DNA from: Promethearchaeati archaeon SRVP18_Atabeyarchaeia-1
GTDB lineage: Archaea; Asgardarchaeota; Atabeyarchaeia; Atabeyarchaeales; Atabeyarchaeaceae
Direction of reading: 5' to 3'
Assembly (NCBI GenBank): GCA_037308085.1
Contig: CP147779.1
Location: forward strand, 1,184,001 to 1,248,000
Length of the DNA: 64,000 nucleotides
Shown here: piece by piece, positions 1-64,000 of the stretch
Position numbering within the stretch: the first letter of the stretch is position 1
Layout of the letters: every line of letters starts with the position of its first letter
Translations under genes and position numbers: made by a program
Notes under the pieces: generated by a model
What the model was told of the DNA's origin: nothing
Database searches by the model: none
Seen by the model: the letters and a program-made list of their open reading frames with translations, nothing else

Positions 1-1
1 A

Positions 2-112
2 AACAAGCGCCCTCGATTAATCAGAGTGCCCAACTTCAACGCTAAACCAAAAGAGACAATCCAAAGAATAGACCAGGAGATACTTGGTGAGGCGGTAACC
101 CTTAAAGGGTAG
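2..112 (+). CDS. 3' end of a CDS entering from the left edge (NKRPRLIRVP...EAVTLKG*), function unknown
   Basis: Open frame from window start to TAG at 110-112; too short to identify. Confidence 0.4.
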   Translation, partial: NKRPRLIRVPNFNAKPKETIQRIDQEILGEAVTLKG

Positions 113-230
113 AAAATGGCAAGAATACTCAACCGAAGAAGCTTCCCGCCCTAGTACCCTCGGCCTTGGTCTGAATCTGATCCAACTTGATTGAAGAAGA
201 AATCATCGGAACTCATTGGGGACGAACCGG

Positions 231-425
231 ATGGCGAAGATAAGGAAATTCATCAGGTGCCCAGTGTGCAAAGAACTTCTCGCGCTTGAGATAGACAACA
301 ATATTAAGACCGACAGATGGCCTTTCAAGTTGGAAGGAAAGCATGGCAATCATGGCTATGTCGTACTATTGGACTCGCAACTCGCTGTTACAGACGTAAA
401 GAAGAGGCCAGAGAAGACGAGTTAA
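231..425 (+). CDS. Small CxxC...H zinc-ribbon-like protein
   Basis: CPVC, WPF, H..H, LLDSQL pattern; ATG at 231 within the ORF 216-425. Confidence 0.75.
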   Translation: MAKIRKFIRCPVCKELLALEIDNNIKTDRWPFKLEGKHGNHGYVVLLDSQLAVTDVKKRPEKTS

Positions 426-478
426 GTAAAGATAGTGTCGCAAGAAAAACCGTGCTAATCCAATAGATCGTGCAACTC

Positions 479-494
479 CGAAAGGTTTTTTAAG
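479..494 (+). promoter_or_regulatory. Archaeal BRE/TATA-like element
   Basis: CGAAAGG followed by TTTTTTAAG, about 27 nt upstream of the structured segment starting at 521. Confidence 0.5.
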
Positions 495-520
495 GCGTCA
501 AAGCAACAATAATAACCAGA

Positions 521-751
521 GGGAAGTGGGAGTCGTGAGTTACAGCTGAGCTTACTGGAGGCGGCGATTGACCTCGTGTTTTTTCTCCCCTAATGGGTTT
601 TTCAGCAGATAGATACTACCTCCCCCATTTCCGCGCGAGGTCCGCTACAGCCTCCAGTTCCGTGATTTCTTTTCTCACCTTCTGCTCGGACAGACGACCG
701 AAAGACACGGTCACATCTTTTCGGAGACTCGGTCTCACGCGTCCGTTTCCC
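521..751 (+). ncRNA. Candidate ~230-nt structured ncRNA of unknown class
   Basis: Terminal helix 521-539/734-751; nested helices 554-562/650-658, 570-578/634-642, 592-597/624-629; hairpin 696-700/708-712; G-U pairs form on the + strand. Confidence 0.5.
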
Positions 752-865
752 GCAGCTCCTCCAGACTACCTTGGTTTAAATAGTAGGAGGGTGAGAAACC
801 ATTTTATCTCCTCAATGAGTAGAATGATGTCTGTTCAAGAACAACTCATTTGGGTGGATGACCAT

Positions 866-1309
866 ATGGCCTTCAAGAATATTCTGGTCGCAATAGACGG
901 GTCAAAGGAATCTGATCGTGCAGTTGAAGTTGCAGTCGAGCTGGCAGAAAAACTGGGATCAAAAATCACGTTCCTTCACGTCGTAAGTCTGCCAGAGTTC
1001 GCCGAGACGAGAATCGTGGATGACAAAATCGAGAAAAAGATCCAGGATGCACTGGTCGACGCCGGAAAAAAGATCTTGGGTAGGGCGACAAGAATCTCTC
1101 AGGCAAAGAGAGTCTCAGCCAGCGAGAAGCTTGTTGTCGGATACCCTTCAACAACCATAGAAACTGAGGCCGGCAAACTGGGAGCTGACCTGATAGTAAT
1201 GGGCTCAAAGGGAACAGCTGGCGTCAGAAGAATGCTCATAGGCAGCACCGCGGAGAAGGTGATTCGTTTCTCTAGCATACCTGTTCTTGTGATCAAAATG
1301 GGAGAATGA
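866..1309 (+). CDS. Universal stress protein (UspA family)
   Basis: ILVAIDGS, DLIVMGSKG, IGSTAEKVIR, PVLVI motifs; true start at 866, the 593-865 extension is unlikely to be coding. Confidence 0.95.
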   Translation: MAFKNILVAIDGSKESDRAVEVAVELAEKLGSKITFLHVVSLPEFAETRIVDDKIEKKIQDALVDAGKKILGRATRISQAKRVSASEKLVVGYPSTTIETEAGKLGADLIVMGSKGTAGVRRMLIGSTAEKVIRFSSIPVLVIKMGE

Positions 1310-1414
1310 TTGAGAGATCAGCAAGCGCTATTGGAAGCGAGGGTTGGTAATAAAGGGCAGAAGGAATAAACATCTCGATCCGAAGCACGTCGAATAGCTA
1401 CTTGAAGAAGTTGG

Positions 1415-2137
1415 TTGGACATGAAAACAGCAGATGCAAAAAACGACTCCCATCTTCAGAAGGTCGCCAAAGCAGTTGCCGACCTTAACCTTGAACACAT
1501 TAAGGACATCGTCAAAGAGGCCCTTGATGCCGGCGTTCCAGCGTACGAGATTGTGGCAAGGGGTCTAGGCAAGGGCATGGAGATTGTTGGACAGAAGTAC
1601 GAGGCTCACGAATACTTCTTACCTGAACTTGTCGTCGCAGGTGAAGTGATGTACGCCGGGTTAGAGGATCTCAAACCACTACTAAAGGGCAAGGCAGCTG
1701 AGAGCAAGGGCATTATCGTTGCAGGAACCGTCGAAGGTGATATTCACGACATAGGTAAGAACCTTTTTGTAATGCTTGCAACAGCTGCGGGCTTCGAAGT
1801 GCACGACCTGGGAAACGATGTCTCGGCACAGAAATTTGTTCAGGCAGTGAAGGAAGTCAAGGCAGAGTATGTTGGCATGTCAGCGCTAATAACAACAACA
1901 ATGGAGAAAATGAAGTCAATCATAGATGAATTGAAGAAGGCGGGGCTCAGAGACAAAGTCAAGGTCATTGTTGGAGGAGCCCCCTTAACAGAGGCCTTCG
2001 CGAAGAAAATAGGGGCAGATGCCTTCGCAGCAGACGCCTTGGATGGCGTGCGACTATGCCAGCAATGGGGAGGAGCAAAGACCAAACAGAAGGTACAGCC
2101 CCCTGAGAAGAAGCAGGTATCTGCGAGGAAGAAATGA
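1415..2137 (+). CDS. Methyltransferase-associated corrinoid (B12-binding) protein, MtaC/MttC-like
   Basis: GTVEGDIHDIGKN (DxHxxG), MSAL, VGGAP, N-terminal cap domain. Confidence 0.93.
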   Translation: MDMKTADAKNDSHLQKVAKAVADLNLEHIKDIVKEALDAGVPAYEIVARGLGKGMEIVGQKYEAHEYFLPELVVAGEVMYAGLEDLKPLLKGKAAESKGIIVAGTVEGDIHDIGKNLFVMLATAAGFEVHDLGNDVSAQKFVQAVKEVKAEYVGMSALITTTMEKMKSIIDELKKAGLRDKVKVIVGGAPLTEAFAKKIGADAFAADALDGVRLCQQWGGAKTKQKVQPPEKKQVSARKK

Positions 2138-2161
2138 AGTACAACTTCATCTCATTTTCAG

Positions 2162-2944
2162 ATGGTGAGGATGAAAAACACTCGTCCAATAAGAATCACG
2201 AGAATCAAAGATGGGAACTCGCTTTCTGTCGAAGACGAAGTAATAGTCGACACCTTTCTCGGTGTCTCACTCAACGGGAAGCATATTGCCTCATTCATCT
2301 GTTCTCCAGGGGACGAGGAAGAGGCTGCCATAGGTTACCTATTCTCATCGGGAATTCTAGGTTCAATTAGTCAAATCAAGGAAACCTCTTTCAAAGAGTA
2401 TAACGTTGACGTTATCACGACGGAGCCTATCCCCACGCCCGCTTTGAGCGCCAGCGTCATAATAAGCGCATGTGGCGTCCCTGAGGAGTGGCTCAAACTC
2501 AGAAGAGGCTTCAAGCTTCCGAAAATCGAATCAGATCTCAAGGTGGGCTCAAACGTAGTAACTTCGGCAGCACGAAAGCTTAACGAGCTGAGCGAGGTGT
2601 TCAGGAGGACCGGGGGGACACACGCTGCCGCGCTGTTCAAGACTGACGGAGAACTGGTTTTCAGCATCGAAGACATTAGCAGGCATGTTGCTCTGGACAA
2701 GGTAATAGGAAAGGCCCTACTGACGGGAGCAAACTTGAAAGCACTCTTCCTTGTGAGTACGGGAAGGCTGGCAAGCGACATGGTTGTGAAGGCCGTATAC
2801 GCAGGCATTCCAATAGTGTCCTCAATAGCGGCACCCTTCAGCTCAGGCATACAACTGGCCGAGGCGACAGGCATAACACTCGTGGGATTCGTCAGAGGAG
2901 AGAGAATGAACATATACACCTATCCAGAGAGGATAATTCCTTGA
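2162..2944 (+). CDS. fdhD: Formate dehydrogenase accessory sulfurtransferase FdhD
   Basis: TGGTHAAAL, EDISRHVALDKVIG, TGR, LVGFVR...NIYT motifs. Confidence 0.92.
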   Translation: MVRMKNTRPIRITRIKDGNSLSVEDEVIVDTFLGVSLNGKHIASFICSPGDEEEAAIGYLFSSGILGSISQIKETSFKEYNVDVITTEPIPTPALSASVIISACGVPEEWLKLRRGFKLPKIESDLKVGSNVVTSAARKLNELSEVFRRTGGTHAAALFKTDGELVFSIEDISRHVALDKVIGKALLTGANLKALFLVSTGRLASDMVVKAVYAGIPIVSSIAAPFSSGIQLAEATGITLVGFVRGERMNIYTYPERIIP

Positions 2945-2971
2945 AGAGTAAGAGATAACCGGCTGTGTCGG

Positions 2972-3937
2972 GTGAGAGCTTTGAGGGAGCAAATACTGAA
3001 CGAGACGTTTGATCGAACATTTCCATTCCAACCGCATTTTCGCACAATCAATGGTTTCAGAATGCACTACGTAGATGAGGGCGAAGGCGAACCCATCGTT
3101 TGCCTCCATGGGGAACCTACGTGGGGATACATATACCGCAGATTCATTCCACCACTGTCCAAGGCTAACCGGGTCATCGTACCTGATCATATGGGATTCG
3201 GCAAGAGTGACGTTCCATTAGACAAGCCCTACACCTTGGCGCAGCACGTTGACAACCTGACAAAGCTTATCCTTGGGTTGGACCTCTCAGACATAACTCT
3301 CGTCGGGCAGGATTGGGGGGGACCCATCATGTTCGGCTTCGCCGTAAACTACCCAGACAGAGTCAAACGTCTGGTAATAATGAACACAGGAATAGGAGTC
3401 TACCCAGAAGGCACAAAGACGTGGGTAAGCGACATGATAGAGAAGGGAACCTACGAGAGAGTTATGGGTAACCTGAAGAAGAATATGCCCAGTCTGCTCG
3501 CTGGAGGAGTCGCCAAAGGGACAAAGATTACTGAGACCATGATCCGAGCCTACACAGCACCCTTCCCTGACAAAATGTCCTGTCGAGGCGCCATGTCGTT
3601 TCCACTAGACATCCCTGTCGGAAAGAATCATCCAAGTGCCCCCCTAATGCACAGTATTGTGGAAAGACGGAACCTCTTGCGAGACAAAGCCAAGATCATA
3701 GTCTGGGGGCTGCAAGACCCAGTCTTTCAAAGAATGATTCTCGACTGGTGGATTAACGCATACCCCGGAATCGAAGTCCACGAACTACCAGAGGCAAGTC
3801 ATTTTCTCGAAGAAGACGCACCAGAGAGAATAGTCAGAATCATCCAGGAATTTCTCACACGAACAGGCTCCCCAGAAAAAAGCACGACACAGAAGATCGC
3901 CGGGAAAACGGCAAAGCGAATTCGTAGGAAAAAGTAA
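2972..3937 (+). CDS. Haloalkane dehalogenase-like alpha/beta hydrolase
   Basis: MHYVDEG, HGEP, PDHMGFGKSD, QDWGG nucleophile, ASHF. Confidence 0.88.
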   Translation: MRALREQILNETFDRTFPFQPHFRTINGFRMHYVDEGEGEPIVCLHGEPTWGYIYRRFIPPLSKANRVIVPDHMGFGKSDVPLDKPYTLAQHVDNLTKLILGLDLSDITLVGQDWGGPIMFGFAVNYPDRVKRLVIMNTGIGVYPEGTKTWVSDMIEKGTYERVMGNLKKNMPSLLAGGVAKGTKITETMIRAYTAPFPDKMSCRGAMSFPLDIPVGKNHPSAPLMHSIVERRNLLRDKAKIIVWGLQDPVFQRMILDWWINAYPGIEVHELPEASHFLEEDAPERIVRIIQEFLTRTGSPEKSTTQKIAGKTAKRIRRKK

Positions 3938-3994
3938 CCTGTCGAGACGGCGATAGTATTACGGAAGGGCGGAAAAAGAAGGTGGCATAGAGAA

Positions 3995-4798
3995 ATGAGT
4001 TACAAGAATATTGTCGTAGAAGAGAAGGATCAGGTGACTAAGATCACTCTCAACAGACCTGAGAAACTGAACGCAATCAGCCCAGAGGTAATAGCGGAAG
4101 TCAAAGATGCGCTGGAGAATGCCAAGAAAGGCTCATCGCGGGTAATCATAATAACGGGTGCCGAAATGCAAGGCAAGAGAAAGATGTTCTCAACCGGAGC
4201 CGACTTGACAAAAAGTGGGATAGACCCATTCTCTCCAAAACCCGACACTATACGCTCGTCATCACTGCGAGGGCAGGAAATGTGCAGCGTGATAGCCGAG
4301 TACGAGAAGCCAATCATCGCCATGGTCAACGGCCTTGCACTCGGCGGAGGATGTGAGATAGTTCTCGCCTGCGACATCGTAGTAGCAGCGGAGGACGCGG
4401 AGATAGGTCTACCAGAAATTGGTCTAGGCATCATGCCAGGATGGGGAGGAACCCAAAGGCTTCCGAGGAAAGTCAGTTATTCCAAGGCGAAACAGATGAT
4501 CCTTACAGGCGAAAGGATCCCAGCAAGGGAAGCTCAGAGGATCGGTCTAGTAGACATTGTCGCACCCCCAGACAAGCTCGAGGAAGTAACAATGGAGCTC
4601 GCAAAGAAGCTCACAAACAAGAGTCCAGTAATGTTGAAGCTAGCGAAGAGGGCTATAAACCAAGGGCTTGAGACCACACTGAAAAACGGGCTGAAGATCG
4701 AGAACGATGCCTTCGTTGAATGCTTTTCGACAGAAGACGTAAGAGAAGGCATGCAAGCATTCTTCGAGAAACGACAGCCCAAATTCAGAGGAAAATAA
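3995..4798 (+). CDS. Enoyl-CoA hydratase/isomerase (crotonase family)
   Basis: LNRPEKLNA, GGGCE, LPEIGLG, AFFEKRQPKF. Confidence 0.93.
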   Translation: MSYKNIVVEEKDQVTKITLNRPEKLNAISPEVIAEVKDALENAKKGSSRVIIITGAEMQGKRKMFSTGADLTKSGIDPFSPKPDTIRSSSLRGQEMCSVIAEYEKPIIAMVNGLALGGGCEIVLACDIVVAAEDAEIGLPEIGLGIMPGWGGTQRLPRKVSYSKAKQMILTGERIPAREAQRIGLVDIVAPPDKLEEVTMELAKKLTNKSPVMLKLAKRAINQGLETTLKNGLKIENDAFVECFSTEDVREGMQAFFEKRQPKFRGK

Positions 4799-4961
4799 AG
4801 GGTTATCACTAGTCTTGGAAAGACATTTATTCTCTCAGATGATTCGGTGACTTGATAACAAGGCGCATAACCTTCTGGGCCGGAGGGCGAGGGGCTTCCT
4901 AGGGAAGAAAGACTCACTTCTGTGCAGACTCACCGGGAAAGAACTCCTAGAACTTGCTGAA

Positions 4962-7835
4962 ATGGTTTCACAAACCACTATCAGCGGCAAGGCTCGCAGA
5001 CGATCTCTAATTGAGATAATTAAAGGCTCACTGAGTGTCGACGAGATCGAGATCAAAATCCCTCAAGTGAGGGAGAGAGTCCGTGAGAAAGAAGAGAAGG
5101 ACAAGATTCTAGGTAAGACAGACGCAGCCCAGCTTGCCGAGTTAGCTCAACAATCCCCAAGCAGCTATCGGTTGTTGGAACTCCCAAGGGTACCATCGCG
5201 GAGCCCAATCAACATTAGAACGAGTAGAAACGATCTGCTTGAAATGATTAAGGGCTCCATGAGCGTTGAGGAAATCAAGAACAAGGTGGCGGAAATCAGA
5301 TCTAGAGAGAGGAGGATCAAACGGGCAAAACAACTCGCCACCCTTAGAAAAAACAAGGTCTTCGCAGTCTTCCTCCTATCGATTATCATGTACAGTAGCT
5401 TCGCCGTGGGCTCATTACTTGCCTACGATAACTGGAACCGAAGCTCGCAAGCTTCTCCGCTCACAGAGGATTGGAGTAGAACAGTAGGACTGAACCGATT
5501 TTACAGCTTCTATTCAGTCCAGCAGACACGTGATGGCGGCTACATCATGGCAGGAACCACAAGCCTTCTCAATCAATTTGTAGGCGATCTTTGCTTGGTA
5601 AAGACAGATTCAGCAGGCGACGTCCAGTGGAACAAGACATATGCGGGATGCCAATTCAGTCCACGTAACATTCGAGAAACCTCTGATGGCGGATACATAA
5701 TACTAGCATCATTAGATCAGATTTGTCTAGTCAAGACAGATTCAATTGGAGTAGTACAATGGAATAACACGTACACCCTTCAGGAAATTGGCGATCCTTA
5801 CGAAATCCTGCAGACATCTGATTTCGGGTATGTAGTCGGAGGATACGCACCCCAGTCTTATTCAGCAGTCTGCCTTGTCAAGATGGATTCAGGGGGGATT
5901 ATCGAGTGGAAGGAGACGTACGGTTCGATTAACTGTAATTACGGCATCTCTTCTATCTTGCAGGCAGCCGATAATGGATACGTGATAGGCGGATGGGTAT
6001 ATTCGTGGAGTTCCAGCCAATCCGATTTCTGGCTTGCCACGATAGACCAAAACGGCGGGATGAAGTGGAATAGGACGTACGGTGGTGCGGGAGATGACTG
6101 GGGGGAAACCGTCCTTATAGCGGATGACGGTTGTTTTGTTATGTCGGGGGAAACATCCCCATTCGATCCAATCGTTCAAGAAGCCTTGCTCATCAGGACG
6201 GATCCTCTTGGCAACATGGAGTGGAACGAGACATACTCAGTGAATTTTGGCGACCCAAAACTCCACTTCTCCGTCAGTAGCGCTTCTGTTTTACAGACAC
6301 TTGACCACGGGTACATCATGGCTGGTGCCTACAATGGGGGCTTTTGGCTTGTAAGAACGGATGCAAATGGAACTGAACAGTGGCTCATGACGATTGCTGA
6401 GTTAGTTGATAGCTACTTGTACTCTATCTTCCTCGCATCCGGTGGAGGGTATGTCATCGCCGGCGAGACAGGCGTAAGCGTGCCATCCGGGGAATATTTG
6501 TGTACCTCCATGATAGTAGAGACGGATTCAAGCGGAATCGCACAGTGGAGCAGGACGTTCGGATGCCATCAGCCAGGCTTTCCTGTGCCAAGATATGGTC
6601 ATCAGTTATCCGACGTCTCACGGGCCTTCTCCTTGTATAGCCAAGTCTATTTGGCAAGCTCCCTCCTTCAAACGCCCGATGGCGGATATGTCGTGGCTGG
6701 GACTGGGTGTCGGCTTGGTACTAAGGGAACCGAGATGACTTTGACTAAGCTAGATTCAAGTGGAGCAGTCCGGTGGAATAAGGTGTATGATGAAAAATAC
6801 TTTGATCTAGTAGTCTCTGTCCTGCAGACATCTGATGGAGGATACGTCATAGCCGGATCAACGTGCTCATGGGGATATTTCGGTTATTGGCTTGTCAAAA
6901 CAGATTCAGAAGGCGTTATGCAGTGGGATAGGGTGTATAGCGACGTGATGGATGCGTATCTATCCTCAGTGGCGCCGACGTCTGACGGTGGGTGCATTTT
7001 GATTGGATCAGAGGAGGGGGCTGGTTCTCGCACATGGGTCGTCAAGACAGATTCAAGTGGAACCATGCAGTGGAGCAGGAACTATGACAACACCATGGGT
7101 GGATCTCTGTCAAGCATCGTAGAGACATCTGATGGTGGATATGCTATGACAGGATACACCTATTTGAATGACGTGCCCTATGTTCAACTCTTAAAGACAG
7201 ATTCTAATGGGAGCATACAGCTAAACAAAGTAGTCGAAGGAACTCAAAATAGTGAGGGCTCATGCATCCTAGGGACATCAAACGGCGGATACATTGTCGC
7301 AGGAAAGACCTATACTACTTTTCAATTTATCCTGCTCATCAAGGTAGATTCAGGTGGCATTCCACAGTGGAACAAGACATATGAAGAAGGATACATCGAG
7401 TCTGTGACCGATCTCCATCAGACCCTCGATGGCGGATACATCATAGGCGCAACAATGTCCCCGCAGGCTGTCTTATCACCGAATACAATAGCAGGACCAA
7501 AAGACTTGCTCGCAGGTGGGGACCATGCTTACCTTCTTGTCAAGGCTAATTCAGACGGTGAAATGCAGTGGAACATGGCATTGGGGCGTGCTGGATGCGA
7601 CTTCGGGTTTTCAGCCCTCCAGACTTCTGGCGGTGGGTACATAGTGGCTTGGTACGCGGGGGGATCTGCTTCCGACACTGGTGGTCTAAGGATAGCGAAG
7701 CTGTCAGGACTACCTCTTCAGACTCGAGTGGCCATATTCCTCGCGGGATTCGGCGGTGCAACCATTCTATTCGTCTGCTTCCTCACCCTGTTATGTAGGA
7801 GGGAGGAAACGAAGAACTCCATAAGGGCAGCCTAG
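4962..7835 (+). CDS. Membrane-anchored beta-propeller-repeat protein with N-terminal helical repeats (true start probably upstream)
   Basis: Many QTxDGGY...LVKTDSxG..QW repeats between two hydrophobic segments; duplicated N-terminal L.E.IKGS.SV.EI motif. Confidence 0.85.
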   Translation: MVSQTTISGKARRRSLIEIIKGSLSVDEIEIKIPQVRERVREKEEKDKILGKTDAAQLAELAQQSPSSYRLLELPRVPSRSPINIRTSRNDLLEMIKGSMSVEEIKNKVAEIRSRERRIKRAKQLATLRKNKVFAVFLLSIIMYSSFAVGSLLAYDNWNRSSQASPLTEDWSRTVGLNRFYSFYSVQQTRDGGYIMAGTTSLLNQFVGDLCLVKTDSAGDVQWNKTYAGCQFSPRNIRETSDGGYIILASLDQICLVKTDSIGVVQWNNTYTLQEIGDPYEILQTSDFGYVVGGYAPQSYSAVCLVKMDSGGIIEWKETYGSINCNYGISSILQAADNGYVIGGWVYSWSSSQSDFWLATIDQNGGMKWNRTYGGAGDDWGETVLIADDGCFVMSGETSPFDPIVQEALLIRTDPLGNMEWNETYSVNFGDPKLHFSVSSASVLQTLDHGYIMAGAYNGGFWLVRTDANGTEQWLMTIAELVDSYLYSIFLASGGGYVIAGETGVSVPSGEYLCTSMIVETDSSGIAQWSRTFGCHQPGFPVPRYGHQLSDVSRAFSLYSQVYLASSLLQTPDGGYVVAGTGCRLGTKGTEMTLTKLDSSGAVRWNKVYDEKYFDLVVSVLQTSDGGYVIAGSTCSWGYFGYWLVKTDSEGVMQWDRVYSDVMDAYLSSVAPTSDGGCILIGSEEGAGSRTWVVKTDSSGTMQWSRNYDNTMGGSLSSIVETSDGGYAMTGYTYLNDVPYVQLLKTDSNGSIQLNKVVEGTQNSEGSCILGTSNGGYIVAGKTYTTFQFILLIKVDSGGIPQWNKTYEEGYIESVTDLHQTLDGGYIIGATMSPQAVLSPNTIAGPKDLLAGGDHAYLLVKANSDGEMQWNMALGRAGCDFGFSALQTSGGGYIVAWYAGGSASDTGGLRIAKLSGLPLQTRVAIFLAGFGGATILFVCFLTLLCRREETKNSIRAA

Positions 7836-7912
7836 ATGGAGAAAGTCTTCTGACGGAATTCAATGCGTTTTCCTATCAAGGTCTTCGACCGAAGACTTGA
7901 TTCGGGAACTCA

Positions 7913-8677
7913 TCAGGATCCAACAAACTTCAAGATCACGTCGTTCACGTACTCTGGCTTCTCCAGCATATTCACGTGCCCAGCGCCGGGGATGACTTCG
8001 AGTTTTGATCCTTCAATGTTCTCGTGTAGGAATTGCGCCATCGGTTTAGTAATTAGCAGGTCATCCGCCCCCATGATTATTAGTGTAGGTGCCTTGATCT
8101 TTCCGATCTTGCCGCTGAAATCAACTTCGCCTGTAGCCTCATAATCGTCAGTTGCAGCCTCGCGGTTAGTCTGCAGGTCCATTTGCACGTGTTGTTGGAC
8201 CAGAGCCGGGTTGGTCTTCATCGTTTTCTTTGAGAAGGACAACTCTGAGAGTAGCTTCTGAGTAGATTCGAAGTGAGTGCGGTAGAGGTCTAATGCCTCC
8301 GGTGAAACGGGTACCTTTGCTGCTGTGTCATGCAGTATGAGTCTCTCAACTAGCTGAGGGTACTTAAAGCATAATTGCTGAACGACCAGCCCACCCATAG
8401 AGGTTCCGCCTATTACCGCCTTTGCTAGCCGAATCCTCTTCATGAAGCTGGCGCAGTGGTCAGCATAGCGCTCTATTGTTCCTCTTCCGCTCAGAGCCTC
8501 CGTCTCTCCATGCCCAGGCAGGTCAATTGCGAGGACTCTCACCTTCTTTGAAAGCCCTTCGAGCTGGTTAACCCATATGCGAGTGCTGCTACATGCCCCG
8601 TGTACAAGGAGCAAGGGTTTTCCCTTTCCTACATCCTCGTAGAAAGTTTTCAGGCCATCAACTTTCACGAAAGGCAT
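7913..8677 (-). CDS. Alpha/beta hydrolase
   Basis: HG, DLPGHG, GTSMGG, GAGH. Confidence 0.9.
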   Translation of the reverse strand: MPFVKVDGLKTFYEDVGKGKPLLLVHGACSSTRIWVNQLEGLSKKVRVLAIDLPGHGETEALSGRGTIERYADHCASFMKRIRLAKAVIGGTSMGGLVVQQLCFKYPQLVERLILHDTAAKVPVSPEALDLYRTHFESTQKLLSELSFSKKTMKTNPALVQQHVQMDLQTNREAATDDYEATGEVDFSGKIGKIKAPTLIIMGADDLLITKPMAQFLHENIEGSKLEVIPGAGHVNMLEKPEYVNDVILKFVGS

Positions 8678-8752
8678 GATGAACTCACCACTCCCAGAAC
8701 CTATTAATGGTATTTAGCCGCTGATACTGCATTCAGTTTCAGCCATTGAGTA

Positions 8753-9520
8753 CTAGCCTCTGAGGAACTTCAAAATCGCTTCGTTGAACTTTTCTGGCTG
8801 CTCCAGCATGGGCATATGCCCTGAATCAGAAATAACTTCGAGCTTTGATCCTTTGATACTTTGTTGCAGGAATTGCGCCATTGAGAGAGGCAACAAGTCA
8901 TCTGCCCCATGAATTATCAAGGTTGGGGCGGCGATCTCGCTGAGCCTTTTTCCAAGGTCTACACCCGCGACAGCCTGGAAGTCGTCAGCCAGGATGTTGA
9001 TGTCGAAACTCGGACTCTGCATAAGGTGCTTCATGACGAAAGCCATTTTCTTCTGGTCCGATACGGTCTTCTCAGAAAGAAGCATGTTCAAGATCTGTAT
9101 GCCGAATTCAGCTCCTTGACTGCGAACTCGGTCAGCGAATCCACCTTGACCGGGGAATCTGGCGCCACTGTCAACTATGATAAGCTTCTCGACAAGTTCA
9201 GGGCGTTCTATAGCGAGCTCTTGAGCTACTGCACCTCCCATTGAGTGACCAAGCACGAAAGCCCGGTCAAGTCTGACCTGTTTCATGAAGACTGCGACAT
9301 GTTCTGCGTACTGCTGTATGCTTGCCCTCTCCTTTAGATGGTCTGACTTACCATGACCCGGCAGATCAATCGCGATGACCATGAAGTTCCTTGATAGCTT
9401 CGAAAGCTGGACACCCCAGTATCCGCTACTCCCGCCAGCCCCGTGAATAAGGAGCAATGGTTTTCCTCTTCCTTTCGATTCGTAGAATGTCTTCAAGCCT
9501 TTTACGTCAATGAACGGCAT
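8753..9520 (-). CDS. Alpha/beta hydrolase (tandem paralog of 7913-8677)
   Basis: HG, DLPGHG, GHSMGG, SGH; near-identical N-terminus to its neighbour. Confidence 0.9.
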   Translation of the reverse strand: MPFIDVKGLKTFYESKGRGKPLLLIHGAGGSSGYWGVQLSKLSRNFMVIAIDLPGHGKSDHLKERASIQQYAEHVAVFMKQVRLDRAFVLGHSMGGAVAQELAIERPELVEKLIIVDSGARFPGQGGFADRVRSQGAEFGIQILNMLLSEKTVSDQKKMAFVMKHLMQSPSFDINILADDFQAVAGVDLGKRLSEIAAPTLIIHGADDLLPLSMAQFLQQSIKGSKLEVISDSGHMPMLEQPEKFNEAILKFLRG

Positions 9521-9700
9521 TGCGAAATCACATCACTAACTTCCGTCAGTGGCAACCATACATAGAGGAGGCGAGGCTCTTAGTCTTAACCATCCAACAT
9601 ATTCCGATTCGCGATGAACGGGTCGCTCTGCGCTCCCAGTCTCGTGGACTGAGAGACCAAGGGGCAATAACGATCAGACACGAGTCGGGCACCGCGCAGA

Positions 9701-10876
9701 TCACGCAAGCAATCTCTTCATTTTCACCATGAAAGTTGTCGGGCAGTTCTGCTCCCGATACAGGATATCTAGAAGCTGCTGCTCTTTCCCCGCCTCTTTG
9801 GCACGTCTCCATGCTTCCGAGACGAGATTTCCTCCCTCGTAGTAGGTGAATAGATATGCCCGCCAAAAAGGGTCCAGCAGCCAGCGCATCCCAAGCTCAG
9901 ATTCATTTCTATCGTATGCCCCCTCGTCTAACATGTACTTCCTGGCATCTTCCACGCCGAGATGCTTGTCATGAACCATCAATGCAGCGTTGGCTCTAAT
10001 CGAACGTCTGAAAGTCATTTCAAGCGCCTGTATCTTATCTTCCGCCATAGATGGTTCGCCGAGGATGAACTTTGTGGAAGTGTCCGCCAGCCCCTCACTG
10101 ATCGTGGACTCCGGAGTATTCGACAACATAATACATGATTCCCGCTGATTCTTGCCTCTGTAAAGTTCAAGCTCCTTGAGAACGTGTTCCGTATGGTGAC
10201 CCGGATAAGTCTGGTGCGTCACGTGAATCGGTAACGAGGCAGAAATAAGCGGATAGTCGACGTTCAGCCTGAATAGCGATTTGTAGTTACCAAGATACTT
10301 ATTATCTGAGCTGTAAGGTCTATTCACGAGTCTGTCGAACTCAACTTCTTCTCCAGGCGGCAGCTGAAAAACCCTCCGCGTGTGTTCTCTGGCCTCTGCC
10401 ACTAGATTGTAGAAGATCGCCTTCAGCCTCTCTCCGGAAATAAGCCTCTTCTTCTCAAATTCCAGAAGCATCTCAGCCAGACTGCCTTGATACCCCTTCC
10501 TCCTGAGAAGGCTTTCAAGTTCTCCTCTCAGTTCGGAGATCTCTTGCTGCTTCACGTCCTTTGGCTCAATGTCCAACGTGCTACTCACGAACTCCCGGTA
10601 GGACATTCTCAGGCCCATCTGAACCCTAGCGTGGGCATGGATTGCCCTTATCTGCTTCAACAGGAAGGTCTTTCTCATCTCATCAATTGGCTCCGACGCA
10701 ACCTGTTTCCTGAGCTCCTCGAGTTCGAAGAGTATCTCGCCCATTGGTTTCAAGTGTTCCTTGTCCACCAATTCAGCTAGTTCCTGCGGTCCAAAGTAAG
10801 AATCTACAAGGCCGTCAACATGTCTTCCAAGCCTTAAGGAAACGACCACGAACTTGCTAGAAAAATCTGCTTCCAT
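9701..10876 (-). CDS. DUF885-like zincin-fold protein with HQ in place of HE
   Basis: VDSYFGP, HQTYPGHH, ISEGLA, AYLFTYYEG. Confidence 0.7.
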   Translation of the reverse strand: MEADFSSKFVVVSLRLGRHVDGLVDSYFGPQELAELVDKEHLKPMGEILFELEELRKQVASEPIDEMRKTFLLKQIRAIHAHARVQMGLRMSYREFVSSTLDIEPKDVKQQEISELRGELESLLRRKGYQGSLAEMLLEFEKKRLISGERLKAIFYNLVAEAREHTRRVFQLPPGEEVEFDRLVNRPYSSDNKYLGNYKSLFRLNVDYPLISASLPIHVTHQTYPGHHTEHVLKELELYRGKNQRESCIMLSNTPESTISEGLADTSTKFILGEPSMAEDKIQALEMTFRRSIRANAALMVHDKHLGVEDARKYMLDEGAYDRNESELGMRWLLDPFWRAYLFTYYEGGNLVSEAWRRAKEAGKEQQLLDILYREQNCPTTFMVKMKRLLA

Positions 10877-11093
10877 CTATCCCGGAGCACCTCTGGGCAA
10901 ATAACAAGAAAGGCTGTTGCTCAGATATAACATTTGGCAATTTTGGATTGAGCCCTCTGCATTATGGCGAACTGATAGCCTTAATAGATGGTGGAAATAC
11001 TCTTGCAACTAAGTTGCTACAAGCTTTCGCCCGAATTCAGGTGCGATCAGACTGTAGCACCGTCAATACGTAAGCGCAGAGGTAAGGTGGCAC

Positions 11094-13565
11094 ATGGCCA
11101 AGCGAGGGCGTGATGGAAGCAGACTTGATCTCACCGTTGCGGATGACGGGACTATTGAAATATCCAATCAATTCGAAGCCTTCAAGTTTGAGCTGGGCGC
11201 CGGCAAGTTCAGCATAATTCCAAAGGGGAATTCTGGTGCTTCAATTCGGGGCGCTTTCTCACGCGTGGTTTTGAGTGATGGAGCGAAATTCAATACGAGC
11301 GATAAATGGGCTACAAGAACGTGGGAAAAGACTAGGACCGGCAAGGGTGGTAAACAGGGGATTTGTCTAGAGGTTTCCTATGGCGGCTCTCCGGACAAGA
11401 AGCTCGGCAGTGGCTCGCTGATTCTCTCAGCAGAGGTATTTGCCAAGAATCCCGCGATTCTTCTTGGGCTACAACTCAAAAACAGTAGTGGCAAGCCAGT
11501 AAGGGTCAAGGAGTTCCAGCCCCTTGTTGTCGAGGTTGCCGATGGTGGCTCCTTTGAACTTGGCTCAGGCATTAAGACTTGGCGATTCCTCAAGAATGGA
11601 TACCAGACTTCAACTCCATGCAACTCTTTATCTCTCACCGAGTTAGACAAGACTTGTTCTGTTGATCTCTTTAGGAATAACTACAACCCGCGCTCCAGAC
11701 TTAATCCAGTCAAGGGGGAGTTCGAGAGCGATTGGGTGACAGCATTCAAAGACAACGCGAGTGGCAACTCTGCCGTTGTAGGCTTTGTAACCATGACGGA
11801 CAACATGTGTCAAGTAGATTTCAAGGTGGACGACGCGCAGAGCAGAATAGATGGTCTCTGGGCTAGATCAGTCTGCGACGACATCATATGTGACCACGGC
11901 GGTTCCCTCAAATCTGAAAAAGCACTAGTCGATCTAGCAGGTCAAGTCAATGAAGCCCTCGAACGTTATGCGGGTTGCGTGTCAGCTGCGATGAATGCTG
12001 TCCCGTGGAAGAAAGTCTTAACTGGTTGGTGTTCTTGGTACGAGTTCTTCGAAAGAATATCTGAAGAACTCATACTGAATGTGGTAGAATACTACCGAAA
12101 GAACCGCGAGAAGTACGCGATAGACTTCATCCAAGTTGACGATGGCTACTTCGTTCACAGGGGGGATTGGACAACTCCCAGCGAACTGTTTCCCCACGGG
12201 ATGAAATTCATCGCTGACAAAATCAAGGCTGCAGGTTTCAAGCCTGGCATATGGCTATCACCATTCCAGATTAGTGGTGGATCCAAGCTTTTCAAGGAGC
12301 ACCCAGACTGGACCATCAAGGACAAGAAGGGTAGCCCCCTGGCAGAGGGCTTCGACGCCTCGATGAAGTACAGCTACTACTGTCTGGACTGCACAAATCC
12401 AGAAGTCATCAAGTGGATAAAGTCTCTATTCAAGGTGATAACGGCGGGGTGGGGCTACGAGTACCTGAAGATCGACTTCCTCTACGCTGCCGCAGCCGAT
12501 GGTACAAGACATGACAATAATGCAACCAGAGGTCAAGCTTTGAGGGCTGGACTTAAAGCGATTAGGGAAACAGTGGGCGACAAGACCCCAATACTTGGCT
12601 GCCTTGCGCCAATTGGACAAGCCGTCGGGATGGTGAATTCATACAGAGTCTCGCCGGACACCGCCACAAGATGGAAATCACCTTGGCCTTTCGACTGCGG
12701 TCCGGCTCTCAGAGACGCTATGAGAAACACGATCCTCAGATACTTCATGCACAACCAGTTCTGGGCTAATGACCCTGACTGCGTGATCGCAAGAAGAGGA
12801 AAGGAACGATCAGAGTACCCGAAGTCAGCCGAGATTGAATACTTGGCGCAGGGTGGAACGATAAGTGAAGAAGAAGTGAGATTCGAGTTCACGGTGCTCG
12901 GCATTCTTGGAGGTCCATTGATTTACTCGGATGACCCAATTCACCTCCCACCGGAGCGAGAGAAGTACCTCCCATTGCTCTTGCCACCATACGAGGGAAA
13001 AGCCAGGGTGGTAGATCTACTGGAGGAAGCCTTGCCTCGTATCTTGGACTTGAGGATTAGCAGAGACTACGACAAATGGGATCTTGTAGGGCTTCTCAAC
13101 TGGGGAGAGTCGCCCTCAGATGCACAACTTGAATTCACCAAAATCGGATTGAAGAAGGAAGTTGATTACCACGTGTTCAGCTTCTGGGACGAGAGATACC
13201 TTGGCAGAGTTAAAGATGGGGTCGTCGTTAAGAACATACCAGCACATTCAGCAAGCCTCCTCTCTATAAGAGAGGCTCGCATTCGACCGCAGCTCGTTTC
13301 TTCAAACATTCACATCACGCAGGGCGCAGCAGAAGTGAGTGGATGCACATGGAACGAGAAGACGAAGGCGCTAGAAGTCACGCTTAATCACCCTGGCAGG
13401 AGAAGCGGGAGAATCTTTGTTCACGTCCCTCCTCCCTTTAAATTCAGATCGATTACGCCAGAAGACACCAAACTGACTTTGCAGAAAGCGGGGGGAGACG
13501 AGACATTACTAACAGCCGAGCTAGACTTTAAGCAGACTGTGCGGTTGTCGATCACATTCGACTAG
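11094..13565 (+). CDS. Alpha-galactosidase, GH36 family
   Basis: GWCSWY, QVDDG, FPHGMK, PGIW, YLKIDF, RVSPD, NDPD motifs. Confidence 0.88.
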   Translation: MAKRGRDGSRLDLTVADDGTIEISNQFEAFKFELGAGKFSIIPKGNSGASIRGAFSRVVLSDGAKFNTSDKWATRTWEKTRTGKGGKQGICLEVSYGGSPDKKLGSGSLILSAEVFAKNPAILLGLQLKNSSGKPVRVKEFQPLVVEVADGGSFELGSGIKTWRFLKNGYQTSTPCNSLSLTELDKTCSVDLFRNNYNPRSRLNPVKGEFESDWVTAFKDNASGNSAVVGFVTMTDNMCQVDFKVDDAQSRIDGLWARSVCDDIICDHGGSLKSEKALVDLAGQVNEALERYAGCVSAAMNAVPWKKVLTGWCSWYEFFERISEELILNVVEYYRKNREKYAIDFIQVDDGYFVHRGDWTTPSELFPHGMKFIADKIKAAGFKPGIWLSPFQISGGSKLFKEHPDWTIKDKKGSPLAEGFDASMKYSYYCLDCTNPEVIKWIKSLFKVITAGWGYEYLKIDFLYAAAADGTRHDNNATRGQALRAGLKAIRETVGDKTPILGCLAPIGQAVGMVNSYRVSPDTATRWKSPWPFDCGPALRDAMRNTILRYFMHNQFWANDPDCVIARRGKERSEYPKSAEIEYLAQGGTISEEEVRFEFTVLGILGGPLIYSDDPIHLPPEREKYLPLLLPPYEGKARVVDLLEEALPRILDLRISRDYDKWDLVGLLNWGESPSDAQLEFTKIGLKKEVDYHVFSFWDERYLGRVKDGVVVKNIPAHSASLLSIREARIRPQLVSSNIHITQGAAEVSGCTWNEKTKALEVTLNHPGRRSGRIFVHVPPPFKFRSITPEDTKLTLQKAGGDETLLTAELDFKQTVRLSITFD

Positions 13566-13623
13566 GTATAAGCATTCTTCCAAGATTCGGAGCGAAACCA
13601 TTGCCCTGTCCTGTCACCCAGGA

Positions 13624-14964
13624 GTGGTGAATAGAGTGGCGACTATTCATAATGATCCCGAAAGGTTGTTTGCCGCTTCAGCGCCCGGAAGAGCTGATTT
13701 TCTGAATACGCATCAAGACTACAAGGGATTGCCCGTTGTCCCCGTAGCGCTGGATCTGCGGACATACATGGTCGCTGCCAAGACAAGCTCATCTGGAACC
13801 ATAGAAGCTGTCTCGCTGGATCTTGAAGAAAAAGGTGAAGACCATGAGGAGACCTTCATCATTGGAGAAGACCTGGTGTACGGCGAGAAAGGTTCCTTCG
13901 GCAATTACCTCAGGGCAGTGGCTAAGGTGGCTTTGGCCACAGGAAGAAAAACATCGGCGAGACACGAGACCAAAAGTTTTGGTCTGAGTGTCTTGATCAA
14001 GAGCCAAGTTCCTGTGTCCGCAGGATTAGGCAGTAGCGCTGCCCTTGAAATATGCTTTGCCACACTGCTGAACAAAGCTTATGGCTTGAGGCTTGGCCCA
14101 AAGGGTCTGGCAGAAGTCGGTTTCCAGGCTGAGAATGTTGAACTTGGGATACCTTGTGGACGCCTAGACCAGTATGGCTCGTCCTTCGGAGGAGTCATAA
14201 TCGTTGAGTGCAGGCCTCCCTACAGCGTTAGGCGAATCCCATTCAAGAATCTATGGTTTGTCGTAGTTGATACAGGTATAAGACACTCCACTGCGAAGAT
14301 TCACCCTGTCCGTCAGGGTGAGTTAAATCGAGGGCTCAAGGCTCTCCTTGAGAACAAGTCGATAGGTGGCGAATTGAGGAATAAGCTTTCCCCGCGCTTC
14401 GACGAGGCAAAGTGGAGCGAGTTGTCTGAAGAAGAGCTTTCGCCATATCTCTCGACCCTAGACGAAGTATCCGAGAAACGCATATTGTTCACCCTTAGAA
14501 TGCAGAGGTCAACAGAACTGGCTCTCGCCATCATGGAGAAGGGTGCAAAAGCGAAAGAGTTCGTTTCCAAGGCGCAGAAGATCGCTGGACTGAAGGAGCT
14601 TCTTCCCTCTAGAGAATTCGAGTTTTCCCGCTCTCAGAATAGAATACTACAACTACTTGGTTCGATAATGAACTACCAACATCTTTTGCTCAGAGATCTG
14701 TACGATGTTAGCTTGCCTGAGATCGAGAACATAAGGGAAGCGATGCTCGGAGTCGAGGCTTATGGAGTCAAAATCTCTGGTGCAGGACTGGGTGGGTCGG
14801 TGATAGCCCTAGTCGGCGGCAAGAGCAACGGGAAAGCATCGCTTGAGACAGCGCTCAAGGCAGGCGCGAAACAAGGCTGGGTATCCAGCGTCGGCGCTGG
14901 AGCTAGAATTGAGAATGAAAAAGACATCAACATCCAACGTATCCTGAAGCAGCATCCAATCTAG
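13624..14964 (+). CDS. galK: Galactokinase (GHMP kinase)
   Basis: APGRADFLNTHQDY, PVSAGLGSSAA, CGRLDQY, GVKISGAGLGG; follows the GH36 gene. Confidence 0.85.
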   Translation: MVNRVATIHNDPERLFAASAPGRADFLNTHQDYKGLPVVPVALDLRTYMVAAKTSSSGTIEAVSLDLEEKGEDHEETFIIGEDLVYGEKGSFGNYLRAVAKVALATGRKTSARHETKSFGLSVLIKSQVPVSAGLGSSAALEICFATLLNKAYGLRLGPKGLAEVGFQAENVELGIPCGRLDQYGSSFGGVIIVECRPPYSVRRIPFKNLWFVVVDTGIRHSTAKIHPVRQGELNRGLKALLENKSIGGELRNKLSPRFDEAKWSELSEEELSPYLSTLDEVSEKRILFTLRMQRSTELALAIMEKGAKAKEFVSKAQKIAGLKELLPSREFEFSRSQNRILQLLGSIMNYQHLLLRDLYDVSLPEIENIREAMLGVEAYGVKISGAGLGGSVIALVGGKSNGKASLETALKAGAKQGWVSSVGAGARIENEKDINIQRILKQHPI

Positions 14965-15836
14965 GATGCAGGACGCTTGGTCCCACCAGTAGAGCTGTCT
15001 TCGCTGCCATAAGCGGCAATGGACCCTGACAGCATGAGCTGCAATGTGTATTTGTCAGGGGTCGCTGGTTTCCTGTCAAGTGAGTTGTCGATGTAGAGAA
15101 GTGCTGCTCGTAGCCTATCGATCTCTGGGAGAGTATTCAACTTTGAAACTACCTCAACGATTAGCCTAACCCACTCGGAGAAATCTTGATGAAGGAATCT
15201 CCTGAAGAGGACGTTGATAGTTATCTTCCTATCAGGTGAGGAGACCTCCACGGGATATCCTAGATCCTTGTTTTCGTCAAAGCCCTTCATTTGATTACTC
15301 CCCACGGTTATGTTGACACCCTTGATGTATTTCAGATCGTTGACAACGGTTTGCGGAATACGTAGAGGCCCTGTTAGTTTGGATGGCTTCCCTTGCTGAC
15401 CTGATACTCGTTCTACCTCAGACATGATCAATGGATCGATAACTAGCTCAAAGTTCTTGAAGTCGATGGATGGGGGGTTCTTCTTGTCGGCTGTGACTCG
15501 AGCACCGTACATTGCTCTGAAGACTTCGCCGAGTCTTCTGAGGATTCGATTCATAGTAACCTCGTTGTCTCCCTTATCAAAAGCGAGGATAAACATCAGG
15601 TTACCGAACCCTCTAATTGAGAGCTTCATGTCCTCGGTAGAAAGTGAGTATGATGCGCCCAGGCTCATCGCCTTGTCGAGCTTCTCTTTGTCCGTGCTCA
15701 GCTCTCCGAGAAAAGTTGTAAGAGCGCTCATGTAACCGGAAAAAAGCTCCTCTCCCATACCCTGTTCCCTATAGTACTTACTGAAAATGGGAATCCCAGA
15801 GTCCTTGTCAATTACCCATAGGCCACGCGCGGGCAT
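14961..15836 (-). CDS. Longin-like domain protein with C-terminal extension
   Basis: LWVID..GIPIFSKYY...LFSGYMSAL..F...L..VF...Y...F..F pattern typical of Asgard longin-like domains; ATG at 15836. Confidence 0.7.
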   Translation of the reverse strand: MPARGLWVIDKDSGIPIFSKYYREQGMGEELFSGYMSALTTFLGELSTDKEKLDKAMSLGASYSLSTEDMKLSIRGFGNLMFILAFDKGDNEVTMNRILRRLGEVFRAMYGARVTADKKNPPSIDFKNFELVIDPLIMSEVERVSGQQGKPSKLTGPLRIPQTVVNDLKYIKGVNITVGSNQMKGFDENKDLGYPVEVSSPDRKITINVLFRRFLHQDFSEWVRLIVEVVSKLNTLPEIDRLRAALLYIDNSLDRKPATPDKYTLQLMLSGSIAAYGSEDSSTGGTKRPAS

Positions 15837-15986
15837 CGAAGAGGCACCCCAACAACCAATCGCTATCCAGATCGCTTCATACATAAGAACCTTGGTCTAT
15901 GATGTCACGGCGCAACTTAATCAAGCTGCTGTCTGCTAATAGAGTCGGCATCTTGGGTGGAGGAGACGGACGCTATCTCTGAAATC

Positions 15987-18386
15987 TTAGTCTCGCGCCA
16001 ATATTTTTCTCTTAACGTAGTCTTTTGGAAATATCATCACTGCAGCCAGGAGAGAGACTGCCAGCACCGCCTCTAGTGGAATTGGAACCAAGGCTCCTCT
16101 GATGCCAACCAGACAAAGTGCCGTCGCAAAGACAGTATCCAAGACAAGGGCGGCTGACAGGGCTCTGCCTGGTCTTGAAGTCCAGAATGATCTTCTCTCT
16201 CGCACTACGAGCATGTTGGCAACGCCTGACACAAGGAGCATATAAAAGACAAAGGTGTAGAGTGCGCCAACGTCCAGCTCAAAGAACCTGAGAGCTAAGG
16301 ACAGTCCAATGAACATCTCAAGCAATACTACTGTGCTTATTGCCAGTGCGACCTTCGTCATCTTGCCAACTTCCCATCTATCGGGATACGCTGACGGCTT
16401 GACATTGTCTGTGGCAATCGAGATAGTTATGAAATCAATGAGAAAGAGTAGCAGAACTAGGTGAATAGTGGTTGTGACAAGCATTCTCAGCATGAAGAAT
16501 GTGATAGACAAGAAAATTGAGATTTGAAACGTCTTGACAATTCTGTTCAAGATCCATGTGTACATCCTTTGGAAAGCTTCCCTTCCAGTCTTGACGAGTT
16601 CAACAATTCCCGAGAGGCCTTCACTTGTGAGCACGACGCTCGCAGCTGCCTTCGCCGCATCGGCAGCGTTCTGCAACGCGACGCCCACTTCAGCCTGCTT
16701 GAGCGCTGGTACATCATTTACTCCGTCACCAGTCATTCCGACTATTCGGTGTGCAGACTGGAAACTCCTTACTATTTTGAGCTTGTCTTCAGGGAAGACC
16801 TCCGCAAAAACGTCGCATTCACCAGCAGCACGATTCATTCTTTCGCCAGAAGTATATAGCTTGCATGCGCTCCCGGCGATTCCAACTTCCCTAGCAACAG
16901 TCACGGCAACTCGGGCGCCATCCCCGGTCACCATTTTCACATCTATGCCGAGGTCCCTTAGTTCTGCAATGAGCTTTCGAGAGTCCTTCCTAGGTCTATC
17001 CTGCAGTGGCATGAAACCTACGAGGCTCCAGCGACCATTGTCCTCGACGGCTACAGCTATTACCCTGTAGCCGCTTGTCGAGAGCCTCTCCACTACCTGT
17101 CCATGGATCTTCTTTGTAGCATCGTCCGAGTCGGCAATTTCGATGATCATCTGGGGGGCGCCCTTGACGATTCTAATCAGGTGCCCGTCAGGTTTTTCCA
17201 CCAGCGCCTCTGTTCTTTTCGTTGCAGGGTCAAAAGGTGTGAAGCTACGAACCCTGTATTTCTCCACTCTGACCCCAAGTGATTTGGCGTACTCTAAGGC
17301 TGCGATGTCAATTGGGTCTTGTGAAGCCTCTTCAGACGCCAGCATGGCAAAGAGAGCAACGTCTTCTTGATGGAAATCTCCCAAGGATACGGGTTCAGTG
17401 ACCGACAGCATGTTTTCGGTGATCGTTCCAGTTTTGTCCGCGCAGATAGTCGTCATCGTTGCGGCGTCCTCTACTGCAGTTATCCTCGTCACGAGAACGC
17501 CTTTCTTGTAGAGCCTGAGTGCACCCACTGACATCGTGACAGTAAACATAACTGGCAAAGCTATCGGTACAGAGGACACGAGCAGCATTAGAACAAAGTT
17601 CAACATCGCACCGAACTCCAAGCCCACGAGGAAAGAGAATCCGACAACGCAAACTGCAACGATCGCGACGATTAGTAACACGTACCTCACGACGTCTCCG
17701 ATCAACTCTTCGACGTGAGACCTTGCCTTCGCCCCCTTGACAAGGGTAATCGTGTTACCGTAGAACGTCTTTGAACCTGTTGATACGACAACCGATTTTG
17801 CCTCTCCTTTTCTGACTATTGATCCTGCGTAAGCAAAACCGCAAGCTTCCTTTTCAACAGGCAAAGACTCACCCGTGAGAGAAGATTCGTCCACAAGAAT
17901 TCTTCCCTCAACTAGCTTTACATCAGCAGGGATTATGTCGCCAATCCTCACAAGTATGATGTCTCCAGGGACTATCTCTCGCGATGGCTTCAGAGCCCAT
18001 TCGCCGTCCCTGAGGATCCTACTGTTGACATAGAGCTTCTTCCTAAGGAGTTCGACAGCCTTCCCTGACCTGGATTCCTCTGAGGATCCTATTGCAGCGT
18101 TTAGGACTAACAACCCCACAACAAGGTATAATGTGAAAACTTGGTTCAACAGAAAACTGACGACTGCCACGGTTTCCAGCATCCACGCGGTTGGACCCCA
18201 GAACCTTCGAAGGAATAGCGATAGCGGATTTGTCTTCTTCTCCTTAACCTCATTGAGACCGAATTTCAACAACCTTTCCTTGGCTTCTCTGCCACTCAGG
18301 CCGTCCAGTGAAGTTTCTACCGACTTCAATGTTACATCTATTGTCGCGGATTCTAGTGATCTTCCACGATTCACTGTGGAACCCAT
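15987..18386 (-). CDS. P-type ATPase, type IIIA (H+-exporting)
   Basis: TGES, VPIALP, DKTGT, KGAP, TGD, GDGVND. Confidence 0.92.
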   Translation of the reverse strand: MGSTVNRGRSLESATIDVTLKSVETSLDGLSGREAKERLLKFGLNEVKEKKTNPLSLFLRRFWGPTAWMLETVAVVSFLLNQVFTLYLVVGLLVLNAAIGSSEESRSGKAVELLRKKLYVNSRILRDGEWALKPSREIVPGDIILVRIGDIIPADVKLVEGRILVDESSLTGESLPVEKEACGFAYAGSIVRKGEAKSVVVSTGSKTFYGNTITLVKGAKARSHVEELIGDVVRYVLLIVAIVAVCVVGFSFLVGLEFGAMLNFVLMLLVSSVPIALPVMFTVTMSVGALRLYKKGVLVTRITAVEDAATMTTICADKTGTITENMLSVTEPVSLGDFHQEDVALFAMLASEEASQDPIDIAALEYAKSLGVRVEKYRVRSFTPFDPATKRTEALVEKPDGHLIRIVKGAPQMIIEIADSDDATKKIHGQVVERLSTSGYRVIAVAVEDNGRWSLVGFMPLQDRPRKDSRKLIAELRDLGIDVKMVTGDGARVAVTVAREVGIAGSACKLYTSGERMNRAAGECDVFAEVFPEDKLKIVRSFQSAHRIVGMTGDGVNDVPALKQAEVGVALQNAADAAKAAASVVLTSEGLSGIVELVKTGREAFQRMYTWILNRIVKTFQISIFLSITFFMLRMLVTTTIHLVLLLFLIDFITISIATDNVKPSAYPDRWEVGKMTKVALAISTVVLLEMFIGLSLALRFFELDVGALYTFVFYMLLVSGVANMLVVRERRSFWTSRPGRALSAALVLDTVFATALCLVGIRGALVPIPLEAVLAVSLLAAVMIFPKDYVKRKILARD

Positions 18387-18609
18387 TGGACAGCACCTGG
18401 GTCAAAGACAGAAGTGGTAATGAGACGGGATTCACTTCAGGTTTCTGGAAAGCCCCCAAGCATGTTCAGAAGCTTTGGGCAAGCTAAATATATGACCGAA
18501 ATATAAGAGTATTCCTTGAGTATCTAATAGTGAGGGAGAGCTTGTGTGACACATTGTGTTTCGATTAAGATGAATGTATTATGATCGAAGTATTCGTGGT
18601 GTGGGAAAA

Positions 18610-20022
18610 ATGTATGAAGATTTAGCAAATTTCGCACTAGACTTTGCTCAGAAGAAGGCCGGGGTCACTTATGCTGAGGTGAAGGTTGAGAGATCAGTAG
18701 GCAACGCCGTTGTCATCAAGAATGCCATGATAGATGCACTAGTCTATGCCGAAGATGAGGGACTATGCACTAGAGTAGTCACCAAGGAAGGAATTGGGTT
18801 CGCATCCACCAATATCCTCGGCAACAGTGAAGCAAAGGCTGTAGTCGACCAGGCATACAAGACTGCGCGTTCATCACGTAGGAAAACACCCATAACCTTC
18901 GCAGAGGAGAAGGGTGTCGAGGAGAAATGGACCATTGTAGAAAAAGAAAAGTTAGCGGATGTCACGCCTGAGCAACTTGTAAGCGCCGCGATGGAAACAG
19001 ACAAGTACCTAGATTCACTCGACTTGAAGTTGCCTGCAAGGATCATTCAGCTCTCGGACGACATCGCCGAGAAGTACTTCTGCAACACTGAGGGATCGAG
19101 AATATCATCAATTATACCTAGGATTGACGCTATTGCCCATATAAATGTCGAAGAAGATGGGCAAGTCGAAATGGCTTACAGAACCTATGGTTATACAGGT
19201 GGATGGGAAGGGTTAAAGAAGATCCAAATAGGCGAAACAATGGGCAACGACGCAAAGGTGCTCGCAAAGCTGATCACTGAGGGAAAGAAGCTTCCCGAAG
19301 GAGACATGGATCTGATATGTGGACCGGAAGTCACCGCTATAGCGTCGCATGAATCCTGCGGTCACCCGATGGAGGCTGACAGAATAAACGGAAGGGAAAT
19401 GAGCCAAGCAGGAAAATCCTTCGTGTCAAAAGAATTGTTGGGGCAAAGGATTGGCTCAGATGCGGTAACTATTATTGACGACCCAACAATACCTAACAGT
19501 GCAGGGTTCTACGTCTATGACGAGGAAGGCGTCAAAGCCAGACCGAGGTACCTCTACAAAAAAGGACTGATAAACGAGTTTCTGCACAACCGAGAGAGCG
19601 CTGCAATAATGGGCGGCAAGAGTAATGCTTCTTCCAGGTCAGTTAGCTACGATCGGGAAGCCATAGTGAGAATGGCCAACACTTACCTTGCCCCAGGAGA
19701 CTACACGGACGAGGAGCTTCTCGAGGATGTCAAGAAAGGCGTATGGATGGAGTCCTTCAACGAGTGGAACATTGACGATAGGAGATTTAATCAGAAGTAC
19801 ACTGGACGTGAAGCCTACCTCATCGAGAATGGGGAACGAAAACACCCTGTCAAGAACTGCGTCATTGAAACTACGACCCGCAAGTTCTGGAGCGCAGTCG
19901 ACGCCGTGTCAAAACGGCTTCAATTTGTCGCAGCGACGTGTGGGAAAGGTGACCCTGAACAAGGCATTCCAGTTCTAACAGGTGGAGCCACAGCCAGACT
20001 ACGGGAGGTGTACCTGAAGTGA
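18610..20022 (+). CDS. tldD: TldD family metalloprotease
   Basis: HESCGH, YDEEG, RMANT, CGKG. Confidence 0.93.
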   Translation: MYEDLANFALDFAQKKAGVTYAEVKVERSVGNAVVIKNAMIDALVYAEDEGLCTRVVTKEGIGFASTNILGNSEAKAVVDQAYKTARSSRRKTPITFAEEKGVEEKWTIVEKEKLADVTPEQLVSAAMETDKYLDSLDLKLPARIIQLSDDIAEKYFCNTEGSRISSIIPRIDAIAHINVEEDGQVEMAYRTYGYTGGWEGLKKIQIGETMGNDAKVLAKLITEGKKLPEGDMDLICGPEVTAIASHESCGHPMEADRINGREMSQAGKSFVSKELLGQRIGSDAVTIIDDPTIPNSAGFYVYDEEGVKARPRYLYKKGLINEFLHNRESAAIMGGKSNASSRSVSYDREAIVRMANTYLAPGDYTDEELLEDVKKGVWMESFNEWNIDDRRFNQKYTGREAYLIENGERKHPVKNCVIETTTRKFWSAVDAVSKRLQFVAATCGKGDPEQGIPVLTGGATARLREVYLK

Positions 20023-21359
20023 CGAAGCTAATGACTGAAGAGATAATGGAGAAGACTGAGCAGGTAGTTAGGAAGGCTAGGGGCCTTGGCGCAGCCGAAG
20101 TCGTAGCTGAAGGTGTGGTCTCACAGGATAGGCAAGTGAGATTCAGCAACAACCAGATAGACATATCCCAGAACTGGCGGGAATCCGCTATCGATGTGGT
20201 TCTCACGGTTGGCAAGAAAGTTGTTGCTACCAAGATCAACAAGCTAGATAAACTGGACTTCATGGTTGAGAAGCTGGTGTCCATAGCCAAGGCGTCAAAG
20301 GATAACCCTCTCTGGGGCGGGGTCGCGAAGGGCAAATTCAAGTACGAGAGCTCAAAGATGGACAATTCGATTAGGAAGCTAGATGAGCCCTCGAAGTATG
20401 TTTGGAAGGCGATCGACGCTGCTTTCTCAGAGGGAGCCAAGAACACTGGAGGTCTCCTATTTGTGGGTGACGAGGACTCGTACTTGGTTTCATCTGAAGG
20501 TCCGAGTGGCCTTGACAGCCAGACTTACATCGACCTCAGCATCAGAGCTTTCTCGGATGAAGAGAATTCTGGGCATGGTGTCGAATGCTCGAATAGTCTT
20601 GCAGACTTCCATCCTGAGAAAGCGGGCAAAAAGGCTGGGGAGATCGCAAGCGAATCGAAGAAGTATCCCAGAGAGAACGTTGAAGAAGGTAGCTATGACG
20701 TTGTTCTTGAACCGCTTTTCTTCGGCGCGGTAATGTCCACGATGGGAGCTATGGCATCAGCGTTCTATGCTCTTGCGGGTCAGTCACCTTTCGTGGGCAA
20801 GGTAGGGCAAAAAGTCGCTTCGGGAATTGTGACAATGCGTGACTACGCTTCTGCCACCTCAATGTTCCATAGAACCTTTGATGCAGAAGGTGTACCTATC
20901 AAGGATACTAAAATCATAGACCACGGGGTATTCAAAACCTTTCTGCACAACACTTCAACTGCAAAGCTCTTCAAGACAGAGACAACAGGAAACGCCGGCA
21001 TTGTCATCCCACAAGCGTTTACAACCCAGATGGATCCAGGCGACTACGAGCTACAGGAGATCTTCTCACAGGTCAAGAGTGGATTGTACTTGACAAACAC
21101 ATGGTACACGCGCTTCCAGAACTACACGACTGGAGACTTCTCGACAGTTCCGCGTGACGGAGCCTTCGTAGTGAAGGACGGCGAGATCAAGGCATCGACC
21201 GCCAACCTCAGAGTATCAGAAAACCTTTTGAGACTCCTCCAGAACATCGAAGGGATAAGTAGGGAGAGACACCAGGTGCGCTGGTGGGGAGAAGTCAGCG
21301 AACCAGCATTCGCGCCGCATGTACTAGCTCGGAACGTCAAGATAACTAAGGCGAAGTAG
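20019..21359 (+). CDS. pmbA: TldE/PmbA family protein
   Basis: FDAEG, TTGNAG, GDFS; no HExxH; overlaps the tldD stop. Confidence 0.9.
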   Translation: MTKLMTEEIMEKTEQVVRKARGLGAAEVVAEGVVSQDRQVRFSNNQIDISQNWRESAIDVVLTVGKKVVATKINKLDKLDFMVEKLVSIAKASKDNPLWGGVAKGKFKYESSKMDNSIRKLDEPSKYVWKAIDAAFSEGAKNTGGLLFVGDEDSYLVSSEGPSGLDSQTYIDLSIRAFSDEENSGHGVECSNSLADFHPEKAGKKAGEIASESKKYPRENVEEGSYDVVLEPLFFGAVMSTMGAMASAFYALAGQSPFVGKVGQKVASGIVTMRDYASATSMFHRTFDAEGVPIKDTKIIDHGVFKTFLHNTSTAKLFKTETTGNAGIVIPQAFTTQMDPGDYELQEIFSQVKSGLYLTNTWYTRFQNYTTGDFSTVPRDGAFVVKDGEIKASTANLRVSENLLRLLQNIEGISRERHQVRWWGEVSEPAFAPHVLARNVKITKAK

Positions 21360-21392
21360 GAAGCAAGCAGTTGACGTCCTGCGCTCGTTTCT

Positions 21393-22040
21393 CTACTTCC
21401 CAGATATTTTTTCGGGAGACAATAGATCTGGAATGTTTGTTACGATGGCGTCTACTCCGAGTCTGATCAGTCTCTCAGCAACGCGGCGATTGTTCACTGT
21501 CCAAGCGAAGATGGCGAGATTGTGCTCGTGGAGTTCTTTGACCATCTCCTTGGTGACTAACTCATACTGAGGTACCATGCAACTGGCTTTCAGTTCCAAC
21601 GCTTTCACGGCAATGTCACGGATTTTCTAGGAGAATATCTGACCTGTCGGTATCTGCTGGTTCAGTTCCTTTACCTTCCTGATCGCGTCAGCCATGAATG
21701 AAGTCACAACCACATTCTTCACAGCGTCTTCTGACTCCAGCAGGTCAACCAGCAACTTCTCTGTTCCCACGCCTTTCACCCCAATAACGACTCCTACCTT
21801 GTTCTCAGATAACTTGAGGGCTTCTTGAAGCGTGGGTATCTTCTCACCTTTTCCCGCATCGAGTCTCCTGATCTCTTCAAGGGTCATTTCCCTGACTGCT
21901 CCTTCTCCATTTGTGGTGCGGTTAACCGTATCGTCGTGTATCACCACTAGCTGTGCGTCTCTCGTGGAGTGAACGTCCACTTCAACCATGTCAGCGCCAA
22001 GCTCAATTGCCGTTTCTAAAACCTTGAGCAATTTTATTGG
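21393..22040 (-). pseudogene. Glycerophosphodiester phosphodiesterase pseudogene
   Basis: AIELGADMVEVDVH, VVIHD, IPTL, AWTVN, GVDAIVTN motifs; in-frame TAG at 21627-21629; N-terminal HRG motif missing; expected IEVK appears as IGVK. Confidence 0.85.
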
Positions 22041-22327
22041 TTTTATTCGGAGCGTCGGCCTCCTCCGTCCCACCTGCTCCGGCGGCACCAGGCCTACCGC
22101 CGGCGTGCAGGTACTCATGCTTCATCGAAGGCCAAGAGGCGTCCGCACTCACGGTAAACGGGTAGCCGCAGAGGCGCGGCCCACGAGAGAAGATGGCCAA
22201 CGAGGCCAGCCTGTTCCTATCGTAAGCAGCGCCGCAGGCGACCGGGCTCATGAAGAATGACGGAACGCGCTACTTCCAAACAAGAATTGGCCCAAGCATG
22301 CTTCTCTCTCGGTTTCCCCGTGGTTGC

Positions 22328-23734
22328 CTATGTCTGAATAGTCACATCTTGGATCCTGATCGGCGGCGATACTACGCACGATGGATAGAGCATTGGCGTA
22401 CACTTCTCTGGCTTGTCTCCAATGGCATCTATCTTCTTCGCATAGTCAAAGATGTTCCCAGCTATCCTGACATCACTTGCCGGCGTGGTCAATTCGCCAT
22501 TCTCGATTCTGAGCCCATTCAACACAGTGACCGAGAAGGAACCGTCTGGTCTTGCAGTGAAGGCAGGGTCAGACCTCTCGATATATATGCCGTCCCTGAC
22601 TTCGCTGATCATGCTATTCAGGGACATGGCTCCCGGCTTGAAAACAAGGTTGGTCGGATAGATTCTCGGGAGTCGTCTGAAACTTCTATAGTAGAAATAG
22701 TCTACACTCGGCATCTCCCATCTGACACAGTTGCCAGTGCTCTGAACAGATGCTATTCTTGCGCTTTGGCTATTGTGGAGGTAGCCTTTCAGAATGCCGT
22801 TCTCGACGAGGACCGTTCTCTTGGAGGGCATACCTTCGTCGTCCATCTTGAATGATGCAAGGCCTCCTTCGTAGGTTCCGTCGTCAACTAGGGTGAGGAT
22901 ATCAGATCCGATCTGCTTGCCTATTTTTCCCTCCAATGGAGAAGCCTTGTCCCTAACGTTATCGGCCAGAAAGGCGTTCGCAAACGCGTACGTGAAAAGC
23001 TCAGCCACGGCGTGTGGGCTTAGGACCACCGGCATCTTCTTGGGCTCAATCGTCCGGGCTCCACGATATTTCAGTATCTTACCAGAATAGTTAGATGCAA
23101 AGTTGCTAACATTGTCAGTACCTTTGACTGTCCTCTCGACATTATAGACCTCGATCTTGCTTTCTCTGTCTTCATACTTCGCAGATATTCCCAAAGCCAT
23201 TCTTACAAAGCTGCCATAGTCATCAACCATCAGCCCTTCGGTATTGACGACTGCGAATCCATGCCTAGATCGCCCGAAAAGAGAGTCGTAGACTGTTATT
23301 CTCTGAGGATCGACTTCCTTTGCAGCTTTCCTGAGAGTTACTAACTGGGACATTGCTTCTTCTGGTCCCATCTCAGCAGCATGCTTGTCGTAGATGCCAG
23401 AAACGCGCGGGTAACCGCTCGGTTTTGCTGGGAAGCTCTCAAGTCCAGGTTGAGGCTCAGCTACCTTCAACGCGCTACGAACTGATGACTTTATTGATTC
23501 ATCTTCGAGGTTGCTGAGATACGCGAATCCGAGGGAACCACCCTTTATCACGCGGATACCTGCCCCAGCGAGGGTTTGATCCCTTGTCGTAAGATTCTCC
23601 TTACCGCTGACTCTGGATATCCTCATAACAAGATTCTCTCTTGACTCAAGGAAGACTTCTACTCGCTCTGCGCCTTCCCCTTGAGCCATCTTGACGATTC
23701 TTTCGGCTGTGTGAGGCAAATCCATTGAGGACAA
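22328..23734 (-). CDS. pmbA: TldE/PmbA family protein
   Basis: GIRV..GG.LGF, DDEG, LVENGIL, STGN, IENGE. Confidence 0.9.
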   Translation of the reverse strand: MSSMDLPHTAERIVKMAQGEGAERVEVFLESRENLVMRISRVSGKENLTTRDQTLAGAGIRVIKGGSLGFAYLSNLEDESIKSSVRSALKVAEPQPGLESFPAKPSGYPRVSGIYDKHAAEMGPEEAMSQLVTLRKAAKEVDPQRITVYDSLFGRSRHGFAVVNTEGLMVDDYGSFVRMALGISAKYEDRESKIEVYNVERTVKGTDNVSNFASNYSGKILKYRGARTIEPKKMPVVLSPHAVAELFTYAFANAFLADNVRDKASPLEGKIGKQIGSDILTLVDDGTYEGGLASFKMDDEGMPSKRTVLVENGILKGYLHNSQSARIASVQSTGNCVRWEMPSVDYFYYRSFRRLPRIYPTNLVFKPGAMSLNSMISEVRDGIYIERSDPAFTARPDGSFSVTVLNGLRIENGELTTPASDVRIAGNIFDYAKKIDAIGDKPEKCTPMLYPSCVVSPPIRIQDVTIQT

Positions 23735-23781
23735 GGTCTAGGTTCCACTCCTTGCTATCAACTCATTGACAATTCAGCATT

Positions 23782-25203
23782 CTATCCTATTCTCAGCTCA
23801 CTGAATCTCAGGTGCGGGCCAGCCCCTGAGGTAACCATCGACTCCTCTTCTTCCGTCAACCTTATCTGAAGAACTTCAAAGTCACTCCCAACGCCATCAA
23901 TGTTCTTCAATTCATTGACAATGTCAAGGGTGAAGCTCGGCGACAAGACAGCTCTTCCAAGCTTTCCGTTCTTTATCAAATAACCCCTCTCCGCATTGCC
24001 ACTCATAATGCGCGTTGTGCTGGCGCCCGTGAGCCCCGTCAGATAGATACCATCCTTTATTCCTTCAACCATCTCCTCAAACTTCAGGTCGCCAGACTTC
24101 ACTATCGTGTTAGACACGTATGGGCGGGGCGCGAAGAGGGCATTCTGGCATCTTGCATGTCCTTCAACGACAGTATTGAACAGGTATGCAGTGGTCTTGC
24201 TGTGCAAATATGATTTCAACACGCCATTCTCAATCAGCGTCGTGGGTCTTGCTAAGACACCTTCCTCATCATACTTATAGAAAACTGGAAGCCCAGGAGA
24301 AGTTGGATCATCATAAAGAACGAACGACTCGGGCGCTAGTTGCTCACCTAGTCTGCCCGCAAACCCGCCAAGCTCACCTTCAGGTATCAGGGCATTATGA
24401 GCACAACCCATCAACCCCGTGCTTGACGCCAAGAGTCCAGTCAACCTAGGATCGAGGATAGCTGGAAGCTTCCCTGAGGGAGGCTCCTCTGCTGACAGAA
24501 GCTCAACGGCATCCTTGGCGACCTGTTGGGCCGAACTCAGCGGATCAGCCATGGCCATTAGTTCCTGCCCGGCGCTGGCACCGATTCTTCCTATGCACCT
24601 CGAGATTCTGGCGCCCTCGCGGGCGGTGACTATCGTGCGCAGTTCGGTGTACGGGTGCGATTCCTGTATCTTCGAGCCGTCTGAGTTGACGAAGAACCTC
24701 TCATAGACTTCGTCGATGTATCTAAAATTAGTTCCGACGATCCTTTCGTCGGTTGAGCGTGCCGCAGCATCACAGGATAGAATTATCTCCTTCTTCTCGT
24801 CGATGGGAACTTCCCTTGGGTCAGTCACATCCCCCAACTTCACGTCATCTTCGACTTGAGGCGCAGAGGCTAGTCCAACTTTCTCCTTGAAGTTCACGCT
24901 TGCTGCTTCAGCTATCTTCGTTGCCCTCTCGGCGGCTTGACCTATCGCCTCTTTGTCCTGTCGTGTAAAAATCGACAAGCCAATGGTTCCCTTGAGCACT
25001 CTTACGCTGCCAGCAAGTTCAATTGATGGAATTATCCGCTCAACTTTCCCATTAGTCACGACTATCATGTTGCTATAAATCCTCTGGAGTCTAATGTCTG
25101 CGTGCTCCACCTTATGCTTCGATACGAGTTTGCTAAGTGCAGCCTCGAGAATATCTATCACCGGACAATACCCCCCCGTTTCAGGCACGTCGCGTATGAC
25201 CAA
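23782..25203 (-). CDS. TldD-like protein lacking the HExxGH metal site
   Basis: ADIR, DDPT, YDEEG, GHAR, SNT motifs present; LLASSTG where HExxGH is expected; no C-terminal CGK. Confidence 0.85.
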   Translation of the reverse strand: MVIRDVPETGGYCPVIDILEAALSKLVSKHKVEHADIRLQRIYSNMIVVTNGKVERIIPSIELAGSVRVLKGTIGLSIFTRQDKEAIGQAAERATKIAEAASVNFKEKVGLASAPQVEDDVKLGDVTDPREVPIDEKKEIILSCDAAARSTDERIVGTNFRYIDEVYERFFVNSDGSKIQESHPYTELRTIVTAREGARISRCIGRIGASAGQELMAMADPLSSAQQVAKDAVELLSAEEPPSGKLPAILDPRLTGLLASSTGLMGCAHNALIPEGELGGFAGRLGEQLAPESFVLYDDPTSPGLPVFYKYDEEGVLARPTTLIENGVLKSYLHSKTTAYLFNTVVEGHARCQNALFAPRPYVSNTIVKSGDLKFEEMVEGIKDGIYLTGLTGASTTRIMSGNAERGYLIKNGKLGRAVLSPSFTLDIVNELKNIDGVGSDFEVLQIRLTEEEESMVTSGAGPHLRFSELRIG

Positions 25204-25215
25204 TTGCTCGACTCA

Positions 25216-25623
25216 TCAGGTGATCGGCGAGGAAACTATTTGGGCAACCCGCTTTGCTCTTATCATGAGCAGGGCGAGATTCGCTCTCTTGTCTGAGAAA
25301 ATGAACAACGTCTTCTTGGACGCTGCTTGTATAAGGATAGTGCTGTTTTCCGACCTTAGAATCATGTTATCCAGCTGCCCTCCACCAATCCGCTCAACAA
25401 AGTGCAACGTCTGATCAGATAGTTCCTTGACGTCCACACCTGTCACCTCTATCCTTGATCGATCTAGCAGTGTCCGGTACCATTGGTGGACAACTTCTCC
25501 ATTCTCGTCTACAATCAGAAGCGCTGAGACGCCAAGTAGCGAAGTGACCTCGGTAATTACGCTTTCTATACTCATAGGTTTTGTTCGATCTGCGTCTGCT
25601 CTAGGCATCGGAGTCCCATACAA
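25216..25623 (-). CDS. Roadblock/LC7 (MglB-like) protein
   Basis: GV..LLIVDENG, G.LD.MIL..E, ANLAL; length fits the fold. Confidence 0.85.
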   Translation of the reverse strand: MYGTPMPRADADRTKPMSIESVITEVTSLLGVSALLIVDENGEVVHQWYRTLLDRSRIEVTGVDVKELSDQTLHFVERIGGGQLDNMILRSENSTILIQAASKKTLFIFSDKRANLALLMIRAKRVAQIVSSPIT

Positions 25624-25919
25624 GCCAACTCATCCTCCTAATTGTGCCAATTATCGGGAAATCGAGAATAACCTCTCTTGAGTGAATCGACCCCAAACTA
25701 GCGGCAAAACTACCGCCAGCTACTGGCGGATGGTATATTTTCAATCATCATCCTTTTATTTTAATGTTTTGATGCAAGATGCCCATCCTTCGAGATGCGA
25801 TCATGAAACTCGCAGAATACTGGCGAAACTCGACTTGGCATCATTTGCAAGACCTATAAATATCCGCAATGCCCCTGTGTGGCAAAAAGAGAAGAGAATG
25901 CATTTATAGGACAAGCTAG

Positions 25920-26306
25920 GTGAAAATCATGAAATCAAAGTTCACATACGTTGGAATCAGAGTGACCAATCTTCAGAGGTCTACAGACTTTTACACAAGG
26001 TTGCTCGGAATGAAGATCGTTAATCGTGGTAAAGTGGGGCAAACAAAAGGTGAGACAGTGACCCTTGAAAGCGAGAAAGGCGGCTTCATCCTCGAACTCA
26101 ACTACTATGAACAAGGCAGCCCCTACAACACCAAATACAGCGCGGGAGAAGGACTAGACCATTTAGCGTTCAAGACCGACAACCTCGATAAGGCCTTGCA
26201 GGAGGCCAACAAAGCAGGGTACCGCACCGTACTGGATATGAACGCAGGCGGCGGCCATTGGGCATATATTGAGGATCCCGACGGGATATGGATCGAACTC
26301 TTCTGA
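25920..26306 (+). CDS. VOC/glyoxalase family protein (lactoylglutathione lyase-like)
   Basis: FYTRLLGM, LELNY, HLAF, DPDGIWIEL. Confidence 0.9.
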   Translation: MKIMKSKFTYVGIRVTNLQRSTDFYTRLLGMKIVNRGKVGQTKGETVTLESEKGGFILELNYYEQGSPYNTKYSAGEGLDHLAFKTDNLDKALQEANKAGYRTVLDMNAGGGHWAYIEDPDGIWIELF

Positions 26307-26430
26307 ACGACGATCTGCCTTGCCAAGAGTAGAGCCAGCAAAATAGAACTCCCTAATGCTCGCGTCAAAGCGAATCGAACCCTATGTATTTATTACTGAA
26401 TTGCCGACATTATTCCGCTTAACCAAAAAC

Positions 26431-26492
26431 GCGCGGGTAAGTGGGTCCTCCCACCCGTTCCGCAATCGATAAACCCCGGGAAGTGGAGGGGA
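26431..26492 (+). promoter_or_regulatory. Candidate SD-sequestering pseudoknot leader (riboswitch-like) upstream of queT
   Basis: Stem GCGGGT/ACCCGT whose loop TCCTCC is complementary to the SD GGAGGG, with an intervening hairpin. Confidence 0.35.
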
Positions 26493-26502
26493 ACTCTGGC
26501 AA

Positions 26503-27108
26503 TTGCTCGCCATAGAAGATAACTCGTGTGTTCAGAATAGGAGAAAGACGAAGTCAGGCGCCAGCGACCTTCCTGATGAGTTCTATAGGCATAGGACCGT
26601 TCAGGTTGCCATTTCTGGGATAGTAGCAGCCCTGTATGCCACCACGCTGATCCTGTTCTCGTTTTTTTCATTCGGCCCAATTCAGTTTCGTGTAGCAGAT
26701 TCCCTGATGCCTCTCGCACTCGTATTTGGCTATAGTGGCGCATCAGGCTTGTCCATCGGCTGCCTAGTTGGGAACTATTTCGGTTTCATGACAGGAATCA
26801 CGTCACCAATAGATGTTCTGGGCGGGGCTATCGCGAATCTCTTGGCAGGCGTCATCGGATACAAGTTATACCAGATATTCGCGACTAGAGGGAAAAAGGG
26901 GTTTACCTGGGTCCAACTTACGATTCTGGTACAGAATATCTTAGTGACTCTAGTCGTAGGTTCATACATGGCTGTTCTGGTTCCACTACCGCCAGATCTT
27001 GCAACATCTCTAGTTCTATGGTACGCTGGTCTATTCTTGGGATCTATCATATCTATGAACATTCTAGGGTACCTTGTCTACAAGATGACGCGCGTGGGAT
27101 TGCTCTGA
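26503..27108 (+). CDS. queT: QueT family (queuosine/preQ precursor) transporter
   Basis: AALY, FGPIQFRVAD, GL.IGCLVGN, DVLGG; hydrophobic throughout. Confidence 0.82.
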   Translation: MLAIEDNSCVQNRRKTKSGASDLPDEFYRHRTVQVAISGIVAALYATTLILFSFFSFGPIQFRVADSLMPLALVFGYSGASGLSIGCLVGNYFGFMTGITSPIDVLGGAIANLLAGVIGYKLYQIFATRGKKGFTWVQLTILVQNILVTLVVGSYMAVLVPLPPDLATSLVLWYAGLFLGSIISMNILGYLVYKMTRVGLL

Positions 27109-27285
27109 ATCCTTGGAGGCAAACTGCTCCTGGCTAGAAGATCTAGCTGAACGCGCGGGCAATTGAATCAGAGAACGAGTTCGAAGGGAGTGACCGTGGG
27201 GATTCTAGCAAAACCTCAAAAGGCCATCTACCTTCTTCGATTCTAAGAGAGTTCTGAAAACATAGGTCTGCGGAGGCCACTTTTA

Positions 27286-28434
27286 TTGAAGAGCGAAGTG
27301 GCGGTTCTAAAGTGCCAAGATTACGAATACGGCAAGATAAAAGAAGTGGTATACTCATCGATCAACATGATCGGCGGTACTAAGGGTCTACACATCACAG
27401 GCGGGGACAGGGTTCTGCTGAAGGTAAATCTTCTTAGTGCTAGGAAGCCCGAAGACGCTGTTACGACTCATCCATACGTTGCAAAGGCGCTCACCGAGTA
27501 TTTCCAGGACGCCGGCGCAGATGTCGTCTTGGGAGACTCTTCAGCTGCCGGACCTATTGAAACAAGAAAGGCACTGAAGGTTGCGGGCATAGAGAAAGTT
27601 GCTGAGGAGACGAAGGCCAAGGCTGTCAATTTCGAGGCAGAGGGTTTCACTAAGATCCCTGCGCCGAAGGATTCGCTGCGCTTGAGTGAAGTCTATGTAG
27701 CGAAACCGGTTCTCGACTCCCAATTTGTCGTCACAGTGCCAAAATTGAAGAATCACAACCTCACGAGATTCACCGGGGCGCTGAAGAACCTCTTTGGCAC
27801 TGTTCCTACAGCCACGAGGATGAAGCTCCATGCGCTGGGCAGAGCCAGACTGTTCAGCCAAGGCATAGTGGACATCTATTCAGCAATCAGGCCCGGGCTT
27901 GCTGTCATGGATGGAGTTGTAGGGATGGATGGCAATGGTCCTAGCTTTGGAACACTTAGAAAAGCAGGAATTATCGCCGCAAGCAGAGACAGCGTCGCAT
28001 TGGACGCGGTCTGCTCGAGTGCGATAGGTTACAGGGAGAACGAGATCCTTACCACTGTCGAAGCCTCCAATAGAGGATTAGGAAACGGCAAGCTTAAAGA
28101 TATTCACCTTAAGGGAATGGATGCGGGACAACTCCATCTGTCTTGGAACAAGGTAAAGACAATGCCACTAGACATGGTGCCAAGCCGCTTGTTCAAACTC
28201 ATGATCGGGCTTGTCTACACGAGACCCAGCCTGATAAAGGCGAATTGCAGTAGGTGTGCTACATGCGCATCTCATTGCCCAGCTCACGCCATTAGGCTCA
28301 CCCCCTATCCCGTGCTAGATTACAAGCGATGCTTAAGATGCTTCACATGCAACGAAATATGTCCAAATGGGGCCTATGAACTCAGAAAAAGCTTCCTGGC
28401 CAGGATCCTGGGTCGGATGGGAATTCAGCTCTAA
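27286..28434 (+). CDS. DUF362 protein with C-terminal 2x[4Fe-4S]
   Basis: VLLKVN, TTHP, PKLKNH, TGALKNLFG, GNGP, two CxxCxxCxxxCP motifs. Confidence 0.9.
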   Translation: MKSEVAVLKCQDYEYGKIKEVVYSSINMIGGTKGLHITGGDRVLLKVNLLSARKPEDAVTTHPYVAKALTEYFQDAGADVVLGDSSAAGPIETRKALKVAGIEKVAEETKAKAVNFEAEGFTKIPAPKDSLRLSEVYVAKPVLDSQFVVTVPKLKNHNLTRFTGALKNLFGTVPTATRMKLHALGRARLFSQGIVDIYSAIRPGLAVMDGVVGMDGNGPSFGTLRKAGIIAASRDSVALDAVCSSAIGYRENEILTTVEASNRGLGNGKLKDIHLKGMDAGQLHLSWNKVKTMPLDMVPSRLFKLMIGLVYTRPSLIKANCSRCATCASHCPAHAIRLTPYPVLDYKRCLRCFTCNEICPNGAYELRKSFLARILGRMGIQL

Positions 28435-28500
28435 CTCTTCAGCATAATGTCCAAAGGTGGAGCAAGATGCAATGAAGGTTTTCGCCGAGTGGCGGGCATA

Positions 28501-29064
28501 ATGAGCGACAAGACTCCAGACTCTCTTGACCAAATTGACGCCGAAGTCAGAGAATGCATAAATTGTGTACTCCACATAGGAAGGAAGAACGCAGTCCCAG
28601 GCGAAGGCAATACCAAGGCAAGAATGGTGTTCGTTGGGGAAGCCCCAGGAAGAGAAGAGGATCTCGCGGGACGACCATTTGTGGGGATGGCGGGTAAGCT
28701 TCTGACCCAACTTCTATCATCGGCGGGTCTTAGAAGAGAAGATGTTTTCATAACAAATATCGTCAAATGTAGACCTCCGGAGAATAGACTGCCACTAGCT
28801 CCGGAGATCAAAGCCTGCTCCAACTACTTGAAGAGGCAGATCAAAATCCTTAATCCCAAATTGATATGCCCGATGGGCAATGTCGCTCTAAGAGCCTTCC
28901 TAGGGAAAAACACTTCGATCTCTAAGGCTCATGGACGACTTTTCCCAGTGTCTGGTAGCCCAGCGATTCTTCCCCTCTATCACCCCGCTGCAGCCCTCTA
29001 TATGGCACGGCTCAAAAGAGTTCTAGAAGACGACTTCAGAAGAATGTCGAAAGAAACCAGCTAG
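28501..29064 (+). CDS. udg: Uracil-DNA glycosylase, family 4
   Basis: CxxC, GEAPG, PFVG, KCRPPENR, HPAA. Confidence 0.93.
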   Translation: MSDKTPDSLDQIDAEVRECINCVLHIGRKNAVPGEGNTKARMVFVGEAPGREEDLAGRPFVGMAGKLLTQLLSSAGLRREDVFITNIVKCRPPENRLPLAPEIKACSNYLKRQIKILNPKLICPMGNVALRAFLGKNTSISKAHGRLFPVSGSPAILPLYHPAAALYMARLKRVLEDDFRRMSKETS

Positions 29065-29342
29065 CTACCCAGGAAACGCGGCCCAGTTGCCGATCCAAGT
29101 CAGTCTTATTTTTGAGTTTTTGATAGTGCGATTTTCCTCTCGTTTATCTTTGGTAATTAGACATCGCAGAATACTTCATTCATCGGTTCCTCAGAGAAGT
29201 CTACATATCCAGGGCGTTAGTGACTAGCTTGCAGTACGAGAAAGTATTCCGATGAGAATAAGAGTTTTAAGCTAATCACAAAAACCGTTATGCTTGTATG
29301 CTTCCGCGTCACTTCAAACGCTTTTGCATCGAGGGCTGAGGC

Positions 29343-30773
29343 TTGGAGACAAACAACAAGAAAGAGATCAAAGAGACTCTTGAAAAGATACTCGATACTG
29401 AGAAGCTGAGATACTGCTTTGACTGTGGGATCTGCACAGCTAGCTGTTCAGTTTCGGGGATGATGGGAAGAGACTACAACCCGCGAGAGCTGTTGGAAAG
29501 AGTCGCTTTGAACCCTGAGCGGGCTCTGACCTCTGATCAGCTTTGGCTATGTGCATGGTGCTATCGTTGCCATGAACGTTGCCCCCAGGCACTCATGCTT
29601 CCCGAGATCTTTTTGCTCATGCGCACAATAGCAGCTTCCCAAGGGCGGACGCAGCCCTTCGAGAGCGCACTTCACAAGATTGTAGAAACCATTCCTCTCC
29701 CCCTTGTGGCGTTGTCTGTATGTTTTCATCCTGAACGAGCAGGGTTGGACAGAGAGGAAGTGCTCGAAAAGGCCGAAAGGATTCGTAGAGAAAACTTCAA
29801 ACCAGGAAAACTCAGAGCCGATTCCGGAAAAAGCAAAATCGGCGTCTTGGGTTCTGGTCCAGCCGGACTGACGGTTGCATATGAACTTGTTTCGAAAAAC
29901 TACGATGTCACAGTCTTCGAATCTCTGCGTGAACCGGGCGGTATGTTAAGGAAATGCATACCAGAGTCTCGGCTGCCAAAACAAGTCTTGGCCAAGGAAA
30001 TACAGTTTCTCAAAGATCTAGGTGTCAACTTCAAAACTGGAACGACAGTGGGAAAAGATACGAGTTTCGAAGACTTGAAGAAGAAGGGTTTCAAAGCAGT
30101 CTTCGTAGGAGTTGGAGCCCACAAGAGCACAGGAATCAAAATCCAAGGAGCCGATGCCACCGGAGTAATTCACGCGCTTGACTTCCTGCGGAGCGCAAAC
30201 TTCGGAGAAAGAATGGAAATGGGGAAGAGCGTCGCAGTAATAGGCGGAGGAAATGTTGCGATGGACGCGGCGAGAACTGCTCTAAGGAAGGGAGCCAACG
30301 AGGTCACCGTTCTCTACCGACGTTCCAGAGACGAAATGCCTGCAATCCCCTGGGAGGTCAAGGAGGCGGAAGAGGAGGGCGTCAAAATCGAGTTCCTTGT
30401 GTCTCCAAAACGAATTACTGAAGAAAATGGGAAAGTCTCTGCCATTGAATGCATACGTATGGTATTAGGCGAGCCAGACGAGACCGGAAGAAGGACGCCG
30501 ACTCCATTGGAAGGCTCAGATTTCTCAAGGAAGACCGACATGGTTATCCTCGCTACTGGAGAGACTCCAGATCTTGGTTTTCTCCCGAAAGAAGTGGACA
30601 TCAATGCCGACGGTACCCTGTGGGTCAACCCCATTACGATGGAAACCAGTGTTAAAGGGGTTTTCGCGGGCGGAGACGCTGTTACGGGGCCAGCCACTGT
30701 AATAGAAGCGATCCGGGCAGGTAAGGATGCGGCCACATCAATCGAGAGTTACATTGCGTCCTTGGAGGGTTAG
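29343..30773 (+). CDS. HdrC-like 2x[4Fe-4S] domain fused to a GltD/NfnB-like FAD/NAD(P)H oxidoreductase
   Basis: CFDCGICTASC and WLCAWCYRCHERCP, then GSGPAG, GGGNVAMD, YRR, FAGGD. Confidence 0.88.
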   Translation: METNNKKEIKETLEKILDTEKLRYCFDCGICTASCSVSGMMGRDYNPRELLERVALNPERALTSDQLWLCAWCYRCHERCPQALMLPEIFLLMRTIAASQGRTQPFESALHKIVETIPLPLVALSVCFHPERAGLDREEVLEKAERIRRENFKPGKLRADSGKSKIGVLGSGPAGLTVAYELVSKNYDVTVFESLREPGGMLRKCIPESRLPKQVLAKEIQFLKDLGVNFKTGTTVGKDTSFEDLKKKGFKAVFVGVGAHKSTGIKIQGADATGVIHALDFLRSANFGERMEMGKSVAVIGGGNVAMDAARTALRKGANEVTVLYRRSRDEMPAIPWEVKEAEEEGVKIEFLVSPKRITEENGKVSAIECIRMVLGEPDETGRRTPTPLEGSDFSRKTDMVILATGETPDLGFLPKEVDINADGTLWVNPITMETSVKGVFAGGDAVTGPATVIEAIRAGKDAATSIESYIASLEG

Positions 30774-30778
30774 AAGTC

Positions 30779-33208
30779 ATGGCACAAGAAAAGCGACCAG
30801 AAGTTATGCAAGATCACGACCCAGTTAGAATTGGAGTATATGTTTGTCACTGTGGATTGAATATTGCTGGCTCTGTCGATTGCGCAGAAGTCGCAAAGTT
30901 TGCTGCAAGCCTTCCCAATGTTGTTCTTGCAAAAGATAACCGATATACGTGCTCAGACCAAGGGCAAGAGATAATCAAGAAGGATATCAAGGAACAGAAT
31001 CTCAATCGCGTCGTGGTAGCGTCTTGCTCGCCTCGCCTCCATGAACCGACATTCAGAAAGACATGTGAAGACGCCGGACTGAACAAGTACCTTTTCGAAA
31101 TGGCCAACATACGTGAACAATGTAGCTGGGTTCACCTCTATGACAAGAAAGGAGGAACCGAAAAGGCGAAGGATCTCGTGAGAATGGCTGTAGCCAAAGT
31201 CGCCTTGCTTCAACCGGCGCAAGAAGTCGAAGTCCCGATTACTCGTAAAGCGCTCATAATAGGAGCTGGCGTGGCCGGCATTCAGGCCGCCTTGGATCTC
31301 GCTGAAACAGGATACAAAGTCTACGTCGTGGAAAAGGAGCCAAGTATAGGGGGCATGATGGCCAGAATTGACAAGACTTTTCCGACGATGGACTGCTCGA
31401 TCTGCATACTTGCCCCGAAAATGTCCGATGCTGGACATCATCCAAACATAGAACTGATGACTAACAGCGAAGTTGCCGACGTTAAGGGATACATCGGCAA
31501 CTTCCAAGTGAAAGTGACGAAAAAACCCCGTTTCGTCAAGAAGGACTGCTCAGCATGTGGCGAATGCGCGAAGGTCTGCCCGATAGTTATGCCCAATGAA
31601 TTTGATGTGGGCCTAGCCACAAGGCATGGGATCTACACGCCATTTGCGCAAGCAGTGCCATCAACCTACATAGTAGATATGAGCCACTGTCTAAACAAAG
31701 ATGGTGTAATAGTCTGCGACAAGTGCGTCAAAGCCTGCGAAAGGCAGGCCATAGACTTTGACATGAAGACCGAGAATGTTGACCTCAACATAGGAACGAT
31801 AATTGTAGCGACTGGTGCTGATGTATTCGACCCATCGATACTGCCAAACTATGGGTACGGCAAATATCCAAATGTAATCACATCCTTGGAGTTTGAAAGA
31901 CTTATCAATGCAGGAGGGCCATCTGGTGGGCGGTTGCTGAGACCCAGTGATCTAGAGATTCCTAAGTGCGTGGCGTTCGTCCAGTGTGTCGGCTCGCGAT
32001 CCAACAAGACCGGAAAGCAGTACTGCAGTAATGTCTGTTGCATGAACACGATAAAGGACGCTCTGTTGATTAAGGAGCATTGGCCAGAAACTGAGATCAG
32101 CGTTTTCTACATTGACATTAGAGCTTACGGAAAGGGTTTCGAGGACCTCTACACACGAGCCAAGAAAGAAGGTGTCAAATTCATACGTGGACTTCCGGCA
32201 GAAATCTTAGAGGACAAAACAAGCCACAACATCCAGCTCGTTGGCGAGAACACTCTACTGAAGGAATTATACAGAATGGACGCTGACATGGCGATTCTGT
32301 CAATAGGTCTGGAATCGCGAAAAGACAGTGAAACAATTCAACGGCTACTGACAATTTCCAGAGATCAAGACGGGTTCTTCCTTGAAGCACACCCAAAACT
32401 CAGGCCAGTAGACGCTGCCACCGGAGGAATATTCTTTGCGGGCTGTGCTGAGGCTCCCAAGGACATCAAGGACAGCGTGACCCAAGCCAGTGCAGCCGCA
32501 GCTCGGGCAGGGATCTTGATGGCAAAGGGAAAAGTGACTGTCGAAGCCATTACGCCAATCTACGATGCCGAAAAATGTAAGGCATGTGGACTCTGCGTGA
32601 AAGTATGCCCATATAATGCAATCACATTAGACAAAGAAAGAAAAGTCATCAACATCGTGGAGGCTGCCTGTGGCGGATGCGGAACCTGTGCGGCTGAATG
32701 CGCATTTGGCGCTCTTACACAGAGCCACTTCACAGACGAACAGATCTCGGCACAGATTGATGCCGCAACAGAGGAAGCGCCAGAAAAGAAAGCAGTCGCA
32801 TTTTGCTGCAACTGGTGTTCATACGCAGGTGCAGACTTTGCCGGTGTGAGCAGAATGCAGTATCCACCAGACGTACGAATAATCCGGACCATGTGTTCGG
32901 GGCGCGTGGCTCAGAAATTCGTTGAAAGAGCTTTCGCTAGAGGCGCCGCAACTGTGCTAGTAGCTGGCTGCCATCTTGGAGATTGCCACTACATTAATGC
33001 CAATTACCAGACACAGAAACGCGTAGAACGTTTATGGAAAAAGATGGAGCAGAGCGGGCTAGACAGGGAAAGGCTTCAGCTGCTGTGGGCTTCTGCTGCA
33101 GAAGGCGAGAGATTCGCCAACAAGATTCGTGAATTGCACTCGATAATCGAGAAGGTGAAGCCTGAGGACATTGAGAAGTCTAGAAAGACTTTCGCAAAAA
33201 GTCTGTAG
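30779..33208 (+). CDS. hdrA: Heterodisulfide reductase subunit A fused to MvhD
   Basis: IGVYVCHCG, CSPRLHE, KTFPTMDC, QCVGSR, YCSNVCC; C-terminal FCCNWCSY...RTMCSGR...GCHLGDCHY. Confidence 0.95.
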   Translation: MAQEKRPEVMQDHDPVRIGVYVCHCGLNIAGSVDCAEVAKFAASLPNVVLAKDNRYTCSDQGQEIIKKDIKEQNLNRVVVASCSPRLHEPTFRKTCEDAGLNKYLFEMANIREQCSWVHLYDKKGGTEKAKDLVRMAVAKVALLQPAQEVEVPITRKALIIGAGVAGIQAALDLAETGYKVYVVEKEPSIGGMMARIDKTFPTMDCSICILAPKMSDAGHHPNIELMTNSEVADVKGYIGNFQVKVTKKPRFVKKDCSACGECAKVCPIVMPNEFDVGLATRHGIYTPFAQAVPSTYIVDMSHCLNKDGVIVCDKCVKACERQAIDFDMKTENVDLNIGTIIVATGADVFDPSILPNYGYGKYPNVITSLEFERLINAGGPSGGRLLRPSDLEIPKCVAFVQCVGSRSNKTGKQYCSNVCCMNTIKDALLIKEHWPETEISVFYIDIRAYGKGFEDLYTRAKKEGVKFIRGLPAEILEDKTSHNIQLVGENTLLKELYRMDADMAILSIGLESRKDSETIQRLLTISRDQDGFFLEAHPKLRPVDAATGGIFFAGCAEAPKDIKDSVTQASAAAARAGILMAKGKVTVEAITPIYDAEKCKACGLCVKVCPYNAITLDKERKVINIVEAACGGCGTCAAECAFGALTQSHFTDEQISAQIDAATEEAPEKKAVAFCCNWCSYAGADFAGVSRMQYPPDVRIIRTMCSGRVAQKFVERAFARGAATVLVAGCHLGDCHYINANYQTQKRVERLWKKMEQSGLDRERLQLLWASAAEGERFANKIRELHSIIEKVKPEDIEKSRKTFAKSL

Positions 33209-33221
33209 GTGAAAATAAGCG

Positions 33222-33500
33222 ATGCCTGAAAGAATTAGACATGCCCCCCTAGACGCCAAGAGCGTAAAATCACCGAAAGGCGAGATACACCTAATCAAGG
33301 ACCAATGTAAGGGTTGTAGCTATTGCATTGAATTCTGTCCAAAAAAGGTACTAGAAGAATCACAGGAAATAAACGCCCGTGGTGTTCATCCGCCTAGAGT
33401 AGCTGACGAAAGCAAGTGCGTCGTCTGCAATTTCTGCACATCTGTCTGTCCGGACTTTGCGATTTACGTTCTCGAGAAACCATGCAAGGAAGGTTGCTAA
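33222..33500 (+). CDS. korD: 2-oxoacid:ferredoxin oxidoreductase delta (ferredoxin) subunit
   Basis: CKGCSYCIEFCP and CVVCNFCTSVCPDFAI; operon position. Confidence 0.88.
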   Translation: MPERIRHAPLDAKSVKSPKGEIHLIKDQCKGCSYCIEFCPKKVLEESQEINARGVHPPRVADESKCVVCNFCTSVCPDFAIYVLEKPCKEGC

Positions 33501-33502
33501 GT

Positions 33503-34654
33503 ATGAGCAGGAAAGAGGTTTTTCCAACTGGTTCTCAATTCATGAATGGCGACATTGCGTGCGCGGAGGGCGCGATTGCAGCTGGTTGTAGATTTTTCGC
33601 CGGCTATCCAATTACCCCAGCAACTGAAATTGCCGAGCACCTCTCCCAGAGGATGCCAGAGTGCCGCGGAGTCTACATCCAAATGGAAGACGAAATCGCG
33701 TCGATGGCGGCTGTAATTGGAGCTTCTTATACTGGTTTGAAGGCTATGACCGCTACATCTGGACCAGGCTTCAGCCTCATGCAGGAAAACATAGGTCTAG
33801 CCGTAATGACAGAAGCACCATGCGTAGTCGTAGACATCATGCGTGGTGGGCCGAGCACCGGACAGCCGACCCTGCCGGGCCAACAGGATGTGATGCAGGC
33901 CAAGTGGGGTTCCCACGGAGATTATGGAATAATCGCGCTCTCACCTTCTTCCGTTCAAGAGATGTTTGACTTGACAGTTGAAGCTTTCAACCTCTCCGAG
34001 ACGTACAGGGTTCCGACATTACTTATGGGGGATGAGATTGTTGGACATATGTGGGAGAAGGTTGTAATTCCTGCGCCTAGCCAGATAAAGATAATGAACC
34101 GTAAGAAACCTAATGTTTCACCGGACAAGTACGAGCCTTTTATGCCTGACGACAACTTAGTCCCACCAATGGCATGTTTCGGCGAGGGGTATCATTTTCA
34201 CGCTACGGGCCTAACTCATGATGAACGCGGGTTTCCACGAACATCGAGTTCCGAAACTCAGTCTAAACTCGTCAGACGATTGTGTGACAAGATCAGTAGG
34301 AATGCCGACAGGATCATAAGGCTTCAAAAAATGTCGCTTGAAGACGCCGATGTCGGTGTATTTGCGTATGGGATAGTTGCTCGAGCTGCCCTAAGCGCTG
34401 TAAAGAGAGCGCGGGAAAAGGGAATAAAGGCTGGCCTTCTTCGTCCTATCACATTGTGGCCTTTCCCAGAGAAGGAAGTTGAAAGAATGGCGCAGAAGGT
34501 TAAGGCAATAGTTGTACCAGAGATGAACTGCGGGCAGCTGGTACGGGAAGTTGAGAGAAGTGCGAAAGAGACTCCCGTAAACTTTCTCGGGAAGCTGGGA
34601 GAGGATCCTCATACGCCGGCGGAGATTTTCGATGCGATCAGGAAGTGTTGCTGA
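33503..34654 (+). CDS. korA: 2-oxoacid:ferredoxin oxidoreductase alpha subunit
   Basis: GYPITP, EDEI, TSGPG, RGGPSTG. Confidence 0.93.
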   Translation: MSRKEVFPTGSQFMNGDIACAEGAIAAGCRFFAGYPITPATEIAEHLSQRMPECRGVYIQMEDEIASMAAVIGASYTGLKAMTATSGPGFSLMQENIGLAVMTEAPCVVVDIMRGGPSTGQPTLPGQQDVMQAKWGSHGDYGIIALSPSSVQEMFDLTVEAFNLSETYRVPTLLMGDEIVGHMWEKVVIPAPSQIKIMNRKKPNVSPDKYEPFMPDDNLVPPMACFGEGYHFHATGLTHDERGFPRTSSSETQSKLVRRLCDKISRNADRIIRLQKMSLEDADVGVFAYGIVARAALSAVKRAREKGIKAGLLRPITLWPFPEKEVERMAQKVKAIVVPEMNCGQLVREVERSAKETPVNFLGKLGEDPHTPAEIFDAIRKCC

Positions 34655-35517
34655 TGGTCGAGCAGAGAGTCGAGCAAACGAGTGAGCAGGGAATTGAGCA
34701 TCCTTTCCTGAAATACTTGAGAAAAGCAATGATGCCTCATATATGGTGCCCAGGATGCGGTAACGGGACGGTCTTGAACTCCTTCGTCCACGCCATCGAT
34801 GAACTGAAGATGGACGTAAACAAGATCGTAGTCATATCAGGCATAGGATGCATTGGTCGAACCGCGGGATACGTAAATACGGATTCGTTTCACACTACGC
34901 ACGGGCGCGCGCTAGCATTTGCGACAGGAGTAAAATTGGCGAATCCGGAATTGCAGGTTGTCGTCATAAGTGGAGACGGTGACCTGTTCGCCATCGGGGG
35001 AAACCATTTCATTCACACTGCACGCAGGAACTTGGGGATCAAAGTAATCTGTGTAAACAACTTCAATTATGGGATGACGGGTGGGCAAGCGGGTCCGACA
35101 ACACCCCTCGAATCAATAACGACGACAACCTCTCGCGGAAACATTGAGCGCCCTTTCAACCTCATGCACCTAGCGGCAGCATCAGGAGCAGTCTACGCGG
35201 CAAGATGGACAACTCTAGACGCGCGGAGGTTGACTCAGTCAATCAGGAAGATGTTGCAGAAAGAGGGTTTTGCATTCATCGAGGTGATATCTCCTTGCCC
35301 AGAGATTTTCGGGCGATATAATAAGAGGAAGTCTGGGCTAGAGAACATGGCGTGGTTCAAGAAATCGGCAGTGGTGGAGAGCTTCTCGGATCCAGCCAAG
35401 GCGGAGATAACCACGGACAAAATACCTATCGGGGAGTTCGTGGATATAGAGAAGCCGAGTTATGAAAAGCTGCTAGATCAGAAAATGTCTCGGATTAACG
35501 AGAAGACTTTGCGGTAG
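34654..35517 (+). CDS. korB: 2-oxoacid:ferredoxin oxidoreductase beta subunit
   Basis: WCPGCG, SGIGC, HGRA, GDGD, YGMTGGQ. Confidence 0.93.
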   Translation: MVEQRVEQTSEQGIEHPFLKYLRKAMMPHIWCPGCGNGTVLNSFVHAIDELKMDVNKIVVISGIGCIGRTAGYVNTDSFHTTHGRALAFATGVKLANPELQVVVISGDGDLFAIGGNHFIHTARRNLGIKVICVNNFNYGMTGGQAGPTTPLESITTTTSRGNIERPFNLMHLAAASGAVYAARWTTLDARRLTQSIRKMLQKEGFAFIEVISPCPEIFGRYNKRKSGLENMAWFKKSAVVESFSDPAKAEITTDKIPIGEFVDIEKPSYEKLLDQKMSRINEKTLR

Positions 35518-35527
35518 ATGAGCAAAG

Positions 35528-36073
35528 ATGCGCGTCGAAGTTAGGTTCGCAGGTTTTGGCGGTCAAGGCATCATCAAGTCTGGGATTATTACGGCTGCAA
35601 GCGCATGTATTCACGGCAGTAAGAATGCAGTTCAGACGCAGTCGTACGGCCCGGAGTCAAGAGGTGGAGCATGTAAGTCTGAGGTCGTTATCTCAGAAGA
35701 TGACATAGATTTTCCGAAAGTCACTGAACCGGACGTGCTGGTTGTGATGTCTCAACACGCCTACAACGACTACTCAGAGGATCTGAAAACGGGGGGCACA
35801 ATGATCTTGGACCCTGATATGATTCCTAATGAGAAGGATCTTAGAAACGTCAGGGTGTTTCATGTGCCAGCCACAAAGATCGCGGAAGAACTACGAAACA
35901 AGATAGTAGCGAATATTGTAATGTTAGGTGCCTTCACAGCTATCACGGGAATAGTTGATGAAAATGCCATCAAAGCATCAATAAAAGAAAACATTCCCCG
36001 GGGAACTGAGGAACTCAACCTCAAGGCTTTTGAGAAAGGCTATGAATATGGGAAGAGGCTTCTAAGAAGCTAG
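35528..36073 (+). CDS. korC: 2-oxoacid:ferredoxin oxidoreductase gamma subunit
   Basis: GFGGQG, SYGPESRGG, ANIVMLGA. Confidence 0.93.
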   Translation: MRVEVRFAGFGGQGIIKSGIITAASACIHGSKNAVQTQSYGPESRGGACKSEVVISEDDIDFPKVTEPDVLVVMSQHAYNDYSEDLKTGGTMILDPDMIPNEKDLRNVRVFHVPATKIAEELRNKIVANIVMLGAFTAITGIVDENAIKASIKENIPRGTEELNLKAFEKGYEYGKRLLRS

Positions 36074-36141
36074 ACCAAGCTCGGACCAAACTCAGGTCGG
36101 CTAGCGAATTCCCCGCATCGTTTGAATCCGTTGGCTCGTTG

Positions 36142-36996
36142 TCATGCTGAGCTGGTGAGAAGTTCCTCCAGCGTTGTTTTTCCTTTCATCTTCTCTTGGA
36201 GAGCCTTAATCTTCTCGTTCAGCGTCGCAACCTTGACATCGTATAGGACTCCAAAGTACAGGGGATCCTCTTTGAGCGCCATATCTAGGGCTTTTATCTT
36301 GCTTGTCACATCATGCGATTGATCTAGATTCTTGGCCCGACCTTTTATGGAAGCGTAAGTGTTGTTGAAGGCTACACAGGGGCTGACCGCCTCAACAAAA
36401 GCAAAACCCTTGTGCTCAAATGCCTTAACGATAAGTTCGGTCAACTGCGTAGGGTTGCCTGCGAATCCCCTAGCCACAAAACTAGCACCAGTGACTATGG
36501 CAACTGCCGAGGGGTTCAAAGGCGCCTCAAGGGCTCCATAGGGTGTACTGCGTGTGACCGTGCCCTCAAGGGTAGTTGGGGATACCTGTCCTTTCGTCTG
36601 TCCGTATATGGAATTATTCATCATTATGTAAGGTAGTTCGATGTTCCGCCTGCATGCGTGTATGAAATGCCCGCCGCCTATGGATATCCCATCTCCGTCG
36701 CCTCCAACCACTATGACGTGGAGATCTGGTCGTGCAAGTTTCAGTCCCGAAGCTACTGCTAAGGCTCTCCCATGGACGGTGTGAAATCCATATACTTTGA
36801 GGAAACTTGGGGTTCTGCTTGAGCAGCCGATTCCTGAAATTAAGGCTATTTCCCAAGGATTGTAGTTCTTCAGGCTCATCGCGTTCGTAAGCGAGGTGTA
36901 CACCCCGTAGTCGCCACAGCCTGGGCACCAGACAGGTTTCACATCACTCTTGTAGTCCGAGGGGGTGAACTTCTTTTGCGCTACTGTCATTTTCAT
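36142..36996 (-). CDS. 2-oxoacid:ferredoxin oxidoreductase beta subunit (two-subunit type)
   Basis: WCPGCGD, GIGCS, HGR, GDGD, YGQTKGQ. Confidence 0.93.
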   Translation of the reverse strand: MKMTVAQKKFTPSDYKSDVKPVWCPGCGDYGVYTSLTNAMSLKNYNPWEIALISGIGCSSRTPSFLKVYGFHTVHGRALAVASGLKLARPDLHVIVVGGDGDGISIGGGHFIHACRRNIELPYIMMNNSIYGQTKGQVSPTTLEGTVTRSTPYGALEAPLNPSAVAIVTGASFVARGFAGNPTQLTELIVKAFEHKGFAFVEAVSPCVAFNNTYASIKGRAKNLDQSHDVTSKIKALDMALKEDPLYFGVLYDVKVATLNEKIKALQEKMKGKTTLEELLTSSA

Positions 36997-37032
36997 TCCT
37001 CCAACTCACTGTCGCTCTCAGAAATTCCACAT

Positions 37033-38763
37033 TCACGGGGCAATCTCCTTGATCTTCTCATAGACCTCATTGGTTGTAAATGGTAGTCCCGTCGTCTTCC
37101 GGAGCGGGACTGATTCCCTGAGCAATGTCTTCTTCAGTAGACTCGAAAGATGACCTGTCGCATTCAACTCCGCAACAATAATTCTGTCCACGCTATCCAA
37201 GTAAGGCTTGATCTGTCTGACTGGCAAGGGCGAAAGCATCAAAATATGTAGTGATGACACCTTCTTTCCTTCCTTGCTTGCCTTGGCTACTGCTTCCCTC
37301 ACTGCACCCTCTGATGGCCCCCAGCTTACTACGCCAACGTCAGCCTTCCTGTTGCCAGCTGGAAACACTCTCGTCATGTTTGGCTCGTCTTCAGCCCTCC
37401 TGAGTTTCAGAAGTCGCTTATCCATCATCATTTGATGAATCTCAGGCTCGTAACTGAATGTTGCATTCTCAAGTCTCTCGAGGCTTTCCGAAATATAGAT
37501 ACCGCGTTTGTCGCCCGGAATCGCCATCGGCGAAACACCGTCTTTCGTCACCTCGTACCTCTTGTAGTGACCCGACTGCTCAACCTCCTTGTAATTTGGT
37601 CTCAACCTGTTCTCGACTTGAATCTTCGAGAGATCCGGTTTCTCGATCATCTCACCGCGATCCGATAACGATTGCTCAGAAAGGAGTATTGCAGGCATCT
37701 GCAGTCGTTCAGCCAAGTTGAATGCTTTGATAGTCAGATAGAAGCAGTCTTCAACATTCGCTGGGGCAAGTACGATCCGAGGCGCATCACCATGTCCTTG
37801 GTACAAGGCTGCATTAAGGTCTCCTTGTTCGGTCTTAGTAGGCATACCAGTACTTGGTCCAGCTCTTTGGACATCTACTATTACAACAGGTATTTCGGAC
37901 ATAGAGGCTAGGCCAAGGGTCTCAGCCATGAGTGAGAAGCCTGGACCAGAGGTTGCTGTCATGGACTTTACGCCGCCGAATGAAGCTCCAATCGCAGCTG
38001 ATAGTGCGGCAAGCTCATCCTCGGTCTGAAACAGTGTTCCGCCAAACTTTGGGAACTCACGAGCTAGGAATTCCATAATAGTTGTTGAAGGTGTGATCGG
38101 ATAGCCTGAGAAAAATCTGCACCCAGCTGCTATCGCTCCCAGAGCGATAGCGATGTTCCCGCTCTGAAATATCTTGGTAGGAGAAACCTTCGGTTTCGGC
38201 AATTCGTAAGTCATCGGCGAGTTCTTCTCTGAGTGCTCGAAACCCAACTTCAGCGCATCGATGTTCTTCTCAACACCCTTGAATCGCTTCTGAACGAGGT
38301 CAGAAATGATTCCGATTGGTATTGACAGAATATACGCTGCGGCACCAAGGGCAACCATGTTCTTGGTCCTAGCGACTCCCACCTTTTCCTTGGATATGCT
38401 AGTCATAGGCAAGCCATACAAACTCAATGAAGGTCTCATTTTGGGTGGCGACGTAAGAAGATCTGGATCGTATACAGCCAGTCCCTTGTCATGGACGCTG
38501 TTGATGTGTGCGTCTAATGAGGTTTCATCAAAAGCGATTAAGACGTCCATGGAATCCCATGGCGACAGAGTATTCTCAATTCCAAGTCTCACTTGGTAAA
38601 GGCTCTGGCCTCCAGTGACTTCGGCAGGATATGTTCTGAAATTGCACAAGCTCATGCCGAGTTTAGCGGCGGCAAGCGTCAGGATTTCACCAGCAGTTAT
38701 TATCCCCTCGCCTGATTCGCCTGCTATCCTAAGGATTATGTCAGAAACCTTGACAGATCCCAT
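37033..38763 (-). CDS. 2-oxoacid:ferredoxin oxidoreductase alpha subunit (gamma-alpha fusion)
   Basis: GESGEG, YPAE, GYPITP, TSGPG, RAGPSTG; ATG at 38763. Confidence 0.93.
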   Translation of the reverse strand: MGSVKVSDIILRIAGESGEGIITAGEILTLAAAKLGMSLCNFRTYPAEVTGGQSLYQVRLGIENTLSPWDSMDVLIAFDETSLDAHINSVHDKGLAVYDPDLLTSPPKMRPSLSLYGLPMTSISKEKVGVARTKNMVALGAAAYILSIPIGIISDLVQKRFKGVEKNIDALKLGFEHSEKNSPMTYELPKPKVSPTKIFQSGNIAIALGAIAAGCRFFSGYPITPSTTIMEFLAREFPKFGGTLFQTEDELAALSAAIGASFGGVKSMTATSGPGFSLMAETLGLASMSEIPVVIVDVQRAGPSTGMPTKTEQGDLNAALYQGHGDAPRIVLAPANVEDCFYLTIKAFNLAERLQMPAILLSEQSLSDRGEMIEKPDLSKIQVENRLRPNYKEVEQSGHYKRYEVTKDGVSPMAIPGDKRGIYISESLERLENATFSYEPEIHQMMMDKRLLKLRRAEDEPNMTRVFPAGNRKADVGVVSWGPSEGAVREAVAKASKEGKKVSSLHILMLSPLPVRQIKPYLDSVDRIIVAELNATGHLSSLLKKTLLRESVPLRKTTGLPFTTNEVYEKIKEIAP

Positions 38764-39045
38764 ATCTCTTCCAACCCTAGAATTCATGAATAGTGCAAGA
38801 GCAATAGCCCTGCCACTCGGAACAGATCGTTCCATTCACCAGTGAATTTGCTGAGATATAATCCAGTAATGGAATACTCAGCCCAATTCTTAAGTCTTAG
38901 CTTGGTTTCTCAATTGTTTAATTGATGCTATATTCACATTAACAAAGGACCCACATGCTTAATTAACGGTCATCAGCTTTGAAACTATCTGATTGCTGCG
39001 TATTCATTAATATTCAGCAAAGTGTACGATGGAGGCCCACACGTT

Positions 39046-40233
39046 TTGGAGAATAGATTCGACCCTAACCAGTTCGTACGCACCGAGATACAGGAGATCA
39101 GGGACGTCGTAAAGGAAGGGAAAGTCCTCCTATGTTGCAGTGGAGGGGTCTGCAGCAACGTCATGGCTACGCTCTTTCGGAAAACCGCCGAACAACCTAA
39201 TGTCACCTCGGTCCTCATCGACACGGGCTTCTTGAGAGAAAAGGAAGTTGAGACTGTTTCGGAGATGCTGTCGAGGGCTCCAATGAAGCTGAACCTACAA
39301 GTCGTTGATGCAAGAAGGAAATTCATGAAAGCTGTCGAACAGAGTGAAACTGGAATAGAGAAACGAAAGGCGTTTTGCGAGGTCTTCTACGCAACTCTCA
39401 GCGAACTTGCAGAAAGAGAGCAAGCAGAATTTGTAGCACTTGGAACAAGTGCAACCCCCAAGGCTTCTACAAGCCAGATTCCCCAACTCTCTTCAATAAA
39501 CAAGCCGCGGAGTGACTCGGTCAAGAGGTTTGAGCCACTAGCCTCGCTAGACAGATGCCAGGTAAAGCAAGTCGCGGAGGCATTGGACCTTCCGCCAAGA
39601 CTCTCAGACTTGGTTCCATTCCCATCTATGGGACTGTTGATACGCGCAATCGGAAGAATAAGTGATGAGAAGATAAGGACAGCAAGAGAAGCAACAAGTG
39701 TAGTGGAGGATGAGCTTCAGCACATCAGACCCAGCCAGTACTTTGCCGCCGTACTTGACAACAAAGATGACAACTACGAGAAGATCGACAAAGTGAGAGA
39801 GAAGGTCTCCGACCTGTTCGACGTTGCCCCCAGTCAAGTTGACATCGTAATCCCTCAAAGCAGAGTATCTGCCCTAGTTGACAAGACAAGAGTATACCTA
39901 CGGGCATCAGCGGCGAGGGTAACACTTCTCGGATCTAAGGAGACGCTTGAGCCAGACTACGACGATCTCAGCAATTTCCCAATAGAATTCAACGAGAAAT
40001 ACAAGGACTTCGCAAGATGCCTTTACAGCGTCACAAGGAAACCGAAGAACGGGAAGTACATAGTCGTCGTCAGAGCAGTGTCGACAGAGGACTTCAGCAA
40101 GGCAATTATAGCCAAACTCGAGTGGAGCAAACTCTATTCAATCGCAGAGAGGATCATGGATGAATGTAGTAAGGTCGCATCAGTATACTACGACGTGACA
40201 CCGAAGCCTCCGGCAACAATAGAGCTGGAATAA
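39046..40233 (+). CDS. GMP synthase ATP-pyrophosphatase subunit-like protein with degenerate active site
   Basis: SGGVCS, DTGFLR, EKRK, EPL, PFPSMGL, YDVTPKPPATIELE. Confidence 0.8.
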   Translation: MENRFDPNQFVRTEIQEIRDVVKEGKVLLCCSGGVCSNVMATLFRKTAEQPNVTSVLIDTGFLREKEVETVSEMLSRAPMKLNLQVVDARRKFMKAVEQSETGIEKRKAFCEVFYATLSELAEREQAEFVALGTSATPKASTSQIPQLSSINKPRSDSVKRFEPLASLDRCQVKQVAEALDLPPRLSDLVPFPSMGLLIRAIGRISDEKIRTAREATSVVEDELQHIRPSQYFAAVLDNKDDNYEKIDKVREKVSDLFDVAPSQVDIVIPQSRVSALVDKTRVYLRASAARVTLLGSKETLEPDYDDLSNFPIEFNEKYKDFARCLYSVTRKPKNGKYIVVVRAVSTEDFSKAIIAKLEWSKLYSIAERIMDECSKVASVYYDVTPKPPATIELE

Positions 40234-40278
40234 GGAACGATAAATAGAAGCACCCAGACCCAGAGGTCATCGGCACAT

Positions 40279-41292
40279 TCATCTCTCGAGGACTTCCCCG
40301 AATGCCTCACCGACAATTTTCCATGCTAAATCAGGTTTCGTACAGCTAATTGTCGTCCCCTTTGTAGCTCTGTACGACCAGCAGAATATACTGTCCACCT
40401 TTTTTCCGCCAAAATCAATCCCGTCAATCAACTTGATTGTCTGCTTGACCTCCTCCGTCTTGAATGCTGGAACAGCAAACAGCTGGACCCATATCTGCGA
40501 CATCTTGCCGTATTCCTTACAGAGTTTCAGAGCTTTCGTAGTTACTTCTGTCACATAAGGACGCATCGCTGGTTTGCCGAAGACGTAAGGATATGGGTCG
40601 GTGCTTAGTACGTCGATCTCCTTGGCTGAGGCGATCTTTGACCAGTCTCCTATCCCAGATGCTTCCCCCCCGCCAGGGAGCAGGCACGTGATTACTTTTT
40701 TGCCCGGGTCCATCGACTTCACTAGGCGCGCAGCTTCAAGCAGGAGCGCCACCAACGAGTCTTCTCGGAATCTGCGAACATCATCGGTCAGGTCTTTTGG
40801 CATTTCGTAGCCGAACTTCTCCTTGAACAGCTGCTGGCAAGTCGGACAACGGCACGTCCATTCCTTCGACGACGGCACTGCGTAGTGGGGTTCGTCTTGG
40901 AAAAGGTATTCCCAGGTAAGGTCCCTCACAAATGCCTTAACCCACGTCAGATAATAATCTCTAAATCCCGTATTGATGCATGCTGCTGCACATGCTCTCC
41001 CGCTTTCTGCCATGACTTGGCGGCAATCTTCATGGTCCTGAAGAAAGGCTGAGATAGGCTCACCTCCGAAGACTTTGCCGAAACCCCACAGGCTAATGTG
41101 AACACTCAGATCAAATTCCTTCTTGGCTATTCGTGAGATTTCCTTGATCGCCGGCCACCAGTGCTCGCAGTCGAATTCACTCACGGATAGCAACACAGAG
41201 TTGCAGTTGTGGGCAGCCATCTCTCTGAAGTCCTCGCGTGCATGATCAACTTGAGTACAACCATAGTATGCTACGCCTGTTTCGCGCACCAA
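40279..41292 (-). CDS. Glycoside-hydrolase-like TIM-barrel protein with CxCxxC motif
   Basis: AC.N, DEPH, CRCPTC..LF..KFG, TDPY; resembles GH42-like domains. Confidence 0.65.
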   Translation of the reverse strand: MVRETGVAYYGCTQVDHAREDFREMAAHNCNSVLLSVSEFDCEHWWPAIKEISRIAKKEFDLSVHISLWGFGKVFGGEPISAFLQDHEDCRQVMAESGRACAAACINTGFRDYYLTWVKAFVRDLTWEYLFQDEPHYAVPSSKEWTCRCPTCQQLFKEKFGYEMPKDLTDDVRRFREDSLVALLLEAARLVKSMDPGKKVITCLLPGGGEASGIGDWSKIASAKEIDVLSTDPYPYVFGKPAMRPYVTEVTTKALKLCKEYGKMSQIWVQLFAVPAFKTEEVKQTIKLIDGIDFGGKKVDSIFCWSYRATKGTTISCTKPDLAWKIVGEAFGEVLER

Positions 41293-41504
41293 AGGGACCA
41301 GTCCTCCTTCTGATTCAGATGCTACTCTGATCTGCGAATAGTTGATAGTGTGCTATGTGGCTATTGTAGTTTTCCTTACTGAGTGTCCCCCCGCCCATAC
41401 CTCCAGACGGCAGGGCTTACAGCCAAGGACTGCTCCGAAGCACCTATTGTCCCAGTTGAGAGTGGGATAAATAGCAGTGCTATCCTATTCTCTCTTGATC
41501 TAGA

Positions 41505-42332
41505 TTGTGGGTTGTGAGGCAGTTGTCATTCGAGGAGTTCATGAGACAAGGATTCATATTGCTCGACAAGGAAGACTTTGGTGGGGCAATAGAATCATTC
41601 AGAAACGCCGTCAGAATAGAACCGATGAATCCTGACGGATGGTTCTATTTGGGGGAAGCTTACAAAGGAAAAGGGAAGCTCGGTGACGCAATAAGATCCT
41701 TGAAGAAAGTTCTCGGCATGAAACCAAACGACGTGTCTGCCTGGCTCGAACTTGGTGATGCCTATAGGTCGAAAGGGAAGCGAGACAATGAGATAGAGTC
41801 CTACGTGAAGGCAACTCGGCTTGATCCAAGCAGTGAAACCGCATGGTTTGCGCTGGGAGGCGCATACGGCGAAATTGGTCAGCATGACGAGGCGGGAAAA
41901 TGCTTTGAGAAGGCCGTATCCATTGACAAGACCTTCTTCGAAGCTTGGTACAACCTGGGTGTCACACACGGGATCAGAGGAGCCCACGACAAGGAAATTG
42001 ACTGCTACAAGAAGGCGCTGGAGGTAAATCCAAAGTACTCCCTATCTTGGATGAATCTAGGGGTAGAATATGGGAGAATAAGCGAGCACGGCAAAGAAAT
42101 AGTGTGCTACGAGGCATTACTCTCAATCGACGCCCAAGATTCCTGTGGGTGGTATAATCTGGGGATGGCTTACCTCAGCATCGAGAAAGAGGGAAGAGCA
42201 CTCTATTGCTTTGATAGGGCAGGCAAGCTTGGCCTACAAGAAGCGCTGAAAGAAACCGCTAGACTCTTGGGGCGCGGAGTGAAGAGCGAGGAGTTCGAGC
42301 CAAGGGTCGGCAGTCTTCACGACCTATCATGA
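41505..42332 (+). CDS. TPR repeat protein
   Basis: Repeated W..LG..Y...G....AI..Y.KA...P units. Confidence 0.92.
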   Translation: MWVVRQLSFEEFMRQGFILLDKEDFGGAIESFRNAVRIEPMNPDGWFYLGEAYKGKGKLGDAIRSLKKVLGMKPNDVSAWLELGDAYRSKGKRDNEIESYVKATRLDPSSETAWFALGGAYGEIGQHDEAGKCFEKAVSIDKTFFEAWYNLGVTHGIRGAHDKEIDCYKKALEVNPKYSLSWMNLGVEYGRISEHGKEIVCYEALLSIDAQDSCGWYNLGMAYLSIEKEGRALYCFDRAGKLGLQEALKETARLLGRGVKSEEFEPRVGSLHDLS

Positions 42333-42651
42333 TCTGTTGCGACTCTCTCAACTTCCTAACCTCAGCTAGTGTGATATCATGCCACCGGAAGCGAATGTGC
42401 CTTATAACATGCCATCATTTTCATTTTGGTCGAGCAAAATGACAAGTTTTCGCATGTGTCACTGCATAATGAATATATGCATTGGCACCCCCAACCTAGT
42501 TAGTTGGCGTCACTCAGCGTGTGAGTCACCCCCTCCTGAGGATGCCAATGAAATGCACTTAGCGAATACTGCTCCGTGAGATACTGAAGGATCATATGGA
42601 AACCATCGCGGCGGGGAAAGTAGCGCACAACGCCAAAAATGTATCAAAGAG

Positions 42652-43080
42652 ATGCATAAGGGAATGACCTCCAACTCAGACGGGAAAGGCACGTTCGCTC
42701 AGCAGACAGCAGAAGCTTCCAGAGTGGAGAAGGAAATGGGAGAATCAACGACAGGCGCGCAAACCACTGAAGAGATCTTCGCAAAGGTTATGAACGTGCT
42801 AAACGAGATGGGTTTTCGCAACCTGAGCGTGGAGAGAAGCGAAGACTTCACCGGAAGGATCGACGCGATTTTCACAAGGCAGACTGGCTTAGGAGAGAAG
42901 GGCAGTTCCGGTTACCTAAGGATTCTGTCGGTTTGCCGCGTTGGCGGAGAGATACATGTCGAATTGTGCAACTTCCTAAGGGAATTCTCTTCAGACGACT
43001 TGGAGATGAGCGAAATAAGAAACTCTCTCGAGAAGCTCTTTGGATCGAATAAGCACTTAAAGATGGACATACATGAATAG
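42652..43080 (+). CDS. Hypothetical protein (start may be 42736)
   Basis: Intact ORF with protein-like composition; no family recognised. Confidence 0.55.
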   Translation: MHKGMTSNSDGKGTFAQQTAEASRVEKEMGESTTGAQTTEEIFAKVMNVLNEMGFRNLSVERSEDFTGRIDAIFTRQTGLGEKGSSGYLRILSVCRVGGEIHVELCNFLREFSSDDLEMSEIRNSLEKLFGSNKHLKMDIHE

Positions 43081-43144
43081 TGACCAGAGCCAGGATGCCA
43101 ATTCGCGTGTAGCAGAGCACAGACGCGAGTCTGTGGTGCCGAAT

Positions 43145-46006
43145 CTATCTTACATCTCGCTTTCCCTTGGGAGGAAAAGAATTCTTCACTATTTCGCCTA
43201 CTAGGAGCGGAATGCAGCTCACCAGCAATATGATCAGCCAGTCCATGGCGGCTGGTGCGGTCGTTTCGATAATTGCATCTATTGCCGGCGTGTATAAAAC
43301 TAGTAGCTGAAGTAGTATTGAGGATAGTACCGCGACGTTCAGGTACTTGTTCTTAAAGAAGCCGATCTTGGACACCGGATACTTTTCAGACCTGCAGGTA
43401 TATACGTTGAACATCTCGAACATGACCATGACCGTGAATGCCATCGTCATGGCACTTATGTATTGAGGCGTGGGCGACTCAGGTGTGCCAGTGAGACTTG
43501 GGTTGTACATGTAGAAGACAGGCAGGATTGCCAGAGGCATCAACATGGCCACGCCGAAGATCATCTTCTTTATTCTGCCTGAAAAGATGCTCTCTCTTGG
43601 ATCTCTTGGTGGTCTATTCATTATGTCCATTTCAGGCGGATCTATCGCGAGTGCCAATGCTGGCAATCCATCAGTTACAAGATTCACCCATAGAAGTTGC
43701 AGTGCTATGAGCGGAAGAGGAAAGCCTAGAACGCTTGCTATGAAGAGAGTAAGGACCTCTCCAACGTTGCTTGAAAGCAGATACATGAGGTACTTCTTAA
43801 TGTTGTCGTAAATGCCTCTTCCTTCCTCTACAGCCGCGACGATCGTTGCAAAGTTGTCATCTGACAAAACCATGTCTGCGGCTTCCTTTGTTACATCTGT
43901 TCCCGTGATTCCCATCGCGACTCCGATATCAGAGTTCTTCAGTGCTGGCGCGTCATTTACGCCATCTCCTGTCATTGCCACGACGTGCCCGTTGGCTTTC
44001 AGAGCTTTGACAATTCGAAGTTTGTGTTCTGGTGACACCCTTGCGTATACCGTTACATCGTTTGCAATTCTTGTTAATTCCTTTTCACTTATCTTATCAA
44101 GTTCGGCGCCAGTTAGAATTCTGGGCCTGGCGCTATCCTCTGGCGGATCTTTTCTTGGGTTCTTTAGATCACCAATCGTACGCGATTGGTCAAATAGCCC
44201 AAGCTCCCTAGCAACCGCTTCAGCGGTTAGCTTATGATCTCCGGTGATCATGACGACTTTGATTCCCGCGGTTTTACACTTCTGCACCGCTTCCTTGGCC
44301 TCAAGTCGCGGTGGATCAATCATTCCTACAAGACCTATGAACACCAGTTCTTTTTCAGTCTCCGCGGCGGTGAGCTTGCCTTGTGGTGCACTCGCCGTTC
44401 GTCGATAGGCTACCCCCAGAACACGTAGTGCTTTCGAAGTCATGGTCTCATTTGCATTCATTATCGACTTTCTGACTTCCTGGCTCAGCTCTTCCTCCTC
44501 ACCTGCTTTCAGGTATCGGGTTGAGAGATCAAGAATGATTTCTGGAGCTCCCTTTACGCATATGATGAATCCTTTCCCCTCTGGATGGATGGTTGACATC
44601 CTCTTCCTTTCGGACTCAAACGGAAGTTCTCCTACGCGTTGGCGCGTCGTATCTAGCTCCTCCTTGTTCACGCCTGCTTTTGTCGCTGCTACAAGTATCG
44701 CAGCCTCCGTAGTGTCTCCCGTGACACGCCAAGACTTGCTTTCGTAGATGAGTTGCGAGTCGTTGCAAAGTGATCCAACAGTTAGAAGTTTCATCAGGTT
44801 CCTGTCAGTGCTAGGATTGATTTTCCTGCTATCGCGCAGAAACTCGCCAGCAGGCGTCACACCAACCCCGGTCACATCTATGAACCCGTCTGCAGTGAAG
44901 ATTCTTTGGACAGTCATCTCATTTCTGGTCAAGGTTCCCGTTTTGTCCGAACAGATCACAGTGGCGCATCCAAGGGTCTCAACAGCTGGTAGCTTTCTGA
45001 TGATGGCATTATGCCTCGCCATGCGGCGCATCCCTATGGCAAGCGATCCTGTGACGACAGCGGGCAGAGCTTCCGGAATGGCTGCGACCGCGAGACTTAT
45101 GGCCCATATGAACATGCCTAAGGGATCAAGCTCACCTCTAAGAAAGCCGAATGTGGCCACAGATCCCACAACAAACAAGAACGCTATTCCTAGCCACCTG
45201 CCCACTGACCGAAGCCTCTCCTCAAGTGGAGTTTCCCTCTTCTCGGATTCTTCCAGCATCGTTGCTATCTTACCGAATTCGGTATTCATGGCTGTGGCGA
45301 CCACGACGGCCTTGGCCCTTCCATAGGTCACAATTGTCGAGGAGAATAGCATGTTTTTCCTATCTTGAATCTGAACGTCTCTCTCAAGTGTCTTGGCGGC
45401 CTTCTCTACCGGCGTCGACTCGCCCGTCAGGACAGCTTCATCAACCCTTAGATTCGCTTCTTGAAGTATCCTCGCGTCGGCAGGGATCTTGGTTCCCGCA
45501 TCCAGGACTAGAACATCACCGGGCACAATCTCCCTGGATTCGACAACCGACTCGACGCCGTTCCGCAAAACCTTCGCCTTCGGGGCTGCCATTCTCTTTA
45601 GAGCTTCCATCGACTGCTCTGCACGGTACTCCTGACTGAATCCAAGAGCAGCGCTAGCCACGACAATGATGAGTATGACAACCGAATCCAGGGGAAACTC
45701 ATTCTTAGCCAAATCAACGGCGCCGGATATTATGATCCCTATGATCAGAATTGCCATCAGGAGACTGGTGAACTGCTTCAGGAACAGCTTCAGTGAAGAT
45801 CGCTTTCTTGCAGATATGATCTCATTGAACCCATACTCCCCAAGCCGAGTCCCAGCCTCCTCTGTCCCCAATCCCTTCTCAGTGCTGCCAAGAGCTCTGA
45901 GAACATCGCTAGAACCCATCAGATGCCACTTCGCCTTTTCCTCCAAGGCAGCGCCTTGTCGTGCGGCAATCTCAGGTTCCTTAGCAGGCATTCTAGTTTC
46001 ACACAC
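43145..46006 (-). CDS. P-type ATPase, type IIA (Ca2+-transporting, SERCA/PMR1-like)
   Basis: TGES, AIPEALP, DKTGT, KGAPE, DPPR, GDGVND, WVNLVTDG. Confidence 0.95.
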   Translation of the reverse strand: MCETRMPAKEPEIAARQGAALEEKAKWHLMGSSDVLRALGSTEKGLGTEEAGTRLGEYGFNEIISARKRSSLKLFLKQFTSLLMAILIIGIIISGAVDLAKNEFPLDSVVILIIVVASAALGFSQEYRAEQSMEALKRMAAPKAKVLRNGVESVVESREIVPGDVLVLDAGTKIPADARILQEANLRVDEAVLTGESTPVEKAAKTLERDVQIQDRKNMLFSSTIVTYGRAKAVVVATAMNTEFGKIATMLEESEKRETPLEERLRSVGRWLGIAFLFVVGSVATFGFLRGELDPLGMFIWAISLAVAAIPEALPAVVTGSLAIGMRRMARHNAIIRKLPAVETLGCATVICSDKTGTLTRNEMTVQRIFTADGFIDVTGVGVTPAGEFLRDSRKINPSTDRNLMKLLTVGSLCNDSQLIYESKSWRVTGDTTEAAILVAATKAGVNKEELDTTRQRVGELPFESERKRMSTIHPEGKGFIICVKGAPEIILDLSTRYLKAGEEEELSQEVRKSIMNANETMTSKALRVLGVAYRRTASAPQGKLTAAETEKELVFIGLVGMIDPPRLEAKEAVQKCKTAGIKVVMITGDHKLTAEAVARELGLFDQSRTIGDLKNPRKDPPEDSARPRILTGAELDKISEKELTRIANDVTVYARVSPEHKLRIVKALKANGHVVAMTGDGVNDAPALKNSDIGVAMGITGTDVTKEAADMVLSDDNFATIVAAVEEGRGIYDNIKKYLMYLLSSNVGEVLTLFIASVLGFPLPLIALQLLWVNLVTDGLPALALAIDPPEMDIMNRPPRDPRESIFSGRIKKMIFGVAMLMPLAILPVFYMYNPSLTGTPESPTPQYISAMTMAFTVMVMFEMFNVYTCRSEKYPVSKIGFFKNKYLNVAVLSSILLQLLVLYTPAIDAIIETTAPAAMDWLIILLVSCIPLLVGEIVKNSFPPKGKRDVR

Positions 46007-46619
46007 CTAGCGGCCAGCAATGAGAGTGGAACTAATGTATCCTTCTATGCTAGTCCACCATGGATAAATGTGTCGACCAACGTCAAGAGAAACATGTGCG
46101 TCAGGCTTTTTAAAATCTTGTTTTGAAGAGCTCGTCTTCTGTGGTTATCAGTCTTAGGAAAGCAGCTGTCTTAGCGGCTGCTGACAAACTAGCACAGGGC
46201 CTAACAGAAAAAGCGAAGCAGTGTGCGCGCTAATTAGATTCTATGACGAATCTTGTTCGCTAAGCCAGTCCCACTCCCCCCGAGAATGTTTTGATATTAG
46301 TATATTAGTGACAAACCACACAATTATCACAGTCACCTCAAGGATCCCGGGAGAGCAGTACATAGTAAGGTTTGCCCGTCACACTTGCATTGGGCTGATG
46401 CCAGCTACGGCGGCAGAGAATTCGGACCGAAAGTCCATGACACGGTAGTCACGTCCCTAAGAGAGATAATGAGTTCACCGTAAAAGAGAGATTGGAACAG
46501 TCAGTCCACGGACAGTCTTCTCCTATGAGGAACACGTGGACTCTGAGATTGCCCGCCCCTAGCAGAGTTCCATTAGACGAACAGAACAGAGTTGCCTGCT
46601 GCTTTGAAGGGGAAATCGT

Positions 46620-46829
46620 CTAGGCTTTCTGGTACCTAATCGTGATTGCCCCCGTCGGACAAGAGAATTCGCAAGCAGTTTCCCTGCATTGGCTGCAAAG
46701 TCGCTGATCAGTCAGTACAGCCCTGCCCCCAACTAGTTTCAGCGCGTTCTTTGAGCAGTTTCTTATGCATTCTCCGCTACCAACGCAAGTGTCAGGGTCT
46801 ATCACAGGTATTTTCATGAGTTTAGCCAT
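46620..46829 (-). CDS. Ferredoxin (dicluster type, variant ligands)
   Basis: CVGSGECIRNC and CSQCRETACEFSCPTGAI. Confidence 0.85.
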   Translation of the reverse strand: MAKLMKIPVIDPDTCVGSGECIRNCSKNALKLVGGRAVLTDQRLCSQCRETACEFSCPTGAITIRYQKA

Positions 46830-47012
46830 TCTGTTTCCCCTACCATCACAGACGGTAGCTTTGAATTCCTTAGGGACGCCTTATGAATATATCCTTTTGC
46901 TAGTTCTTGGCGCGAACAGACGATTGGTCTCTCATCTCTCTTTAACGCTTAACGTTGTGTAGGTAACACGTACATCACTCATCGCCAGCAGAAAAGCAAA
47001 CTCGAGAAAGGA

Positions 47013-47129
47013 GGGCCACGGCGGCTTGACTCTGACACCGCCATGCATTACAGGCTTTCGATCGCTTTGCACGCAACCTTGCGGGGATAGCCTTAAACCC
47101 CGCGCCATCATCGGAGGATTTCCGATCCC
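47013..47129 (-). ncRNA. Candidate ~117-nt multi-hairpin RNA
   Basis: Four consecutive hairpins, G-U pairs on the - strand, AATATATT box at 47154-47147 upstream. Confidence 0.45.
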
Positions 47130-47298
47130 ACGCGAGCAACAACGCCAATATATTTGTCAGGCTAACGTCTGGAATGCGCCAGTCCTTCAAAACAGGAAAC
47201 AATACCAGAAAACCAAGCGGCACATGGAGCAGACGTACGCTCACACAGTAATGAAGAAAGACAGTTGCATAGAAATAAGAAAAGCCGGTACCTATTCT

Positions 47299-47556
47299 CT
47301 ATTTCTTACTCGGCTTCACCGCAGTCTTCTTCGCAGGCTCCTTGTTGGCTTTCTCCTTCTTTTCTGCCCCCTTCTTTGCGGATTTGCGGCAAGCTCCCGT
47401 TGGACACACGTCGACACAGGCCCAGATATCCGTGCATTTCTCGGGATGTGCCAGAACTGATTTCTCTTCACTATCCATTTCGAGAGCGTTGTTGGGGCAG
47501 GCCTGCACACAAGCTTGGCAGCCAATGCAGGTCTCCCTGTCAATTTCTGGTGGGAT
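47299..47556 (-). CDS. Ferredoxin with Lys-rich tail; ATC at the start position
   Basis: PPEIDRETCIGCQACVQACP...CTDIWACVDVCPTG; GGTGA SD 6 nt before ATC; in-frame TGA just upstream. Confidence 0.85.
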   Translation of the reverse strand: MPPEIDRETCIGCQACVQACPNNALEMDSEEKSVLAHPEKCTDIWACVDVCPTGACRKSAKKGAEKKEKANKEPAKKTAVKPSKK

Positions 47557-47693
47557 ACGACATCACCTTCCAATCCATCTGTGTGATGATACCTCCATCA
47601 TCGATCATCTAATAAGACTTTCCTTGTTACGGGAATGAGAGTGGAAGAGTCTGCACTCCTCTCTTGCACACATCTGATGCGAGTCGCAGGAGG

Positions 47694-49085
47694 TCACCGA
47701 TTAACTCGCTGATCCCTCTTCTTCACATGATCCCTGATGAGTCTCTCAAATTCGTCTTTCGGCACAACTAAGCATCTACGGATTCCCTGGCGTACCATGG
47801 TGGCCTTGAGTTTTCCGCGCTGGCACCAACTGTTCAATGTTCTGCGTGAGATGTGCGCCATCCTCGAAACATCTATGAGCTTCACGCCTTCGCTCTCAAT
47901 TCTCCTAGTCTCTTCTCTCTGTTGCTCTGCCTTCCGCAATACTCTCTCAAGTCTTGCAATTTCGCTTTGCTGAACCACAAGATACTTTAGACTTCCTTCA
48001 CGCACAAAAGCGGTCTCAAGTTTTCCTTGCTGATGCCATCGCAACAGTGACGGATATGAAATGCCTAACATTCCAGCTAGATTCATGAGTCTTACTCCAT
48101 GTCTTCTGATCCTCTTTGTCTTATCTTCCTCTATGAGAGCTTCCTGTTCGACTCTTTTGGCTTCATCCACCGGGATATAGTACCAAGATAGCGACGATTT
48201 GCCCAGGGCCAGTTTCTTCCTGAGATGTCTTATCCTTCCAGATTTGATCCATCTCTCCACGGTGAGATAACTAACGTTTAGCATGCGGGCAACTTGGCCG
48301 GTCGTCAAATAGCCTCTTCTCTCGCTTCTACACTCATCTACTCTCTTCAACCAATCAACAGCCTTGTACGAGAACTCAGCGATTCCTGCATCAAGCAACG
48401 CTATTATTCCAAGTTTCCGAATATAAAGAACAGTAGGTCCATTGCTGCGGACACGTACACGTGTGCTCGCTGGAGCAAGGCACTCAACAAAGCCCTTTGC
48501 ATAACCAATGAGAAACAGATATCTGCTTTGGGTGATGCTCCATTTCCATTGACCGATTGCGCCAAAGCACGGTTTTTTCTCGCCTTTCTCGACACACACT
48601 TGGCAATTTCCGTCTCCATCAATAAGCCCTGCAATAAAAGGGATACCACACTCGACACTCGCCAACTTGTTCTCTTCAAGAAATCTATTCACTGCATCTG
48701 GGCTGTCTCTGAGAGCACTCTTCCTTGGAAGAAACTGAAATAGTGCTTTTGAGTAGGTTAACACAATCCACATGTCTTTCCGCTTGTCCTTGTGAATTTG
48801 CGGGTTTGAAGCGATTCGTCTCAGCAGTCCGGCTATCCTTCGAGCCAGCTCTAACTCATCTATGTTCAAACAGAAGCCAACGCGATACGAGTGGGACTTC
48901 CTCCTCATCGTTTTCTTGCCCAGATGGGAGTATCCGTCTGCAATGTATAACCCAAGCAAATAGGCCAACTCTTTCTTGGAAAGGGCAGTAATGTTTAGGC
49001 AGCGCGTTGGACACATATGTATTCTCACTCGTTTGCCCCGGTAGTAACCTGTGCCATAGAAAAATACGCTGATCATATGATACAA
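47694..49085 (-). CDS. Double-motif LAGLIDADG endonuclease fused to three MerR/excisionase-type HTH domains (start may be 49016)
   Basis: LAYLLGLYIADG and FIAGLIDGDG; YLTTGQVARMLNVS..TV.RW...G plus two similar units. Confidence 0.88.
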   Translation of the reverse strand: MYHMISVFFYGTGYYRGKRVRIHMCPTRCLNITALSKKELAYLLGLYIADGYSHLGKKTMRRKSHSYRVGFCLNIDELELARRIAGLLRRIASNPQIHKDKRKDMWIVLTYSKALFQFLPRKSALRDSPDAVNRFLEENKLASVECGIPFIAGLIDGDGNCQVCVEKGEKKPCFGAIGQWKWSITQSRYLFLIGYAKGFVECLAPASTRVRVRSNGPTVLYIRKLGIIALLDAGIAEFSYKAVDWLKRVDECRSERRGYLTTGQVARMLNVSYLTVERWIKSGRIRHLRKKLALGKSSLSWYYIPVDEAKRVEQEALIEEDKTKRIRRHGVRLMNLAGMLGISYPSLLRWHQQGKLETAFVREGSLKYLVVQQSEIARLERVLRKAEQQREETRRIESEGVKLIDVSRMAHISRRTLNSWCQRGKLKATMVRQGIRRCLVVPKDEFERLIRDHVKKRDQRVNR

Positions 49086-49151
49086 AGACCATGAGAACTA
49101 TGGCAACACATGAAAGAGCATAGTGCCGATAGCCCGATGGGTGAATCCAGG

Positions 49152-49286
49152 GTGAGTAGTCAATCTAAGACGACGATAGAGTTATCGATGGAAACTAGGA
49201 ATCGACTGAAGGCACTAGGCAGAAAGGGTGAAACATACGATCAAATTATAAAGAAGCTTCTGAGGCTGACCAAACAAGCCACATGA
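49152..49286 (+). CDS. Small RHH/antitoxin-like DNA-binding protein, 44 aa (not in the ORF track)
   Basis: MSSQSKTTIELSMETRNRLKALGRKGETYDQIIKKLL matches the archaeal TTI...T..RL...G..GETYD.II..L pattern. Confidence 0.8.
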   Translation: MSSQSKTTIELSMETRNRLKALGRKGETYDQIIKKLLRLTKQAT

Positions 49287-49482
49287 AGATGGCCCTACAA
49301 AACAGGGTCTTCTTGACAGTGCACAAAATGCTGAAGACCTAATTCGTCAAAATAAATAATCGAGACCTCAGAGCATAAAGGAGACGGATAGACGCAAGCA
49401 ACCAGAAGACTAATCGAAACCTCAAAAAGAAAGGCTCTTTGACATGTAGCTAAACCAGGATAGTGTTAACTTCTCTTTCAGC

Positions 49483-49515
49483 TATGCATGTTTCCCCGTC
49501 GATTTCTGGCGGCAT
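49483..49515 (-). pseudogene. Displaced ferredoxin 5' fragment (MPPEIDGETCI)
   Basis: ATG with GGTGA SD (49526-49522) and TTATAA box (49567-49562); 9 of 10 residues after the start match 47553-47524. Confidence 0.85.
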
Positions 49516-49681
49516 GTAGAATCACCTTTTGCTTCCAAATCTCTGATATCAGTCGCTCTTATTATAAGATTTTCTTCTTTTTTTTGGATGCCTCCAATTC
49601 AGCCTCAAGACAAGCGGGATGGTTTGCACAGGTTTAAAAAGAGACGCCGGGAAGGTGAAGTGATGAACGAGGTCCGTAATT

Positions 49682-50665
49682 ATGTCTGATATCTTCATCT
49701 TGCTTTCGCTCTTATCTGCAATTCTAGTCGGGTTCTCAGTTGCCATGGAGAGAAAGGGCCTCTCACAGCTGCCTGAAATAACACCTGGAAAAATCGCGAG
49801 GAATCCAATAAGAGTGGTTTTAAGCTTGATTCTCTGCAAGCTTTGGATCGTCGGTTGGATCATCGCACAAGTAGGCTGGGCTCTTTGGGTTCAAGCGATT
49901 AATATAGGCGACTTCAACGTGGCGAAAACACTGAGCAGTCTCAGCATAGTTGTTGCCACCCTGCTATGTGTTCGTCTATTGGGCGAGAGACTTAACCACA
50001 TAGAAAAAGCAGGCATCATTCTGGTTACTTTGGGAACGCTATCCGTATCGTTGGAGTCTCAAGTAACGAAACCAGGATTCGTAGACTACAATGCGTTCAT
50101 AGCTTTCAATGGAATCGCTTTGGGGTTCGCCTTTTCCCTCATGATAGCAAGCGGCATTAGGAAGAAGGAGCAGGGAAGACCAATCTGGGAAGTCTCGTCT
50201 GCTACCGCAGCGGGGATTTTCTACTCAGTATCCGCGCTCTTTCAGAACCTTGCCAGTTACACGACTCCGAGTGGTCAGGCAGGGTTTAACCTGTTCTCAA
50301 TTCAGAGTTGGCTGGCGTTTCTACTGAATGCTCCATTTATCGTTGGCTATCTGATCATATTGTTGGGATTCTTTTCAATTCAATCAGCCATGAGTCGCGG
50401 AAGAGCTTCTATCGCATACCCCATCTCAACATCACTTGGCATAGCTATACCAGTCTTGGGCTCAGCGCTAATATTCGGCGAGATGCTAGTTGTGCCCATC
50501 GATGGAACCGTCCAGTTCCCGTTATCATATCTGCGTCTTATCGGCACCATTCTGGCAATAGTAGGTGGCGCTCTGATCCAAACTCACTCTTGGAGGATGT
50601 TCGGTAGAAGAAAAGGCGTAGGAACTGCGGTCACCAAGAAAAGCGGGGAGAAACAACCTTCATAA
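49682..50665 (+). CDS. DMT/EamA-like membrane transporter
   Basis: About 10 hydrophobic segments in two repeats; LLGERL, FGE. Confidence 0.75.
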   Translation: MSDIFILLSLLSAILVGFSVAMERKGLSQLPEITPGKIARNPIRVVLSLILCKLWIVGWIIAQVGWALWVQAINIGDFNVAKTLSSLSIVVATLLCVRLLGERLNHIEKAGIILVTLGTLSVSLESQVTKPGFVDYNAFIAFNGIALGFAFSLMIASGIRKKEQGRPIWEVSSATAAGIFYSVSALFQNLASYTTPSGQAGFNLFSIQSWLAFLLNAPFIVGYLIILLGFFSIQSAMSRGRASIAYPISTSLGIAIPVLGSALIFGEMLVVPIDGTVQFPLSYLRLIGTILAIVGGALIQTHSWRMFGRRKGVGTAVTKKSGEKQPS

Positions 50666-51039
50666 TGAAAAGAAAAACTGGCAGCCGTTGTTTAGGGGTT
50701 TTGTTCCCCTTCTTCAACCCAGTCAAGCCTCTCCTCGCGCGGCAAGTTGGAAACGTTTCCTGCTCATCAACGTTTCTAGATATCGTATCGCAGATAGGCG
50801 GTCTGATGCCTTCATCGATCGCTCTCCTGCGCAGCTTCCTGATCATCACTGGTGTATCTGTTTTCCCCAGACACTTGTCAATTCAGCCTCCAATAAGTGT
50901 GATATTGGTTTCTCCACTGTTATGTTGATTGTCTGCGCAGAAATGTGAGAGAATGCTTATATCCCAACGAAAGTCAATTACGCGAAAAGAGTAACTGTCC
51001 TCATTCCATTCTGCTTGAATGATAGGGTGGGATCACAAG

Positions 51040-52347
51040 ATGAGCGAGAAATATGACATCGCAGTAGTGGGAGCGGGAATCTTCGGCGTGGCGTCGGCAT
51101 ATTACTTGCAGAAGAATAACCCAGGCAAGAGAATACTCCTCATCGACAGGTTGGCCGATGCAGGGCAAGCAAACACGGCTATGAGCGCCGCGGCCGTCAG
51201 GAATATGTTCTCCTCAAGAACAAACCAGATCCTGACTGATACAACGATCAGTTACTACATCAATATTCAGGAGAAGTTGAAGTTCGATCTCGACCTTCAG
51301 CTGGTGGGATATCTATGGCTTCTGACGCAGAAGCAGCTCGACAACCCTCTTAACAGGAAATGGATGGAGAAAATGGATGCAAACAACATCAAGTACGCTC
51401 TTTATGAAGGAAACGAGTTAAAGAAGAGGCTCCCAGAGTTGAGTATGAAGGTCTCAGATGACGAAGAAGCGAAAATAATGGGTTTAGAGGATGTCGCCGC
51501 AGGGCTCTATGGGCCAAAGTGTGGCACTTGTGATCCGAGCAAACTTGTCGCCTTTTACAAAAATGAATTTGTGAAGATGTCAAAAGTAAAACCAATGTTC
51601 AGCACCGAGGTAAAAGGGCTGATTCTGGAACCGACAAACAAGCTTGGCGTTCCCGGTGAGCCGTTCATATGGCAGGACTCAACCGTAGTCGGAGTGAAAA
51701 CAGCGAAAGGCGAGATCAGGGCTGATACTGTCGTCATGACCGCTGGAACGTGGGTCAATCAGCTGACCGATCCGATTGGTGTCGACGGCCGCGTAAAAGT
51801 AAAGAAGCGGCAGCTCTTCAGAGTTTCAACGGAAGCAAGTAAGGCACTGAAGTCAATTCTGAATGCAAAGGGATTCAATAAGTTCAACCTACTCCCGTTC
51901 ACAATCCTGCCGAGAGGAGTCTATCTGCGCCCCGTAAGGCAGGAAGAATCATTCTGGGTTGGGTGCGCAGACAAGCTAAACCGGGCTTTCAAGTATGTGC
52001 AGACAGAAGATGACTGGAAGAGCGAGAACACGTACTTTGAGCAGAGTATGTACCCCGTACTGTCAAAGTACCTGCCCGCTTTCAGGGATATCAGACCAGC
52101 TAGTGGATGGGCAGGCGCCTACGCATACAGTTATGATGCTGTTCCTTATGTCTACAAGGAAGCGGGAATGATCTTTGCCACTGGCGATAGTGGGTCTGGA
52201 ATCATGAAGGGAGACGCCCTTGGAAGAATGGTTGACGCCCTTTACAGAGGAGAGAAGGTGACTACTCTCTATGACGGAGTTAAGGTCGACACCGATACAC
52301 TCAGTGTAGGCAACCGCAAAGTTGAGAAAGAAGATGTGCTGATCTGA
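51040..52347 (+). CDS. FAD-dependent oxidoreductase (DAO/sarcosine-proline dehydrogenase-like)
   Basis: DIAVVGAGIFG, SAA, WAG.Y, GDSGSGIMK. Confidence 0.88.
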   Translation: MSEKYDIAVVGAGIFGVASAYYLQKNNPGKRILLIDRLADAGQANTAMSAAAVRNMFSSRTNQILTDTTISYYINIQEKLKFDLDLQLVGYLWLLTQKQLDNPLNRKWMEKMDANNIKYALYEGNELKKRLPELSMKVSDDEEAKIMGLEDVAAGLYGPKCGTCDPSKLVAFYKNEFVKMSKVKPMFSTEVKGLILEPTNKLGVPGEPFIWQDSTVVGVKTAKGEIRADTVVMTAGTWVNQLTDPIGVDGRVKVKKRQLFRVSTEASKALKSILNAKGFNKFNLLPFTILPRGVYLRPVRQEESFWVGCADKLNRAFKYVQTEDDWKSENTYFEQSMYPVLSKYLPAFRDIRPASGWAGAYAYSYDAVPYVYKEAGMIFATGDSGSGIMKGDALGRMVDALYRGEKVTTLYDGVKVDTDTLSVGNRKVEKEDVLI

Positions 52348-52448
52348 CACCTTCAAATCACTTAAAAGGAGAAAGAGGAAGAAGAAAGCAACAATGCCCA
52401 GGCATCACATCCTCAAAATGCCGGCAAGTCATCCAGGATCTAGGTGGG

Positions 52449-53891
52449 CTAGCTAGATTTCTTTGCCCACTCGCCTACCCCAGTGACGTTCGGGTCATCT
52501 ATTTTGACGTAGCCGTCTTGTTGAAGTTCCTGTGAGTACCTTCTTGCTATAGCTATTGGCTGACCTATTGCACGTGCTATTTCGGTGAAAGACAGAGTGC
52601 CCAGATCTTTGAGGATGGTGAGTATCTTGTATTTAGGCTCCTTTGACATGACTTTCACTATTCTGGCAACCTCGGCCTTCTTTTCGCTGAACTTGTCTTC
52701 AGTCTCTTCAACTATGCTCTTCAAATCTTGAACTTCTTGCTTTGCTCTCTGGTACGCTGTCTCCAGTTCTATTGCTCTGCTCTTGGCCTTCATCACATCC
52801 ACATTTTCAGTTCTGATTCTATCAACTTCCGATCTAAATGATTTGTTCTGAGTTTCAAGATCGCCAGCTCGAACCTCGGTTTCTGCGAGTTTTCCTTCAA
52901 GCTCGATGATTCTACCGTTTAGCTCCTCCGCCTTCTTCCTCTTTTCTTCGATGTTGTCCTCATACGCCTTCAGTCTAGCCTTGATCTCGCTCGTCTCGAT
53001 GATCTGCGATCTTAGGCGTTCGATCGTCTGCTGCTGATTTTCAAGCCTCGCCTTCAGTTCCTTAACTTCGATGCCTGTTTTCGCACCACTGGCAGCCTCA
53101 TTGAGTTCTTCTTCAAGCCGGACAACATTGCCCTGAAGTTCGCTCATCGTCGCCCGCTGCTCACTCATAATTGTGTCACGCTTCGCAACTTGCTCCTTGA
53201 GCTCTCTCACTTGCTTCTCGTTAATGGTCAACTCGTCTTCCAGGCTTCTTCCATGGGCGCCATATATCTCAGCTTGCTCTTTGAGAGAAGCTAGCAACCT
53301 GTACTTTGAGTTTGTCAGCTCCTCTCTGAAGCCCTTGAATTTCCCCACGAGGTCCCTGGAGAAGGATTCGAGTAGTGTCTCTTCGAGCTTCTTGACCTCG
53401 GCGACAACTACCTCGGAAATAGCATTCTCGACAAGGGGTGCAAAGGCCTTCATTCTCAGCCTCTCAGTCAGCTTCCTGGCGATCTCGGTTCTCAAGTCGA
53501 CGAGCTTGCTGCGGAACTCTAGTAGCTCGGAGGACAGGCTTGCTGCGATGTTTCTCTCAAGCGATTGGACGGTGCTCGCCATCTCATCCAGTTTCTTAAA
53601 CATGTGCTCAATGCTCGGTGTCGAAGCTGCAGGTTCTTGCTCTTCCGTAATCTCTTCAGAAGTGGCTACGGTTGTTCGTGAGGCAGACCCCCTCTGAGGA
53701 ATCGGGACCGACATTTCGGCAGCCTTGGGTTTTATCCCTTCAGCAATCGGGCCGCCAGTCGGAGCTAGAATAGTATCTACTTCCTTGGGTGTGAGCCCCA
53801 TTTCGCCGAGCAGGTTCTTAACAACCTTTTCCTGCTCTTCTCTCAGATCATCAGCCACCTTCTTTGATTTCTCATCTTCCTTGTCGGACAA
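52449..53891 (-). CDS. Long coiled-coil protein with C-terminal winged HTH
   Basis: Heptad-rich E/K/L region; KYKILTIL...LSFTEIARAIG...L...GYV. Confidence 0.75.
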   Translation of the reverse strand: MSDKEDEKSKKVADDLREEQEKVVKNLLGEMGLTPKEVDTILAPTGGPIAEGIKPKAAEMSVPIPQRGSASRTTVATSEEITEEQEPAASTPSIEHMFKKLDEMASTVQSLERNIAASLSSELLEFRSKLVDLRTEIARKLTERLRMKAFAPLVENAISEVVVAEVKKLEETLLESFSRDLVGKFKGFREELTNSKYRLLASLKEQAEIYGAHGRSLEDELTINEKQVRELKEQVAKRDTIMSEQRATMSELQGNVVRLEEELNEAASGAKTGIEVKELKARLENQQQTIERLRSQIIETSEIKARLKAYEDNIEEKRKKAEELNGRIIELEGKLAETEVRAGDLETQNKSFRSEVDRIRTENVDVMKAKSRAIELETAYQRAKQEVQDLKSIVEETEDKFSEKKAEVARIVKVMSKEPKYKILTILKDLGTLSFTEIARAIGQPIAIARRYSQELQQDGYVKIDDPNVTGVGEWAKKSS

Positions 53892-54072
53892 CTCTCAAGT
53901 CACCCTAAACCACCAAATTCAAAATACGCTCTGACTCCCGGAGAACTGGTCGTGCAGTCCGGGAGCGCCCCGTATAATATTCTGCGTGGATTTCCTTATC
54001 AACCTTTTCTAACTATGCGTAGCTGAAGACAATCTATGATGCGAATCGGTCCGCGGATCCTAAAGGATATCG

Positions 54073-54828
54073 CTAGAGCGATATCTCCAACCCATCTCTT
54101 GCAAGGATCACATTTCCCGTGTAGACTCTCTTAGCTTGGGCAACTAGGAGCTGTTCCTTTCCCTCGTTTACACTGCTCCAGTGGAAAAGAACGAGTGTTT
54201 TTACGCCAGCTTCCTTCGCCACGGTTGCTGCTCCCACAGAGGTCGAGTGGTTGCTGCTCTTTGCCTTCTCGACCATTTCCTCAGGAAACGCAGAATCATG
54301 TATGAGTAGTTTGCAGCCTTTCGCCAGTTTCGAGACGTCTTTCGACGGTGCCGTATCGCCAGTGTAGCAGAATGAAGCTCCATCTCTCTCAAAACGATAC
54401 GCCAATGTGGTCGGATTATGGATCGATTTGGTCGTTGAAACCATATTATCGTACTTGGCGCCTGGAGCCAGCTCCCTGAACTTAAGTGGGAACGTCAATG
54501 AGTCAAGCGGCGTGTTGAGGATCCTAAGAAGAGACATGACGGTTTCCTCAGTTTTCTCAGGGCCAATTATGGAAAGGGGCTCCTTCCTTGACTCCCTTAG
54601 CCACATTGCCCATATTAGACCAAGAAGACCAGAAACATGGTCGCTGTGAAGGTGAGTAAGAAAAACTATCTTCAGCGAGTCAAGTGACCCCAGTTTCCTA
54701 AGAAGAGACTGAGTAGCTCCCTCACCACAATCGAAAAGTACATCACGATCGACCAGAATTGCGGGAAGAGAACGATCAGGAGAGATCGAGCTTCCACCTG
54801 AGCCAAGTATAGTTATCTTCAAAACCAA
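54073..54828 (-). CDS. RNase Z-like metallo-beta-lactamase
   Basis: LGSGG, FDCGEG, THLHSDH, YTGDT, HST, ARDG. Confidence 0.88.
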   Translation of the reverse strand: MVLKITILGSGGSSISPDRSLPAILVDRDVLFDCGEGATQSLLRKLGSLDSLKIVFLTHLHSDHVSGLLGLIWAMWLRESRKEPLSIIGPEKTEETVMSLLRILNTPLDSLTFPLKFRELAPGAKYDNMVSTTKSIHNPTTLAYRFERDGASFCYTGDTAPSKDVSKLAKGCKLLIHDSAFPEEMVEKAKSSNHSTSVGAATVAKEAGVKTLVLFHWSSVNEGKEQLLVAQAKRVYTGNVILARDGLEISL

Positions 54829-55027
54829 TCATCCTCTCGCAAACACGTACACGTTGACTAGCATGGCCGGTTTCTAATCAACCTTTCGCTAGATTAGTCA
54901 AATGTTGAAATGCAGCAGTGATAACGTTTATCACTTTACCTGACCATTCTAATTCATCAGACCATTGAATCGATTCTGCTTTACGGGCAACTTGGTTCAT
55001 CATGCCATGGGAGAAGGGACACACGGG

Positions 55028-56299
55028 ATGGCTAAAGAGAATGAAACCAGCGGAAAAGAGACCGTGATTGTGGTCGGCTTCAACGCTAGGCCCATAGTGT
55101 CATCCGCGAAGCGGGCGGGCTTCAAGGTTCTCGCAGTGGACTATTGGGGAGACACCGATCTCGTTGCCACAGCAGACGACACCGAAACTGTACTCAAGCA
55201 GGTTCCTGGAAAGCGACCAAGAGAAGAGTTGAGGAGGCCTGCGTCTGATCTCCTGTTTGATTGCGTCGAGAGGATTGCCTCCAGACACCGTGGAGAGGCT
55301 GACTTTATCTTGGTGGGAAGTGGACTCGACGACCGCCCTGATCTCTGGCTAGAGCTTGAAAGCACTGCCCCGATACTCGGGAATCCCCCTGCCACTTTAG
55401 CCAGAGTCAGAGATCGTTTCCAACTCTATGAAACAGCATCGAGGCTCGGCATAGCAACTCCCACTACTTTCAAAGCTTCAAGCCTCAAAGAGACGCTTGA
55501 CTTCGCCAACAAGATCAGGTATCCCGTGGTTGTGAAACCTCCGGGAGGAGGCGGGGGTCTGGGCATACGATTCGCAAAAACAGAGTCGGAACTTAGAAAA
55601 CTCTACTTGACTGAAATGAAGCCACACTTTGGCGATACCGTCTTCCTGCAGGAGTACATAGAAGGAGACCATACAAGTGCATCTATAATGGGTAACGGCA
55701 GTAGCTGCGTCGTACTGACCGCAAATGAACAACTGATTGGATTGGGCGAGCTTGGAGCCAGTGCGCCTTTCGTTTGGTGTGGCAATGTTGTCCCATTAGA
55801 TCGATCTCCAAACAATAGGAAGGTTAGGGCCATAACTGCAGCCGCAAAATCGCTCGGGGAGAACTTGAAGCTCTATGGTTCTAATGGCTTCGATTTCGTC
55901 TTGAGACGAAGAGATGAGACTCCAGTAATAATAGAATGTAACCCTCGTTTCCAGGGCACGCTCGAATGCGTTGAGATGGCCACAGGGATCACTCTTGTGA
56001 ATGAGCATGTCAAAGCATGCAGAGGCGAACTCCCAAGAAAGCTACCAGCACCAGAACGGTATGTCGCCAAGATGATACCTTTCGCCAAAGAAAGATGTAT
56101 GGTCGGAGACCTCAAAAGTATCCAAGGGGTGGGCGATGTGTCACCCGAGGGCGTGATATGTGAGCGCGGTGATCCGATCTGCACTGTTCACGGAACAGGG
56201 GAAACAAGAGATGAGTCCATGAAGAATGCGAGAAAGTCAGTAGCAGAAATCTACAGAAGAACAACAGTGCAGGGAATCTTGGAGAATTCCGAGGAATAG
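55028..56299 (+). CDS. ATP-grasp family ligase (archaeal)
   Basis: VVKP.GGGGG, QEYIEG, GFDF, IECNPRFQG. Confidence 0.88.
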   Translation: MAKENETSGKETVIVVGFNARPIVSSAKRAGFKVLAVDYWGDTDLVATADDTETVLKQVPGKRPREELRRPASDLLFDCVERIASRHRGEADFILVGSGLDDRPDLWLELESTAPILGNPPATLARVRDRFQLYETASRLGIATPTTFKASSLKETLDFANKIRYPVVVKPPGGGGGLGIRFAKTESELRKLYLTEMKPHFGDTVFLQEYIEGDHTSASIMGNGSSCVVLTANEQLIGLGELGASAPFVWCGNVVPLDRSPNNRKVRAITAAAKSLGENLKLYGSNGFDFVLRRRDETPVIIECNPRFQGTLECVEMATGITLVNEHVKACRGELPRKLPAPERYVAKMIPFAKERCMVGDLKSIQGVGDVSPEGVICERGDPICTVHGTGETRDESMKNARKSVAEIYRRTTVQGILENSEE

Positions 56300-56334
56300 A
56301 TGAAAAAGAGGCACAAGCGCAGTCCCCGTCGTGC

Positions 56335-57768
56335 TCACGCAGATATTTTGACGTTTGAGAACCTGATGGATGGCGTGATTGTGACTCTGTGCCTGAGCTC
56401 ATCTTCGTAGGTTCTGACGTCGTTACCTACTTCATTTACGTTCCTCAGAAGCTGCACTATGTCTGACCCTATCATGGCTTCCTTCACGGGGTATTTTATC
56501 TCTCCGCCCTCGATTTTGAACGCTGTTTGGACTCCAATTGAAAAGGCCCCTGACACTTGATTGGAAGTGTGAGCACCTATTACGGTGTATGCGAGTACTC
56601 CGTCTTCAACTTCTGATATTAGCTTCTCAAGGTCCTTAGTTCCGGGTCTAACTACGATGTTGCTTGTCTCTATTATTGGTTCAGAACTATAGGTTCTGAG
56701 TCCCGTGACATCCTTTCTTGTTGAGTTACCTGTGCTTTTGGTGTTAGCTTGATTGGCCCAAAGTGAATCATAGAGGAAAGAATTGATGACTCCCTTCTCG
56801 ATTAGGCGTGTGTTCTTTCTTGGGTTGCCTTCATCGTCGAATGACTGCGAAGCGAATCCCTTCTCAATTACGCCGTTATCCTCAATCGAGATGAGATCAG
56901 ATAGAATCTTCTTCCCCAACTTACCCGCAAAGGGGGTTTTGTTCCGTTGAAGGTTGTCTCCCATAAACGCTGGATGTATAGTGTGTGCGAAGAGATCACC
57001 CACGGCATATGAGTGCAGCACTAGATCCATGCTTCTGGTCTCGATAGGTTTCCTCGCGAGCTGGTCCACACACAGCTTTGAGACCGTCTTACCCAGCTGC
57101 TCCACATCGACGTCACTTGAGTTCCTTGCAAGTTGCAGGTAGTCTACACCTGAGACATCCCCATCGCCCTTAGCCATAGATGAAACTCGAGCGTCGACGA
57201 GCGTCTCAGTCTCCTCAAGGTCTACACCAGCGCTATTTGCTATTGCCCTATTGTATGTAATGTACGTGATTGTGCCACTGCCCGATTCTACGCGTTTATC
57301 GTAGTTTCTCATTGCTTCGGCAAGGGTTCTTCCCTTGTCGATCAGCTCCTCTATTTGGGCGTTCCTAACCTGTTTGTCAGAGATTCCCCTGACCTTCTGG
57401 TACGTGCCCTTTGCTGGAAATGCCTTGAACCTTGGATCCTCTTCCCTTGCCCGAGCGGTTCTCAGAGCTTTCTCTATGGTTTCATTCATCGGTTTTTCAG
57501 ATAGGTTTGAAGTGCAGGAGAACCCTAGTTTCTTGCCCATTGCTACGCGAATACCCAAGCCTGACTGGACTTTGCGCTGGGCGAATGTGACTTGAAGTCT
57601 CTCAATGAAACATGCGGATATGACCCTTCGGAGTGCAAAGGCCTCAGCTTGCGTAGCTCCAGTCTTCTCAGCTCGAGCCACTGCCTTGGACGCGGTTGGA
57701 GCCAAGCCGAGGTAACTGTTAAGCTTGCTCTGCTCTCCGGGACCAGTTCTAGCTTTGATGTTCGCCAT
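56335..57768 (-). CDS. pmbA: TldE/PmbA family protein
   Basis: GLGIRV, FDDEG, STGN, GAHT.N..SG.FS, IEGGE. Confidence 0.92.
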   Translation of the reverse strand: MANIKARTGPGEQSKLNSYLGLAPTASKAVARAEKTGATQAEAFALRRVISACFIERLQVTFAQRKVQSGLGIRVAMGKKLGFSCTSNLSEKPMNETIEKALRTARAREEDPRFKAFPAKGTYQKVRGISDKQVRNAQIEELIDKGRTLAEAMRNYDKRVESGSGTITYITYNRAIANSAGVDLEETETLVDARVSSMAKGDGDVSGVDYLQLARNSSDVDVEQLGKTVSKLCVDQLARKPIETRSMDLVLHSYAVGDLFAHTIHPAFMGDNLQRNKTPFAGKLGKKILSDLISIEDNGVIEKGFASQSFDDEGNPRKNTRLIEKGVINSFLYDSLWANQANTKSTGNSTRKDVTGLRTYSSEPIIETSNIVVRPGTKDLEKLISEVEDGVLAYTVIGAHTSNQVSGAFSIGVQTAFKIEGGEIKYPVKEAMIGSDIVQLLRNVNEVGNDVRTYEDELRHRVTITPSIRFSNVKISA

Positions 57769-57774
57769 TCTGGT

Positions 57775-57849
57775 TCAACCTCCACCAACCACCACATTCT
57801 TCACTCTAACACTGGTGCTCCCATTTCCCAGGGGCAGACTACCCTATTC
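57775..57849 (-). pseudogene. Displaced tldD 3' fragment (E*GSLPLGNGSTSVRVKNVVVGGG*)
   Basis: 14 of 24 codons give the same residue as the last 24 codons of tldD (59466-59395); stop lies 6 nt before the pmbA ATG. Confidence 0.85.
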
Positions 57850-59466
57850 ACGACTCGTCATTCATTTCTCATCAATGTTTAGCCAAGACTAGACTATATG
57901 TTTATCGCGATAGTTTCAGAGTGCGTGGAAAGTTGACTTAAATGGTTCTGAGCCTGAAGTCACTGGTTTTCTGCAGTATGTGAGACTGCACATGCATCAC
58001 GAGACCCTCATGGATTCCGTCTGATCTTGGTCTACTTACGGCACCCCAATGGCAAGCGGGAAGCTTAGCGAGGAATACGGCATAGACAAGAGAACTCTTC
58101 GCCGCGGGCTAGTAAAACTGATTGGCGAGAGAGAATACAAAGGGATCATGGATCGAAATGTGAAACAGAGGAAGAAACAGGTTCCGCTAGAGTGGGCACT
58201 CAGAAGACTAAGGAACGCGGAGTTGTTAACTAAACTCAGTAACGAATATGGAGTAAGCAGGAAGACTCTGCGATCCGCCTTCCGGTTGCTGATCGGTGAA
58301 GGAGAATACAGCGCGATAATAGACAGAAAGGCTAGGAAGCAGGTTCCAATCAAAAAGGTGTTAAGGCGATTCAAGAGCGGAGAGACATTGAAGAGTCTTT
58401 GTATGGAATATCATGTCACGTGGGAAACCCTGAGGAACATTCTCACGAAGGCAATTGGTGAAGAAGAGTACCGGAAATTAGTTCCAATGCACAGGGGAGG
58501 AAGAGCGCGGAGACAACTTCCAGTTCAGGAAGTTTTGACGAGAGTCAAAGCCGGTCAGTCACTAGGAAGACTTGCCAAAGCTTACAATGTAAGCTGGCTG
58601 ACTTTGAAGCGTAGGCTGGTAGAACTAGTTGGCAAAGACGGATATAAGTCGGCTAGAAAACGAACAACGCGAATCCGAGTGAAACCTCGAAGGGCCACAG
58701 TGGGATACGGCTCTCCTCTTGCAAAGGAAAATGGGGCTGACAGCCTTATTGAACTCAAGGTCAGAATGCTCCTACAGAATAACAGGGTTTCCTTCGGATA
58801 TCGGGAAAGCCTAGTTGTCAGGGGACACTGCTATGAACCAGACTTCATGTTCGGTGATAGGACCATCGTTGAGGTCATGGGAGTCACGAATACTGAGTAT
58901 TGGACGCGGTGCCACAAGAAACTGTAAGATTACGTCGGAAGTGCCTATAGAGTCATTGCAGTGATACCAGACTACTTAATCGACATAAGAAGCAAGTATA
59001 TTCCAAAAGGAGTCAGCATGATCAGGTACAACGACTTCACGAATAACATCGAAAGATACATAAAACAATTAGTGAACAAAACTAATATCGACAACTCAGC
59101 CATTCACTGATGAACTGCCACTCACGCGTGGTGATTTCAAGCATCATCGACAGTATTGCTGCAGGGGCTGGAAAAGATCCCATATTCTTCTTCCGTTAGA
59201 TCTCGACCCAGCTTGTCAAACCCTTTCCGACGTCGGATTTTGATTGGGGGAATCATACTGATGGGAGATTAGTCGGAGTTCCAGATGGGGCCCATAATAT
59301 ACCCCCTTGCCGAAGTAGAGCCTTGGTACTACCCTGCCTGTTTCAAGGAAATCGGTTGGAGGTTTCTCGCATGTTTCCAGTCTGGCGACCACTACTGCCC
59401 GCCGACAACAACATTTCGGATTCTTGTGCTACTCCCTCCATTACCCACGGGCAAATTGCTCTGTTC
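57850..59466. mobile_element. Endonuclease cassette at the tldD 3' end, carrying a replacement C-terminus (boundaries approximate)
   Basis: Splits the tldD-pmbA operon; tldD 3' end present on both sides. Confidence 0.7.
58049..59110 (+). pseudogene. Tandem-HTH-repeat + PD-(D/E)xK (Vsr/DUF559-like) endonuclease with an in-frame TAA
   Basis: Four ~54-aa repeats (L..EYGVS..TL...L..LIGE.EY), then S.IE...YEPDF...IVEV.G...YW; TAA at 58925-58927, frame stays open 60 more codons to TGA at 59110. Confidence 0.78.
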
Positions 59467-60822
59467 ATTCTTACCACAGAATCCTATGCCAGCCACCGAG
59501 AAGTCTTTTCCGACTGCATCGATATTCTGAAGTGTCTCCAGAGTTAGTCCGCTCAATGAGACGTCGAGGAGCGGTTTCGTGACTTGACCCTTTTCGATCA
59601 AGAAGGCTTCCTGGGCTGAGAACTGGAACGATCCTATCGCGATGTTAACTTGGCCTCCTCTGGTTCCTTTCACATAAATGCCGTTTCTGATATCCTCAAT
59701 TAGTTCATCAAATGAGTAGTCTCCAGGGGCGATGTACGTGTTGGACATGCGAGGGATCGGACGGAAGTGGTATCCTTGGGCTCTGGCTCCCCCGTTTGGT
59801 GCGAGATTTAGCTTAGCCGCGGCTTCCCTGTTCAAGATGTATTCTCGAAGTACGCCTTTCTCGATTATCGTTCTTTTCTTCGCTAGTGTTCCCTCAGAAT
59901 CATATTTGAAAGACCCGAAGCCATCAGGGACGCTTGGATCATCGTAGACTGTCGCCACTTCTGAACCGACCTTCTGTCCAAGCTTCCCAGTCAGTACACT
60001 CTCCCCAGAGATTACAAAGTCAGCTTCAGCGGCATGTCCAAGCGCTTCATGGACGAAGACGCCTATGTGCTCGGGATCTGCAACCACGGTAAATCGGCCA
60101 CCTGTTGCTTGCTCAGCTTTCAACAAAGCCGAAGCTTTGTTGGCAGTCTCCTTAGCGGTCGAGTCAAGGTCCTTCTCAAGAAACTTCTCAAATCCTCCCA
60201 TAGCACCGATCCTCTTCCGGTACTGACGGATCTTGTCCCCCTCCTTAGCGACTGGAACGAAGACGAGTGATCCCCTTGAAGGCTCACCTGTGATCTTCGA
60301 GCCTTCGCTATTGAGAAAAATGGTTTTCCCATAAGAATCGCCGTAGGTGACGGAGGCGCTAGCTATACTTGGGTTCTCTCGGATCACACGTGAGAGCTTC
60401 AGCGCTAGACCAAGCTTCTCATCGATCGGGACATTGGCGAAAGGCGTCTTCGCCTTGGCAATAAGTGAGTCCTCAATCTTCCTCAATCGGGCTATCTTGA
60501 CCTTCTCCTTGAGGTGCTCACTCGTCGCCTTAGCCATCTTGAAAGCGGCTTCGACGCCCCCCATGATCTCTTCGCGCGATATATCAGATGATGCAGCAAA
60601 ACCCCAGGCGCCATTAGCGAGCACTCGAATTCCGATTCCCTCACTGTAACTTGAAGTTGCCTGGTCAATCGTTTTGTCCCCCACGACTATCGATGTCGCG
60701 CTCATCATCTCGATCCTCATATCTGTGTACTCGGATCCAAGCTTGTCGGAATAATCAAGAGCCTTCTCAGAGATATCAAGAACATCCAATACCTGTAGAA
60801 CCTCCGAAAACAAGTCACTCAA
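59392..60822 (-). CDS. tldD: TldD family metalloprotease
   Basis: GIGIRVL, HEALGH, YDSEG, PRMSNT, GGQV, CGK. Confidence 0.95.
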   Translation of the reverse strand: MSDLFSEVLQVLDVLDISEKALDYSDKLGSEYTDMRIEMMSATSIVVGDKTIDQATSSYSEGIGIRVLANGAWGFAASSDISREEIMGGVEAAFKMAKATSEHLKEKVKIARLRKIEDSLIAKAKTPFANVPIDEKLGLALKLSRVIRENPSIASASVTYGDSYGKTIFLNSEGSKITGEPSRGSLVFVPVAKEGDKIRQYRKRIGAMGGFEKFLEKDLDSTAKETANKASALLKAEQATGGRFTVVADPEHIGVFVHEALGHAAEADFVISGESVLTGKLGQKVGSEVATVYDDPSVPDGFGSFKYDSEGTLAKKRTIIEKGVLREYILNREAAAKLNLAPNGGARAQGYHFRPIPRMSNTYIAPGDYSFDELIEDIRNGIYVKGTRGGQVNIAIGSFQFSAQEAFLIEKGQVTKPLLDVSLSGLTLETLQNIDAVGKDFSVAGIGFCGKNEQSNLPVGNGGSSTRIRNVVVGGQ

Positions 60823-61073
60823 CGTAGGCTGATTTAGACCAGAATACTATAAAACACTTTTCCGAAAAACCAGTGAGAGCGTCTAGCCCCCTGCGAACTT
60901 TGCTGGGCATCTCAGAGTACGTTCATCGACTTTGAAAGCAAGGCCAGAGTCCCAAGAATCATGTCACCCTGGTCTCCTTATTCCCGTCCTCTCTCGGTAG
61001 ACGTCACGGGGACGGTTAGCTAAGAAGTTATATAATCTCACCCGGGTTGTTCTACCTCTGGTGAGTGCGCCCC

Positions 61074-61622
61074 ATGAAGATTGTAGCAGTAGGAACAAAG
61101 AATCCCGTGAAAACCTCTGCCGTAGCACACATACTTGGTAGGCTGTTCAAAGAAGAATTTAAAGTCGTTCGAGTCGACGTCGCTTCCGGCATACCAAAGC
61201 AGCCAATAGGGCTGAGCCAGACCGTTAAAGGCGCCCTGAACAGAGCTAGACAAGCAATATCGGCTACACGTGACGCGGAGTTCGGAATCGGAATAGAGGC
61301 AGGTCTAGTCAAGATGCCAAACACGATGACAGGTTACTTCGACATACAATTCGCCGCCATAATCGATTCGAGAGGCAAGGTAACAATCGGGTGTGGATCT
61401 GGATTCGAATATCCGCCGGTAGTCGTGAGAGAGGTTCTCGGGAAGGGTAAGGAGGTAGGCGATGTCATGGAGGCGCTGACGGGTATAGACAACATAGGGG
61501 AAAGGACTGGGGCAATAGGCTACCTTTCGCATGGCGAACTTGACAGATGCTCCTTGACTGAGCAGGCGGTACTGATGGCTTTCATCCCAAGGATCAACGA
61601 GAAACTGTATGGCGCGGGGTAA
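61074..61622 (+). CDS. yjjX: Inosine/xanthosine triphosphatase (YjjX/DUF84)
   Basis: VGTKNPVK, SG...QP, GALNRA, GIEAG, GAIG.LS. Confidence 0.92.
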   Translation: MKIVAVGTKNPVKTSAVAHILGRLFKEEFKVVRVDVASGIPKQPIGLSQTVKGALNRARQAISATRDAEFGIGIEAGLVKMPNTMTGYFDIQFAAIIDSRGKVTIGCGSGFEYPPVVVREVLGKGKEVGDVMEALTGIDNIGERTGAIGYLSHGELDRCSLTEQAVLMAFIPRINEKLYGAG

Positions 61623-61821
61623 CATGATCTGCTTGGTTCAAGCTACGGCTAGAACGGCAAACTCTGCAATGTCATCCCTTTTTAGCCCTCGCTCCATGCG
61701 GAAGCTATATACATAATTCTACATTCTTCTGCACACATCTACTTATCCGCAGACCGTTACCATGGCGGTCATTCCTTGCAGTAGAAGAGCAACTCGATCT
61801 CACGATGAGGAGATTCTATAA

Positions 61822-63795
61822 TTGAAGTTCCCAATTAGGGCGCCACTCTATTGGTGCCACAACTGCAATGTCCCGATAGTCGATGCTGGGATCTGCTCGG
61901 CATGTGACGAACGAGGAGAGGAACTGCGTCTGTACCCGCCAGCAGACGTCAGACCAGCGTTCAGGAATGACCTGGAATTCATTCGGAGTGTAGTCAGATC
62001 ACAATATGGGAAAGCAGCTGAGAAGGTTATTCCTCTCAACAAGATAGTTCTTCTGAATAAAACGCCAGCCATAGATCATCTTGACGACATTATTGTGGAT
62101 GGTCACTCCATCGGCTCCATCGGATTTGACCCGTTCAGAATGAAGTGGCTCTTTAGACCCAGAGCCGAGGGCGCAAAGAGAATAGGTGACAGCGCAGACA
62201 AGAGATTCGTGAAGGTGAATTCAGGCGCTAGGCGATATGTGCGCAGAGAGCGAGACATTTTTTCATCAAACATTGCGGAAGTCGGACCAGAAGTCTCGAA
62301 GGGAGACTACGTGCTGATCTACTCAAACACAGGTGACATCATCGGTGTAGGCAAAGTCATGAAGGATATGAGAGAAGGAGAGTCAGCAGTAGCAGTCAGA
62401 GTATCATCTCACGTTGCAGGCTCCTCAGGTGTTGAAGCAGGTCACGAGCAAGTCTCCTCTTCACCGCACGAGGGCGGGCAGGATTGGCAGCAAGTGATAA
62501 GCTGCAACGAGGAAACCCTAAATAGAAGAGAGCAGAAAGCTAAGCGATTCATTGTACGTGCTGCAGCGAGGAAGAGCGATCTGCCTAAAGCGATATCTTT
62601 CTCAGGTGGAAAGGACTCGCTGTCAATGCTTCTATTGTCAGGTGACATAGTCAATGGTCCAGTCGTCTTCATAGACACTGGATTGGAGCTTCCTGAGACA
62701 ATAGAGCACACTCATGAAATAGTACCAAAACTTGGTTTTGAGCTGGTTGAGGAAAAGGCTGGCGACATCTTCTGGGAAAGTCTTGATGTCTTCGGTCCCC
62801 CTTCAAGAGACTACAGATGGTGCTGCAAAACCTCCAAGCTCTCCCCAATAGTCAAGCTTACGAAGGAAAGGTTCCCGAGAGGTTGCCTGATGTTTGTCGG
62901 CCAAAGGCGATACGAGAGCCTAACGAGGGCTAGGAGACCAGATATCTGGATCAATCCGTGGATACCTGTGAACGTTGAGGCTTCGCCCATAAACGATTGG
63001 ACAGCGCTTCATGTCTGGCTCTACTTGATGAGAAAGAAGGTCACCCCAAACCCGCTTTACTTTGAAGGAATGGATAGAATTGGCTGCTGGCTGTGCCCAG
63101 CCTGCGAGATGGCTGAATTCAAGATTGTTGAGAACAAACACCCTGACCTCTGGGGCAGATGGAACTCCTTCCTCCGCAACTGGTCAAAAAAGATCGGATA
63201 CGACGAAAGGTGGGTGACCCACGGTCTGTGGAGATGGAGGAAGTATCCAGGAAACATGAGAGACTTCATCACAACTCAGAACATAGACGTCACTCCAAAG
63301 AGAGCTGCCAACAAGGAGGAACCGCTGACGCTGACACTCGTGGGTGGCATGAGACCATGCGGCAGAGGAGGAATAAGCGTCGAAGGAGCATTCAACCGCC
63401 CGCCCCAGATCGAGAGTGTAGCTAACATACTTAACAGCGTAGGGATTGTCAAGGAGACCAAGGGAGCCATCAGAGTATGGAGCAAGGAAACCGAGATCTA
63501 TCTCTTCAACGACGGACGGGCAGTAATAAACTCCTCCAACGAGCTGGTCGCAAGAAATCACGCGATGAAGCTTGCCATGGCAATAACGCGTGTAGAACGA
63601 TGTATCAAGTGCGGCTCATGTGCTTCAATCTGCCCGACAGGCTCGATGGTGATCGATGCTGAGGGACCCTCCATAGACGAAGAGAAGTGTTCCCACTGTG
63701 GACTCTGCAATAAGGTATGCCCAGTTGCATACTTCGGAACGAAAGGGGGTGCGCGTTCAGGCATCTTCGGTGCGAAACTGCCTGCTGCAGTATAG
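61822..63795 (+). CDS. PAPS-reductase-family protein with zinc ribbon, PUA and 4Fe-4S domains
   Basis: WC..CNVP, SFSGGKDS, RWCC, GQR..ES..R, RIGCWLCP, two CxxCxxCxxxCP motifs. Confidence 0.9.
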   Translation: MKFPIRAPLYWCHNCNVPIVDAGICSACDERGEELRLYPPADVRPAFRNDLEFIRSVVRSQYGKAAEKVIPLNKIVLLNKTPAIDHLDDIIVDGHSIGSIGFDPFRMKWLFRPRAEGAKRIGDSADKRFVKVNSGARRYVRRERDIFSSNIAEVGPEVSKGDYVLIYSNTGDIIGVGKVMKDMREGESAVAVRVSSHVAGSSGVEAGHEQVSSSPHEGGQDWQQVISCNEETLNRREQKAKRFIVRAAARKSDLPKAISFSGGKDSLSMLLLSGDIVNGPVVFIDTGLELPETIEHTHEIVPKLGFELVEEKAGDIFWESLDVFGPPSRDYRWCCKTSKLSPIVKLTKERFPRGCLMFVGQRRYESLTRARRPDIWINPWIPVNVEASPINDWTALHVWLYLMRKKVTPNPLYFEGMDRIGCWLCPACEMAEFKIVENKHPDLWGRWNSFLRNWSKKIGYDERWVTHGLWRWRKYPGNMRDFITTQNIDVTPKRAANKEEPLTLTLVGGMRPCGRGGISVEGAFNRPPQIESVANILNSVGIVKETKGAIRVWSKETEIYLFNDGRAVINSSNELVARNHAMKLAMAITRVERCIKCGSCASICPTGSMVIDAEGPSIDEEKCSHCGLCNKVCPVAYFGTKGGARSGIFGAKLPAAV

Positions 63796-63836
63796 GTAAT
63801 CGGGAGTAGTGAGAAGAATTTCTGCAAACCCATACC

Positions 63837-63998
63837 TTAAGGTCTCCAGCCTTCGAGTAGCGCCACCATGATCGAGGAGCATGTTAAATCAGCGGTCGTC
63901 CCGGGGTTAAGCTTCCCATCTTCCTTTGATAGATCATCGTCTAGACTCTGTATCATTTTCTTTCCCCTATTAGATGTGAGACCCCCTGCCTCAATTAT
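63837..63998 (-). CDS. citG: 3' end of a triphosphoribosyl-dephospho-CoA synthase (CitG family) gene, partial
   Basis: Translation ...SLDDDLSKEDGKLNPGTTADLTCSS...WRP* contains the NPGTTADL motif. Confidence 0.8.
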   Translation of the reverse strand: MIEAGGLTSNRGKKMIQSLDDDLSKEDGKLNPGTTADLTCSSIMVALLEGWRP

Positions 63999-64000
63999 CT

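Follow-up and report, generated by a model that had tools for sequence, protein, structure and literature searches.

What kind of element leaves a host gene intact while doubling one of its ends? The question is raised by two cassettes in the window, the whole 64,000-nucleotide stretch analysed here, which belongs to the complete chromosome of an Atabeyarchaeia (Asgard) archaeon. Each cassette adjoins one end of an intact host gene, and a copy of that end is found on either side of the cassette, one attached to the gene and the other stranded. A sequence-only reading of this DNA had put the cassettes about 8 kb apart, and the measured spacing is about 9 kb. The rest of the anatomy that it described was confirmed. 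Two different nuclease folds are fused to tandem HTH domains, namely LAGLIDADG (by Pfam) and PD-(D/E)xK at fold level (by profile search and AlphaFold model), and each host terminus, the 5' end of a ferredoxin gene and the 3' end of tldD, is present twice, with the protein kept and the differences mainly synonymous. We compared the present genome (G000) with a congener (G001) and a member of a sister genus (G002). The reading that we favour, at a probability of roughly 70%, is that both cassettes are homing elements without intron or intein, analogous to the WHO elements of yeasts, and that they are members of a wider population.

At the ferredoxin locus, the endonuclease gene LAG0 (47694–49085, minus strand) separates an orphan ferredoxin 5' end from the intact ferredoxin gene. 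Pfam and an alignment of homologues identify it as a free-standing gene with two LAGLIDADG motifs and three C-terminal HTH_17-type domains. Its ORF encodes 463 aa, or 440 aa from the probable start at 49016, and the Pfam matches are LAGLIDADG_3 (E = 2.4e-8) and HTH_17 (E = 5e-19, two clear units and a weaker third). D50-G51 and D156-G157-D158-G159 are invariant among 11 sequences, so that the catalytic acidic residue is kept in each LAGLIDADG motif, and a dN/dS of 0.17 against the G001 orthologue indicates purifying selection. A small gene inside the element (49110–49286, plus strand) is divergent from LAG0 and matches DUF7557 (Pfam, E = 3.8e-9); it is kept in the G001 element, with a dN/dS of 0.12–0.14. 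By our reading its product appears to be ribbon-helix-helix-like, and the gene is a probable regulator. The ferredoxin element looks functional.

The native ferredoxin 5' end survives as the orphan (49483–49515, minus strand; located by tblastn and sequence), which consists of ATG plus 10 codons with its own GGTGAT ribosome-binding site at 49521–49526; its frame continues into element DNA and meets a stop after 21 codons. The element-borne replacement 5' end (47524–47622, minus strand) contains a conserved leader with a hairpin and GGTGAT, followed by ATC and 10 recoded codons. These codons (47556–47524, minus strand) agree with the orphan in 9 of 11 residues, with five synonymous differences, one replacement difference, and ATC against ATG as start codon. 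The intact resident gene, encoding a 2x[4Fe-4S] ferredoxin (Pfam Fer4_7), is read from this ATC (47299–47556, minus strand). The earlier suggestion was that such a cassette keeps its host gene working. The ferredoxin dN/dS of about 0.06 against G001 shows that the host gene is kept, and tldD is complete. The ferredoxin start, however, is not a clean fit, with an in-frame stop preceding the ATC in G000 and G001 alike, and the G002 orthologue starts with ATG. A BHB intron was also considered for this locus and rejected, since cofolding of the junctions gave −32.8 against −28.8 ± 3.8 for shuffles, without an inter-junction helix.

At the second locus, the nuclease gene PDX0 (58049–59107, plus strand), with four HTH domains and a T7-endonuclease-I/Bax1-like nuclease domain, is convergent with tldD; it has the intact 3' end of that gene on one side and, on the other, an orphan 3' end adjoining pmbA. 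The host gene tldD (59392–60822, minus strand) is intact by Pfam, with PmbA_TldD_3rd extending to residue 475 of 476; its orthologue in G002 is 75% identical, and none is present in the G001 assembly. The replacement 3' end joined to the gene body (59392–59466, minus strand) comprises the last 24 codons and TAG. These 24 codons (59466–59395) recur at 57849–57778 on the minus strand, with 14 of 23 aligned residues identical (E = 4e-4) and many synonymous differences. The orphan that holds them (57775–57849, minus strand) has an internal TAG and then TGA, and carries a 1-nt indel variant in run X4. Its stop is 6 nt before the ATG of pmbA (56335–57768, minus strand), the original downstream partner of tldD, and the same spacing is found at the empty G002 site.

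The PDX0 ORF itself (58049–58927, plus strand; 292 aa, with the four HTH repeats N-terminal) ends at a TAA (58925–58927) that removes the last ~60 residues of the nuclease domain. Beyond this TAA the same frame, as far as 59107, is homologous to intact paralogues; PDX0 is thus a truncated copy. Because the stop codon is fixed in all runs covering it, the gene cannot at present be active, and the tldD element, with its nonsense codon, is in decay. No Pfam match at gathering level was obtained for the C-terminal nuclease domain. Profile matches were found to T7 endonuclease I (E = 1.2e-6), Bax1 (2.6e-5) and I-Bth0305I (1.4e-3), and an AlphaFold model with pLDDT 85 matched restriction-endonuclease-like folds. 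The best Foldseek matches were Bax1, VC1899, AF1548, I-Bth0305I and T7 endonuclease I, all with E-values above 1e-3, and VIA alignment of the model gave Z scores of 7.8–9.2 to BstEII, I-Bth0305I, Bax1 and Vsr. The fold call is drawn from the agreement among Foldseek, profile search and VIA-align, and on the predicted alpha/beta core the PD-(D/E)xK assignment holds at fold level. In the family, E28, P56-D57 and E67 are invariant; the Lys position of (D/E)xK is occupied by A, G, T, M or S, and an invariant Lys lies 16 residues further. The same nuclease domain is also found in a paralogue whose ORF lies within the 16S rRNA gene of G000, in an intervening sequence.

In agreement with the sequence-only reading, no transposase or integrase, intron or intein is involved at these loci, as judged by Pfam in the interval, by the junction cofold, and by the stops and opposite-strand arrangement, respectively; no in-frame Hint domain was found. 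A chimeric assembly was contradicted as well: every junction is bridged by independent contigs from four runs of two studies, so the assembly is sound. Contigs of the four DNA runs, which drop rare variants, contained no empty allele joining across either cassette.

If the cassettes are homing elements, the unit would consist of a site-specific nuclease gene and a recoded copy of the host gene end. The nuclease would cut an unoccupied allele at the boundary between gene body and gene end, and the break would be repaired from an occupied copy, with the gene body as one homology arm and the stranded old end plus downstream or upstream DNA as the other. The recipient would gain the nuclease gene and a resistant gene end while its host gene stays intact, and the previous end would be pushed aside to decay. 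We infer the cleavage, the cut position and the resistance of the replacement end, together with the meeting of occupied and empty alleles by DNA exchange or polyploidy.

The same ferredoxin site is occupied by the LAGLIDADG element in the congener. Between G000 and G001, LAG0 has a dS of 0.73 and the DUF7557 gene one of 0.74, whereas five of the six host genes tested are saturated, with dS of 2.7 or more or not computable. Moreover, 59% of four-fold sites are identical in the element, compared with 33% in neighbouring genes (p = 3e-9). The low divergence of the element is not due to codon bias, since the ENC is 56.9 for LAG0 and 40.7 for EF-2. The 120-nt replacement ferredoxin 5' block, at 90% identity, is the maximum of the locus. 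Divergence is therefore far lower in the element genes and replacement 5' end than in the host genes next to them, which points to horizontal spread into one site; the element is much younger than the DNA on either side, as is characteristic of homing into a single site.

We further analyzed how general this layout is, counting a duplicate when the flank-versus-flank tblastx score was at least 27 bits. Duplicates were found at 5 of the 10 nuclease loci of G000 and at 13 of 35 nuclease loci, compared with 15 of 300 random loci (p = 1.4e-4 and 2.4e-7, respectively), so the proposed tie between orphan termini and nuclease ORFs is a strong association. More than a dozen different host gene ends are affected, 5' as often as 3'. 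Loci of the same layout include M28 peptidase, dodecin, acyl-CoA dehydrogenase and diphthamide synthase, as well as four more gene 5' ends in metagenome and G001 contigs. An A/V-ATPase subunit gene shows the same duplicate around an insert of ~5 kb, with a 513-aa ORF that is LAGLIDADG-like by motif only. In the PD-(D/E)xK class, tldD is the single solid gene-end case; a weak, possible one is EF-2, where an orphan of 15 aa (27 bits, 1 kb away) lies beside the paralogue PDX2 and the gene order downstream no longer matches that of G002. No recognisable duplicate accompanies about half of the nuclease copies, and many copies are pseudogenes. A guaA 3'-end orphan is also present in G000. The rule that the intact gene is always 3' of the nuclease gene was true at the first nine loci and was broken at the metagenome locus L067. 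A word-indexed protein search returned only four relatives of LAG0, and with the query used no member of the LAGLIDADG-HTH family turned up in 58 other genomes of the phylum.

The association also bears on a different explanation, homology-facilitated illegitimate recombination, in which a fragment from a relative anchors on a conserved gene end and duplicates it, with the nuclease as cargo and not cause. Gene-end duplicates also flank two genes that have no nuclease of their own, a serpin gene (duplicate 91% identical) and a MEDS gene, so a resident nuclease is not needed for such a duplication to arise or to persist. The replacement ends also look foreign, as any import from a relative would. 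Against this stand the strong association with site-specific nucleases of two families, the presence of one element, younger than the surrounding DNA, at an identical site in two species, and the minimal make-up of the cassettes, one nuclease gene and a gene end. The serpin insert itself directly adjoins a LAGLIDADG cassette. We consider this explanation unlikely.

Relatives without the nuclease keep no duplicated end. In G002 a gap of 6 nt separates the tldD stop from pmbA, and the ferredoxin gene starts with ATG, has no orphan and has a different upstream neighbour than in G000. The M28 peptidase site is empty in G001 and G002, and G000 is in turn empty at the DUF1844 and FAD-oxidase sites, both occupied in G002, and at the GPN-GTPase site, occupied in G001. 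An origin from decayed tandem paralogues is contradicted by the fragments, which are terminal pieces only, of 11–58 codons.

The ends could also have been duplicated in situ, as long target-site-type duplications made on insertion of an unrelated element, followed by neutral decay and involving no foreign end. Stops, frameshifts and indel polymorphism in the orphans are as decay predicts, and the tldD and M28 orphans are no closer to relatives than to their own resident copy, all pairings of the resident end, the orphan and the ends in relatives giving 55–76% identity. But this origin predicts that an orphan is closest to its own resident copy, and the G001 ferredoxin orphan matches the native G002 start at 31 of 35 nt against 27 of 35 for its resident copy, with the same trend for the DUF1844 orphan (97 vs 92 of 145). 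The resident ferredoxin 5' end, furthermore, is part of the young element block: replacement ends are identical between G000 and G001 at 34 of 35 nt, and orphans at 28 of 35. LAGLIDADG enzymes leave 4-nt overhangs, whereas the duplicates measure 33–170 nt. Duplication in situ is accordingly quite improbable, and the replacement end from a donor lineage, as originally proposed, is borne out by the history of the element block at the ferredoxin 5' end only.

It is very improbable that the nuclease-HTH proteins are domesticated, that is, not selfish but acting as regulators or in gene-end switching with the orphan as a silent cassette, like HO at MAT. The purifying selection on LAG0 (dN/dS 0.17) and its pairing with the small DUF7557 gene are compatible with domestication, HTH arrays suit regulators, and HO, which is related to WHO elements, is itself domesticated (PMC7282813). 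Nevertheless, orphans broken by stops and frameshifts cannot act as alternative ends, many of the nuclease copies are pseudogenes, and sites occupied in one genome are empty in the next.

Integrative elements commonly enter gene 3' ends and carry a replacement end, and the ~5-kb insert behind the ATPase gene and the guaA orphan in G000 would suit remnants of such elements, inserted by an integrase at an attachment site in the gene end and since deprived of their recombinase, but we give this origin hardly any credence: no integrase or transposase domain was found by Pfam in any cassette examined, the identical stretches shared by the duplicates do not exceed about 8 nt (ferredoxin and tldD alignments), the elements are 1.6–2 kb with one nuclease gene, and 5' ends are hit as often as 3' ends.

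For the homing reading, the closest precedent is the WHO elements, which the sequence-only reading had not named. They are located at the FBA1 gene of the yeasts Torulaspora and Lachancea (Coughlan et al. 2020, PMC7282813; Osborne et al. 2026 preprint, 10.64898/2026.08.13.744650). Their unit is an endonuclease gene with a resistant copy of the 3' part of the host gene, without RNA or protein splicing, and each insertion replaces the gene end and strands the previous one as a decaying fragment (PMC7282813). As in WHO, gene end and gene body have different histories at the ferredoxin locus. WHO proteins, however, are intein-derived (Hint, LAGLIDADG and zinc finger), whereas here a plain two-motif LAGLIDADG is joined to HTH_17; no HO/VDE-like Hint or zinc finger was found in the LAGLIDADG nucleases, for which Pfam gives only LAGLIDADG_3 and HTH families. 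The second nuclease, T7-endonuclease-I-like and unrelated to LAGLIDADG, has no counterpart in WHO. Moreover, WHO elements use one host gene and its 3' half only, in contrast to more than a dozen host genes and both 5' and 3' ends here, where the replaced pieces (11–58 codons) are much shorter. The WHO host is a diploid meiotic nucleus and not an archaeal chromosome, and cleavage by WHO6 is demonstrated, whereas the present nucleases are known from sequence and predicted structure.

Endonuclease genes of fungal mitochondria (LAGLIDADG or GIY-YIG ORFs) likewise adjoin a conserved gene and a truncated second copy of its end, the Allomyces atp6 hybrid gene being one example. In Armillaria mitochondria, atp9 fragments lie beside a free-standing LAGLIDADG ORF (PMC6506933). 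Those cases concern an organelle with few sites per genome, unlike the present family of elements with N- and C-terminal targets in a cellular chromosome. SegF and MobE of phage T4 are intergenic endonucleases that cut the nuclease-less allele and are copied in by repair together with flanking markers; they leave no duplicated recoded gene end, in contrast to the cassettes, and resistance comes from polymorphism in the neighbouring gene. The same nuclease folds as here also occur in archaeal rRNA-intron LAGLIDADG enzymes of the I-DmoI type and in the EDxHD/Vsr-like intron enzyme I-Bth0305I (PDB 3r3p; Z 8.7 and rmsd 3.3 Å over 94 residues against the PDX0 model), which ride spliced introns, whereas the cassettes, placed outside the reading frame, do not depend on splicing. 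No archaeal report of homing elements that replace gene ends was found in the literature searched.

We put at even odds the wider proposition that Asgard archaea harbour an established and still mobile third category of homing element, distinct from both intron and intein and made of a nuclease gene and a replacement gene end. It would include at least two unrelated nuclease folds and target both 5' ends (with the ribosome-binding site) and 3' ends of many housekeeping genes, and its spread across species-level lineages of these archaea would imply that homologous chromosomes meet regularly, by DNA exchange or fusion.

If this is true, the WHO-type homing strategy would extend from yeasts and organelles to archaeal chromosomes, and would depend neither on one nuclease family nor on gene 3' ends. 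The LAGLIDADG-HTH and T7-endonuclease-I-like-HTH enzymes, each with a known natural target, would be candidate rare-cutting nucleases. In Asgard genomes the elements would readily account for many short fragments of pseudogenes and for unusual gene starts and termini, of which annotators should know because chimeric gene ends distort trees. DNA exchange between Asgard lineages can also be traced with them as natural markers.

Two cassettes, each with a nuclease-HTH gene, lie at the ends of host genes in this complete chromosome of 2.81 Mb, one at the 5' end of a ferredoxin gene and the other at the 3' end of tldD. The chromosome belongs to the Atabeyarchaeia (Asgard archaea), and the window covers its positions 1,184,001-1,248,000. 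The layout of the cassettes is as the sequence-only reading had described it, except that the spacing is about 9 kb rather than about 8 kb. As had also been proposed, each gene end is present twice and is conserved at the protein level with synonymous differences. The observation itself is confirmed, and the view that these are homing elements which replace the gene end is supported by the sequence comparisons below. We refer to the copy attached to the host gene as the resident or replacement end, and to the stranded second copy as the orphan.

In cassette 1, the orphan ferredoxin 5' end (49515-49483, minus strand) consists of ATG and 10 codons after a GGTGAT ribosome-binding site, and these codons continue into unrelated DNA before reaching a stop. 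The nuclease gene LAG0 (47694-49085, minus strand; 463 aa, probably 440 aa) encodes two LAGLIDADG motifs and three HTH_17-type domains. Divergent from it, inside the cassette, is a gene for a 58-aa DUF7557 protein (49110-49286, plus strand), which reads as ribbon-helix-helix-like and might regulate LAG0. A 66-nt leader (within 47554-47622, minus strand) with a second GGTGAT and the hairpin GATGAT-GGAGGT-ATCATC separates LAG0 from the complete resident gene for a 2x[4Fe-4S] ferredoxin (47556-47299, minus strand). Codons 1-11 of the resident gene share 9/11 residues with the orphan, with five synonymous differences. In both the source genome (G000) and Promethearchaeati archaeon LC30 of the same genus (G001), the first resident codon is ATC and is preceded by an in-frame stop, whereas the orphans of both genomes and the ferredoxin of G002 ('Candidatus Atabeyarchaeum deiterrae', sister genus) start with ATG. 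Single-base deletions within LAG0, at 48711 and 48822, occur in contigs of the sequencing runs X4 and X5, and X4 has another within the orphan tldD end, at 57831; these may be errors in the contigs or reflect strains in which the nuclease gene has already been disrupted.

In cassette 2, the complete tldD gene (60822-59392, minus strand) ends 284 nt from the second nuclease ORF (58049-58927, plus strand; 292 aa), whose product carries four HTH repeats and ends in a nuclease domain. The orphan, comprising the last 24 codons of tldD (57849-57778, minus strand), lies 199 nt beyond the ORF start and stops 6 nt short of the start codon of pmbA. It is identical to the resident end at 14/23 residues, contains a TAG within its reading frame and differs at many synonymous sites. 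Two more TldD/PmbA gene pairs are found at 18619-25161, so that the window holds at least three pairs, one alone of them invaded. Between the cassettes, a 480-aa protein (52449-53891, minus strand) combines a long coiled coil with a C-terminal winged-helix domain (IclR/MarR-like).

A chimeric assembly is contradicted by independently assembled contigs (four runs, two studies), which span each of the four junctions with at least 99% identity, and by the identical ferredoxin layout in the independent G001 assembly; the assembly at both cassettes is sound. By comparison with a relative, both sites are true insertions: in G002, pmbA starts 6 nt after the tldD stop with nuclease and duplicate absent, and upstream of the ferredoxin gene there is neither cassette nor orphan. 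The other sites, wherever testable, are also empty in another genome. No empty allele was seen among the contigs of the four runs, in which rare variants are hidden.

G000 and G001 carry the ferredoxin element at one shared site. Of the six host genes compared between them, five are saturated at synonymous sites (dS of at least 2.7 or not computable; four-fold identity 28-40%), the exception being EF-2, whose codon usage is strongly biased. By contrast, LAG0 and the DUF7557 gene, which travel together, have the same dS (0.73-0.74) and are 59-60% identical at four-fold sites (p 3e-9). LAG0 lacks codon bias (ENC 56.9 vs 40.7 for EF-2). In a sliding window, the young block starts at the DUF7557 gene and ends about 20 nt beyond the duplication boundary. 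Its most conserved part is the 120 nt containing the leader and the replacement codons (90%), and the leader, itself 90% identical, exceeds every coding part of the locus. Moreover, the resident ferredoxin starts are identical at 34/35 positions and the orphans at 28/35, and the G001 orphan is closer to the native G002 start (31/35) than to its own resident copy (27/35). The mobile unit thus includes the replacement 5' end, and the orphan is host sequence; this agrees, for this gene end, with the donor-lineage origin proposed earlier and is the model put forward for the yeast WHO elements (nuclease gene plus replacement gene end; PMC7282813). Purifying selection is seen in both LAG0 (dN/dS 0.17) and ferredoxin (0.06).

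The second nuclease domain has no Pfam match at gathering level, and four family members match Pfam Phage_endo_I weakly. Its family profile matches T7 endonuclease I (E 1.2e-6), Bax1 and the intron enzyme I-Bth0305I, and E, P-D-F, E..G and K are invariant in an alignment of seven members. Since these matches agree with the AlphaFold model (pLDDT 85), which retrieves restriction-endonuclease-like folds by both Foldseek and VIA-align (Z 7.8-9.2), this fold assignment holds. Thus, of the PD-(D/E)xK class named at first, the fold stands, but the (D/E)xK motif lacks its canonical Lys. The copy in this window is decaying: a TAA, seen in every independent contig that covers this codon, truncates it, and the next 60 in-frame codons still align with intact paralogues. 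At another locus (G000:C1:448500-452000), the 16S rRNA gene contains an intervening 254-aa ORF that also encodes this T7-endo-I-like domain; SSU rRNA matches flank the ORF on both sides, with the universal 3' motifs solely after it. This location is compatible with a homing-enzyme family. A further insert seems to separate the AAGTCGTAACAAGG motif from the GGATCACCT end of this 16S rRNA gene.

The source genome has five paralogues of LAG0 and three of the second nuclease. Comparing the two flanks of each nuclease copy by tblastx gave same-strand duplicates at the 3' ends of genes for an M28 peptidase (59 + 33 bits) and dodecin (44 bits), and a weak one at EF-2 (27 bits). We also searched the first and last 45 residues of every gene against nearby non-genic DNA. 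Duplicated 3' ends of acyl-CoA dehydrogenase and diphthamide synthase genes adjoin, respectively, a 324-aa two-motif LAGLIDADG + HTH ORF and a 402-aa LAGLIDADG-like ORF. Behind the 3' end of an A/V-ATPase subunit gene (G000:C1:599800-606600), an insert of about 5 kb encodes a DpnII-type R-M pair, a SocA/Panacea-like protein and, in a 513-aa ORF, LAGLIDADG-like motifs; at the far end of the insert, the final 33 ATPase codons recur as an orphan (76% identical). The same layout is present in G001, G002 and metagenome contigs at DUF1844 (3'), FAD oxidase (5'), GPN GTPase (5'), a helicase (5'; 109 bits over 58 codons) and another three 5' ends. Orphan ends are indeed enriched beside nuclease ORFs, as anticipated: flank comparisons score 27 bits or more at 13/35 nuclease loci vs 15/300 random loci (p 2.4e-7). 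The LAGLIDADG-HTH family is found in 3 of the 61 genomes searched in the phylum, all three Atabeyarchaeia.

Some duplicates are without a nuclease. At G000:C1:823400-830100, a serpin gene is flanked on one side by a CCG/Fe-S gene with an intact 3' end and on the other by an orphan of that gene's last 43 codons (91% identical), a recent gene-end duplication without its own nuclease; the insert directly adjoins the LAGLIDADG cassette at the acyl-CoA dehydrogenase gene. A MEDS gene is likewise bracketed by gene-end duplicates, and the 3' end of guaA has an orphan behind a MEDS-domain gene (G000:C1:1778907-1778999). These cases imply either that a nuclease works in trans or has been lost, or that homology-anchored illegitimate recombination provides an additional route without a nuclease. 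Another orphan, of the CTP synthase N-terminus (G000:C1:776421-776477), lies 151 bp upstream of its gene with nothing between and is a possible footprint of a lost element.

Read as gene-end-replacing homing elements, the window cassettes match, in anatomy and inferred mechanism, the yeast WHO elements and those free-standing homing genes of mitochondria that are accompanied by truncated gene duplicates. The Hint domain and zinc finger of WHO proteins are absent from the window nucleases, which are thus not WHO family members. Two published accounts of Atabeyarchaeia genomes and their mobile elements mention neither LAGLIDADG genes nor these cassettes, and a full-text literature search found no archaeal report of such elements. 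What is new at the loci in this window is a 5'-end version that includes the ribosome-binding site, the fold of the second nuclease, and dS evidence for horizontal spread.

Follow-up and report, generated by a model that had tools for sequence, protein, structure and literature searches.

Why does a ferredoxin gene in an Asgard archaeal chromosome have two versions of its own 5′ end, one attached to the gene and one lying 1.96 kb upstream on the same minus strand, with a LAGLIDADG endonuclease gene between them? Homing endonuclease genes have been thought to require an intron or an intein in order to enter essential genes at no lethal cost to the host. A sequence-only reading of the window (a stretch of 64,000 nucleotides from contig CP147779.1 of Promethearchaeati archaeon SRVP18_Atabeyarchaeia-1, hereafter G000) had proposed that an insert of ~2 kb displaced the native 5′ end of the gene and supplied a replacement. 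The features of the locus, in window coordinates and ordered from the upstream side of the ferredoxin gene, are as follows.

49682 to 50665, plus strand: DMT/NIPA-type transporter gene (Pfam EamA, Mg_trans_NIPA), outside the element
49482 to 49574, minus strand: upstream head, taken below as the relic of the native ferredoxin 5′ end (box, SD, ATG plus 11 codons)
49287 to 49481, minus strand: left non-coding part of the cassette, starting at the insertion junction and partly conserved with the isolate LC30
49110 to 49286, plus strand: small DUF7557 (ribbon-helix-helix-like, RHH) gene (Pfam PF24434, E 3.8e-9)
47694 to 49016, minus strand: free-standing LAGLIDADG endonuclease gene, 440 aa (Pfam LAGLIDADG_3, HTH_17)
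47631 to 47693, minus strand: spacer from the nuclease stop to the carried head (32/60 positions identical to LC30)
47521 to 47630, minus strand: carried (foreign) replacement 5′ end, comprising box GGAAAGTCTTATTA (47623-47610), leader, SD (47569-47562), ATC (47556-47554) and codons 2-12
47299 to 47556, minus strand: 2x[4Fe-4S] ferredoxin gene, 85 codons plus stop (Pfam Fer4 families)

Two heads of one ferredoxin gene

When the sequence was read again, the coordinates of both heads held, and the earlier counts (nine of ten residues identical, five of them through synonymous codons) were correct. In the upstream copy, a promoter-like box (GAAAATCTTATAA, 49574-49562) is followed by an SD (AAGGTGAT, 49528-49521) and an ATG at 49515-49513, from which MPPEIDGETCI can be translated before the copy is cut off after ...TGC ATA G. 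Its likeness to the whole gene stops at 49482, and what remains of the frame is open as far as a stop at 49452-49450. The whole gene has the matching box that the sequence-only reading had pointed out (GAAAGTCTTATTA, 47622-47610) and the same SD, AAGGTGAT, at 47569-47562, with a spacer of 6 nt as in the upstream copy; it starts with ATC at 47556-47554, continues with PPEIDRETCIGC... and ends with its stop codon at 47301-47299. All eight cysteines are present, and dN against the genomes G001 and G002 is 0.10-0.19, with synonymous sites saturated. What had been called a LAGLIDADG cassette is indeed a cassette, although one that is not limited to the LAGLIDADG gene: the insert consists of the cassette together with the carried head, at about 49481-47521.

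The likeness between the two heads is not a product of chance, since the pattern PPEID.ETCI is found at just two places when the 2.81-Mb genome is translated in six frames, both of them at this locus, and the box pattern GAAA[AG]TCTTAT[AT]A occurs three times in the genome, with two of the three here. Plain BLASTN of the genome did not detect the pair, which places the likeness at the codon level, and the same search returned no repeats of the insert. The upstream fragment might in principle be the remnant of a separate ferredoxin paralogue that was deleted independently of the insert, in a genome with many 4Fe-4S genes, one of them only 0.5 kb away. The closest paralogue is, however, just 37% identical, PPEID.ETCI is confined to the two heads, and the box, SD and codons of the fragment match the native head of the orthologues in L094 and L099, in the native position beside the DMT gene. 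We regard the paralogue reading, which the sequence-only reading had named as a way for its proposal to fail, as refuted by the empty alleles described below, and its residual probability as negligible.

Empty and occupied alleles

The ferredoxin site is occupied in G000 and in LC30, and seven empty alleles were found. The sequence-only reading had called for genomes with the DMT gene immediately beside the ferredoxin, and this arrangement is present on six metagenome contigs (L094, L095, L096, L097, L098, L100), none of which holds a nuclease gene or homologue; the DMT gene is thus the native upstream neighbour of the ferredoxin. The genome of Atabeyarchaeum deiterrae-2 (G002) is also empty, with Fd-Fd2-ATPase synteny, an ATG start and no cassette. 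The left non-coding part of the cassette is missing from all empty alleles. LC30, in turn, has the same cassette layout at the same junction, again with an ATC start, and its close relative L099 keeps a native ATG head on a sequence that begins 18 nt upstream of this ATG, so that the upstream neighbour lies outside it.

These alleles identify the upstream copy. The box and first codons of the G000 relic match those of L094, a closely related empty allele, without differences, with AAGAAAATCTTATAAT and ATGCCGCCAGA common to both, and the LC30 relic differs from the native head of L099 at about 4-5 positions in about 50 nt (about 8-10%). On these alignments the relic is the native head of the same ferredoxin gene and not a paralogue. 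It has decayed in LC30, where the SD is lost, and the frames past the relic junction differ between the two genomes (12 versus 21 codons).

The attached head is foreign to the gene body

The attached head of LC30 was compared with the native head of L099. From codon 13 onwards the LC30 ferredoxin is about 95% identical to that of L099, whereas in the attached head 8/36 coding bases differ (22%) and the leader is unrelated; this divergence ceases at codon 12, the very point at which the relic ends. In a five-way alignment the relics cluster with G002 and the two attached heads form a pair. ATC, GAAAGT, AGG, GAG and ACC are common to the attached heads, where the relics and G002 have ATG, GAAAAT and ACA, and the attached heads of G000 and LC30 are identical at 33/34 positions, a degree of likeness that neither shows to any native allele. 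The ferredoxin gene is chimeric, with a carried head joined to a body that is native from about codon 13, and the proposed displacement and replacement of the 5′ end gains its support from the empty alleles and from this comparison of heads. No sharp breakpoint can be drawn for G000 itself because its nearest empty allele, L094, is too distant (79% nucleotide identity in the gene body); the sharp breakpoint is that of LC30 against L099.

Another conceivable origin for the two heads is that the ferredoxin head was duplicated in place, in tandem, and that the nuclease gene landed between the copies later, in which case no head would be foreign and the nuclease would have had no part. The two copies are indeed homologous and in direct order, and in G000 the relic and the attached head are equally far from G002 (26/34 each). 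A local copy predicts that the attached head should be as close to the native allele as the relic, or closer, and the LC30/L099 comparison gives the reverse (22% against about 8-10%). The near identity of the attached heads of two species and the breakpoint between native and foreign sequence, sharp in this one pair, also speak against duplication. We consider this reading improbable, also in view of the further loci described below.

Divergence of the cassette relative to the host genes bears on its age. Between G000 and LC30, pS is 0.467 for the nuclease gene (bootstrap interval 0.41-0.53), compared with 0.74-0.80 for the ATPase, 0.75 for Fd2, 0.74 for the DMT gene and 0.75 for the ferredoxin. 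Since pS is 0.41-0.47 in the cassette genes and 0.74-0.80 in the host genes, the comparison points to a cassette that is younger than the species split and that would have entered G000 and LC30 in separate homing events.

The genes of the cassette

In the nuclease, two LAGLIDADG motifs precede three DNA-binding domains of the HTH_17 (excisionase/MerR) type. Its match to Pfam LAGLIDADG_3 has an E-value of 2.4e-8 and its PDB profile match is to I-DmoI/I-CreI (E 9e-7). The motifs read ..YLLGLYIADG.. and ..FIAGLIDGDG.., and the acidic residues D27, D133 and D135, which span both motifs, are invariant across 38 relatives. An AlphaFold2 model (pLDDT 92.6) has the pseudo-dimeric alpha-beta-beta-alpha-beta-beta-alpha fold, and a Foldseek search with this model gave 50 listed matches, all of them LAGLIDADG proteins (homing endonucleases, engineered variants and the bI3 maturase); I-AniI and I-DmoI were the best among the matches listed, with a target TM of 0.68-0.74 for I-DmoI. 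The pN/pS against LC30 is 0.24, and judged by this ratio and by its motifs the nuclease is intact and under purifying selection. The DUF7557 gene lies head to head with the nuclease gene, their starts 93 nt apart (49017-49109); it is 67% identical to its LC30 counterpart (pN/pS 0.40, pS 0.41) and was not found beside the other nuclease paralogues.

A conserved leader and an ATC start

The start of the chimeric gene is unusual. An in-frame TGA stands two codons upstream of the ATC, no ATG, GTG or TTG would preserve the first cluster motif, and use of the next canonical start (GTG 47508) would cost three cluster cysteines. Translation would thus begin at an AUC codon placed 6 nt past a full SD. 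Entry by a +1 frameshift from an out-of-frame ATG within GGTGATG is unlikely, since that ATG is ancestral, being found in G002 as well, and lacks a spaced SD. The ATC is common to the attached heads of G000 and LC30, and contigs from four public DNA runs (two studies) reproduce the locus sequence, including the ATC, without differences, although two of the four runs may themselves be the source of the assembly; none of these contigs joins across the insert, and the gaps in coverage in two of the runs are without meaning.

The carried head is also the best conserved stretch of the locus. Over the block 47630-47511, which contains the box, leader, ATC and first codons, 109/120 positions (91%) are identical between G000 and LC30, compared with 53% in the adjoining spacer. 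This conservation is far above that of the synonymous sites of the nuclease, and simple co-transfer therefore does not explain it. Folding of four leader versions gave z-scores of -0.7 to +0.7, with no structure or repeat standing out, so that no structure accounts for the conserved block either.

Such conservation could mean that the unit has become a fixed, domesticated module, in which the nuclease and/or the RHH protein bind the carried leader and control the ferredoxin, a reading that is compatible with an origin by homing. It would fit the purifying selection on both cassette genes in two species, the conserved head block, the three HTH domains and the weak start codon retained in both species. 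A pure DNA binder, however, has no need of the catalytic acidic residues, which are retained in both motifs, nor does the leader offer a structure or repeat that stands out. The cassette moreover appears younger than the species split, and close relatives do without it, so that the clade as a whole has not fixed it as a regulator. We judge domestication to be unlikely, if less so than duplication.

The missing canonical start could also be accounted for by splicing, if the 1.96 kb were an intron (of the tRNA type with a bulge-helix-bulge, or group I) with a resident homing endonuclease, the classical setting of archaeal LAGLIDADG genes. Against this, the attached head has its own box and a perfectly spaced SD, and the relic has decayed, with loss of the SD in LC30 and post-junction frames of different length. 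A bulge-helix-bulge scan of the relic junction against the gene head gave no match, and Rfam at E<=1 over five cassette loci, including the ferredoxin, gave no family. The caution about splicing in the sequence-only reading thus finds no support in these scans, and we hold an intron to be very improbable. An intein was rejected as well: the nuclease is encoded by an ORF of its own, complete with start and stop, and no Hint/intein Pfam match was obtained.

The same layout at other genes

At eight further targets, a member of the same nuclease family separates two versions of a gene end, which tells further against a local duplication at the ferredoxin. Two of these targets belong to G000 (a peptidase gene and a dodecin-like gene), one to LC30 (a GPN-type GTPase) and one to G002 (a GlcD-like oxidase); the other four are on metagenome contigs. 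Both relatives have empty alleles at the peptidase and dodecin sites, and G000 has empty alleles at the LC30 GTPase site and the G002 GlcD site. At the GTPase, the relic has the residues of the G000 orthologue (TTMVHR) and the attached head has TTLVSS. At the dodecin site the same comparison of native and foreign versions leans only slightly (71-72% against 65-67% over 93 nt), and at the peptidase site the decayed relic is no closer to the orthologues than is the attached end. Relics at these other loci bear stops and frameshifts, which again is at odds with splicing, and one metagenome locus (L064) has the opposite polarity. Flank duplication was missing at three of the six paralogues in G000 (C1:911k, 109k, 1150k), at several LC30 loci, at one G002 locus and at several metagenome loci; the relics may there have decayed, or may lie elsewhere in the targets.

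A model for replacement of the gene head

Taken together, we think it probable that the insert is a mobile cassette of homing type that replaces a gene end by the same logic as yeast WHO elements and fungal mitochondrial mORFs, but in an Asgard chromosome and at the 5′ end of its target. The mobile unit would comprise the left non-coding DNA, the DUF7557/RHH gene, the LAGLIDADG-3xHTH nuclease gene and the carried ferredoxin head, from the promoter box through leader, SD and start codon as far as codon 12. In cassette-free ferredoxin alleles the nuclease would cut around codon 12, in the sequence for the first CxxCxxC cluster motif, and the break would be repaired from a cassette-bearing copy, with the gene body downstream of the cut pairing with the donor gene body and the recipient piece from promoter to codon 11 pairing with the donor relic. 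The product would have the order relic, cassette, carried head joined to native body, and the gene would remain whole. Within about 11 bp of the junction, several bases set the carried head apart from native alleles, which is suggestive of resistance to the nuclease; the carried head would presumably be uncuttable.

Comparison with known systems

WHO elements, the ancestors of HO, are one of the two closest parallels to the cassette. At FBA1 in Torulaspora and Lachancea yeasts, a WHO element consists of a nuclease gene and a diverged, resistance-conferring copy of the end of the target gene; integration replaces the gene end, the old end is stranded as a fragment and used as a homology arm, and cleavage has been demonstrated for WHO6 (Coughlan et al. 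2020, eLife, PMC7282813). Common to the ferredoxin cassette and these elements are the free-standing nuclease of LAGLIDADG type with its additional, fused DNA-binding domains, the chimeric target gene and the presence/absence polymorphism. The proteins themselves differ, since those of WHO are intein-derived and have zinc fingers, whereas the nuclease described here is I-DmoI-like with HTH_17 domains. WHO also replaces the 3′ end, while the cassette replaces the 5′ end and for this reason must carry a promoter, an SD and a start codon. The WHO host is a meiotic diploid; here the host chromosome is archaeal and haploid, and cleavage is inferred.

Fungal mitochondrial mORFs with a foreign C-terminus, reported for atp6 of Allomyces macrogynus and for atp6, atp9, cox2 and nad3 of Glomus (Beaudet et al. 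2013, PMC3630166, citing Paquin et al. 1994), are the other close parallel. There, an endonuclease ORF and a foreign copy of a gene end are likewise inserted in a protein gene, and the displaced native end resembles that of a close relative more than the attached end does; the mORFs are organellar, concern C-termini only and are often fused in frame to the host gene (PMC3630166). The ferredoxin cassette, in contrast, lies in a chromosome as a free-standing element with a small RHH gene of its own, and what it replaces is the N-terminus along with the expression signals.

Less close are two other groups of nucleases. I-DmoI and the monomeric two-motif archaeal LAGLIDADG enzymes agree with our nuclease in fold and in both catalytic motifs, but I-DmoI is encoded in an rRNA intron and lacks a C-terminal HTH array, and the sequence likeness is remote (about 20% identity). 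In the intronless homing of T-even phages, a seg or mob nuclease gene outside introns and inteins cuts a neighbouring gene in genomes without the nuclease gene and spreads with co-conversion of flanking markers; these nucleases are intergenic, with no duplicated, stranded gene end, and are of the GIY-YIG and HNH families, not LAGLIDADG-HTH.

Our literature search found no archaeal report of such an element and no 5′-end (gene-head) case. A broader reading, which we offer tentatively and with clearly less confidence than the homing model itself, is that Atabeyarchaeia may host a radiation of WHO-like gene-end-replacing elements, including a form that replaces gene heads and brings in promoter, leader, SD and start. 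With an AUC head nearly invariant between species, expression of a host redox gene might effectively belong to the element, which would perhaps also tune it. This could be the first such system beyond the nuclear and organellar genomes of eukaryotes, and the first to act on 5′ ends. If so, some conserved archaeal genes would be partly foreign and give chimeric phylogenies, and gene callers could truncate them, as with a ferredoxin that has no usable ATG, GTG or TTG. This ferredoxin would also offer a concrete case for near-cognate (AUC/ACG) initiation by Asgard ribosomes, and the family a set of natural LAGLIDADG-HTH long-site nucleases, the targets of which can be read from relic junctions. 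Besides the intron and the intein, a spare, uncuttable copy of a gene end constitutes a third homing route, known until now from yeast WHO elements and fungal mitochondrial mORFs only, and in both at 3′ ends only, and the same strategy would here operate in an Asgard chromosome at nine host genes, including a form that swaps promoter and start.

Two ferredoxin heads around a nuclease cassette

The ferredoxin locus of the window carries the 5' end of one gene twice, as a stranded upstream head (the relic, 49574-49482, minus strand) and as the head attached to the whole gene, with two cassette genes in between.

Features of the ferredoxin locus (window positions)
49574-49562, minus strand: promoter-like box of the relic
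49528-49521, minus strand: SD of the relic, AAGGTGAT
49515, minus strand: ATG start of the relic, peptide MPPEIDGETCI
49110-49286, plus strand: DUF7557, ribbon-helix-helix-like (RHH) gene
49016-47694, minus strand: nuclease gene, 440 aa, LAGLIDADG_3 and three HTH_17 domains (Pfam), head to head with the DUF7557 gene
47622-47610, minus strand: sister box of the whole ferredoxin gene
47556-47299, minus strand: whole 2x[4Fe-4S] ferredoxin gene (Pfam Fer4 families), 1.96 kb downstream of the relic

The ferredoxin likeness of the relic ends past 49482, and its residual frame runs to a stop at 49450 (minus strand). The whole gene repeats the SD, the 6-nt spacer and the N-terminal peptide of the relic and has ATC at the start position, with an in-frame TGA two codons 5' of it; no canonical start that would keep the first CxxCxxC motif was found. 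The sequence-only reading had counted nine of 10 head residues as identical, with five of these matches encoded by synonymous codons, and both counts were confirmed. Across the genome (2.81 Mb, single contig), the peptide pattern occurs in six-frame translation at only two places, both here, and of three occurrences of the box pattern in 2.8 Mb, two are at the ferredoxin locus. Four DNA runs from two studies yielded contigs that reproduce the sequence of the locus, including the ATC; two of these runs may be the source of the assembly.

The acidic residues of both LAGLIDADG motifs are present in the nuclease and invariant across 38 relatives, and the family profile matched an I-DmoI/I-CreI chimera in the PDB (E 9e-7). 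The AlphaFold2 model (pLDDT 92.6) has LAGLIDADG homing endonucleases as its top structural matches, with a target TM of 0.68-0.74 for I-DmoI. Reading the insert as an intron is unlikely: neither a bulge-helix-bulge motif between the relic junction and the gene head nor an Rfam match at E<=1 was found, and an intron is at odds with decaying relics.

Empty alleles and the origin of the two heads

Empty alleles, with the DMT transporter gene adjoining the ferredoxin, were what the sequence-only reading had proposed to look for, and were found on six contigs (L094, L095, L096, L097, L098 and L100), obtained by ferredoxin sequence search followed by contig look-ups; none of the six carries a nuclease homologue. 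Candidatus Atabeyarchaeum deiterrae-2 is also empty and keeps the synteny of the ferredoxin, a second ferredoxin (Fd2) and the ATPase, with an ATG start and no cassette. These empty alleles exclude the alternative that the relic is the remnant of a deleted paralogue. Isolate LC30, of the same genus as the genome studied here, is occupied: the cassette sits at the junction seen in the window, and the ferredoxin start position again reads ATC.

From codon 13 on, the ferredoxin of LC30 is ~95% identical in DNA to that of a close relative, L099. The ATG head of L099 (leader plus first 31 coding bases) resembles the LC30 relic, with about 4-5 differences in ~50 nt, whereas the attached head of LC30 has an unrelated leader and differs at 8 of 36 coding bases. 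The divergent block stops at codon 12, the point where the relic ends, and this breakpoint contradicts duplication of the head in place. The relic in our window has the same box and the same ATGCCGCCAGA as L094, a closely related empty allele, and in a five-way alignment the relics cluster with deiterrae-2 (ATG, GAAAAT, ACA) while the two attached heads cluster together (ATC, GAAAGT, AGG, GAG, ACC). Taken together, these comparisons mark the relic as the native head, now displaced, and the attached one as an import that came with the cassette.

Two side observations concern the empty alleles. At L096:560-700 (JGI contig Ga0314860_0239894), where DMT is adjacent, the start position holds ACG immediately 3' of an in-frame TAG, while the SD is retained and the gene is otherwise intact; together with the carried-head ATC this would make two near-cognate starts at the ferredoxin gene, on a single short contig in which sequencing error is possible. 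In deiterrae-2 (L037:8800-8950) no DMT gene separates the LUD gene from the ferredoxin; the genome studied here (DMT at 49682-50665), LC30 and six metagenome contigs have it there, and its absence in deiterrae-2 is probably a loss.

Age, selection and the candidate start codon

Synonymous sites are saturated in the host genes flanking the site and unsaturated in the cassette genes.

Synonymous divergence between the genome studied here and LC30 (pS)
ATPase: 0.74-0.80
Fd2: 0.75
DMT: 0.74
Ferredoxin: 0.75
Nuclease gene: 0.467 (bootstrap 0.41-0.53)
RHH gene: 0.41

Since the cassette genes are unsaturated and LC30's near relative has an empty allele, the cassette appears to have been gained at the same site in both lineages after their split; same-site entry after a species split is a prediction of homing. 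Purifying selection acts on the nuclease gene (pN/pS 0.24) and on the RHH gene (0.40). The cassette could also have been domesticated as a regulator, which is compatible with an origin by homing.

In the ATC-bearing genomes the ferredoxin is under strong purifying selection (dN 0.10-0.19, 8/8 cysteines kept) and is presumably translated; AUC, 6 nt past the SD, is the sole candidate initiator that the two species have in common. Over the 120 nt of the carried block (47630-47511), from box and leader through SD and ATC to the first codons, 109 of 120 positions (91%) are identical to LC30, compared with 32 of 60 (53%) in the spacer beside it and with 47% difference at nuclease synonymous sites. 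No significant RNA fold was found in the block. Its conservation may stem from constraint on a region of weak AUC initiation, from a site bound by the cassette proteins or from co-evolution with nuclease specificity.

The same layout at other genes

The genome holds six paralogues of the nuclease, and the family has ~97 cluster representatives in public data (E<=1e-30). Six-frame translations of both flanks of nuclease genes were compared, with shuffled controls.

Target genes with a duplicated end in the flank test
Peptidase, this genome: C-terminus
Dodecin-like gene, this genome: C-terminus
GPN-type GTPase, LC30 (L042): N-terminus
GlcD-like oxidase, deiterrae-2 (L050): N-terminus
Unnamed gene, L063: C-terminus
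Long helicase-like gene, L064: N-terminus
LUD/Fe-S gene, L065 and L066: C-terminus
Unnamed gene, L078: N-terminal region

Both relatives are empty at the peptidase and dodecin sites, and this genome is empty at the GTPase and GlcD sites. At the GTPase locus the orthologue's residues are in the relic and not in the attached head. The order of relic, nuclease gene and carried end joined to the gene holds in 9 of 10 loci; in the exception (L064:3310-5488), an intact gene of >1100 aa lies 5' of the nuclease gene, divergent, with a 58-aa N-terminal relic on the 3' side.

The cassettes at L042:3440-3905 and L050:3453-3945, from different genomes and with different target genes, have in common a well conserved non-coding stretch of ~180 nt, which begins directly after the relic, just 5' of the nuclease ORF. 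This stretch matches no Rfam family and could be a cassette promoter, operator or RNA.

In the window itself, a LUD/Fe-S gene of the lactate-utilisation type survives at 50704-50900 (minus strand) only as its ~66 C-terminal codons; the C-terminus of this gene is also what a paralogous nuclease cassette targets in L065 and L066. The best other match in this genome is 36% identical (C1:2484480-2485601); L097 has whole CCG and LUD genes between DAO and DMT, and the LUD gene is also found in deiterrae-2 and L094. About 8 kb from the ferredoxin cassette, at 57775-59466, two versions of the tldD C-terminus (orphan ..SLPLGNGSTSVRVKNVVVGGG*, current end ..NLPVGNGGSSTRIRNVVVGGQ*) surround a putative cassette of a different nuclease type; here the duplication is observed.

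Comparison with known end-replacing elements

No archaeal report of a gene-end-replacing element was found in the literature searched, including a paper on the mobile elements of these genomes. In yeast, each integration of a WHO element exchanges the 3' end of FBA1 for one that the element brings and that confers resistance, while the former end persists as a fragment used as homology arm (PMC7282813). In fungal mitochondria, mORFs bring a foreign C-terminus, by which the native C-terminus is displaced (PMC3630166). The ferredoxin element shares this anatomy and the native/foreign signature. Unlike both, it resides in an archaeal chromosome, combines an I-DmoI-like core with an HTH_17 array and a companion RHH gene, and replaces a 5' end at the ferredoxin locus, so that the cassette must bring promoter, SD and start codon.

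What the first reader, a model, noticed from the sequence alone, without database searches (positions are those of the whole stretch)
57775..59466. tldD-pmbA operon split by a nuclease insert that leaves the old tldD C-terminus fused to the pmbA start
Directly upstream of pmbA is E*GSLPLGNGSTSVRVKNVVVGGG* (57849-57775); the current tldD end is EQSNLPVGNGGSSTRIRNVVVGGQ* (59466-59392). They align without gaps: 14 of 24 residues identical, 9 of those with different codons. The orphan copy holds the pmbA SD (GGAGGT) and ends 6 nt before its ATG, as expected for the ancestral operon junction. Inference: the present tldD 3' end arrived with the 1.5 kb insert.
Basis: partly seen in the sequence, partly recalled or inferred. 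Interest (0 to 1): 0.85.

Follow-up and report, generated by a model that had tools for sequence, protein, structure and literature searches.

The report
Endonuclease cassette swapped tldD's tail
A 1.6 kb mobile cassette carrying a now-broken endonuclease gene entered the end of the protease gene tldD in an archaeal chromosome, gave tldD a foreign tail and pushed the original 75-base tail downstream, a pattern so far described mainly in fungal mitochondria.

Summary

**The orphan.** Window 57849-57775 (minus strand) is an orphan copy of the tldD C-terminus. It ends 6 nt before the pmbA ATG. All five insert-free orthologous loci show exactly this junction: tldD stop, 6 nt, pmbA start.

**Which tail is native.**
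- Upstream of about -78, the present tldD is closest to its sister allele L088.
- In the last 45 nt, the present tail matches L088 at only 51% and another lineage (L089) at 73%.
- The orphan takes L088's place at 73%, with 20 of the last 21 nt identical.
- A breakpoint test gives p = 0.004.

**The insert (about 59469-57850).**
- It has no inverted or direct terminal repeats, no integrase and no intron signal.
- It carries one gene, convergent with tldD, encoding four helix-turn-helix repeats plus a T7-endonuclease-I-like PD-(D/E)xK domain.
- A TAA nonsense codon cuts this gene mid-domain. Independent wetland metagenomes show the same codon.
- Intact homologues sit in the same position behind orthologous tldD genes in other metagenome contigs. 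Sister alleles lack them.

**Best reading.** This is the relic of a homing-type endonuclease cassette that carries its own replacement gene end, an archaeal-chromosome counterpart of the fungal mitochondrial "mORF" gene hybrids.

**Not shown.** Cleavage activity and pmbA transcription were not tested.

The parts
59470..60822 (-). tldD, native (vertically inherited) part of the hybrid gene
   Evidence: Pfam PmbA_TldD domains 1-3. It is 82-92% nt identical to sister allele L088 in the 220 nt before the breakpoint. The core tree places it with L088 at 100/100.
59392..59469 (-). Foreign tldD 3' end (about 25 codons plus stop), in frame with the native part; it arrived with the insert
   Evidence: Identity to L088 falls to 51% in the last 45 nt, while identity to L089 is 73%. 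Breakpoint test p = 18/5000. L089 similarity continues 50 nt past the stop. The left boundary is approximate (59475-59457).
59114..59391 (.). Spacer between the tldD stop and the original end of the endonuclease gene
   Evidence: No convincing ORF. The first 50 nt are shared with L089. No Rfam family reaches threshold.
58049..59107 (+). Endonuclease-like gene, convergent with tldD, now a pseudogene. The open part is 58049-58927 (292 aa). The same frame continues for 60 more codons that still align with intact homologues.
   Evidence: Translations and alignment A1. It is 57-58% identical to intact P0004, P0005 and P0006. DNA similarity to L027, L028 and L029 runs to 59054.
58925..58927 (+). In-frame TAA nonsense codon (Lys in all homologues) that cuts the nuclease domain in the middle
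   Evidence: Contigs of the independent runs X2 and X4 cover this position with no listed difference.
58049..58640 (+). Four tandem helix-turn-helix repeats of about 55 aa (DNA-binding array)
   Evidence: Pfam HTH families GntR, HTH_28 and HTH_7. Direct repeat D1. Homologues have 4 to 9 repeats.
58641..59107 (+). T7-endonuclease-I-like PD-(D/E)xK nuclease domain (interrupted by the TAA)
   Evidence: The AlphaFold model of the intact homologue has a core pLDDT of about 90 and alpha-beta-beta-beta-alpha-beta order. Foldseek finds Bax1, T7 endonuclease I, I-Bth0305I and Vsr. The profile matches T7 endonuclease I chain 2pfj_A at E = 2.1e-6.
57850..58048 (.). Right-hand part of the insert, the divergent region between the endonuclease gene start and the orphan/pmbA. 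Any new pmbA promoter would have to lie here.
   Evidence: No similarity to tldD (13-17 of 75 nt) or to the other loci. Promoter function was not tested.
57775..57849 (-). Orphan native tldD 3' end (24 codons plus stop; codon 2 is TAG)
   Evidence: It is closest to L088, at 73% over the last 45 nt and 20 of the last 21 nt. One wetland contig has a 1-nt deletion at 57831.
57778..57783 (-). GGAGGT Shine-Dalgarno sequence of pmbA, lying inside the orphan's last codons
   Evidence: Read directly from the sequence. The same GG-rich end plus 6-nt spacer is seen in insert-free orthologues.
56335..57768 (-). pmbA, intact
   Evidence: Pfam PmbA_TldD domains. It is 78% identical over its full length to the pmbA of L088.

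Best explanation
A free-standing, homing-endonuclease-type cassette invaded the conserved GFCGK-x-EQ region about 75 nt before the end of tldD.

The cassette consists of:
- a replacement tldD 3' end taken from another allele lineage;
- a short spacer;
- a convergently oriented gene for a protein with an array of helix-turn-helix repeats and a T7-endonuclease-I-like nuclease domain;
- about 200 nt of 5' flank.

The incoming 3' end is in frame, so tldD stays intact as a hybrid. The native last 24 codons were pushed 1.6 kb downstream. They survive as an untranslated orphan whose last bases still serve as the ribosome-binding region of pmbA.

In this genome the endonuclease gene has since acquired a nonsense codon, so the element is now a fixed, decaying relic.

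Shown:
- the insertion;
- the chimeric tldD;
- the native status of the orphan;
- the nuclease fold;
- the same gene pairing elsewhere;
- patchy presence among sister alleles.

Inferred:
- that the protein cuts the empty site;
- that spread is by double-strand-break repair (homing);
- that pmbA is now transcribed from within the insert or by read-through.
For: 1. **Ancestral junction.** It is conserved in 5 of 5 insert-free orthologous loci and reproduced by the orphan.
2. **Switch of nearest relative inside tldD.**
   - At -150 to -76, G000 matches L088 at 65 of 75 nt.
   - In the last 45 nt it matches L088 at 23 of 45 and L089 at 33 of 45.
   - The orphan matches L088 at 33 of 45.
   - The breakpoint test gives p = 0.004.
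3. **Both tails evolved under selection.** 9 of the 14 shared residues use different codons. Both copies therefore diverged as coding sequence in separate lineages, not as a decaying local duplicate.
4. **Same arrangement elsewhere.** Homologues of the inserted gene (57-58% identity) lie convergently 40-55 nt behind orthologous tldD genes in L027 and L029. L099 keeps a 29-aa relic in the same position.
5. **Patchy distribution.** The sister pairs G000/L088 and L027/L090 each differ in presence.
6. **A second tail exchange.** L027 and L100 share 96% of the last 45 nt, although their cores are 82% identical and lie in different sub-clades.
7. **Nuclease nature of the protein.**
   - The fold is PD-(D/E)xK.
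   - The profile matches T7 endonuclease I at E = 2e-6.
   - The Glu, Asp and Glu corresponding to E20, D55 and E65 are invariant.
8. **Signs of mobility.**
   - The family sits at different sites in the three genomes of the class.
   - It leaves relics.
   - The three long copies in this genome are all convergent with the 3' end of a conserved gene: tldD, EF-2 and an ADP-forming acetyl-CoA synthetase.
9. **Precedent.** The same anatomy and the same tests define the mORF gene hybrids of fungal mitochondria (PMC3630166).
Against: - No cleavage activity is shown.
- The Lys of the E-x-K motif (K67 of T7 endonuclease I) is Met or Thr in all six aligned members. Catalysis would need another Lys, for which the invariant K87 is a candidate, or the protein may not cut at all.
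- The copy in the window is truncated by a stop codon.
- No orphan gene ends were found beside the other two copies in this genome.
- In the metagenome loci that carry the endonuclease gene or its type of 3' end (L027, L089), no pmbA follows. Their history is therefore more complex than a simple insertion.
- No population in the wetland runs showed the empty site.
- The donor allele has not been sampled. The best match to the foreign end is only 73%.
- The statistics rest on 45-75 nt.
Confidence: 0.7

Rival explanations
1. The segment arrived by ordinary recombination with DNA of a related strain, for example illegitimate on one side and homologous on the other. The HTH-nuclease-like gene is mere cargo, such as a regulator or a resolvase-like protein, and plays no part in its own spread.
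For: The canonical catalytic Lys is missing in the whole family. The gene is broken here. No empty-site polymorphism is seen in the sampled populations. No orphans lie beside the other copies.
Against: - The same gene lies in the same convergent position behind orthologous tldD in at least three further loci, while sister alleles lack it.
- 3' end exchanges recur (L027/L100).
- The family occupies different sites in each genome and leaves relics.
- This recurrence is what a self-promoting element predicts and what a passive cargo gene does not.
Confidence: 0.2
2. The insertion is ancient. It was present in the common ancestor of all these tldD alleles and was later lost precisely in L088, L090, L101, L030 and G002. 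The two tails diverged in place.
For: The endonuclease proteins are only 57-58% identical between G000 and L027/L029. That level of divergence would fit long vertical descent.
Against: - It needs at least four or five independent precise losses, each restoring the stop plus 6 nt junction.
- It does not explain why the orphan, a non-coding relic, is still the best match to the functional end of sister allele L088.
- It does not explain why 9 of 14 shared residues differ only synonymously.
Confidence: 0.05
3. The orphan is a deletion remnant of a tandem tldD duplication, or a product of gene conversion from one of the seven other tldD paralogues of the genome.
For: The genome holds many tldD/pmbA paralogue pairs.
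Against: - No relative has tandem tldD genes at this locus.
- Paralogue 3' ends match either copy at no more than 35 of 75 nt.
- The insert DNA is single-copy.
- Only 75 nt of tldD are duplicated, and they flank a foreign gene.
Confidence: 0.03
4. The insert is an insertion sequence or transposon, an integrase-borne islet, or an intron or intein.
For: Its size of 1.6 kb is typical of an IS. HTH domains are common in transposases.
Against: - There are no terminal inverted repeats and no identical target duplication.
- No transposase or integrase domain is present.
- The repeats are 59% identical and coding.
- The ORF lies on the opposite strand, so it cannot be an intein.
- No intron family is found in Rfam.
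Confidence: 0.02

Closest known systems
Mobile endonuclease ORFs (mORFs) of fungal mitochondria that create gene hybrids: Allomyces macrogynus atp6; Glomus sp. atp6, atp9, cox2 and nad3; Rhizopus atp9; Mortierella cox2 (PMC3630166)
   Same: - The anatomy is the same: host gene core, inserted in-frame C-terminus, endonuclease ORF, displaced native C*-terminus.
- The native tail matches the close relative better than the inserted tail does.
- Differences between the two tails are mostly synonymous.
- Presence is patchy among close relatives.
   Different: - This case lies in a 2.8 Mb archaeal chromosome, not an organelle.
- The endonuclease is neither LAGLIDADG nor GIY-YIG. It is an HTH-repeat array plus a T7-endonuclease-I-like domain.
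- The ORF is convergent with the host gene, not co-directional or fused.
- The event also splits an operon, so the orphan now carries the ribosome-binding site of the next gene.
Free-standing homing endonucleases of phages (T4 seg and mob genes, 'intronless homing'; F-CphI of cyanophage S-PM2) (PMC2790892, PMC2988022, PMC6083498)
   Same: - The endonuclease gene is not inside an intron or intein and sits beside a conserved target gene.
- Flanking sequence is co-converted on spread.
- F-CphI shows that a junction-resolvase-type catalytic module (Endo VII) can be recruited for homing, as a T7-endonuclease-I-type module would be here.
   Different: - Phage elements spread in mixed infections and do not usually leave a displaced copy of the target's end.
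- Here a duplicate, diverged gene end is part of the cassette.
- The host here is cellular.
Bacteriophage T7 endonuclease I (PDB 2pfj, 1m0d; Pfam PF05367)
   Same: - The profile-to-sequence match has E = 2.1e-6.
- The aligned motifs are GYG...(S)-LE...Y-PDF...(V/A)-E-x-x-G.
- The counterparts of E20, D55 and E65 are invariant.
- The core fold is the same.
   Different: - T7 endonuclease I is a structure-specific Holliday-junction resolvase with no DNA-sequence reader.
- This family adds 4-9 HTH repeats.
- It replaces the catalytic K67 by Met or Thr.
- The Pfam gathering score is not reached (13.7-19.3 bits against 29.1).
PD-(D/E)xK and EDxHD homing endonucleases (I-Ssp6803I; I-Bth0305I, PDB 3r3p)
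   Same: They share the restriction-endonuclease-like fold. I-Bth0305I is among the Foldseek matches (E = 5e-3). That fold is already known to serve in homing.
   Different: Those enzymes are encoded in introns. There is no detectable sequence relationship, and the DNA-binding modules differ.
Displaced 'orphan' C-terminal modules of Rhs and CdiA polymorphic toxin loci in bacteria (from general knowledge, not tested here)
   Same: A new C-terminal-coding cassette recombines into the conserved part of a gene. The previous C-terminal coding piece is left downstream as an orphan.
   Different: There the exchanged part is a toxin tip with its immunity gene, it is adaptive, and no endonuclease gene is involved. 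Here the exchanged tail is functionally equivalent and accompanies a selfish nuclease-type gene.

Membership tests
mORF-type homing cassette with C-terminal replacement (fungal mitochondrial type) | An endonuclease ORF lodged at the 3' part of a conserved host gene | tested here: met
   The ORF 58049-58927(-59107) lies between the tldD tail and the orphan. Its nuclease nature is shown.
mORF-type homing cassette with C-terminal replacement (fungal mitochondrial type) | An inserted in-frame C-terminus plus a displaced native C-terminus downstream of the ORF | tested here: met
   Tails at 59466-59392 and 57849-57775. 14 of 24 aa and 44 of 75 nt are identical, without gaps. SW score 80 against a null of 23.8 +/- 3.6.
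mORF-type homing cassette with C-terminal replacement (fungal mitochondrial type) | The native tail is closer to the nearest relative's tail than the inserted tail is | tested here: met
   Over the last 45 nt, orphan to L088 is 73% and present tail to L088 is 51%. L088 is the sister allele at 100/100. Breakpoint p = 18/5000.
mORF-type homing cassette with C-terminal replacement (fungal mitochondrial type) | Presence/absence polymorphism among close relatives at the same site | tested here: met
   Five empty loci have the 6-nt junction. G000, L027 and L029 are occupied, and L099 holds a relic. Sister pairs differ.
mORF-type homing cassette with C-terminal replacement (fungal mitochondrial type) | Endonuclease of the LAGLIDADG or GIY-YIG family | tested here: not met
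   Pfam and NCBIfam find only HTH domains. The nuclease domain is T7-endonuclease-I-like.
mORF-type homing cassette with C-terminal replacement (fungal mitochondrial type) | The endonuclease cuts the empty allele and drives gene conversion | not testable with these tools
   This needs biochemistry or genetics. The window's copy is broken by a stop codon.
PD-(D/E)xK nucleases, T7 endonuclease I-like (PF05367) | Alpha-beta-beta-beta-alpha-beta core fold | tested here: met
   AlphaFold2 model m2e01cf038800 has a core pLDDT of about 90. Foldseek matches to Bax1, T7 endonuclease I, I-Bth0305I, Vsr and PspGI have probability about 1 and E between 1e-3 and 1e-2.
PD-(D/E)xK nucleases, T7 endonuclease I-like (PF05367) | Significant sequence match to the family | tested here: inconclusive
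   The profile of A1 matches 2pfj_A at E = 2.1e-6 among PDB sequences. The Pfam PF05367 scores are 13.7-19.3 bits against a cut-off of 29.1.
PD-(D/E)xK nucleases, T7 endonuclease I-like (PF05367) | Catalytic E...D...E-x-K residues | tested here: not met
   Glu, Asp and Glu are invariant, but the Lys position is Met or Thr in all six sequences (EVMG, EVTG, EAMG). An invariant Lys lies 16 residues later.
Insertion sequence / transposon | Terminal inverted repeats, identical target-site duplication, and a transposase | tested here: not met
   No terminal repeats at the insert ends. No transposase family is found. The duplicated tails are only 59% identical.
Integrase-borne island with att duplication at a gene's 3' end | A site-specific recombinase gene and identical att core repeats | tested here: not met
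   The insert holds a single ORF that is not an integrase. No exact direct repeat flanks the insert.
Intein / group I or II intron | An in-frame protein insert, or a self-splicing RNA structure | tested here: not met
   The ORF lies on the opposite strand. tldD ends at a stop before the insert. Rfam finds no intron family.
TldD/PmbA metalloprotease operon | Both genes carry the three PmbA_TldD domains and are adjacent | tested here: met
   Pfam E-values are 1e-67 and 3e-66 for the third domain. The genes are adjacent with a 6-nt gap in five relatives and separated by 1.6 kb here.

The most novel reading that the evidence does not exclude
The HTH-repeat plus T7-endonuclease-I-like proteins are a previously undescribed family of homing endonucleases of Asgard archaea. 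They would spread between chromosomes by cutting a conserved gene near its 3' end and bringing along a diverged, cleavage-immune replacement tail. That would make this the first cellular-chromosome counterpart of the fungal mitochondrial mORF gene hybrids, with a variable-length HTH array as a modular reader of long DNA targets.
Probability: 0.45. Interest if true: 0.75.

Novelty: new variant of a known kind. Interest (0 to 1): 0.66.

Why it matters
**Reach of the mechanism.** Gene-tail swapping by a selfish endonuclease cassette has been documented in fungal mitochondria. Finding the same anatomy in an archaeal chromosome, with a different nuclease family, suggests the strategy is more general. 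The strategy is to carry a resistant replacement for the piece of the essential gene that you destroy.

**Practical consequences for genome analysis.**
- Short foreign 3' ends can make a conserved gene chimeric and mislead phylogenies.
- An operon can be split while the orphan tail survives as the translation-start region of the next gene.

**Possible uses.** The protein family is tiny, with 29 cluster representatives at E &lt;= 1e-10 among 1.84 billion. Strong matches among 400 genomes of the phylum are confined to the three genomes of one class. Its 4-9 HTH repeats joined to a resolvase-type nuclease could be of interest as a modular DNA-targeting scaffold if activity is shown.

Tried and rejected
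- **RNA evidence.** The look-up of sequencing runs listed no RNA holder, so co-transcription of pmbA could not be examined.
- **Empty site in populations.** Contigs of three wetland runs showed no joint that skips the insert. Contigs drop rare variants, so this says nothing about rare empty alleles.
- **More orthologous loci.**
  - The metagenome-contig scan with TldD returned only one close orthologue, L030.
  - The genome-contig scan with the nuclease alignment found nothing.
- **Orphan tails beside the other two long copies of the endonuclease family** (next to EF-2 and next to an ADP-forming acetyl-CoA synthetase). Smith-Waterman scores of 20 and 26 lie within the shuffled null.
- **Orphan or pmbA behind the endonuclease gene in L027, and behind tldD in L089.** None was found.
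- **Transposon, integrase-island, intron and intein readings.** Rejected.
- **Origin of either tail from a paralogue in the same genome.** Rejected.
- **Promoter and terminator scan.** Not used, because the tool models bacterial sigma-70 signals and the host is an archaeon.
- **Recognition sequence.** Comparing occupied and empty alleles around -90 to -50 gave no clean distinguishing pattern by eye, so no target is proposed.
- **Published element catalogue.** The supplementary table of integrated elements in PMC11529989 is not held. I could not check whether this 1.6 kb element is among the 14 listed for that genome. The main text mentions neither TldD nor such a protein.
Full report
**1. What is there**

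Read on the minus strand, the layout is as follows:

| Window coordinates | Feature |
|---|---|
| 60822-59392 | tldD (476 aa) |
| 59391-59114 | spacer |
| 58049-58927 (plus strand) | convergent gene, 292 codons; its frame continues past an in-frame TAA to 59107 |
| 58048-57850 | 199 nt flank |
| 57849-57775 | orphan tldD tail |
| 57774-57769 | 6 nt |
| 57768-56335 | pmbA (477 aa) |

14 of 24 residues are identical, 9 of them with different codons, and 44 of 75 nt are identical.
- The match is far beyond chance. The Smith-Waterman score is 80 against 23.8 +/- 3.6 for shuffled DNA.
- Both tldD and pmbA carry the three PmbA_TldD Pfam domains.

**2. The locus is real**

The window lies in a single 2,808,651-bp contig. 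Contigs from wetland metagenomes of another study are near-identical and span both junctions of the insert. They also carry the TAA. One of them has a 1-nt deletion inside the orphan, at 57831. This is a weak hint that the upstream part of the orphan is unconstrained.

**3. The ancestral state**

- The orthologue group of this tldD is sharply delimited. Identity is at least 69%, and the next hits fall to 54%.
- Five orthologous loci without the insert all have tldD stop, 6 nt, pmbA start. They are G002 of the same family (L008) and the metagenome contigs L088, L090, L030 and L101.
- The orphan reproduces this junction, including the GG-rich last codons that hold the GGAGGT ribosome-binding site.

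**4. Which tail is native**

A maximum-likelihood tree of the TldD core, with the tail removed, makes G000 and L088 sisters at 100/100. The nucleotide identities are:

| Comparison | Region | Identity |
|---|---|---|
| G000 present gene to L088 | -150 to -76 | 65 of 75 |
| G000 present gene to L088 | 60-nt windows just before the break | up to 92% |
| Present tail to L088 | last 45 nt | 23 of 45 |
| Present tail to L089 (another clade) | last 45 nt | 33 of 45 |
| Orphan to L088 | last 45 nt | 33 of 45 |
| Orphan to L088 | last 21 nt | 20 of 21 |

- A maximum chi-square test on informative sites (G000 with L088 against L089) places a breakpoint near the 3' end. To its right, 11 of 12 sites favour L089. 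The permutation p is 18/5000.
- Similarity to L089 continues 50 nt beyond the tldD stop, into the insert.
- Neither tail comes from the seven paralogues of the same genome, and the insert is single-copy.
- Most shared residues differ synonymously. The two tails therefore diverged as functional coding sequence in different lineages, not as a local duplicate.

Structurally, the break lies at about 59475-59457 on the left and at 57850/57849 on the right. This is just after the highly conserved GFCGK codons.

**5. The inserted gene**

- The protein has four repeats of about 55 aa that score as helix-turn-helix domains, then a C-terminal domain with no Pfam family.
- Six homologous C-terminal domains were aligned (A1).
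- The AlphaFold model of the intact homologue is confident in the core (pLDDT about 90) and has alpha-beta-beta-beta-alpha-beta order.
- Foldseek returns only PD-(D/E)xK nucleases at the top: Bax1, T7 endonuclease I, the homing endonuclease I-Bth0305I, Vsr and PspGI.
- The profile of A1 matches T7 endonuclease I at E = 2.1e-6. The alignment covers the motifs that hold its E20, D55 and E65, and these positions are invariant in the family.
- The catalytic K67 position is Met or Thr in every member. An invariant Lys lies 16 residues later. Activity is therefore plausible but not assured.
- In the window the gene is cut by TAA at a codon that is Lys in all homologues. About 60 codons are lost, including conserved strands, yet the downstream frame is still intact and alignable. 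This is a recent pseudogene.

**6. Evidence that the cassette moves**

- Homologues at 57-58% identity lie in the same convergent position, 40-55 nt behind orthologous tldD genes, in L027 and L029. L099 keeps a 29-aa relic there.
- On the core tree the occupied L027 is sister to the empty L090 (99/96), just as the occupied G000 is sister to the empty L088.
- L027 and L100 share 43 of the last 45 nt, although their cores are 82% identical and belong to different sub-clades. This is a second tail exchange.
- The family is tiny, with 29 representatives at E &lt;= 1e-10 among 1.84 billion proteins.
- In a scan of 400 genomes of the phylum, strong matches occur only in the three genomes of the window's class. 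They sit at different loci in each, and relics are present.
- The three long copies in this genome are all convergent with the 3' end of a conserved gene: tldD, EF-2 and an ADP-forming acetyl-CoA synthetase.
- The insert has no terminal repeats, transposase, integrase or intron signature.

**7. Mechanism proposed**

The cassette behaves like a free-standing homing endonuclease gene that travels with a diverged replacement for the part of the target gene it interrupts.

- Shown: the insertion, the chimerism, the displacement of the native tail, the recurrent association with tldD, patchy presence, and the nuclease fold.
- Inferred: cleavage of the empty site near the GFCGK-x-EQ codons; repair from an occupied allele that copies tail plus gene; and immunity of the occupied allele, because the site is split and the incoming tail differs.
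- The extreme 3' part of the orphan is probably retained because it is now the translation-start region of pmbA. How pmbA is transcribed after the split is unknown.

**8. Comparison with what is known**

- The anatomy, and the very tests applied here, match the mORF gene hybrids of fungal mitochondria. Examples are Allomyces atp6 and Glomus atp6, atp9, cox2 and nad3. There the inserted C-terminus is expressed, and the native C* tail is closer to relatives (PMC3630166).
- The differences are the replicon (an archaeal chromosome), the nuclease family, the convergent orientation and the operon split.
- Phage free-standing endonucleases and F-CphI, which uses a resolvase-type Endo VII motif, are functional analogues.
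- I found no description of this element. A paper on mobile elements of Atabeyarchaeia mentions neither TldD nor such a protein in its main text. Its supplementary table could not be read.
- The genome length equals the 2,808,651 bp published for Atabeyarchaeia-1 (PMC11291895). The host is therefore very probably that Asgard archaeon. This is an inference from length, habitat and the second 2.8 Mb relative, not a sequence comparison.

**9. Verdict**

- It is a new variant of a known kind.
- Its interest comes from three things: the transfer of a mitochondrial-type selfish-element strategy to an archaeal chromosome, the undescribed nuclease family, and the clean natural example of a chimeric conserved gene with its displaced tail.
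- Open points are nuclease activity, given the missing canonical Lys, pmbA expression, the donor lineage, and the absence of pmbA behind the occupied metagenome loci.

Noticed in passing
G000:C1 about 101550-103316 (L091 5550-7316, plus strand) next to EF-2 (L091 7466-9670, minus strand): A 588-aa member of the same endonuclease family, with about nine HTH repeats and apparently intact, lies convergent with the 3' end of the elongation factor 2 gene. Against the G002 orthologue, EF-2 is 64-76% nt identical in its last 320 nt or so and 74-93% elsewhere, while the protein stays conserved. This could be a co-conversion tract. No orphan EF-2 tail was found.
   Followed up: partly
G000:C1 about 992640-993683 (L092 4640-5683, minus strand): A third copy (347 aa, four HTH repeats) lies convergent with the 3' end of an ADP-forming acetyl-CoA synthetase-like gene (L092 2493-4235). 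No orphan tail was detected. Shorter relics of the nuclease domain lie at G000:C1:33151-33408 and 450078-450344.
   Followed up: partly
L027 (metagenome contig, 5470 nt) and L089: In the loci that carry the intact endonuclease gene (L027) or its type of tldD tail without the gene (L089), no pmbA follows within 1-2 kb. Their closest empty relatives have pmbA 6 nt after tldD. In L027 a TnpB/IS605 OrfB gene lies just upstream of tldD. The rearrangement is unexplained.
   Followed up: partly
L027 2473-2517 compared with L100 3808-3852: The last 45 nt of tldD are 96% identical between two alleles whose cores are 82% identical and sit in different sub-clades. This is an independent case of tail exchange. 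L100 shows no endonuclease gene in the 450 nt available downstream.
   Followed up: partly
Whole genome; also window about 18619-20013 (plus strand) and 22415-25161 (minus strand): The genome holds about eight TldD/PmbA paralogue pairs (16 matches). Further copies lie inside this same window, at G000:C1:1202619-1204013 and 1206415-1209161. This is an unusually large family for one archaeon.
   Followed up: no
P0001, P0004, and the ORFs in L092 and L091: The number of HTH repeats varies from 4 to about 9 among family members that share the same nuclease domain. This suggests a modular, extendable DNA-reading array.
   Followed up: no
The class holds only three species genomes in the collection.
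   Followed up: partly
window 58933-59029 (minus strand): There is a sub-threshold Rfam match to a fungal C/D-box snoRNA family (Afu_264, 23 bits against a gathering score of 40, E = 0.13). It lies inside the part of the endonuclease gene after the stop codon and is most likely chance.
   Followed up: no

What the first reader, a model, noticed from the sequence alone, without database searches (positions are those of the whole stretch)
57775..59466. tldD-pmbA operon split by a nuclease insert that leaves the old tldD C-terminus fused to the pmbA start
Directly upstream of pmbA is E*GSLPLGNGSTSVRVKNVVVGGG* (57849-57775); the current tldD end is EQSNLPVGNGGSSTRIRNVVVGGQ* (59466-59392). They align without gaps: 14 of 24 residues identical, 9 of those with different codons. 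The orphan copy holds the pmbA SD (GGAGGT) and ends 6 nt before its ATG, as expected for the ancestral operon junction. Inference: the present tldD 3' end arrived with the 1.5 kb insert.
Basis: partly seen in the sequence, partly recalled or inferred. Interest (0 to 1): 0.85.

Follow-up and report, generated by a model that had tools for sequence, protein, structure and literature searches.

The report
Nuclease cassette that replaces gene tail
In an Asgard archaeon, a small cassette with a (now broken) nuclease gene sits 75 bases before the end of the protease gene tldD; it supplies a substitute gene end and strands the original end in front of the partner gene pmbA, a trick known from fungal mitochondria and seen here in several related archaeal chromosomes.

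Summary
In this Atabeyarchaeia (Asgard) genome, tldD (59392-60822, minus strand) is separated from pmbA (56335-57768) by 1.54 kb. A 75-nt orphan tldD tail (57775-57849) ends 6 nt before the pmbA ATG. Seven related loci have the uninterrupted junction: tldD stop, 6 nt, pmbA start. Five related loci carry an orphan that begins at the same point (about -75 to -78). One locus keeps only a 51-nt scar. In four closely related pairs (one native, one cassette or scar locus), tldD identity is about 80-90% along the gene but only 43-47 of 75 in the last 75 nt. The five in-use tails of cassette or scar loci cluster together in a tail tree, against the host tree. The tail therefore travels with the insert. 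The insert gene encodes tandem HTH repeats plus a PD-(D/E)XK nuclease domain whose best structural match is the homing endonuclease I-Bth0305I. It lies next to the replacement tail in three independent assemblies. In this window it carries an in-frame TAA and looks decayed. Most likely this is a homing-type cassette, analogous to fungal mitochondrial mobile ORFs that carry a foreign C-terminus. Nuclease activity, target site and pmbA transcription are untested.

The parts
59467..60822 (-). tldD body (vertically inherited part of the TldD metalloprotease gene, with HEALGH motif)
   Evidence: Pfam PmbA_TldD_1st/2nd/3rd, E 1e-67. 59-65 of 75 nt identical per window to its closest relative L194 up to -75.
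59392..59466 (-). Replacement tldD tail (last 24 codons plus TAG stop), the cassette-borne 3' end now in use
   Evidence: Identity to sister L194 falls to 44/75 here. Clusters with the in-use tails of L201, L046, L198 and L214.
59342..59391 (-). Left-end spacer of the cassette, directly after the tldD stop
   Evidence: Ungapped from the stop codon, about 28/50 identical to L046 (my count on alignment A5). L198 and L046 share 65 nt at 75% here.
58049..59110 (+). Nuclease pseudogene, convergent with tldD. Tandem HTH repeats (about 58049-58690) plus a PD-(D/E)XK domain (about 58691-59110). In-frame TAA at 58925-58927. The frame continues to the stop at 59108-59110.
   Evidence: 56% identical over 356 aa to intact homologue P0002, read through one stop. 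'1 TAA' inside the match. HTH hits. Repeats spaced 171 and 162 nt. Fold evidence.
57850..57950 (-). Right-end block of the cassette, with a TATA-like box (ATTTAAG, 57937-57943) about 170 nt upstream of the pmbA ATG. Candidate pmbA promoter (inferred).
   Evidence: Alignable among G000, G001, L195, L198 and L202, with a conserved TATA-like core. The 34 nt next to the orphan are 23/34 identical to G001; 0 of 70,455 other 34-mer pairs reach that.
57775..57849 (-). Orphan native tldD tail (24 codons plus TGA). In-frame TAG at 57844-57846. Holds the pmbA Shine-Dalgarno GGAGGT at 57778-57783.
   Evidence: Last 27 nt are 25/27 identical to the native L194 tail.
57769..57774 (-). 6-nt spacer of the ancestral tldD-pmbA junction
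   Evidence: The same 6-nt spacing occurs in seven native loci.
56335..57768 (-). pmbA (non-catalytic partner of TldD)
   Evidence: Pfam PmbA_TldD domains, E 3e-66. Orthologues P0034-P0047.

Best explanation
A homing-type cassette sits inside the 3' end of tldD. It consists of a recoded copy of the last 75 nt of tldD, a short spacer, an antisense gene for a site-specific nuclease (tandem HTH array plus PD-(D/E)XK domain), variable cargo, and a right-end block with a promoter-like TATA box. It is inserted exactly at about -75 to -78 of tldD. As a result tldD finishes in the cassette's own tail. The resident tail is stranded, untranslated, in front of pmbA, where it still supplies the ribosome-binding site. 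Shown: the native junction, the fixed breakpoint, the native nature of the orphan, the common origin of the replacement tails, the patchy distribution among close relatives, and the nuclease fold and its adjacency to the replacement tail. Inferred: the nuclease cuts cassette-free alleles near -75, and repair from a cassette-bearing allele copies the cassette in, using tldD on the left and tail plus pmbA on the right as homology. This would explain why the recipient's own tail survives as the orphan. Also inferred: the recoded tail protects the invaded allele, and pmbA is now transcribed from the right-end block. In this window the cassette is in the decay stage: the nuclease gene has a nonsense codon and may have lost its 5' part and any cargo.
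For: Native junction in seven relatives. Orphans in G000, G001, L195, L198 and L202 all begin at profile positions 223-234 of 300, that is -78 to -67. A scar in L201 holds the replacement tail plus 51 nt. The pmbA tree has three 100/100 sister pairs, each one native and one cassette or scar. In those pairs tldD has 59-68 of 75 identical nt per window but 43-44 of 75 in the last window. L214 against L200 has 89% in the body and 47/75 in the tail. The close native pair L107/L108 keeps 73/75 in the tail. The replacement tails form one cluster: UFboot 79, aLRT 91, 78% of bootstrap trees, 0 of 500 label shuffles as low (four tails). L046 and L198 tails have 83% identical third positions against 52% in the gene body. 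The nuclease gene is convergent and 42-55 nt from the replacement tail in L046 and L214, and is present as a relic in G000. Fold: pLDDT 80; Foldseek hits to T7 endonuclease I, Bax1 and I-Bth0305I; best VIA match is I-Bth0305I, Z 9.5, rmsd 2.7, 94 of 97 residues. The E, PD, E and K residues are invariant. The family is multi-copy with relics in G000. Differences between orphans are concentrated at third codon positions, e.g. 5/4/17 and 5/2/14, while host synonymous sites are saturated. So the tails were coding for most of their divergence and were displaced separately.
Against: No nuclease activity, target site or transfer event has been observed. The left boundary of the replaced segment is not identical everywhere (about -57 in L198, about -70 or more in L046). 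The replacement tails and right-end blocks are about as diverged as the hosts. An old cassette inherited vertically, with later allele replacement, is therefore not excluded. Support in the 72-nt tail tree is moderate. Some cassette loci lack the nuclease gene (L198, L201). No cassette-free variant of this population was seen in contigs. Metagenome contigs cannot all be assigned to separate genomes, so the number of independent events is uncertain.
Confidence: 0.6

Rival explanations
1. One ancient insertion in the common ancestor of the G000 and G001 clades, inherited vertically. Today's native loci arose by precise loss (recombination between replacement tail and orphan) or by import of native alleles through ordinary homologous recombination. 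The nuclease is a passenger or died long ago.
For: The replacement tails differ from each other about as much as the hosts do (45-64 of 75). Right-end blocks are only slightly more similar than pmbA third positions. The nuclease genes of G000 and L046 are 57% identical, with pS 0.65.
Against: It needs at least three separate reversions to an intact native-type tail (L194, L200, L203), although orphans visibly decay (stops in G000, L198, L202). Orphan-orphan differences are biased to third positions like those of coding tails (p 0.002-0.004). That is not expected for DNA that has been non-coding since the ancestor.
Confidence: 0.25
2. Local tandem duplication of the tldD 3' end in this lineage, followed by divergence of the two copies. 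An unrelated gene happened to land between them.
For: Two same-length, gap-free copies in direct orientation 1.6 kb apart.
Against: The tail in use groups with the in-use tails of other cassette lineages, not with its own orphan (44/75) or with sister L194. The same left and right cassette ends occur in distant lineages.
Confidence: 0.05
3. An integrative element of the integrase type that targets a gene's 3' end and carries a replacement end in its attachment site.
For: The architecture (replacement end on one side, displaced end on the other) is what such elements produce at tRNA genes (own knowledge).
Against: No integrase or transposase domain in the insert's ORFs. No in-register identical direct repeat between the two tails, and no terminal inverted repeats of note. 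The only gene shared by cassettes is the PD-(D/E)XK nuclease.
Confidence: 0.07

Closest known systems
Fungal mitochondrial mobile endonuclease ORFs (mORFs) that carry a foreign gene C-terminus (Allomyces macrogynus atp6; Glomus atp6, atp9, cox2, nad3), as described in PMC3630166
   Same: An endonuclease gene is inserted near a host gene's 3' end. An inserted C-terminal copy completes the gene. The native C-terminus is displaced downstream and is closest to relatives' native ends. The two copies have low nucleotide identity but similar protein sequence.
   Different: Here the host is an archaeal chromosome, not an organelle. The nuclease is a PD-(D/E)XK enzyme with an HTH array, not LAGLIDADG or GIY-YIG. 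It lies on the opposite strand and is not in phase with the host gene. The insertion also splits a two-gene operon and appears to bring a promoter for the downstream gene.
I-Bth0305I family of homing endonucleases (PDB 3r3p)
   Same: Best structural match of the C-terminal domain: Z 9.5, rmsd 2.7 over 94 of 97 residues. A separate N-terminal DNA-binding region precedes a small PD-(D/E)XK/Vsr-like catalytic domain.
   Different: Sequence identity is only 16%, with no sequence-level family hit. Here the gene is free-standing, not inside an intron or intein (own knowledge for I-Bth0305I). The DNA-binding part is an array of 2-7 tandem HTH units of about 57 aa.
Free-standing homing endonuclease genes of T4-like phages (seg and mob genes; intronless homing with co-conversion of flanks); own knowledge
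   Same: Stand-alone nuclease genes lie between conserved genes. Presence is patchy among relatives. Flanking sequence is transferred with the gene. Copies decay.
   Different: Those sit in intergenic regions or split genes and do not leave a duplicated gene end. They are in phage genomes, not cellular chromosomes.
Integrase-type genomic islands that insert in gene 3' ends and restore them; own knowledge
   Same: A replacement 3' end on one side and a displaced original end on the other.
   Different: No integrase and no att core were found here.

Membership tests
Free-standing homing endonuclease cassette | Encodes a site-specific DNA endonuclease | tested here: inconclusive
   PD-(D/E)XK fold with invariant E, PD, E and K residues, plus an HTH array. 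Activity and specificity are untested.
Free-standing homing endonuclease cassette | Same insertion site in different genomes, with presence/absence among close relatives | tested here: met
   Orphans start at -78 to -67 in five loci. Three 100/100 sister pairs are each one native and one cassette or scar.
Free-standing homing endonuclease cassette | Element history is incongruent with host history | tested here: met
   Five replacement tails form one cluster (0 of 500 shuffles; 78% of bootstrap trees), although their hosts lie in separate supported clades. Support is moderate because the tail is only 72 nt.
Free-standing homing endonuclease cassette | The nuclease cleaves the cassette-free allele near the insertion point, and the invaded allele is immune | not testable with these tools
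   Needs a cleavage assay on native and cassette junction DNA.
Free-standing homing endonuclease cassette | Degenerate copies (invasion-decay-loss cycle) | tested here: met
   In-frame TAA in G000. Nuclease absent from L198. Scar in L201.
mORF with carried foreign C-terminus (fungal mitochondria) | Inserted C-terminal copy in frame with the host gene, and the native C-terminus displaced downstream | tested here: met
mORF with carried foreign C-terminus (fungal mitochondria) | LAGLIDADG or GIY-YIG ORF on the same strand, often in phase with the host gene | tested here: not met
   The ORF is on the opposite strand and has a PD-(D/E)XK domain.
PD-(D/E)XK nuclease superfamily | Alpha-beta-beta-beta-alpha-beta core fold | tested here: met
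   Model pLDDT is above 90 over residues 21-140. Matches to T7 endonuclease I, Bax1, PspGI, Vsr and I-Bth0305I.
PD-(D/E)XK nuclease superfamily | Catalytic D...(D/E)xK motif | tested here: inconclusive
   PD and E are invariant. There is no K two residues after E; instead an invariant K lies on the next helix.
Integrase-type integrative element | Recombinase gene and identical att core repeats | tested here: not met
   No such Pfam domain in the insert's ORFs. No in-register direct repeat between the tails. Complete cassettes of other lineages were not fully recovered.
TldD/PmbA protease pair | Three PmbA_TldD domains in both genes, HExxxH only in TldD, adjacent genes | tested here: met
   Pfam. 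HEALGH is present in the tldD translation and absent from pmbA. Adjacent in seven native loci.

The most novel reading that the evidence does not exclude
A previously undescribed family of archaeal free-standing homing endonucleases, with a variable array of about 57-aa HTH modules fused to an I-Bth0305I-like PD-(D/E)XK domain, is still cycling through Asgard (Atabeyarchaeia) chromosomes. It homes into the last 75 nt of tldD and carries both a recoded gene end that keeps the host gene alive and a promoter that re-wires the downstream operon partner. The modular HTH array might read its long target in a repeat-by-repeat manner.
Probability: 0.4. Interest if true: 0.75.

Novelty: new variant of a known kind. 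Interest (0 to 1): 0.62.

Why it matters
It would carry a mechanism known from fungal mitochondria into cellular chromosomes of Asgard archaea: endonuclease cassettes that bring a substitute gene end. My paper searches found no report of free-standing homing cassettes there. It shows how a selfish insertion can enter an essential-looking operon without killing either gene. It gives a dated series of states (native, invaded, decayed, scar) for studying the homing cycle in uncultured archaea. It also points to a rare nuclease family with a modular DNA-binding array whose predicted target, the native tldD -75 region, can be tested directly.

Tried and rejected
- **More tldD remnant upstream of the orphans.** A frameshift-tolerant protein-to-DNA alignment against shuffles was not significant (p about 0.13-0.3). 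The DNA profile stops at -78 to -67 in all five loci. A weak AIGKTF-like stretch in G001 stays unresolved.
- **Orphan tails beside two other nuclease paralogues in G000.** None found.
- **Sequence-level naming of the nuclease domain.** Pfam, NCBIfam and PDB sequence searches gave only HTH hits and a marginal T7 endonuclease I hit. PHROGs gave 'endonuclease' at E 3e-4. PADLOC gave nothing meaningful.
- **Expression.** No RNA holder was listed, so co-transcription of pmbA was not tested.
- **Cassette-free form in the population.** No joint across the insert was seen in contigs of four runs.
- **Phylogeny of the first 75-nt set.** With only four roughly equidistant lineages it was uninformative. 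It became informative only after closer relatives were fetched through pmbA.
- **Literature.** The Atabeyarchaeia mobile-element paper does not mention tldD, and its supplements are not held. A search for archaeal free-standing homing endonucleases returned nothing specific.
- **G001.** The tldD body and nuclease gene were not found in that fragmented assembly.

Full report
**Observation.** On the minus strand the window holds, in order:
- tldD (59392-60822, 476 aa);
- a 1.54-kb insert;
- a 75-nt piece that reads as a TldD C-terminus (57775-57849);
- 6 nt;
- pmbA (56335-57768).

Both genes carry the three PmbA_TldD Pfam domains. The two tails align without gaps. 14 of 24 residues are identical, 9 of them through different codons, and 44 of 75 nt are identical. 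The orphan has an in-frame TAG, ends in TGA and contains GGAGGT 6-11 nt before the ATG. The match is far beyond chance: tblastn E 1.7e-9 in the 280 nt searched, protein profile E 5.6e-7, DNA profile E 8.8e-7.

**Organism and native state.** The genome is a single 2.81-Mb contig with eight TldD/PmbA pairs. Its family mate G002 is Candidatus Atabeyarchaeum deiterrae Atabeyarchaeia-2, so this is an Asgard archaeon of the Atabeyarchaeia. Seven related loci have the uninterrupted junction of tldD stop, 6 nt, pmbA start:
- G002/L016;
- L196;
- L107 and L108;
- L194;
- L200;
- L203.

No locus has two tandem tldD genes.

**The same interruption elsewhere.** Orphan tails 6 nt before pmbA also occur in four other loci:
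- G001;
- L195;
- L198;
- L202.

A DNA profile of native tldD 3' ends matches all five orphans only from profile positions 223-234 of 300 onward. The breakpoint is therefore the same, at -78 to -67.

Upstream of the orphans the five loci share a block with a conserved TATA-like box. In G000 and G001 the 34 nt next to the orphan are 23/34 identical, and none of 70,455 other 34-mer pairs reaches that.

Downstream of the tldD stop, L198 and L046 share 65 nt at 75%. G000 is about 56% identical to L046 over the first 50 nt, ungapped.

Between these conserved ends the content differs:
- G000: a nuclease gene;
- L046: a nuclease gene plus further genes;
- L195: a methyltransferase gene next to the right end;
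- L198: a KaiC-like ATPase gene.

L201 retains only the replacement tail, 51 nt, and about 20 nt of the orphan end. This is a scar.

**Which tail is native.** A pmbA tree has three 100/100 sister pairs, each joining a native locus with a cassette or scar locus: G000/L194, L198/L203 and L201/L200. The table gives identical nt of 75 in the four last 75-nt windows of tldD.

| Pair | -300 to -226 | -225 to -151 | -150 to -76 | last 75 nt |
|---|---|---|---|---|
| G000 / L194 | 59 | 59 | 65 | 44 |
| L198 / L203 | 66 | 68 | 60 | 43 |
| L201 / L200 | 65 | 67 | 60 | 44 |

Further comparisons point the same way:
- L214 is 89% identical to L200 in the gene body but 47/75 in the tail.
- The tail is not simply hypervariable: the close native pair L107/L108 keeps 73/75.
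- L046 and L198, both cassette loci, are more alike in the tail (64/75; third positions 83%) than in the body (77%; third positions 52%).
- In a tree of the 72-nt tails the five in-use tails of cassette or scar loci form one cluster: UFboot 79, aLRT 91, 78% of bootstrap trees, and 0 of 500 label shuffles as low (four tails).
- The G000 orphan shares 25 of its last 27 nt, including the TGA stop, with the native L194 tail. The tail in use shares 13 of 27 (sequences).

So the orphan is the inherited end and the end in use came with the insert.

**The insert gene.** The ORF at 58049-58927 continues in the same frame after a TAA (58925-58927) to 59110. Read through, it is 56% identical over 356 residues to an intact 483-aa homologue, P0002. 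Contigs from a second study cover this site with no listed difference.

The protein has about 57-aa HTH repeats and a C-terminal domain with invariant S, E, PD, E, G and K. The domain models well (pLDDT 80). It matches PD-(D/E)XK nucleases (T7 endonuclease I, Bax1, PspGI, Vsr). The best match is the catalytic domain of homing endonuclease I-Bth0305I, with Z 9.5 and rmsd 2.7 over 94 of 97 residues.

The family is rare, with 30 clusters among 1.84 billion representatives. It is concentrated in Atabeyarchaeia, where each genome has several copies including relics.

Intact genes lie convergent to tldD, 42-55 nt from a replacement tail, in L046 and L214. The G000 copy starts mid-repeat and lacks the N-terminal repeats of P0002, so it may also be shortened at its 5' end.

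**Timing.** Host genes are saturated at synonymous sites (pS 0.73-0.78). DNA that had been non-coding since the lineages split should therefore be randomised.

Instead, differences between orphans are concentrated at third codon positions: 5/4/17 for G000-G001, 5/2/14 for G001-L195 and 5/6/19 for G001-L198 (p 0.002-0.004). Native tails differ in the same way. The tails were thus coding for most of their divergence and were displaced separately and later. This fits repeated invasion of one site.

Two observations pull the other way. The replacement tails and right blocks are about as diverged as the hosts. The nuclease genes are only slightly less diverged at synonymous sites (pS 0.65). The cassette lineage is therefore old, and vertical descent with allele replacement is not excluded.

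**Mechanism.**

*Shown:*
- a fixed breakpoint;
- conserved cassette ends;
- cassette-specific tails;
- host-specific orphans;
- patchy distribution among close relatives;
- a nuclease fold adjacent to the tail;
- decay states.

*Inferred:*
- The nuclease cuts native alleles near -75.
- Repair from a cassette allele uses the tldD body and tail-plus-pmbA as homology arms, so the recipient's own tail survives as the orphan.
- The recoded tail keeps tldD intact and may protect it from re-cutting.
- pmbA is transcribed from the TATA-like block, with the orphan as leader and ribosome-binding site.

No RNA data were available.

**Comparison with known systems and novelty.** The architecture is that of the fungal mitochondrial mORFs with a carried foreign C-terminus and a displaced native one (PMC3630166). 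It differs in host, nuclease family, strand and operon context. It fails the tests for an integrase-type element: no recombinase and no att core. The Atabeyarchaeia mobile-element paper does not mention tldD. I rate it a new variant of a known kind.

Noticed in passing
window 18619-25161 (G000 1202619-1209161) and six other places in the genome: The genome carries eight TldD/PmbA gene pairs. Two further pairs lie inside this window.
   Followed up: no
G000:C1:101549-103315, 992639-993682, 33136-33414, 450069-450374 (outside the window): Other copies of the HTH-array/PD-(D/E)XK nuclease family. One is convergent with the elongation factor 2 gene, and one is a relic with two stops. No duplicated gene tails were found beside the two copies examined.
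   Followed up: partly
L201:7947-8000: A scar state: replacement tail, then 51 nt made of left-junction-like sequence and about 20 nt of the orphan end, then pmbA. Nearly the whole cassette has been deleted.
   Followed up: partly
L198:6430-8000; L195:2-685: Cassette cargo differs between lineages. L198 has a KaiC/RecA-like ATPase gene (PF06745). L195 has a methyltransferase gene next to the right end.
   Followed up: no
L046:4059-5186; L187 (G001:C210):3152-4279; L200:10893-12161: IS200/IS605-type TnpB genes lie just upstream of tldD in the G001-like lineage, and between the ATP-grasp and metallo-beta-lactamase genes in L200.
   Followed up: no
window 59425-59433 and the matching codons in L046, L198, L201: The proline of the GGP motif is conserved in native tails and in the genome's TldD paralogues. 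It is replaced by S, A or G in four of the five replacement tails; L214 keeps it.
   Followed up: no
model of P0002:300-483: Besides I-Bth0305I, the nuclease domain resembles XisH-family proteins (fdxN element excision factors) at Z about 8.
   Followed up: no
window 57831: One contig of run X4 lacks a base inside the orphan. The same run shows single-base indels inside tldD, so this is probably assembly error.
   Followed up: partly
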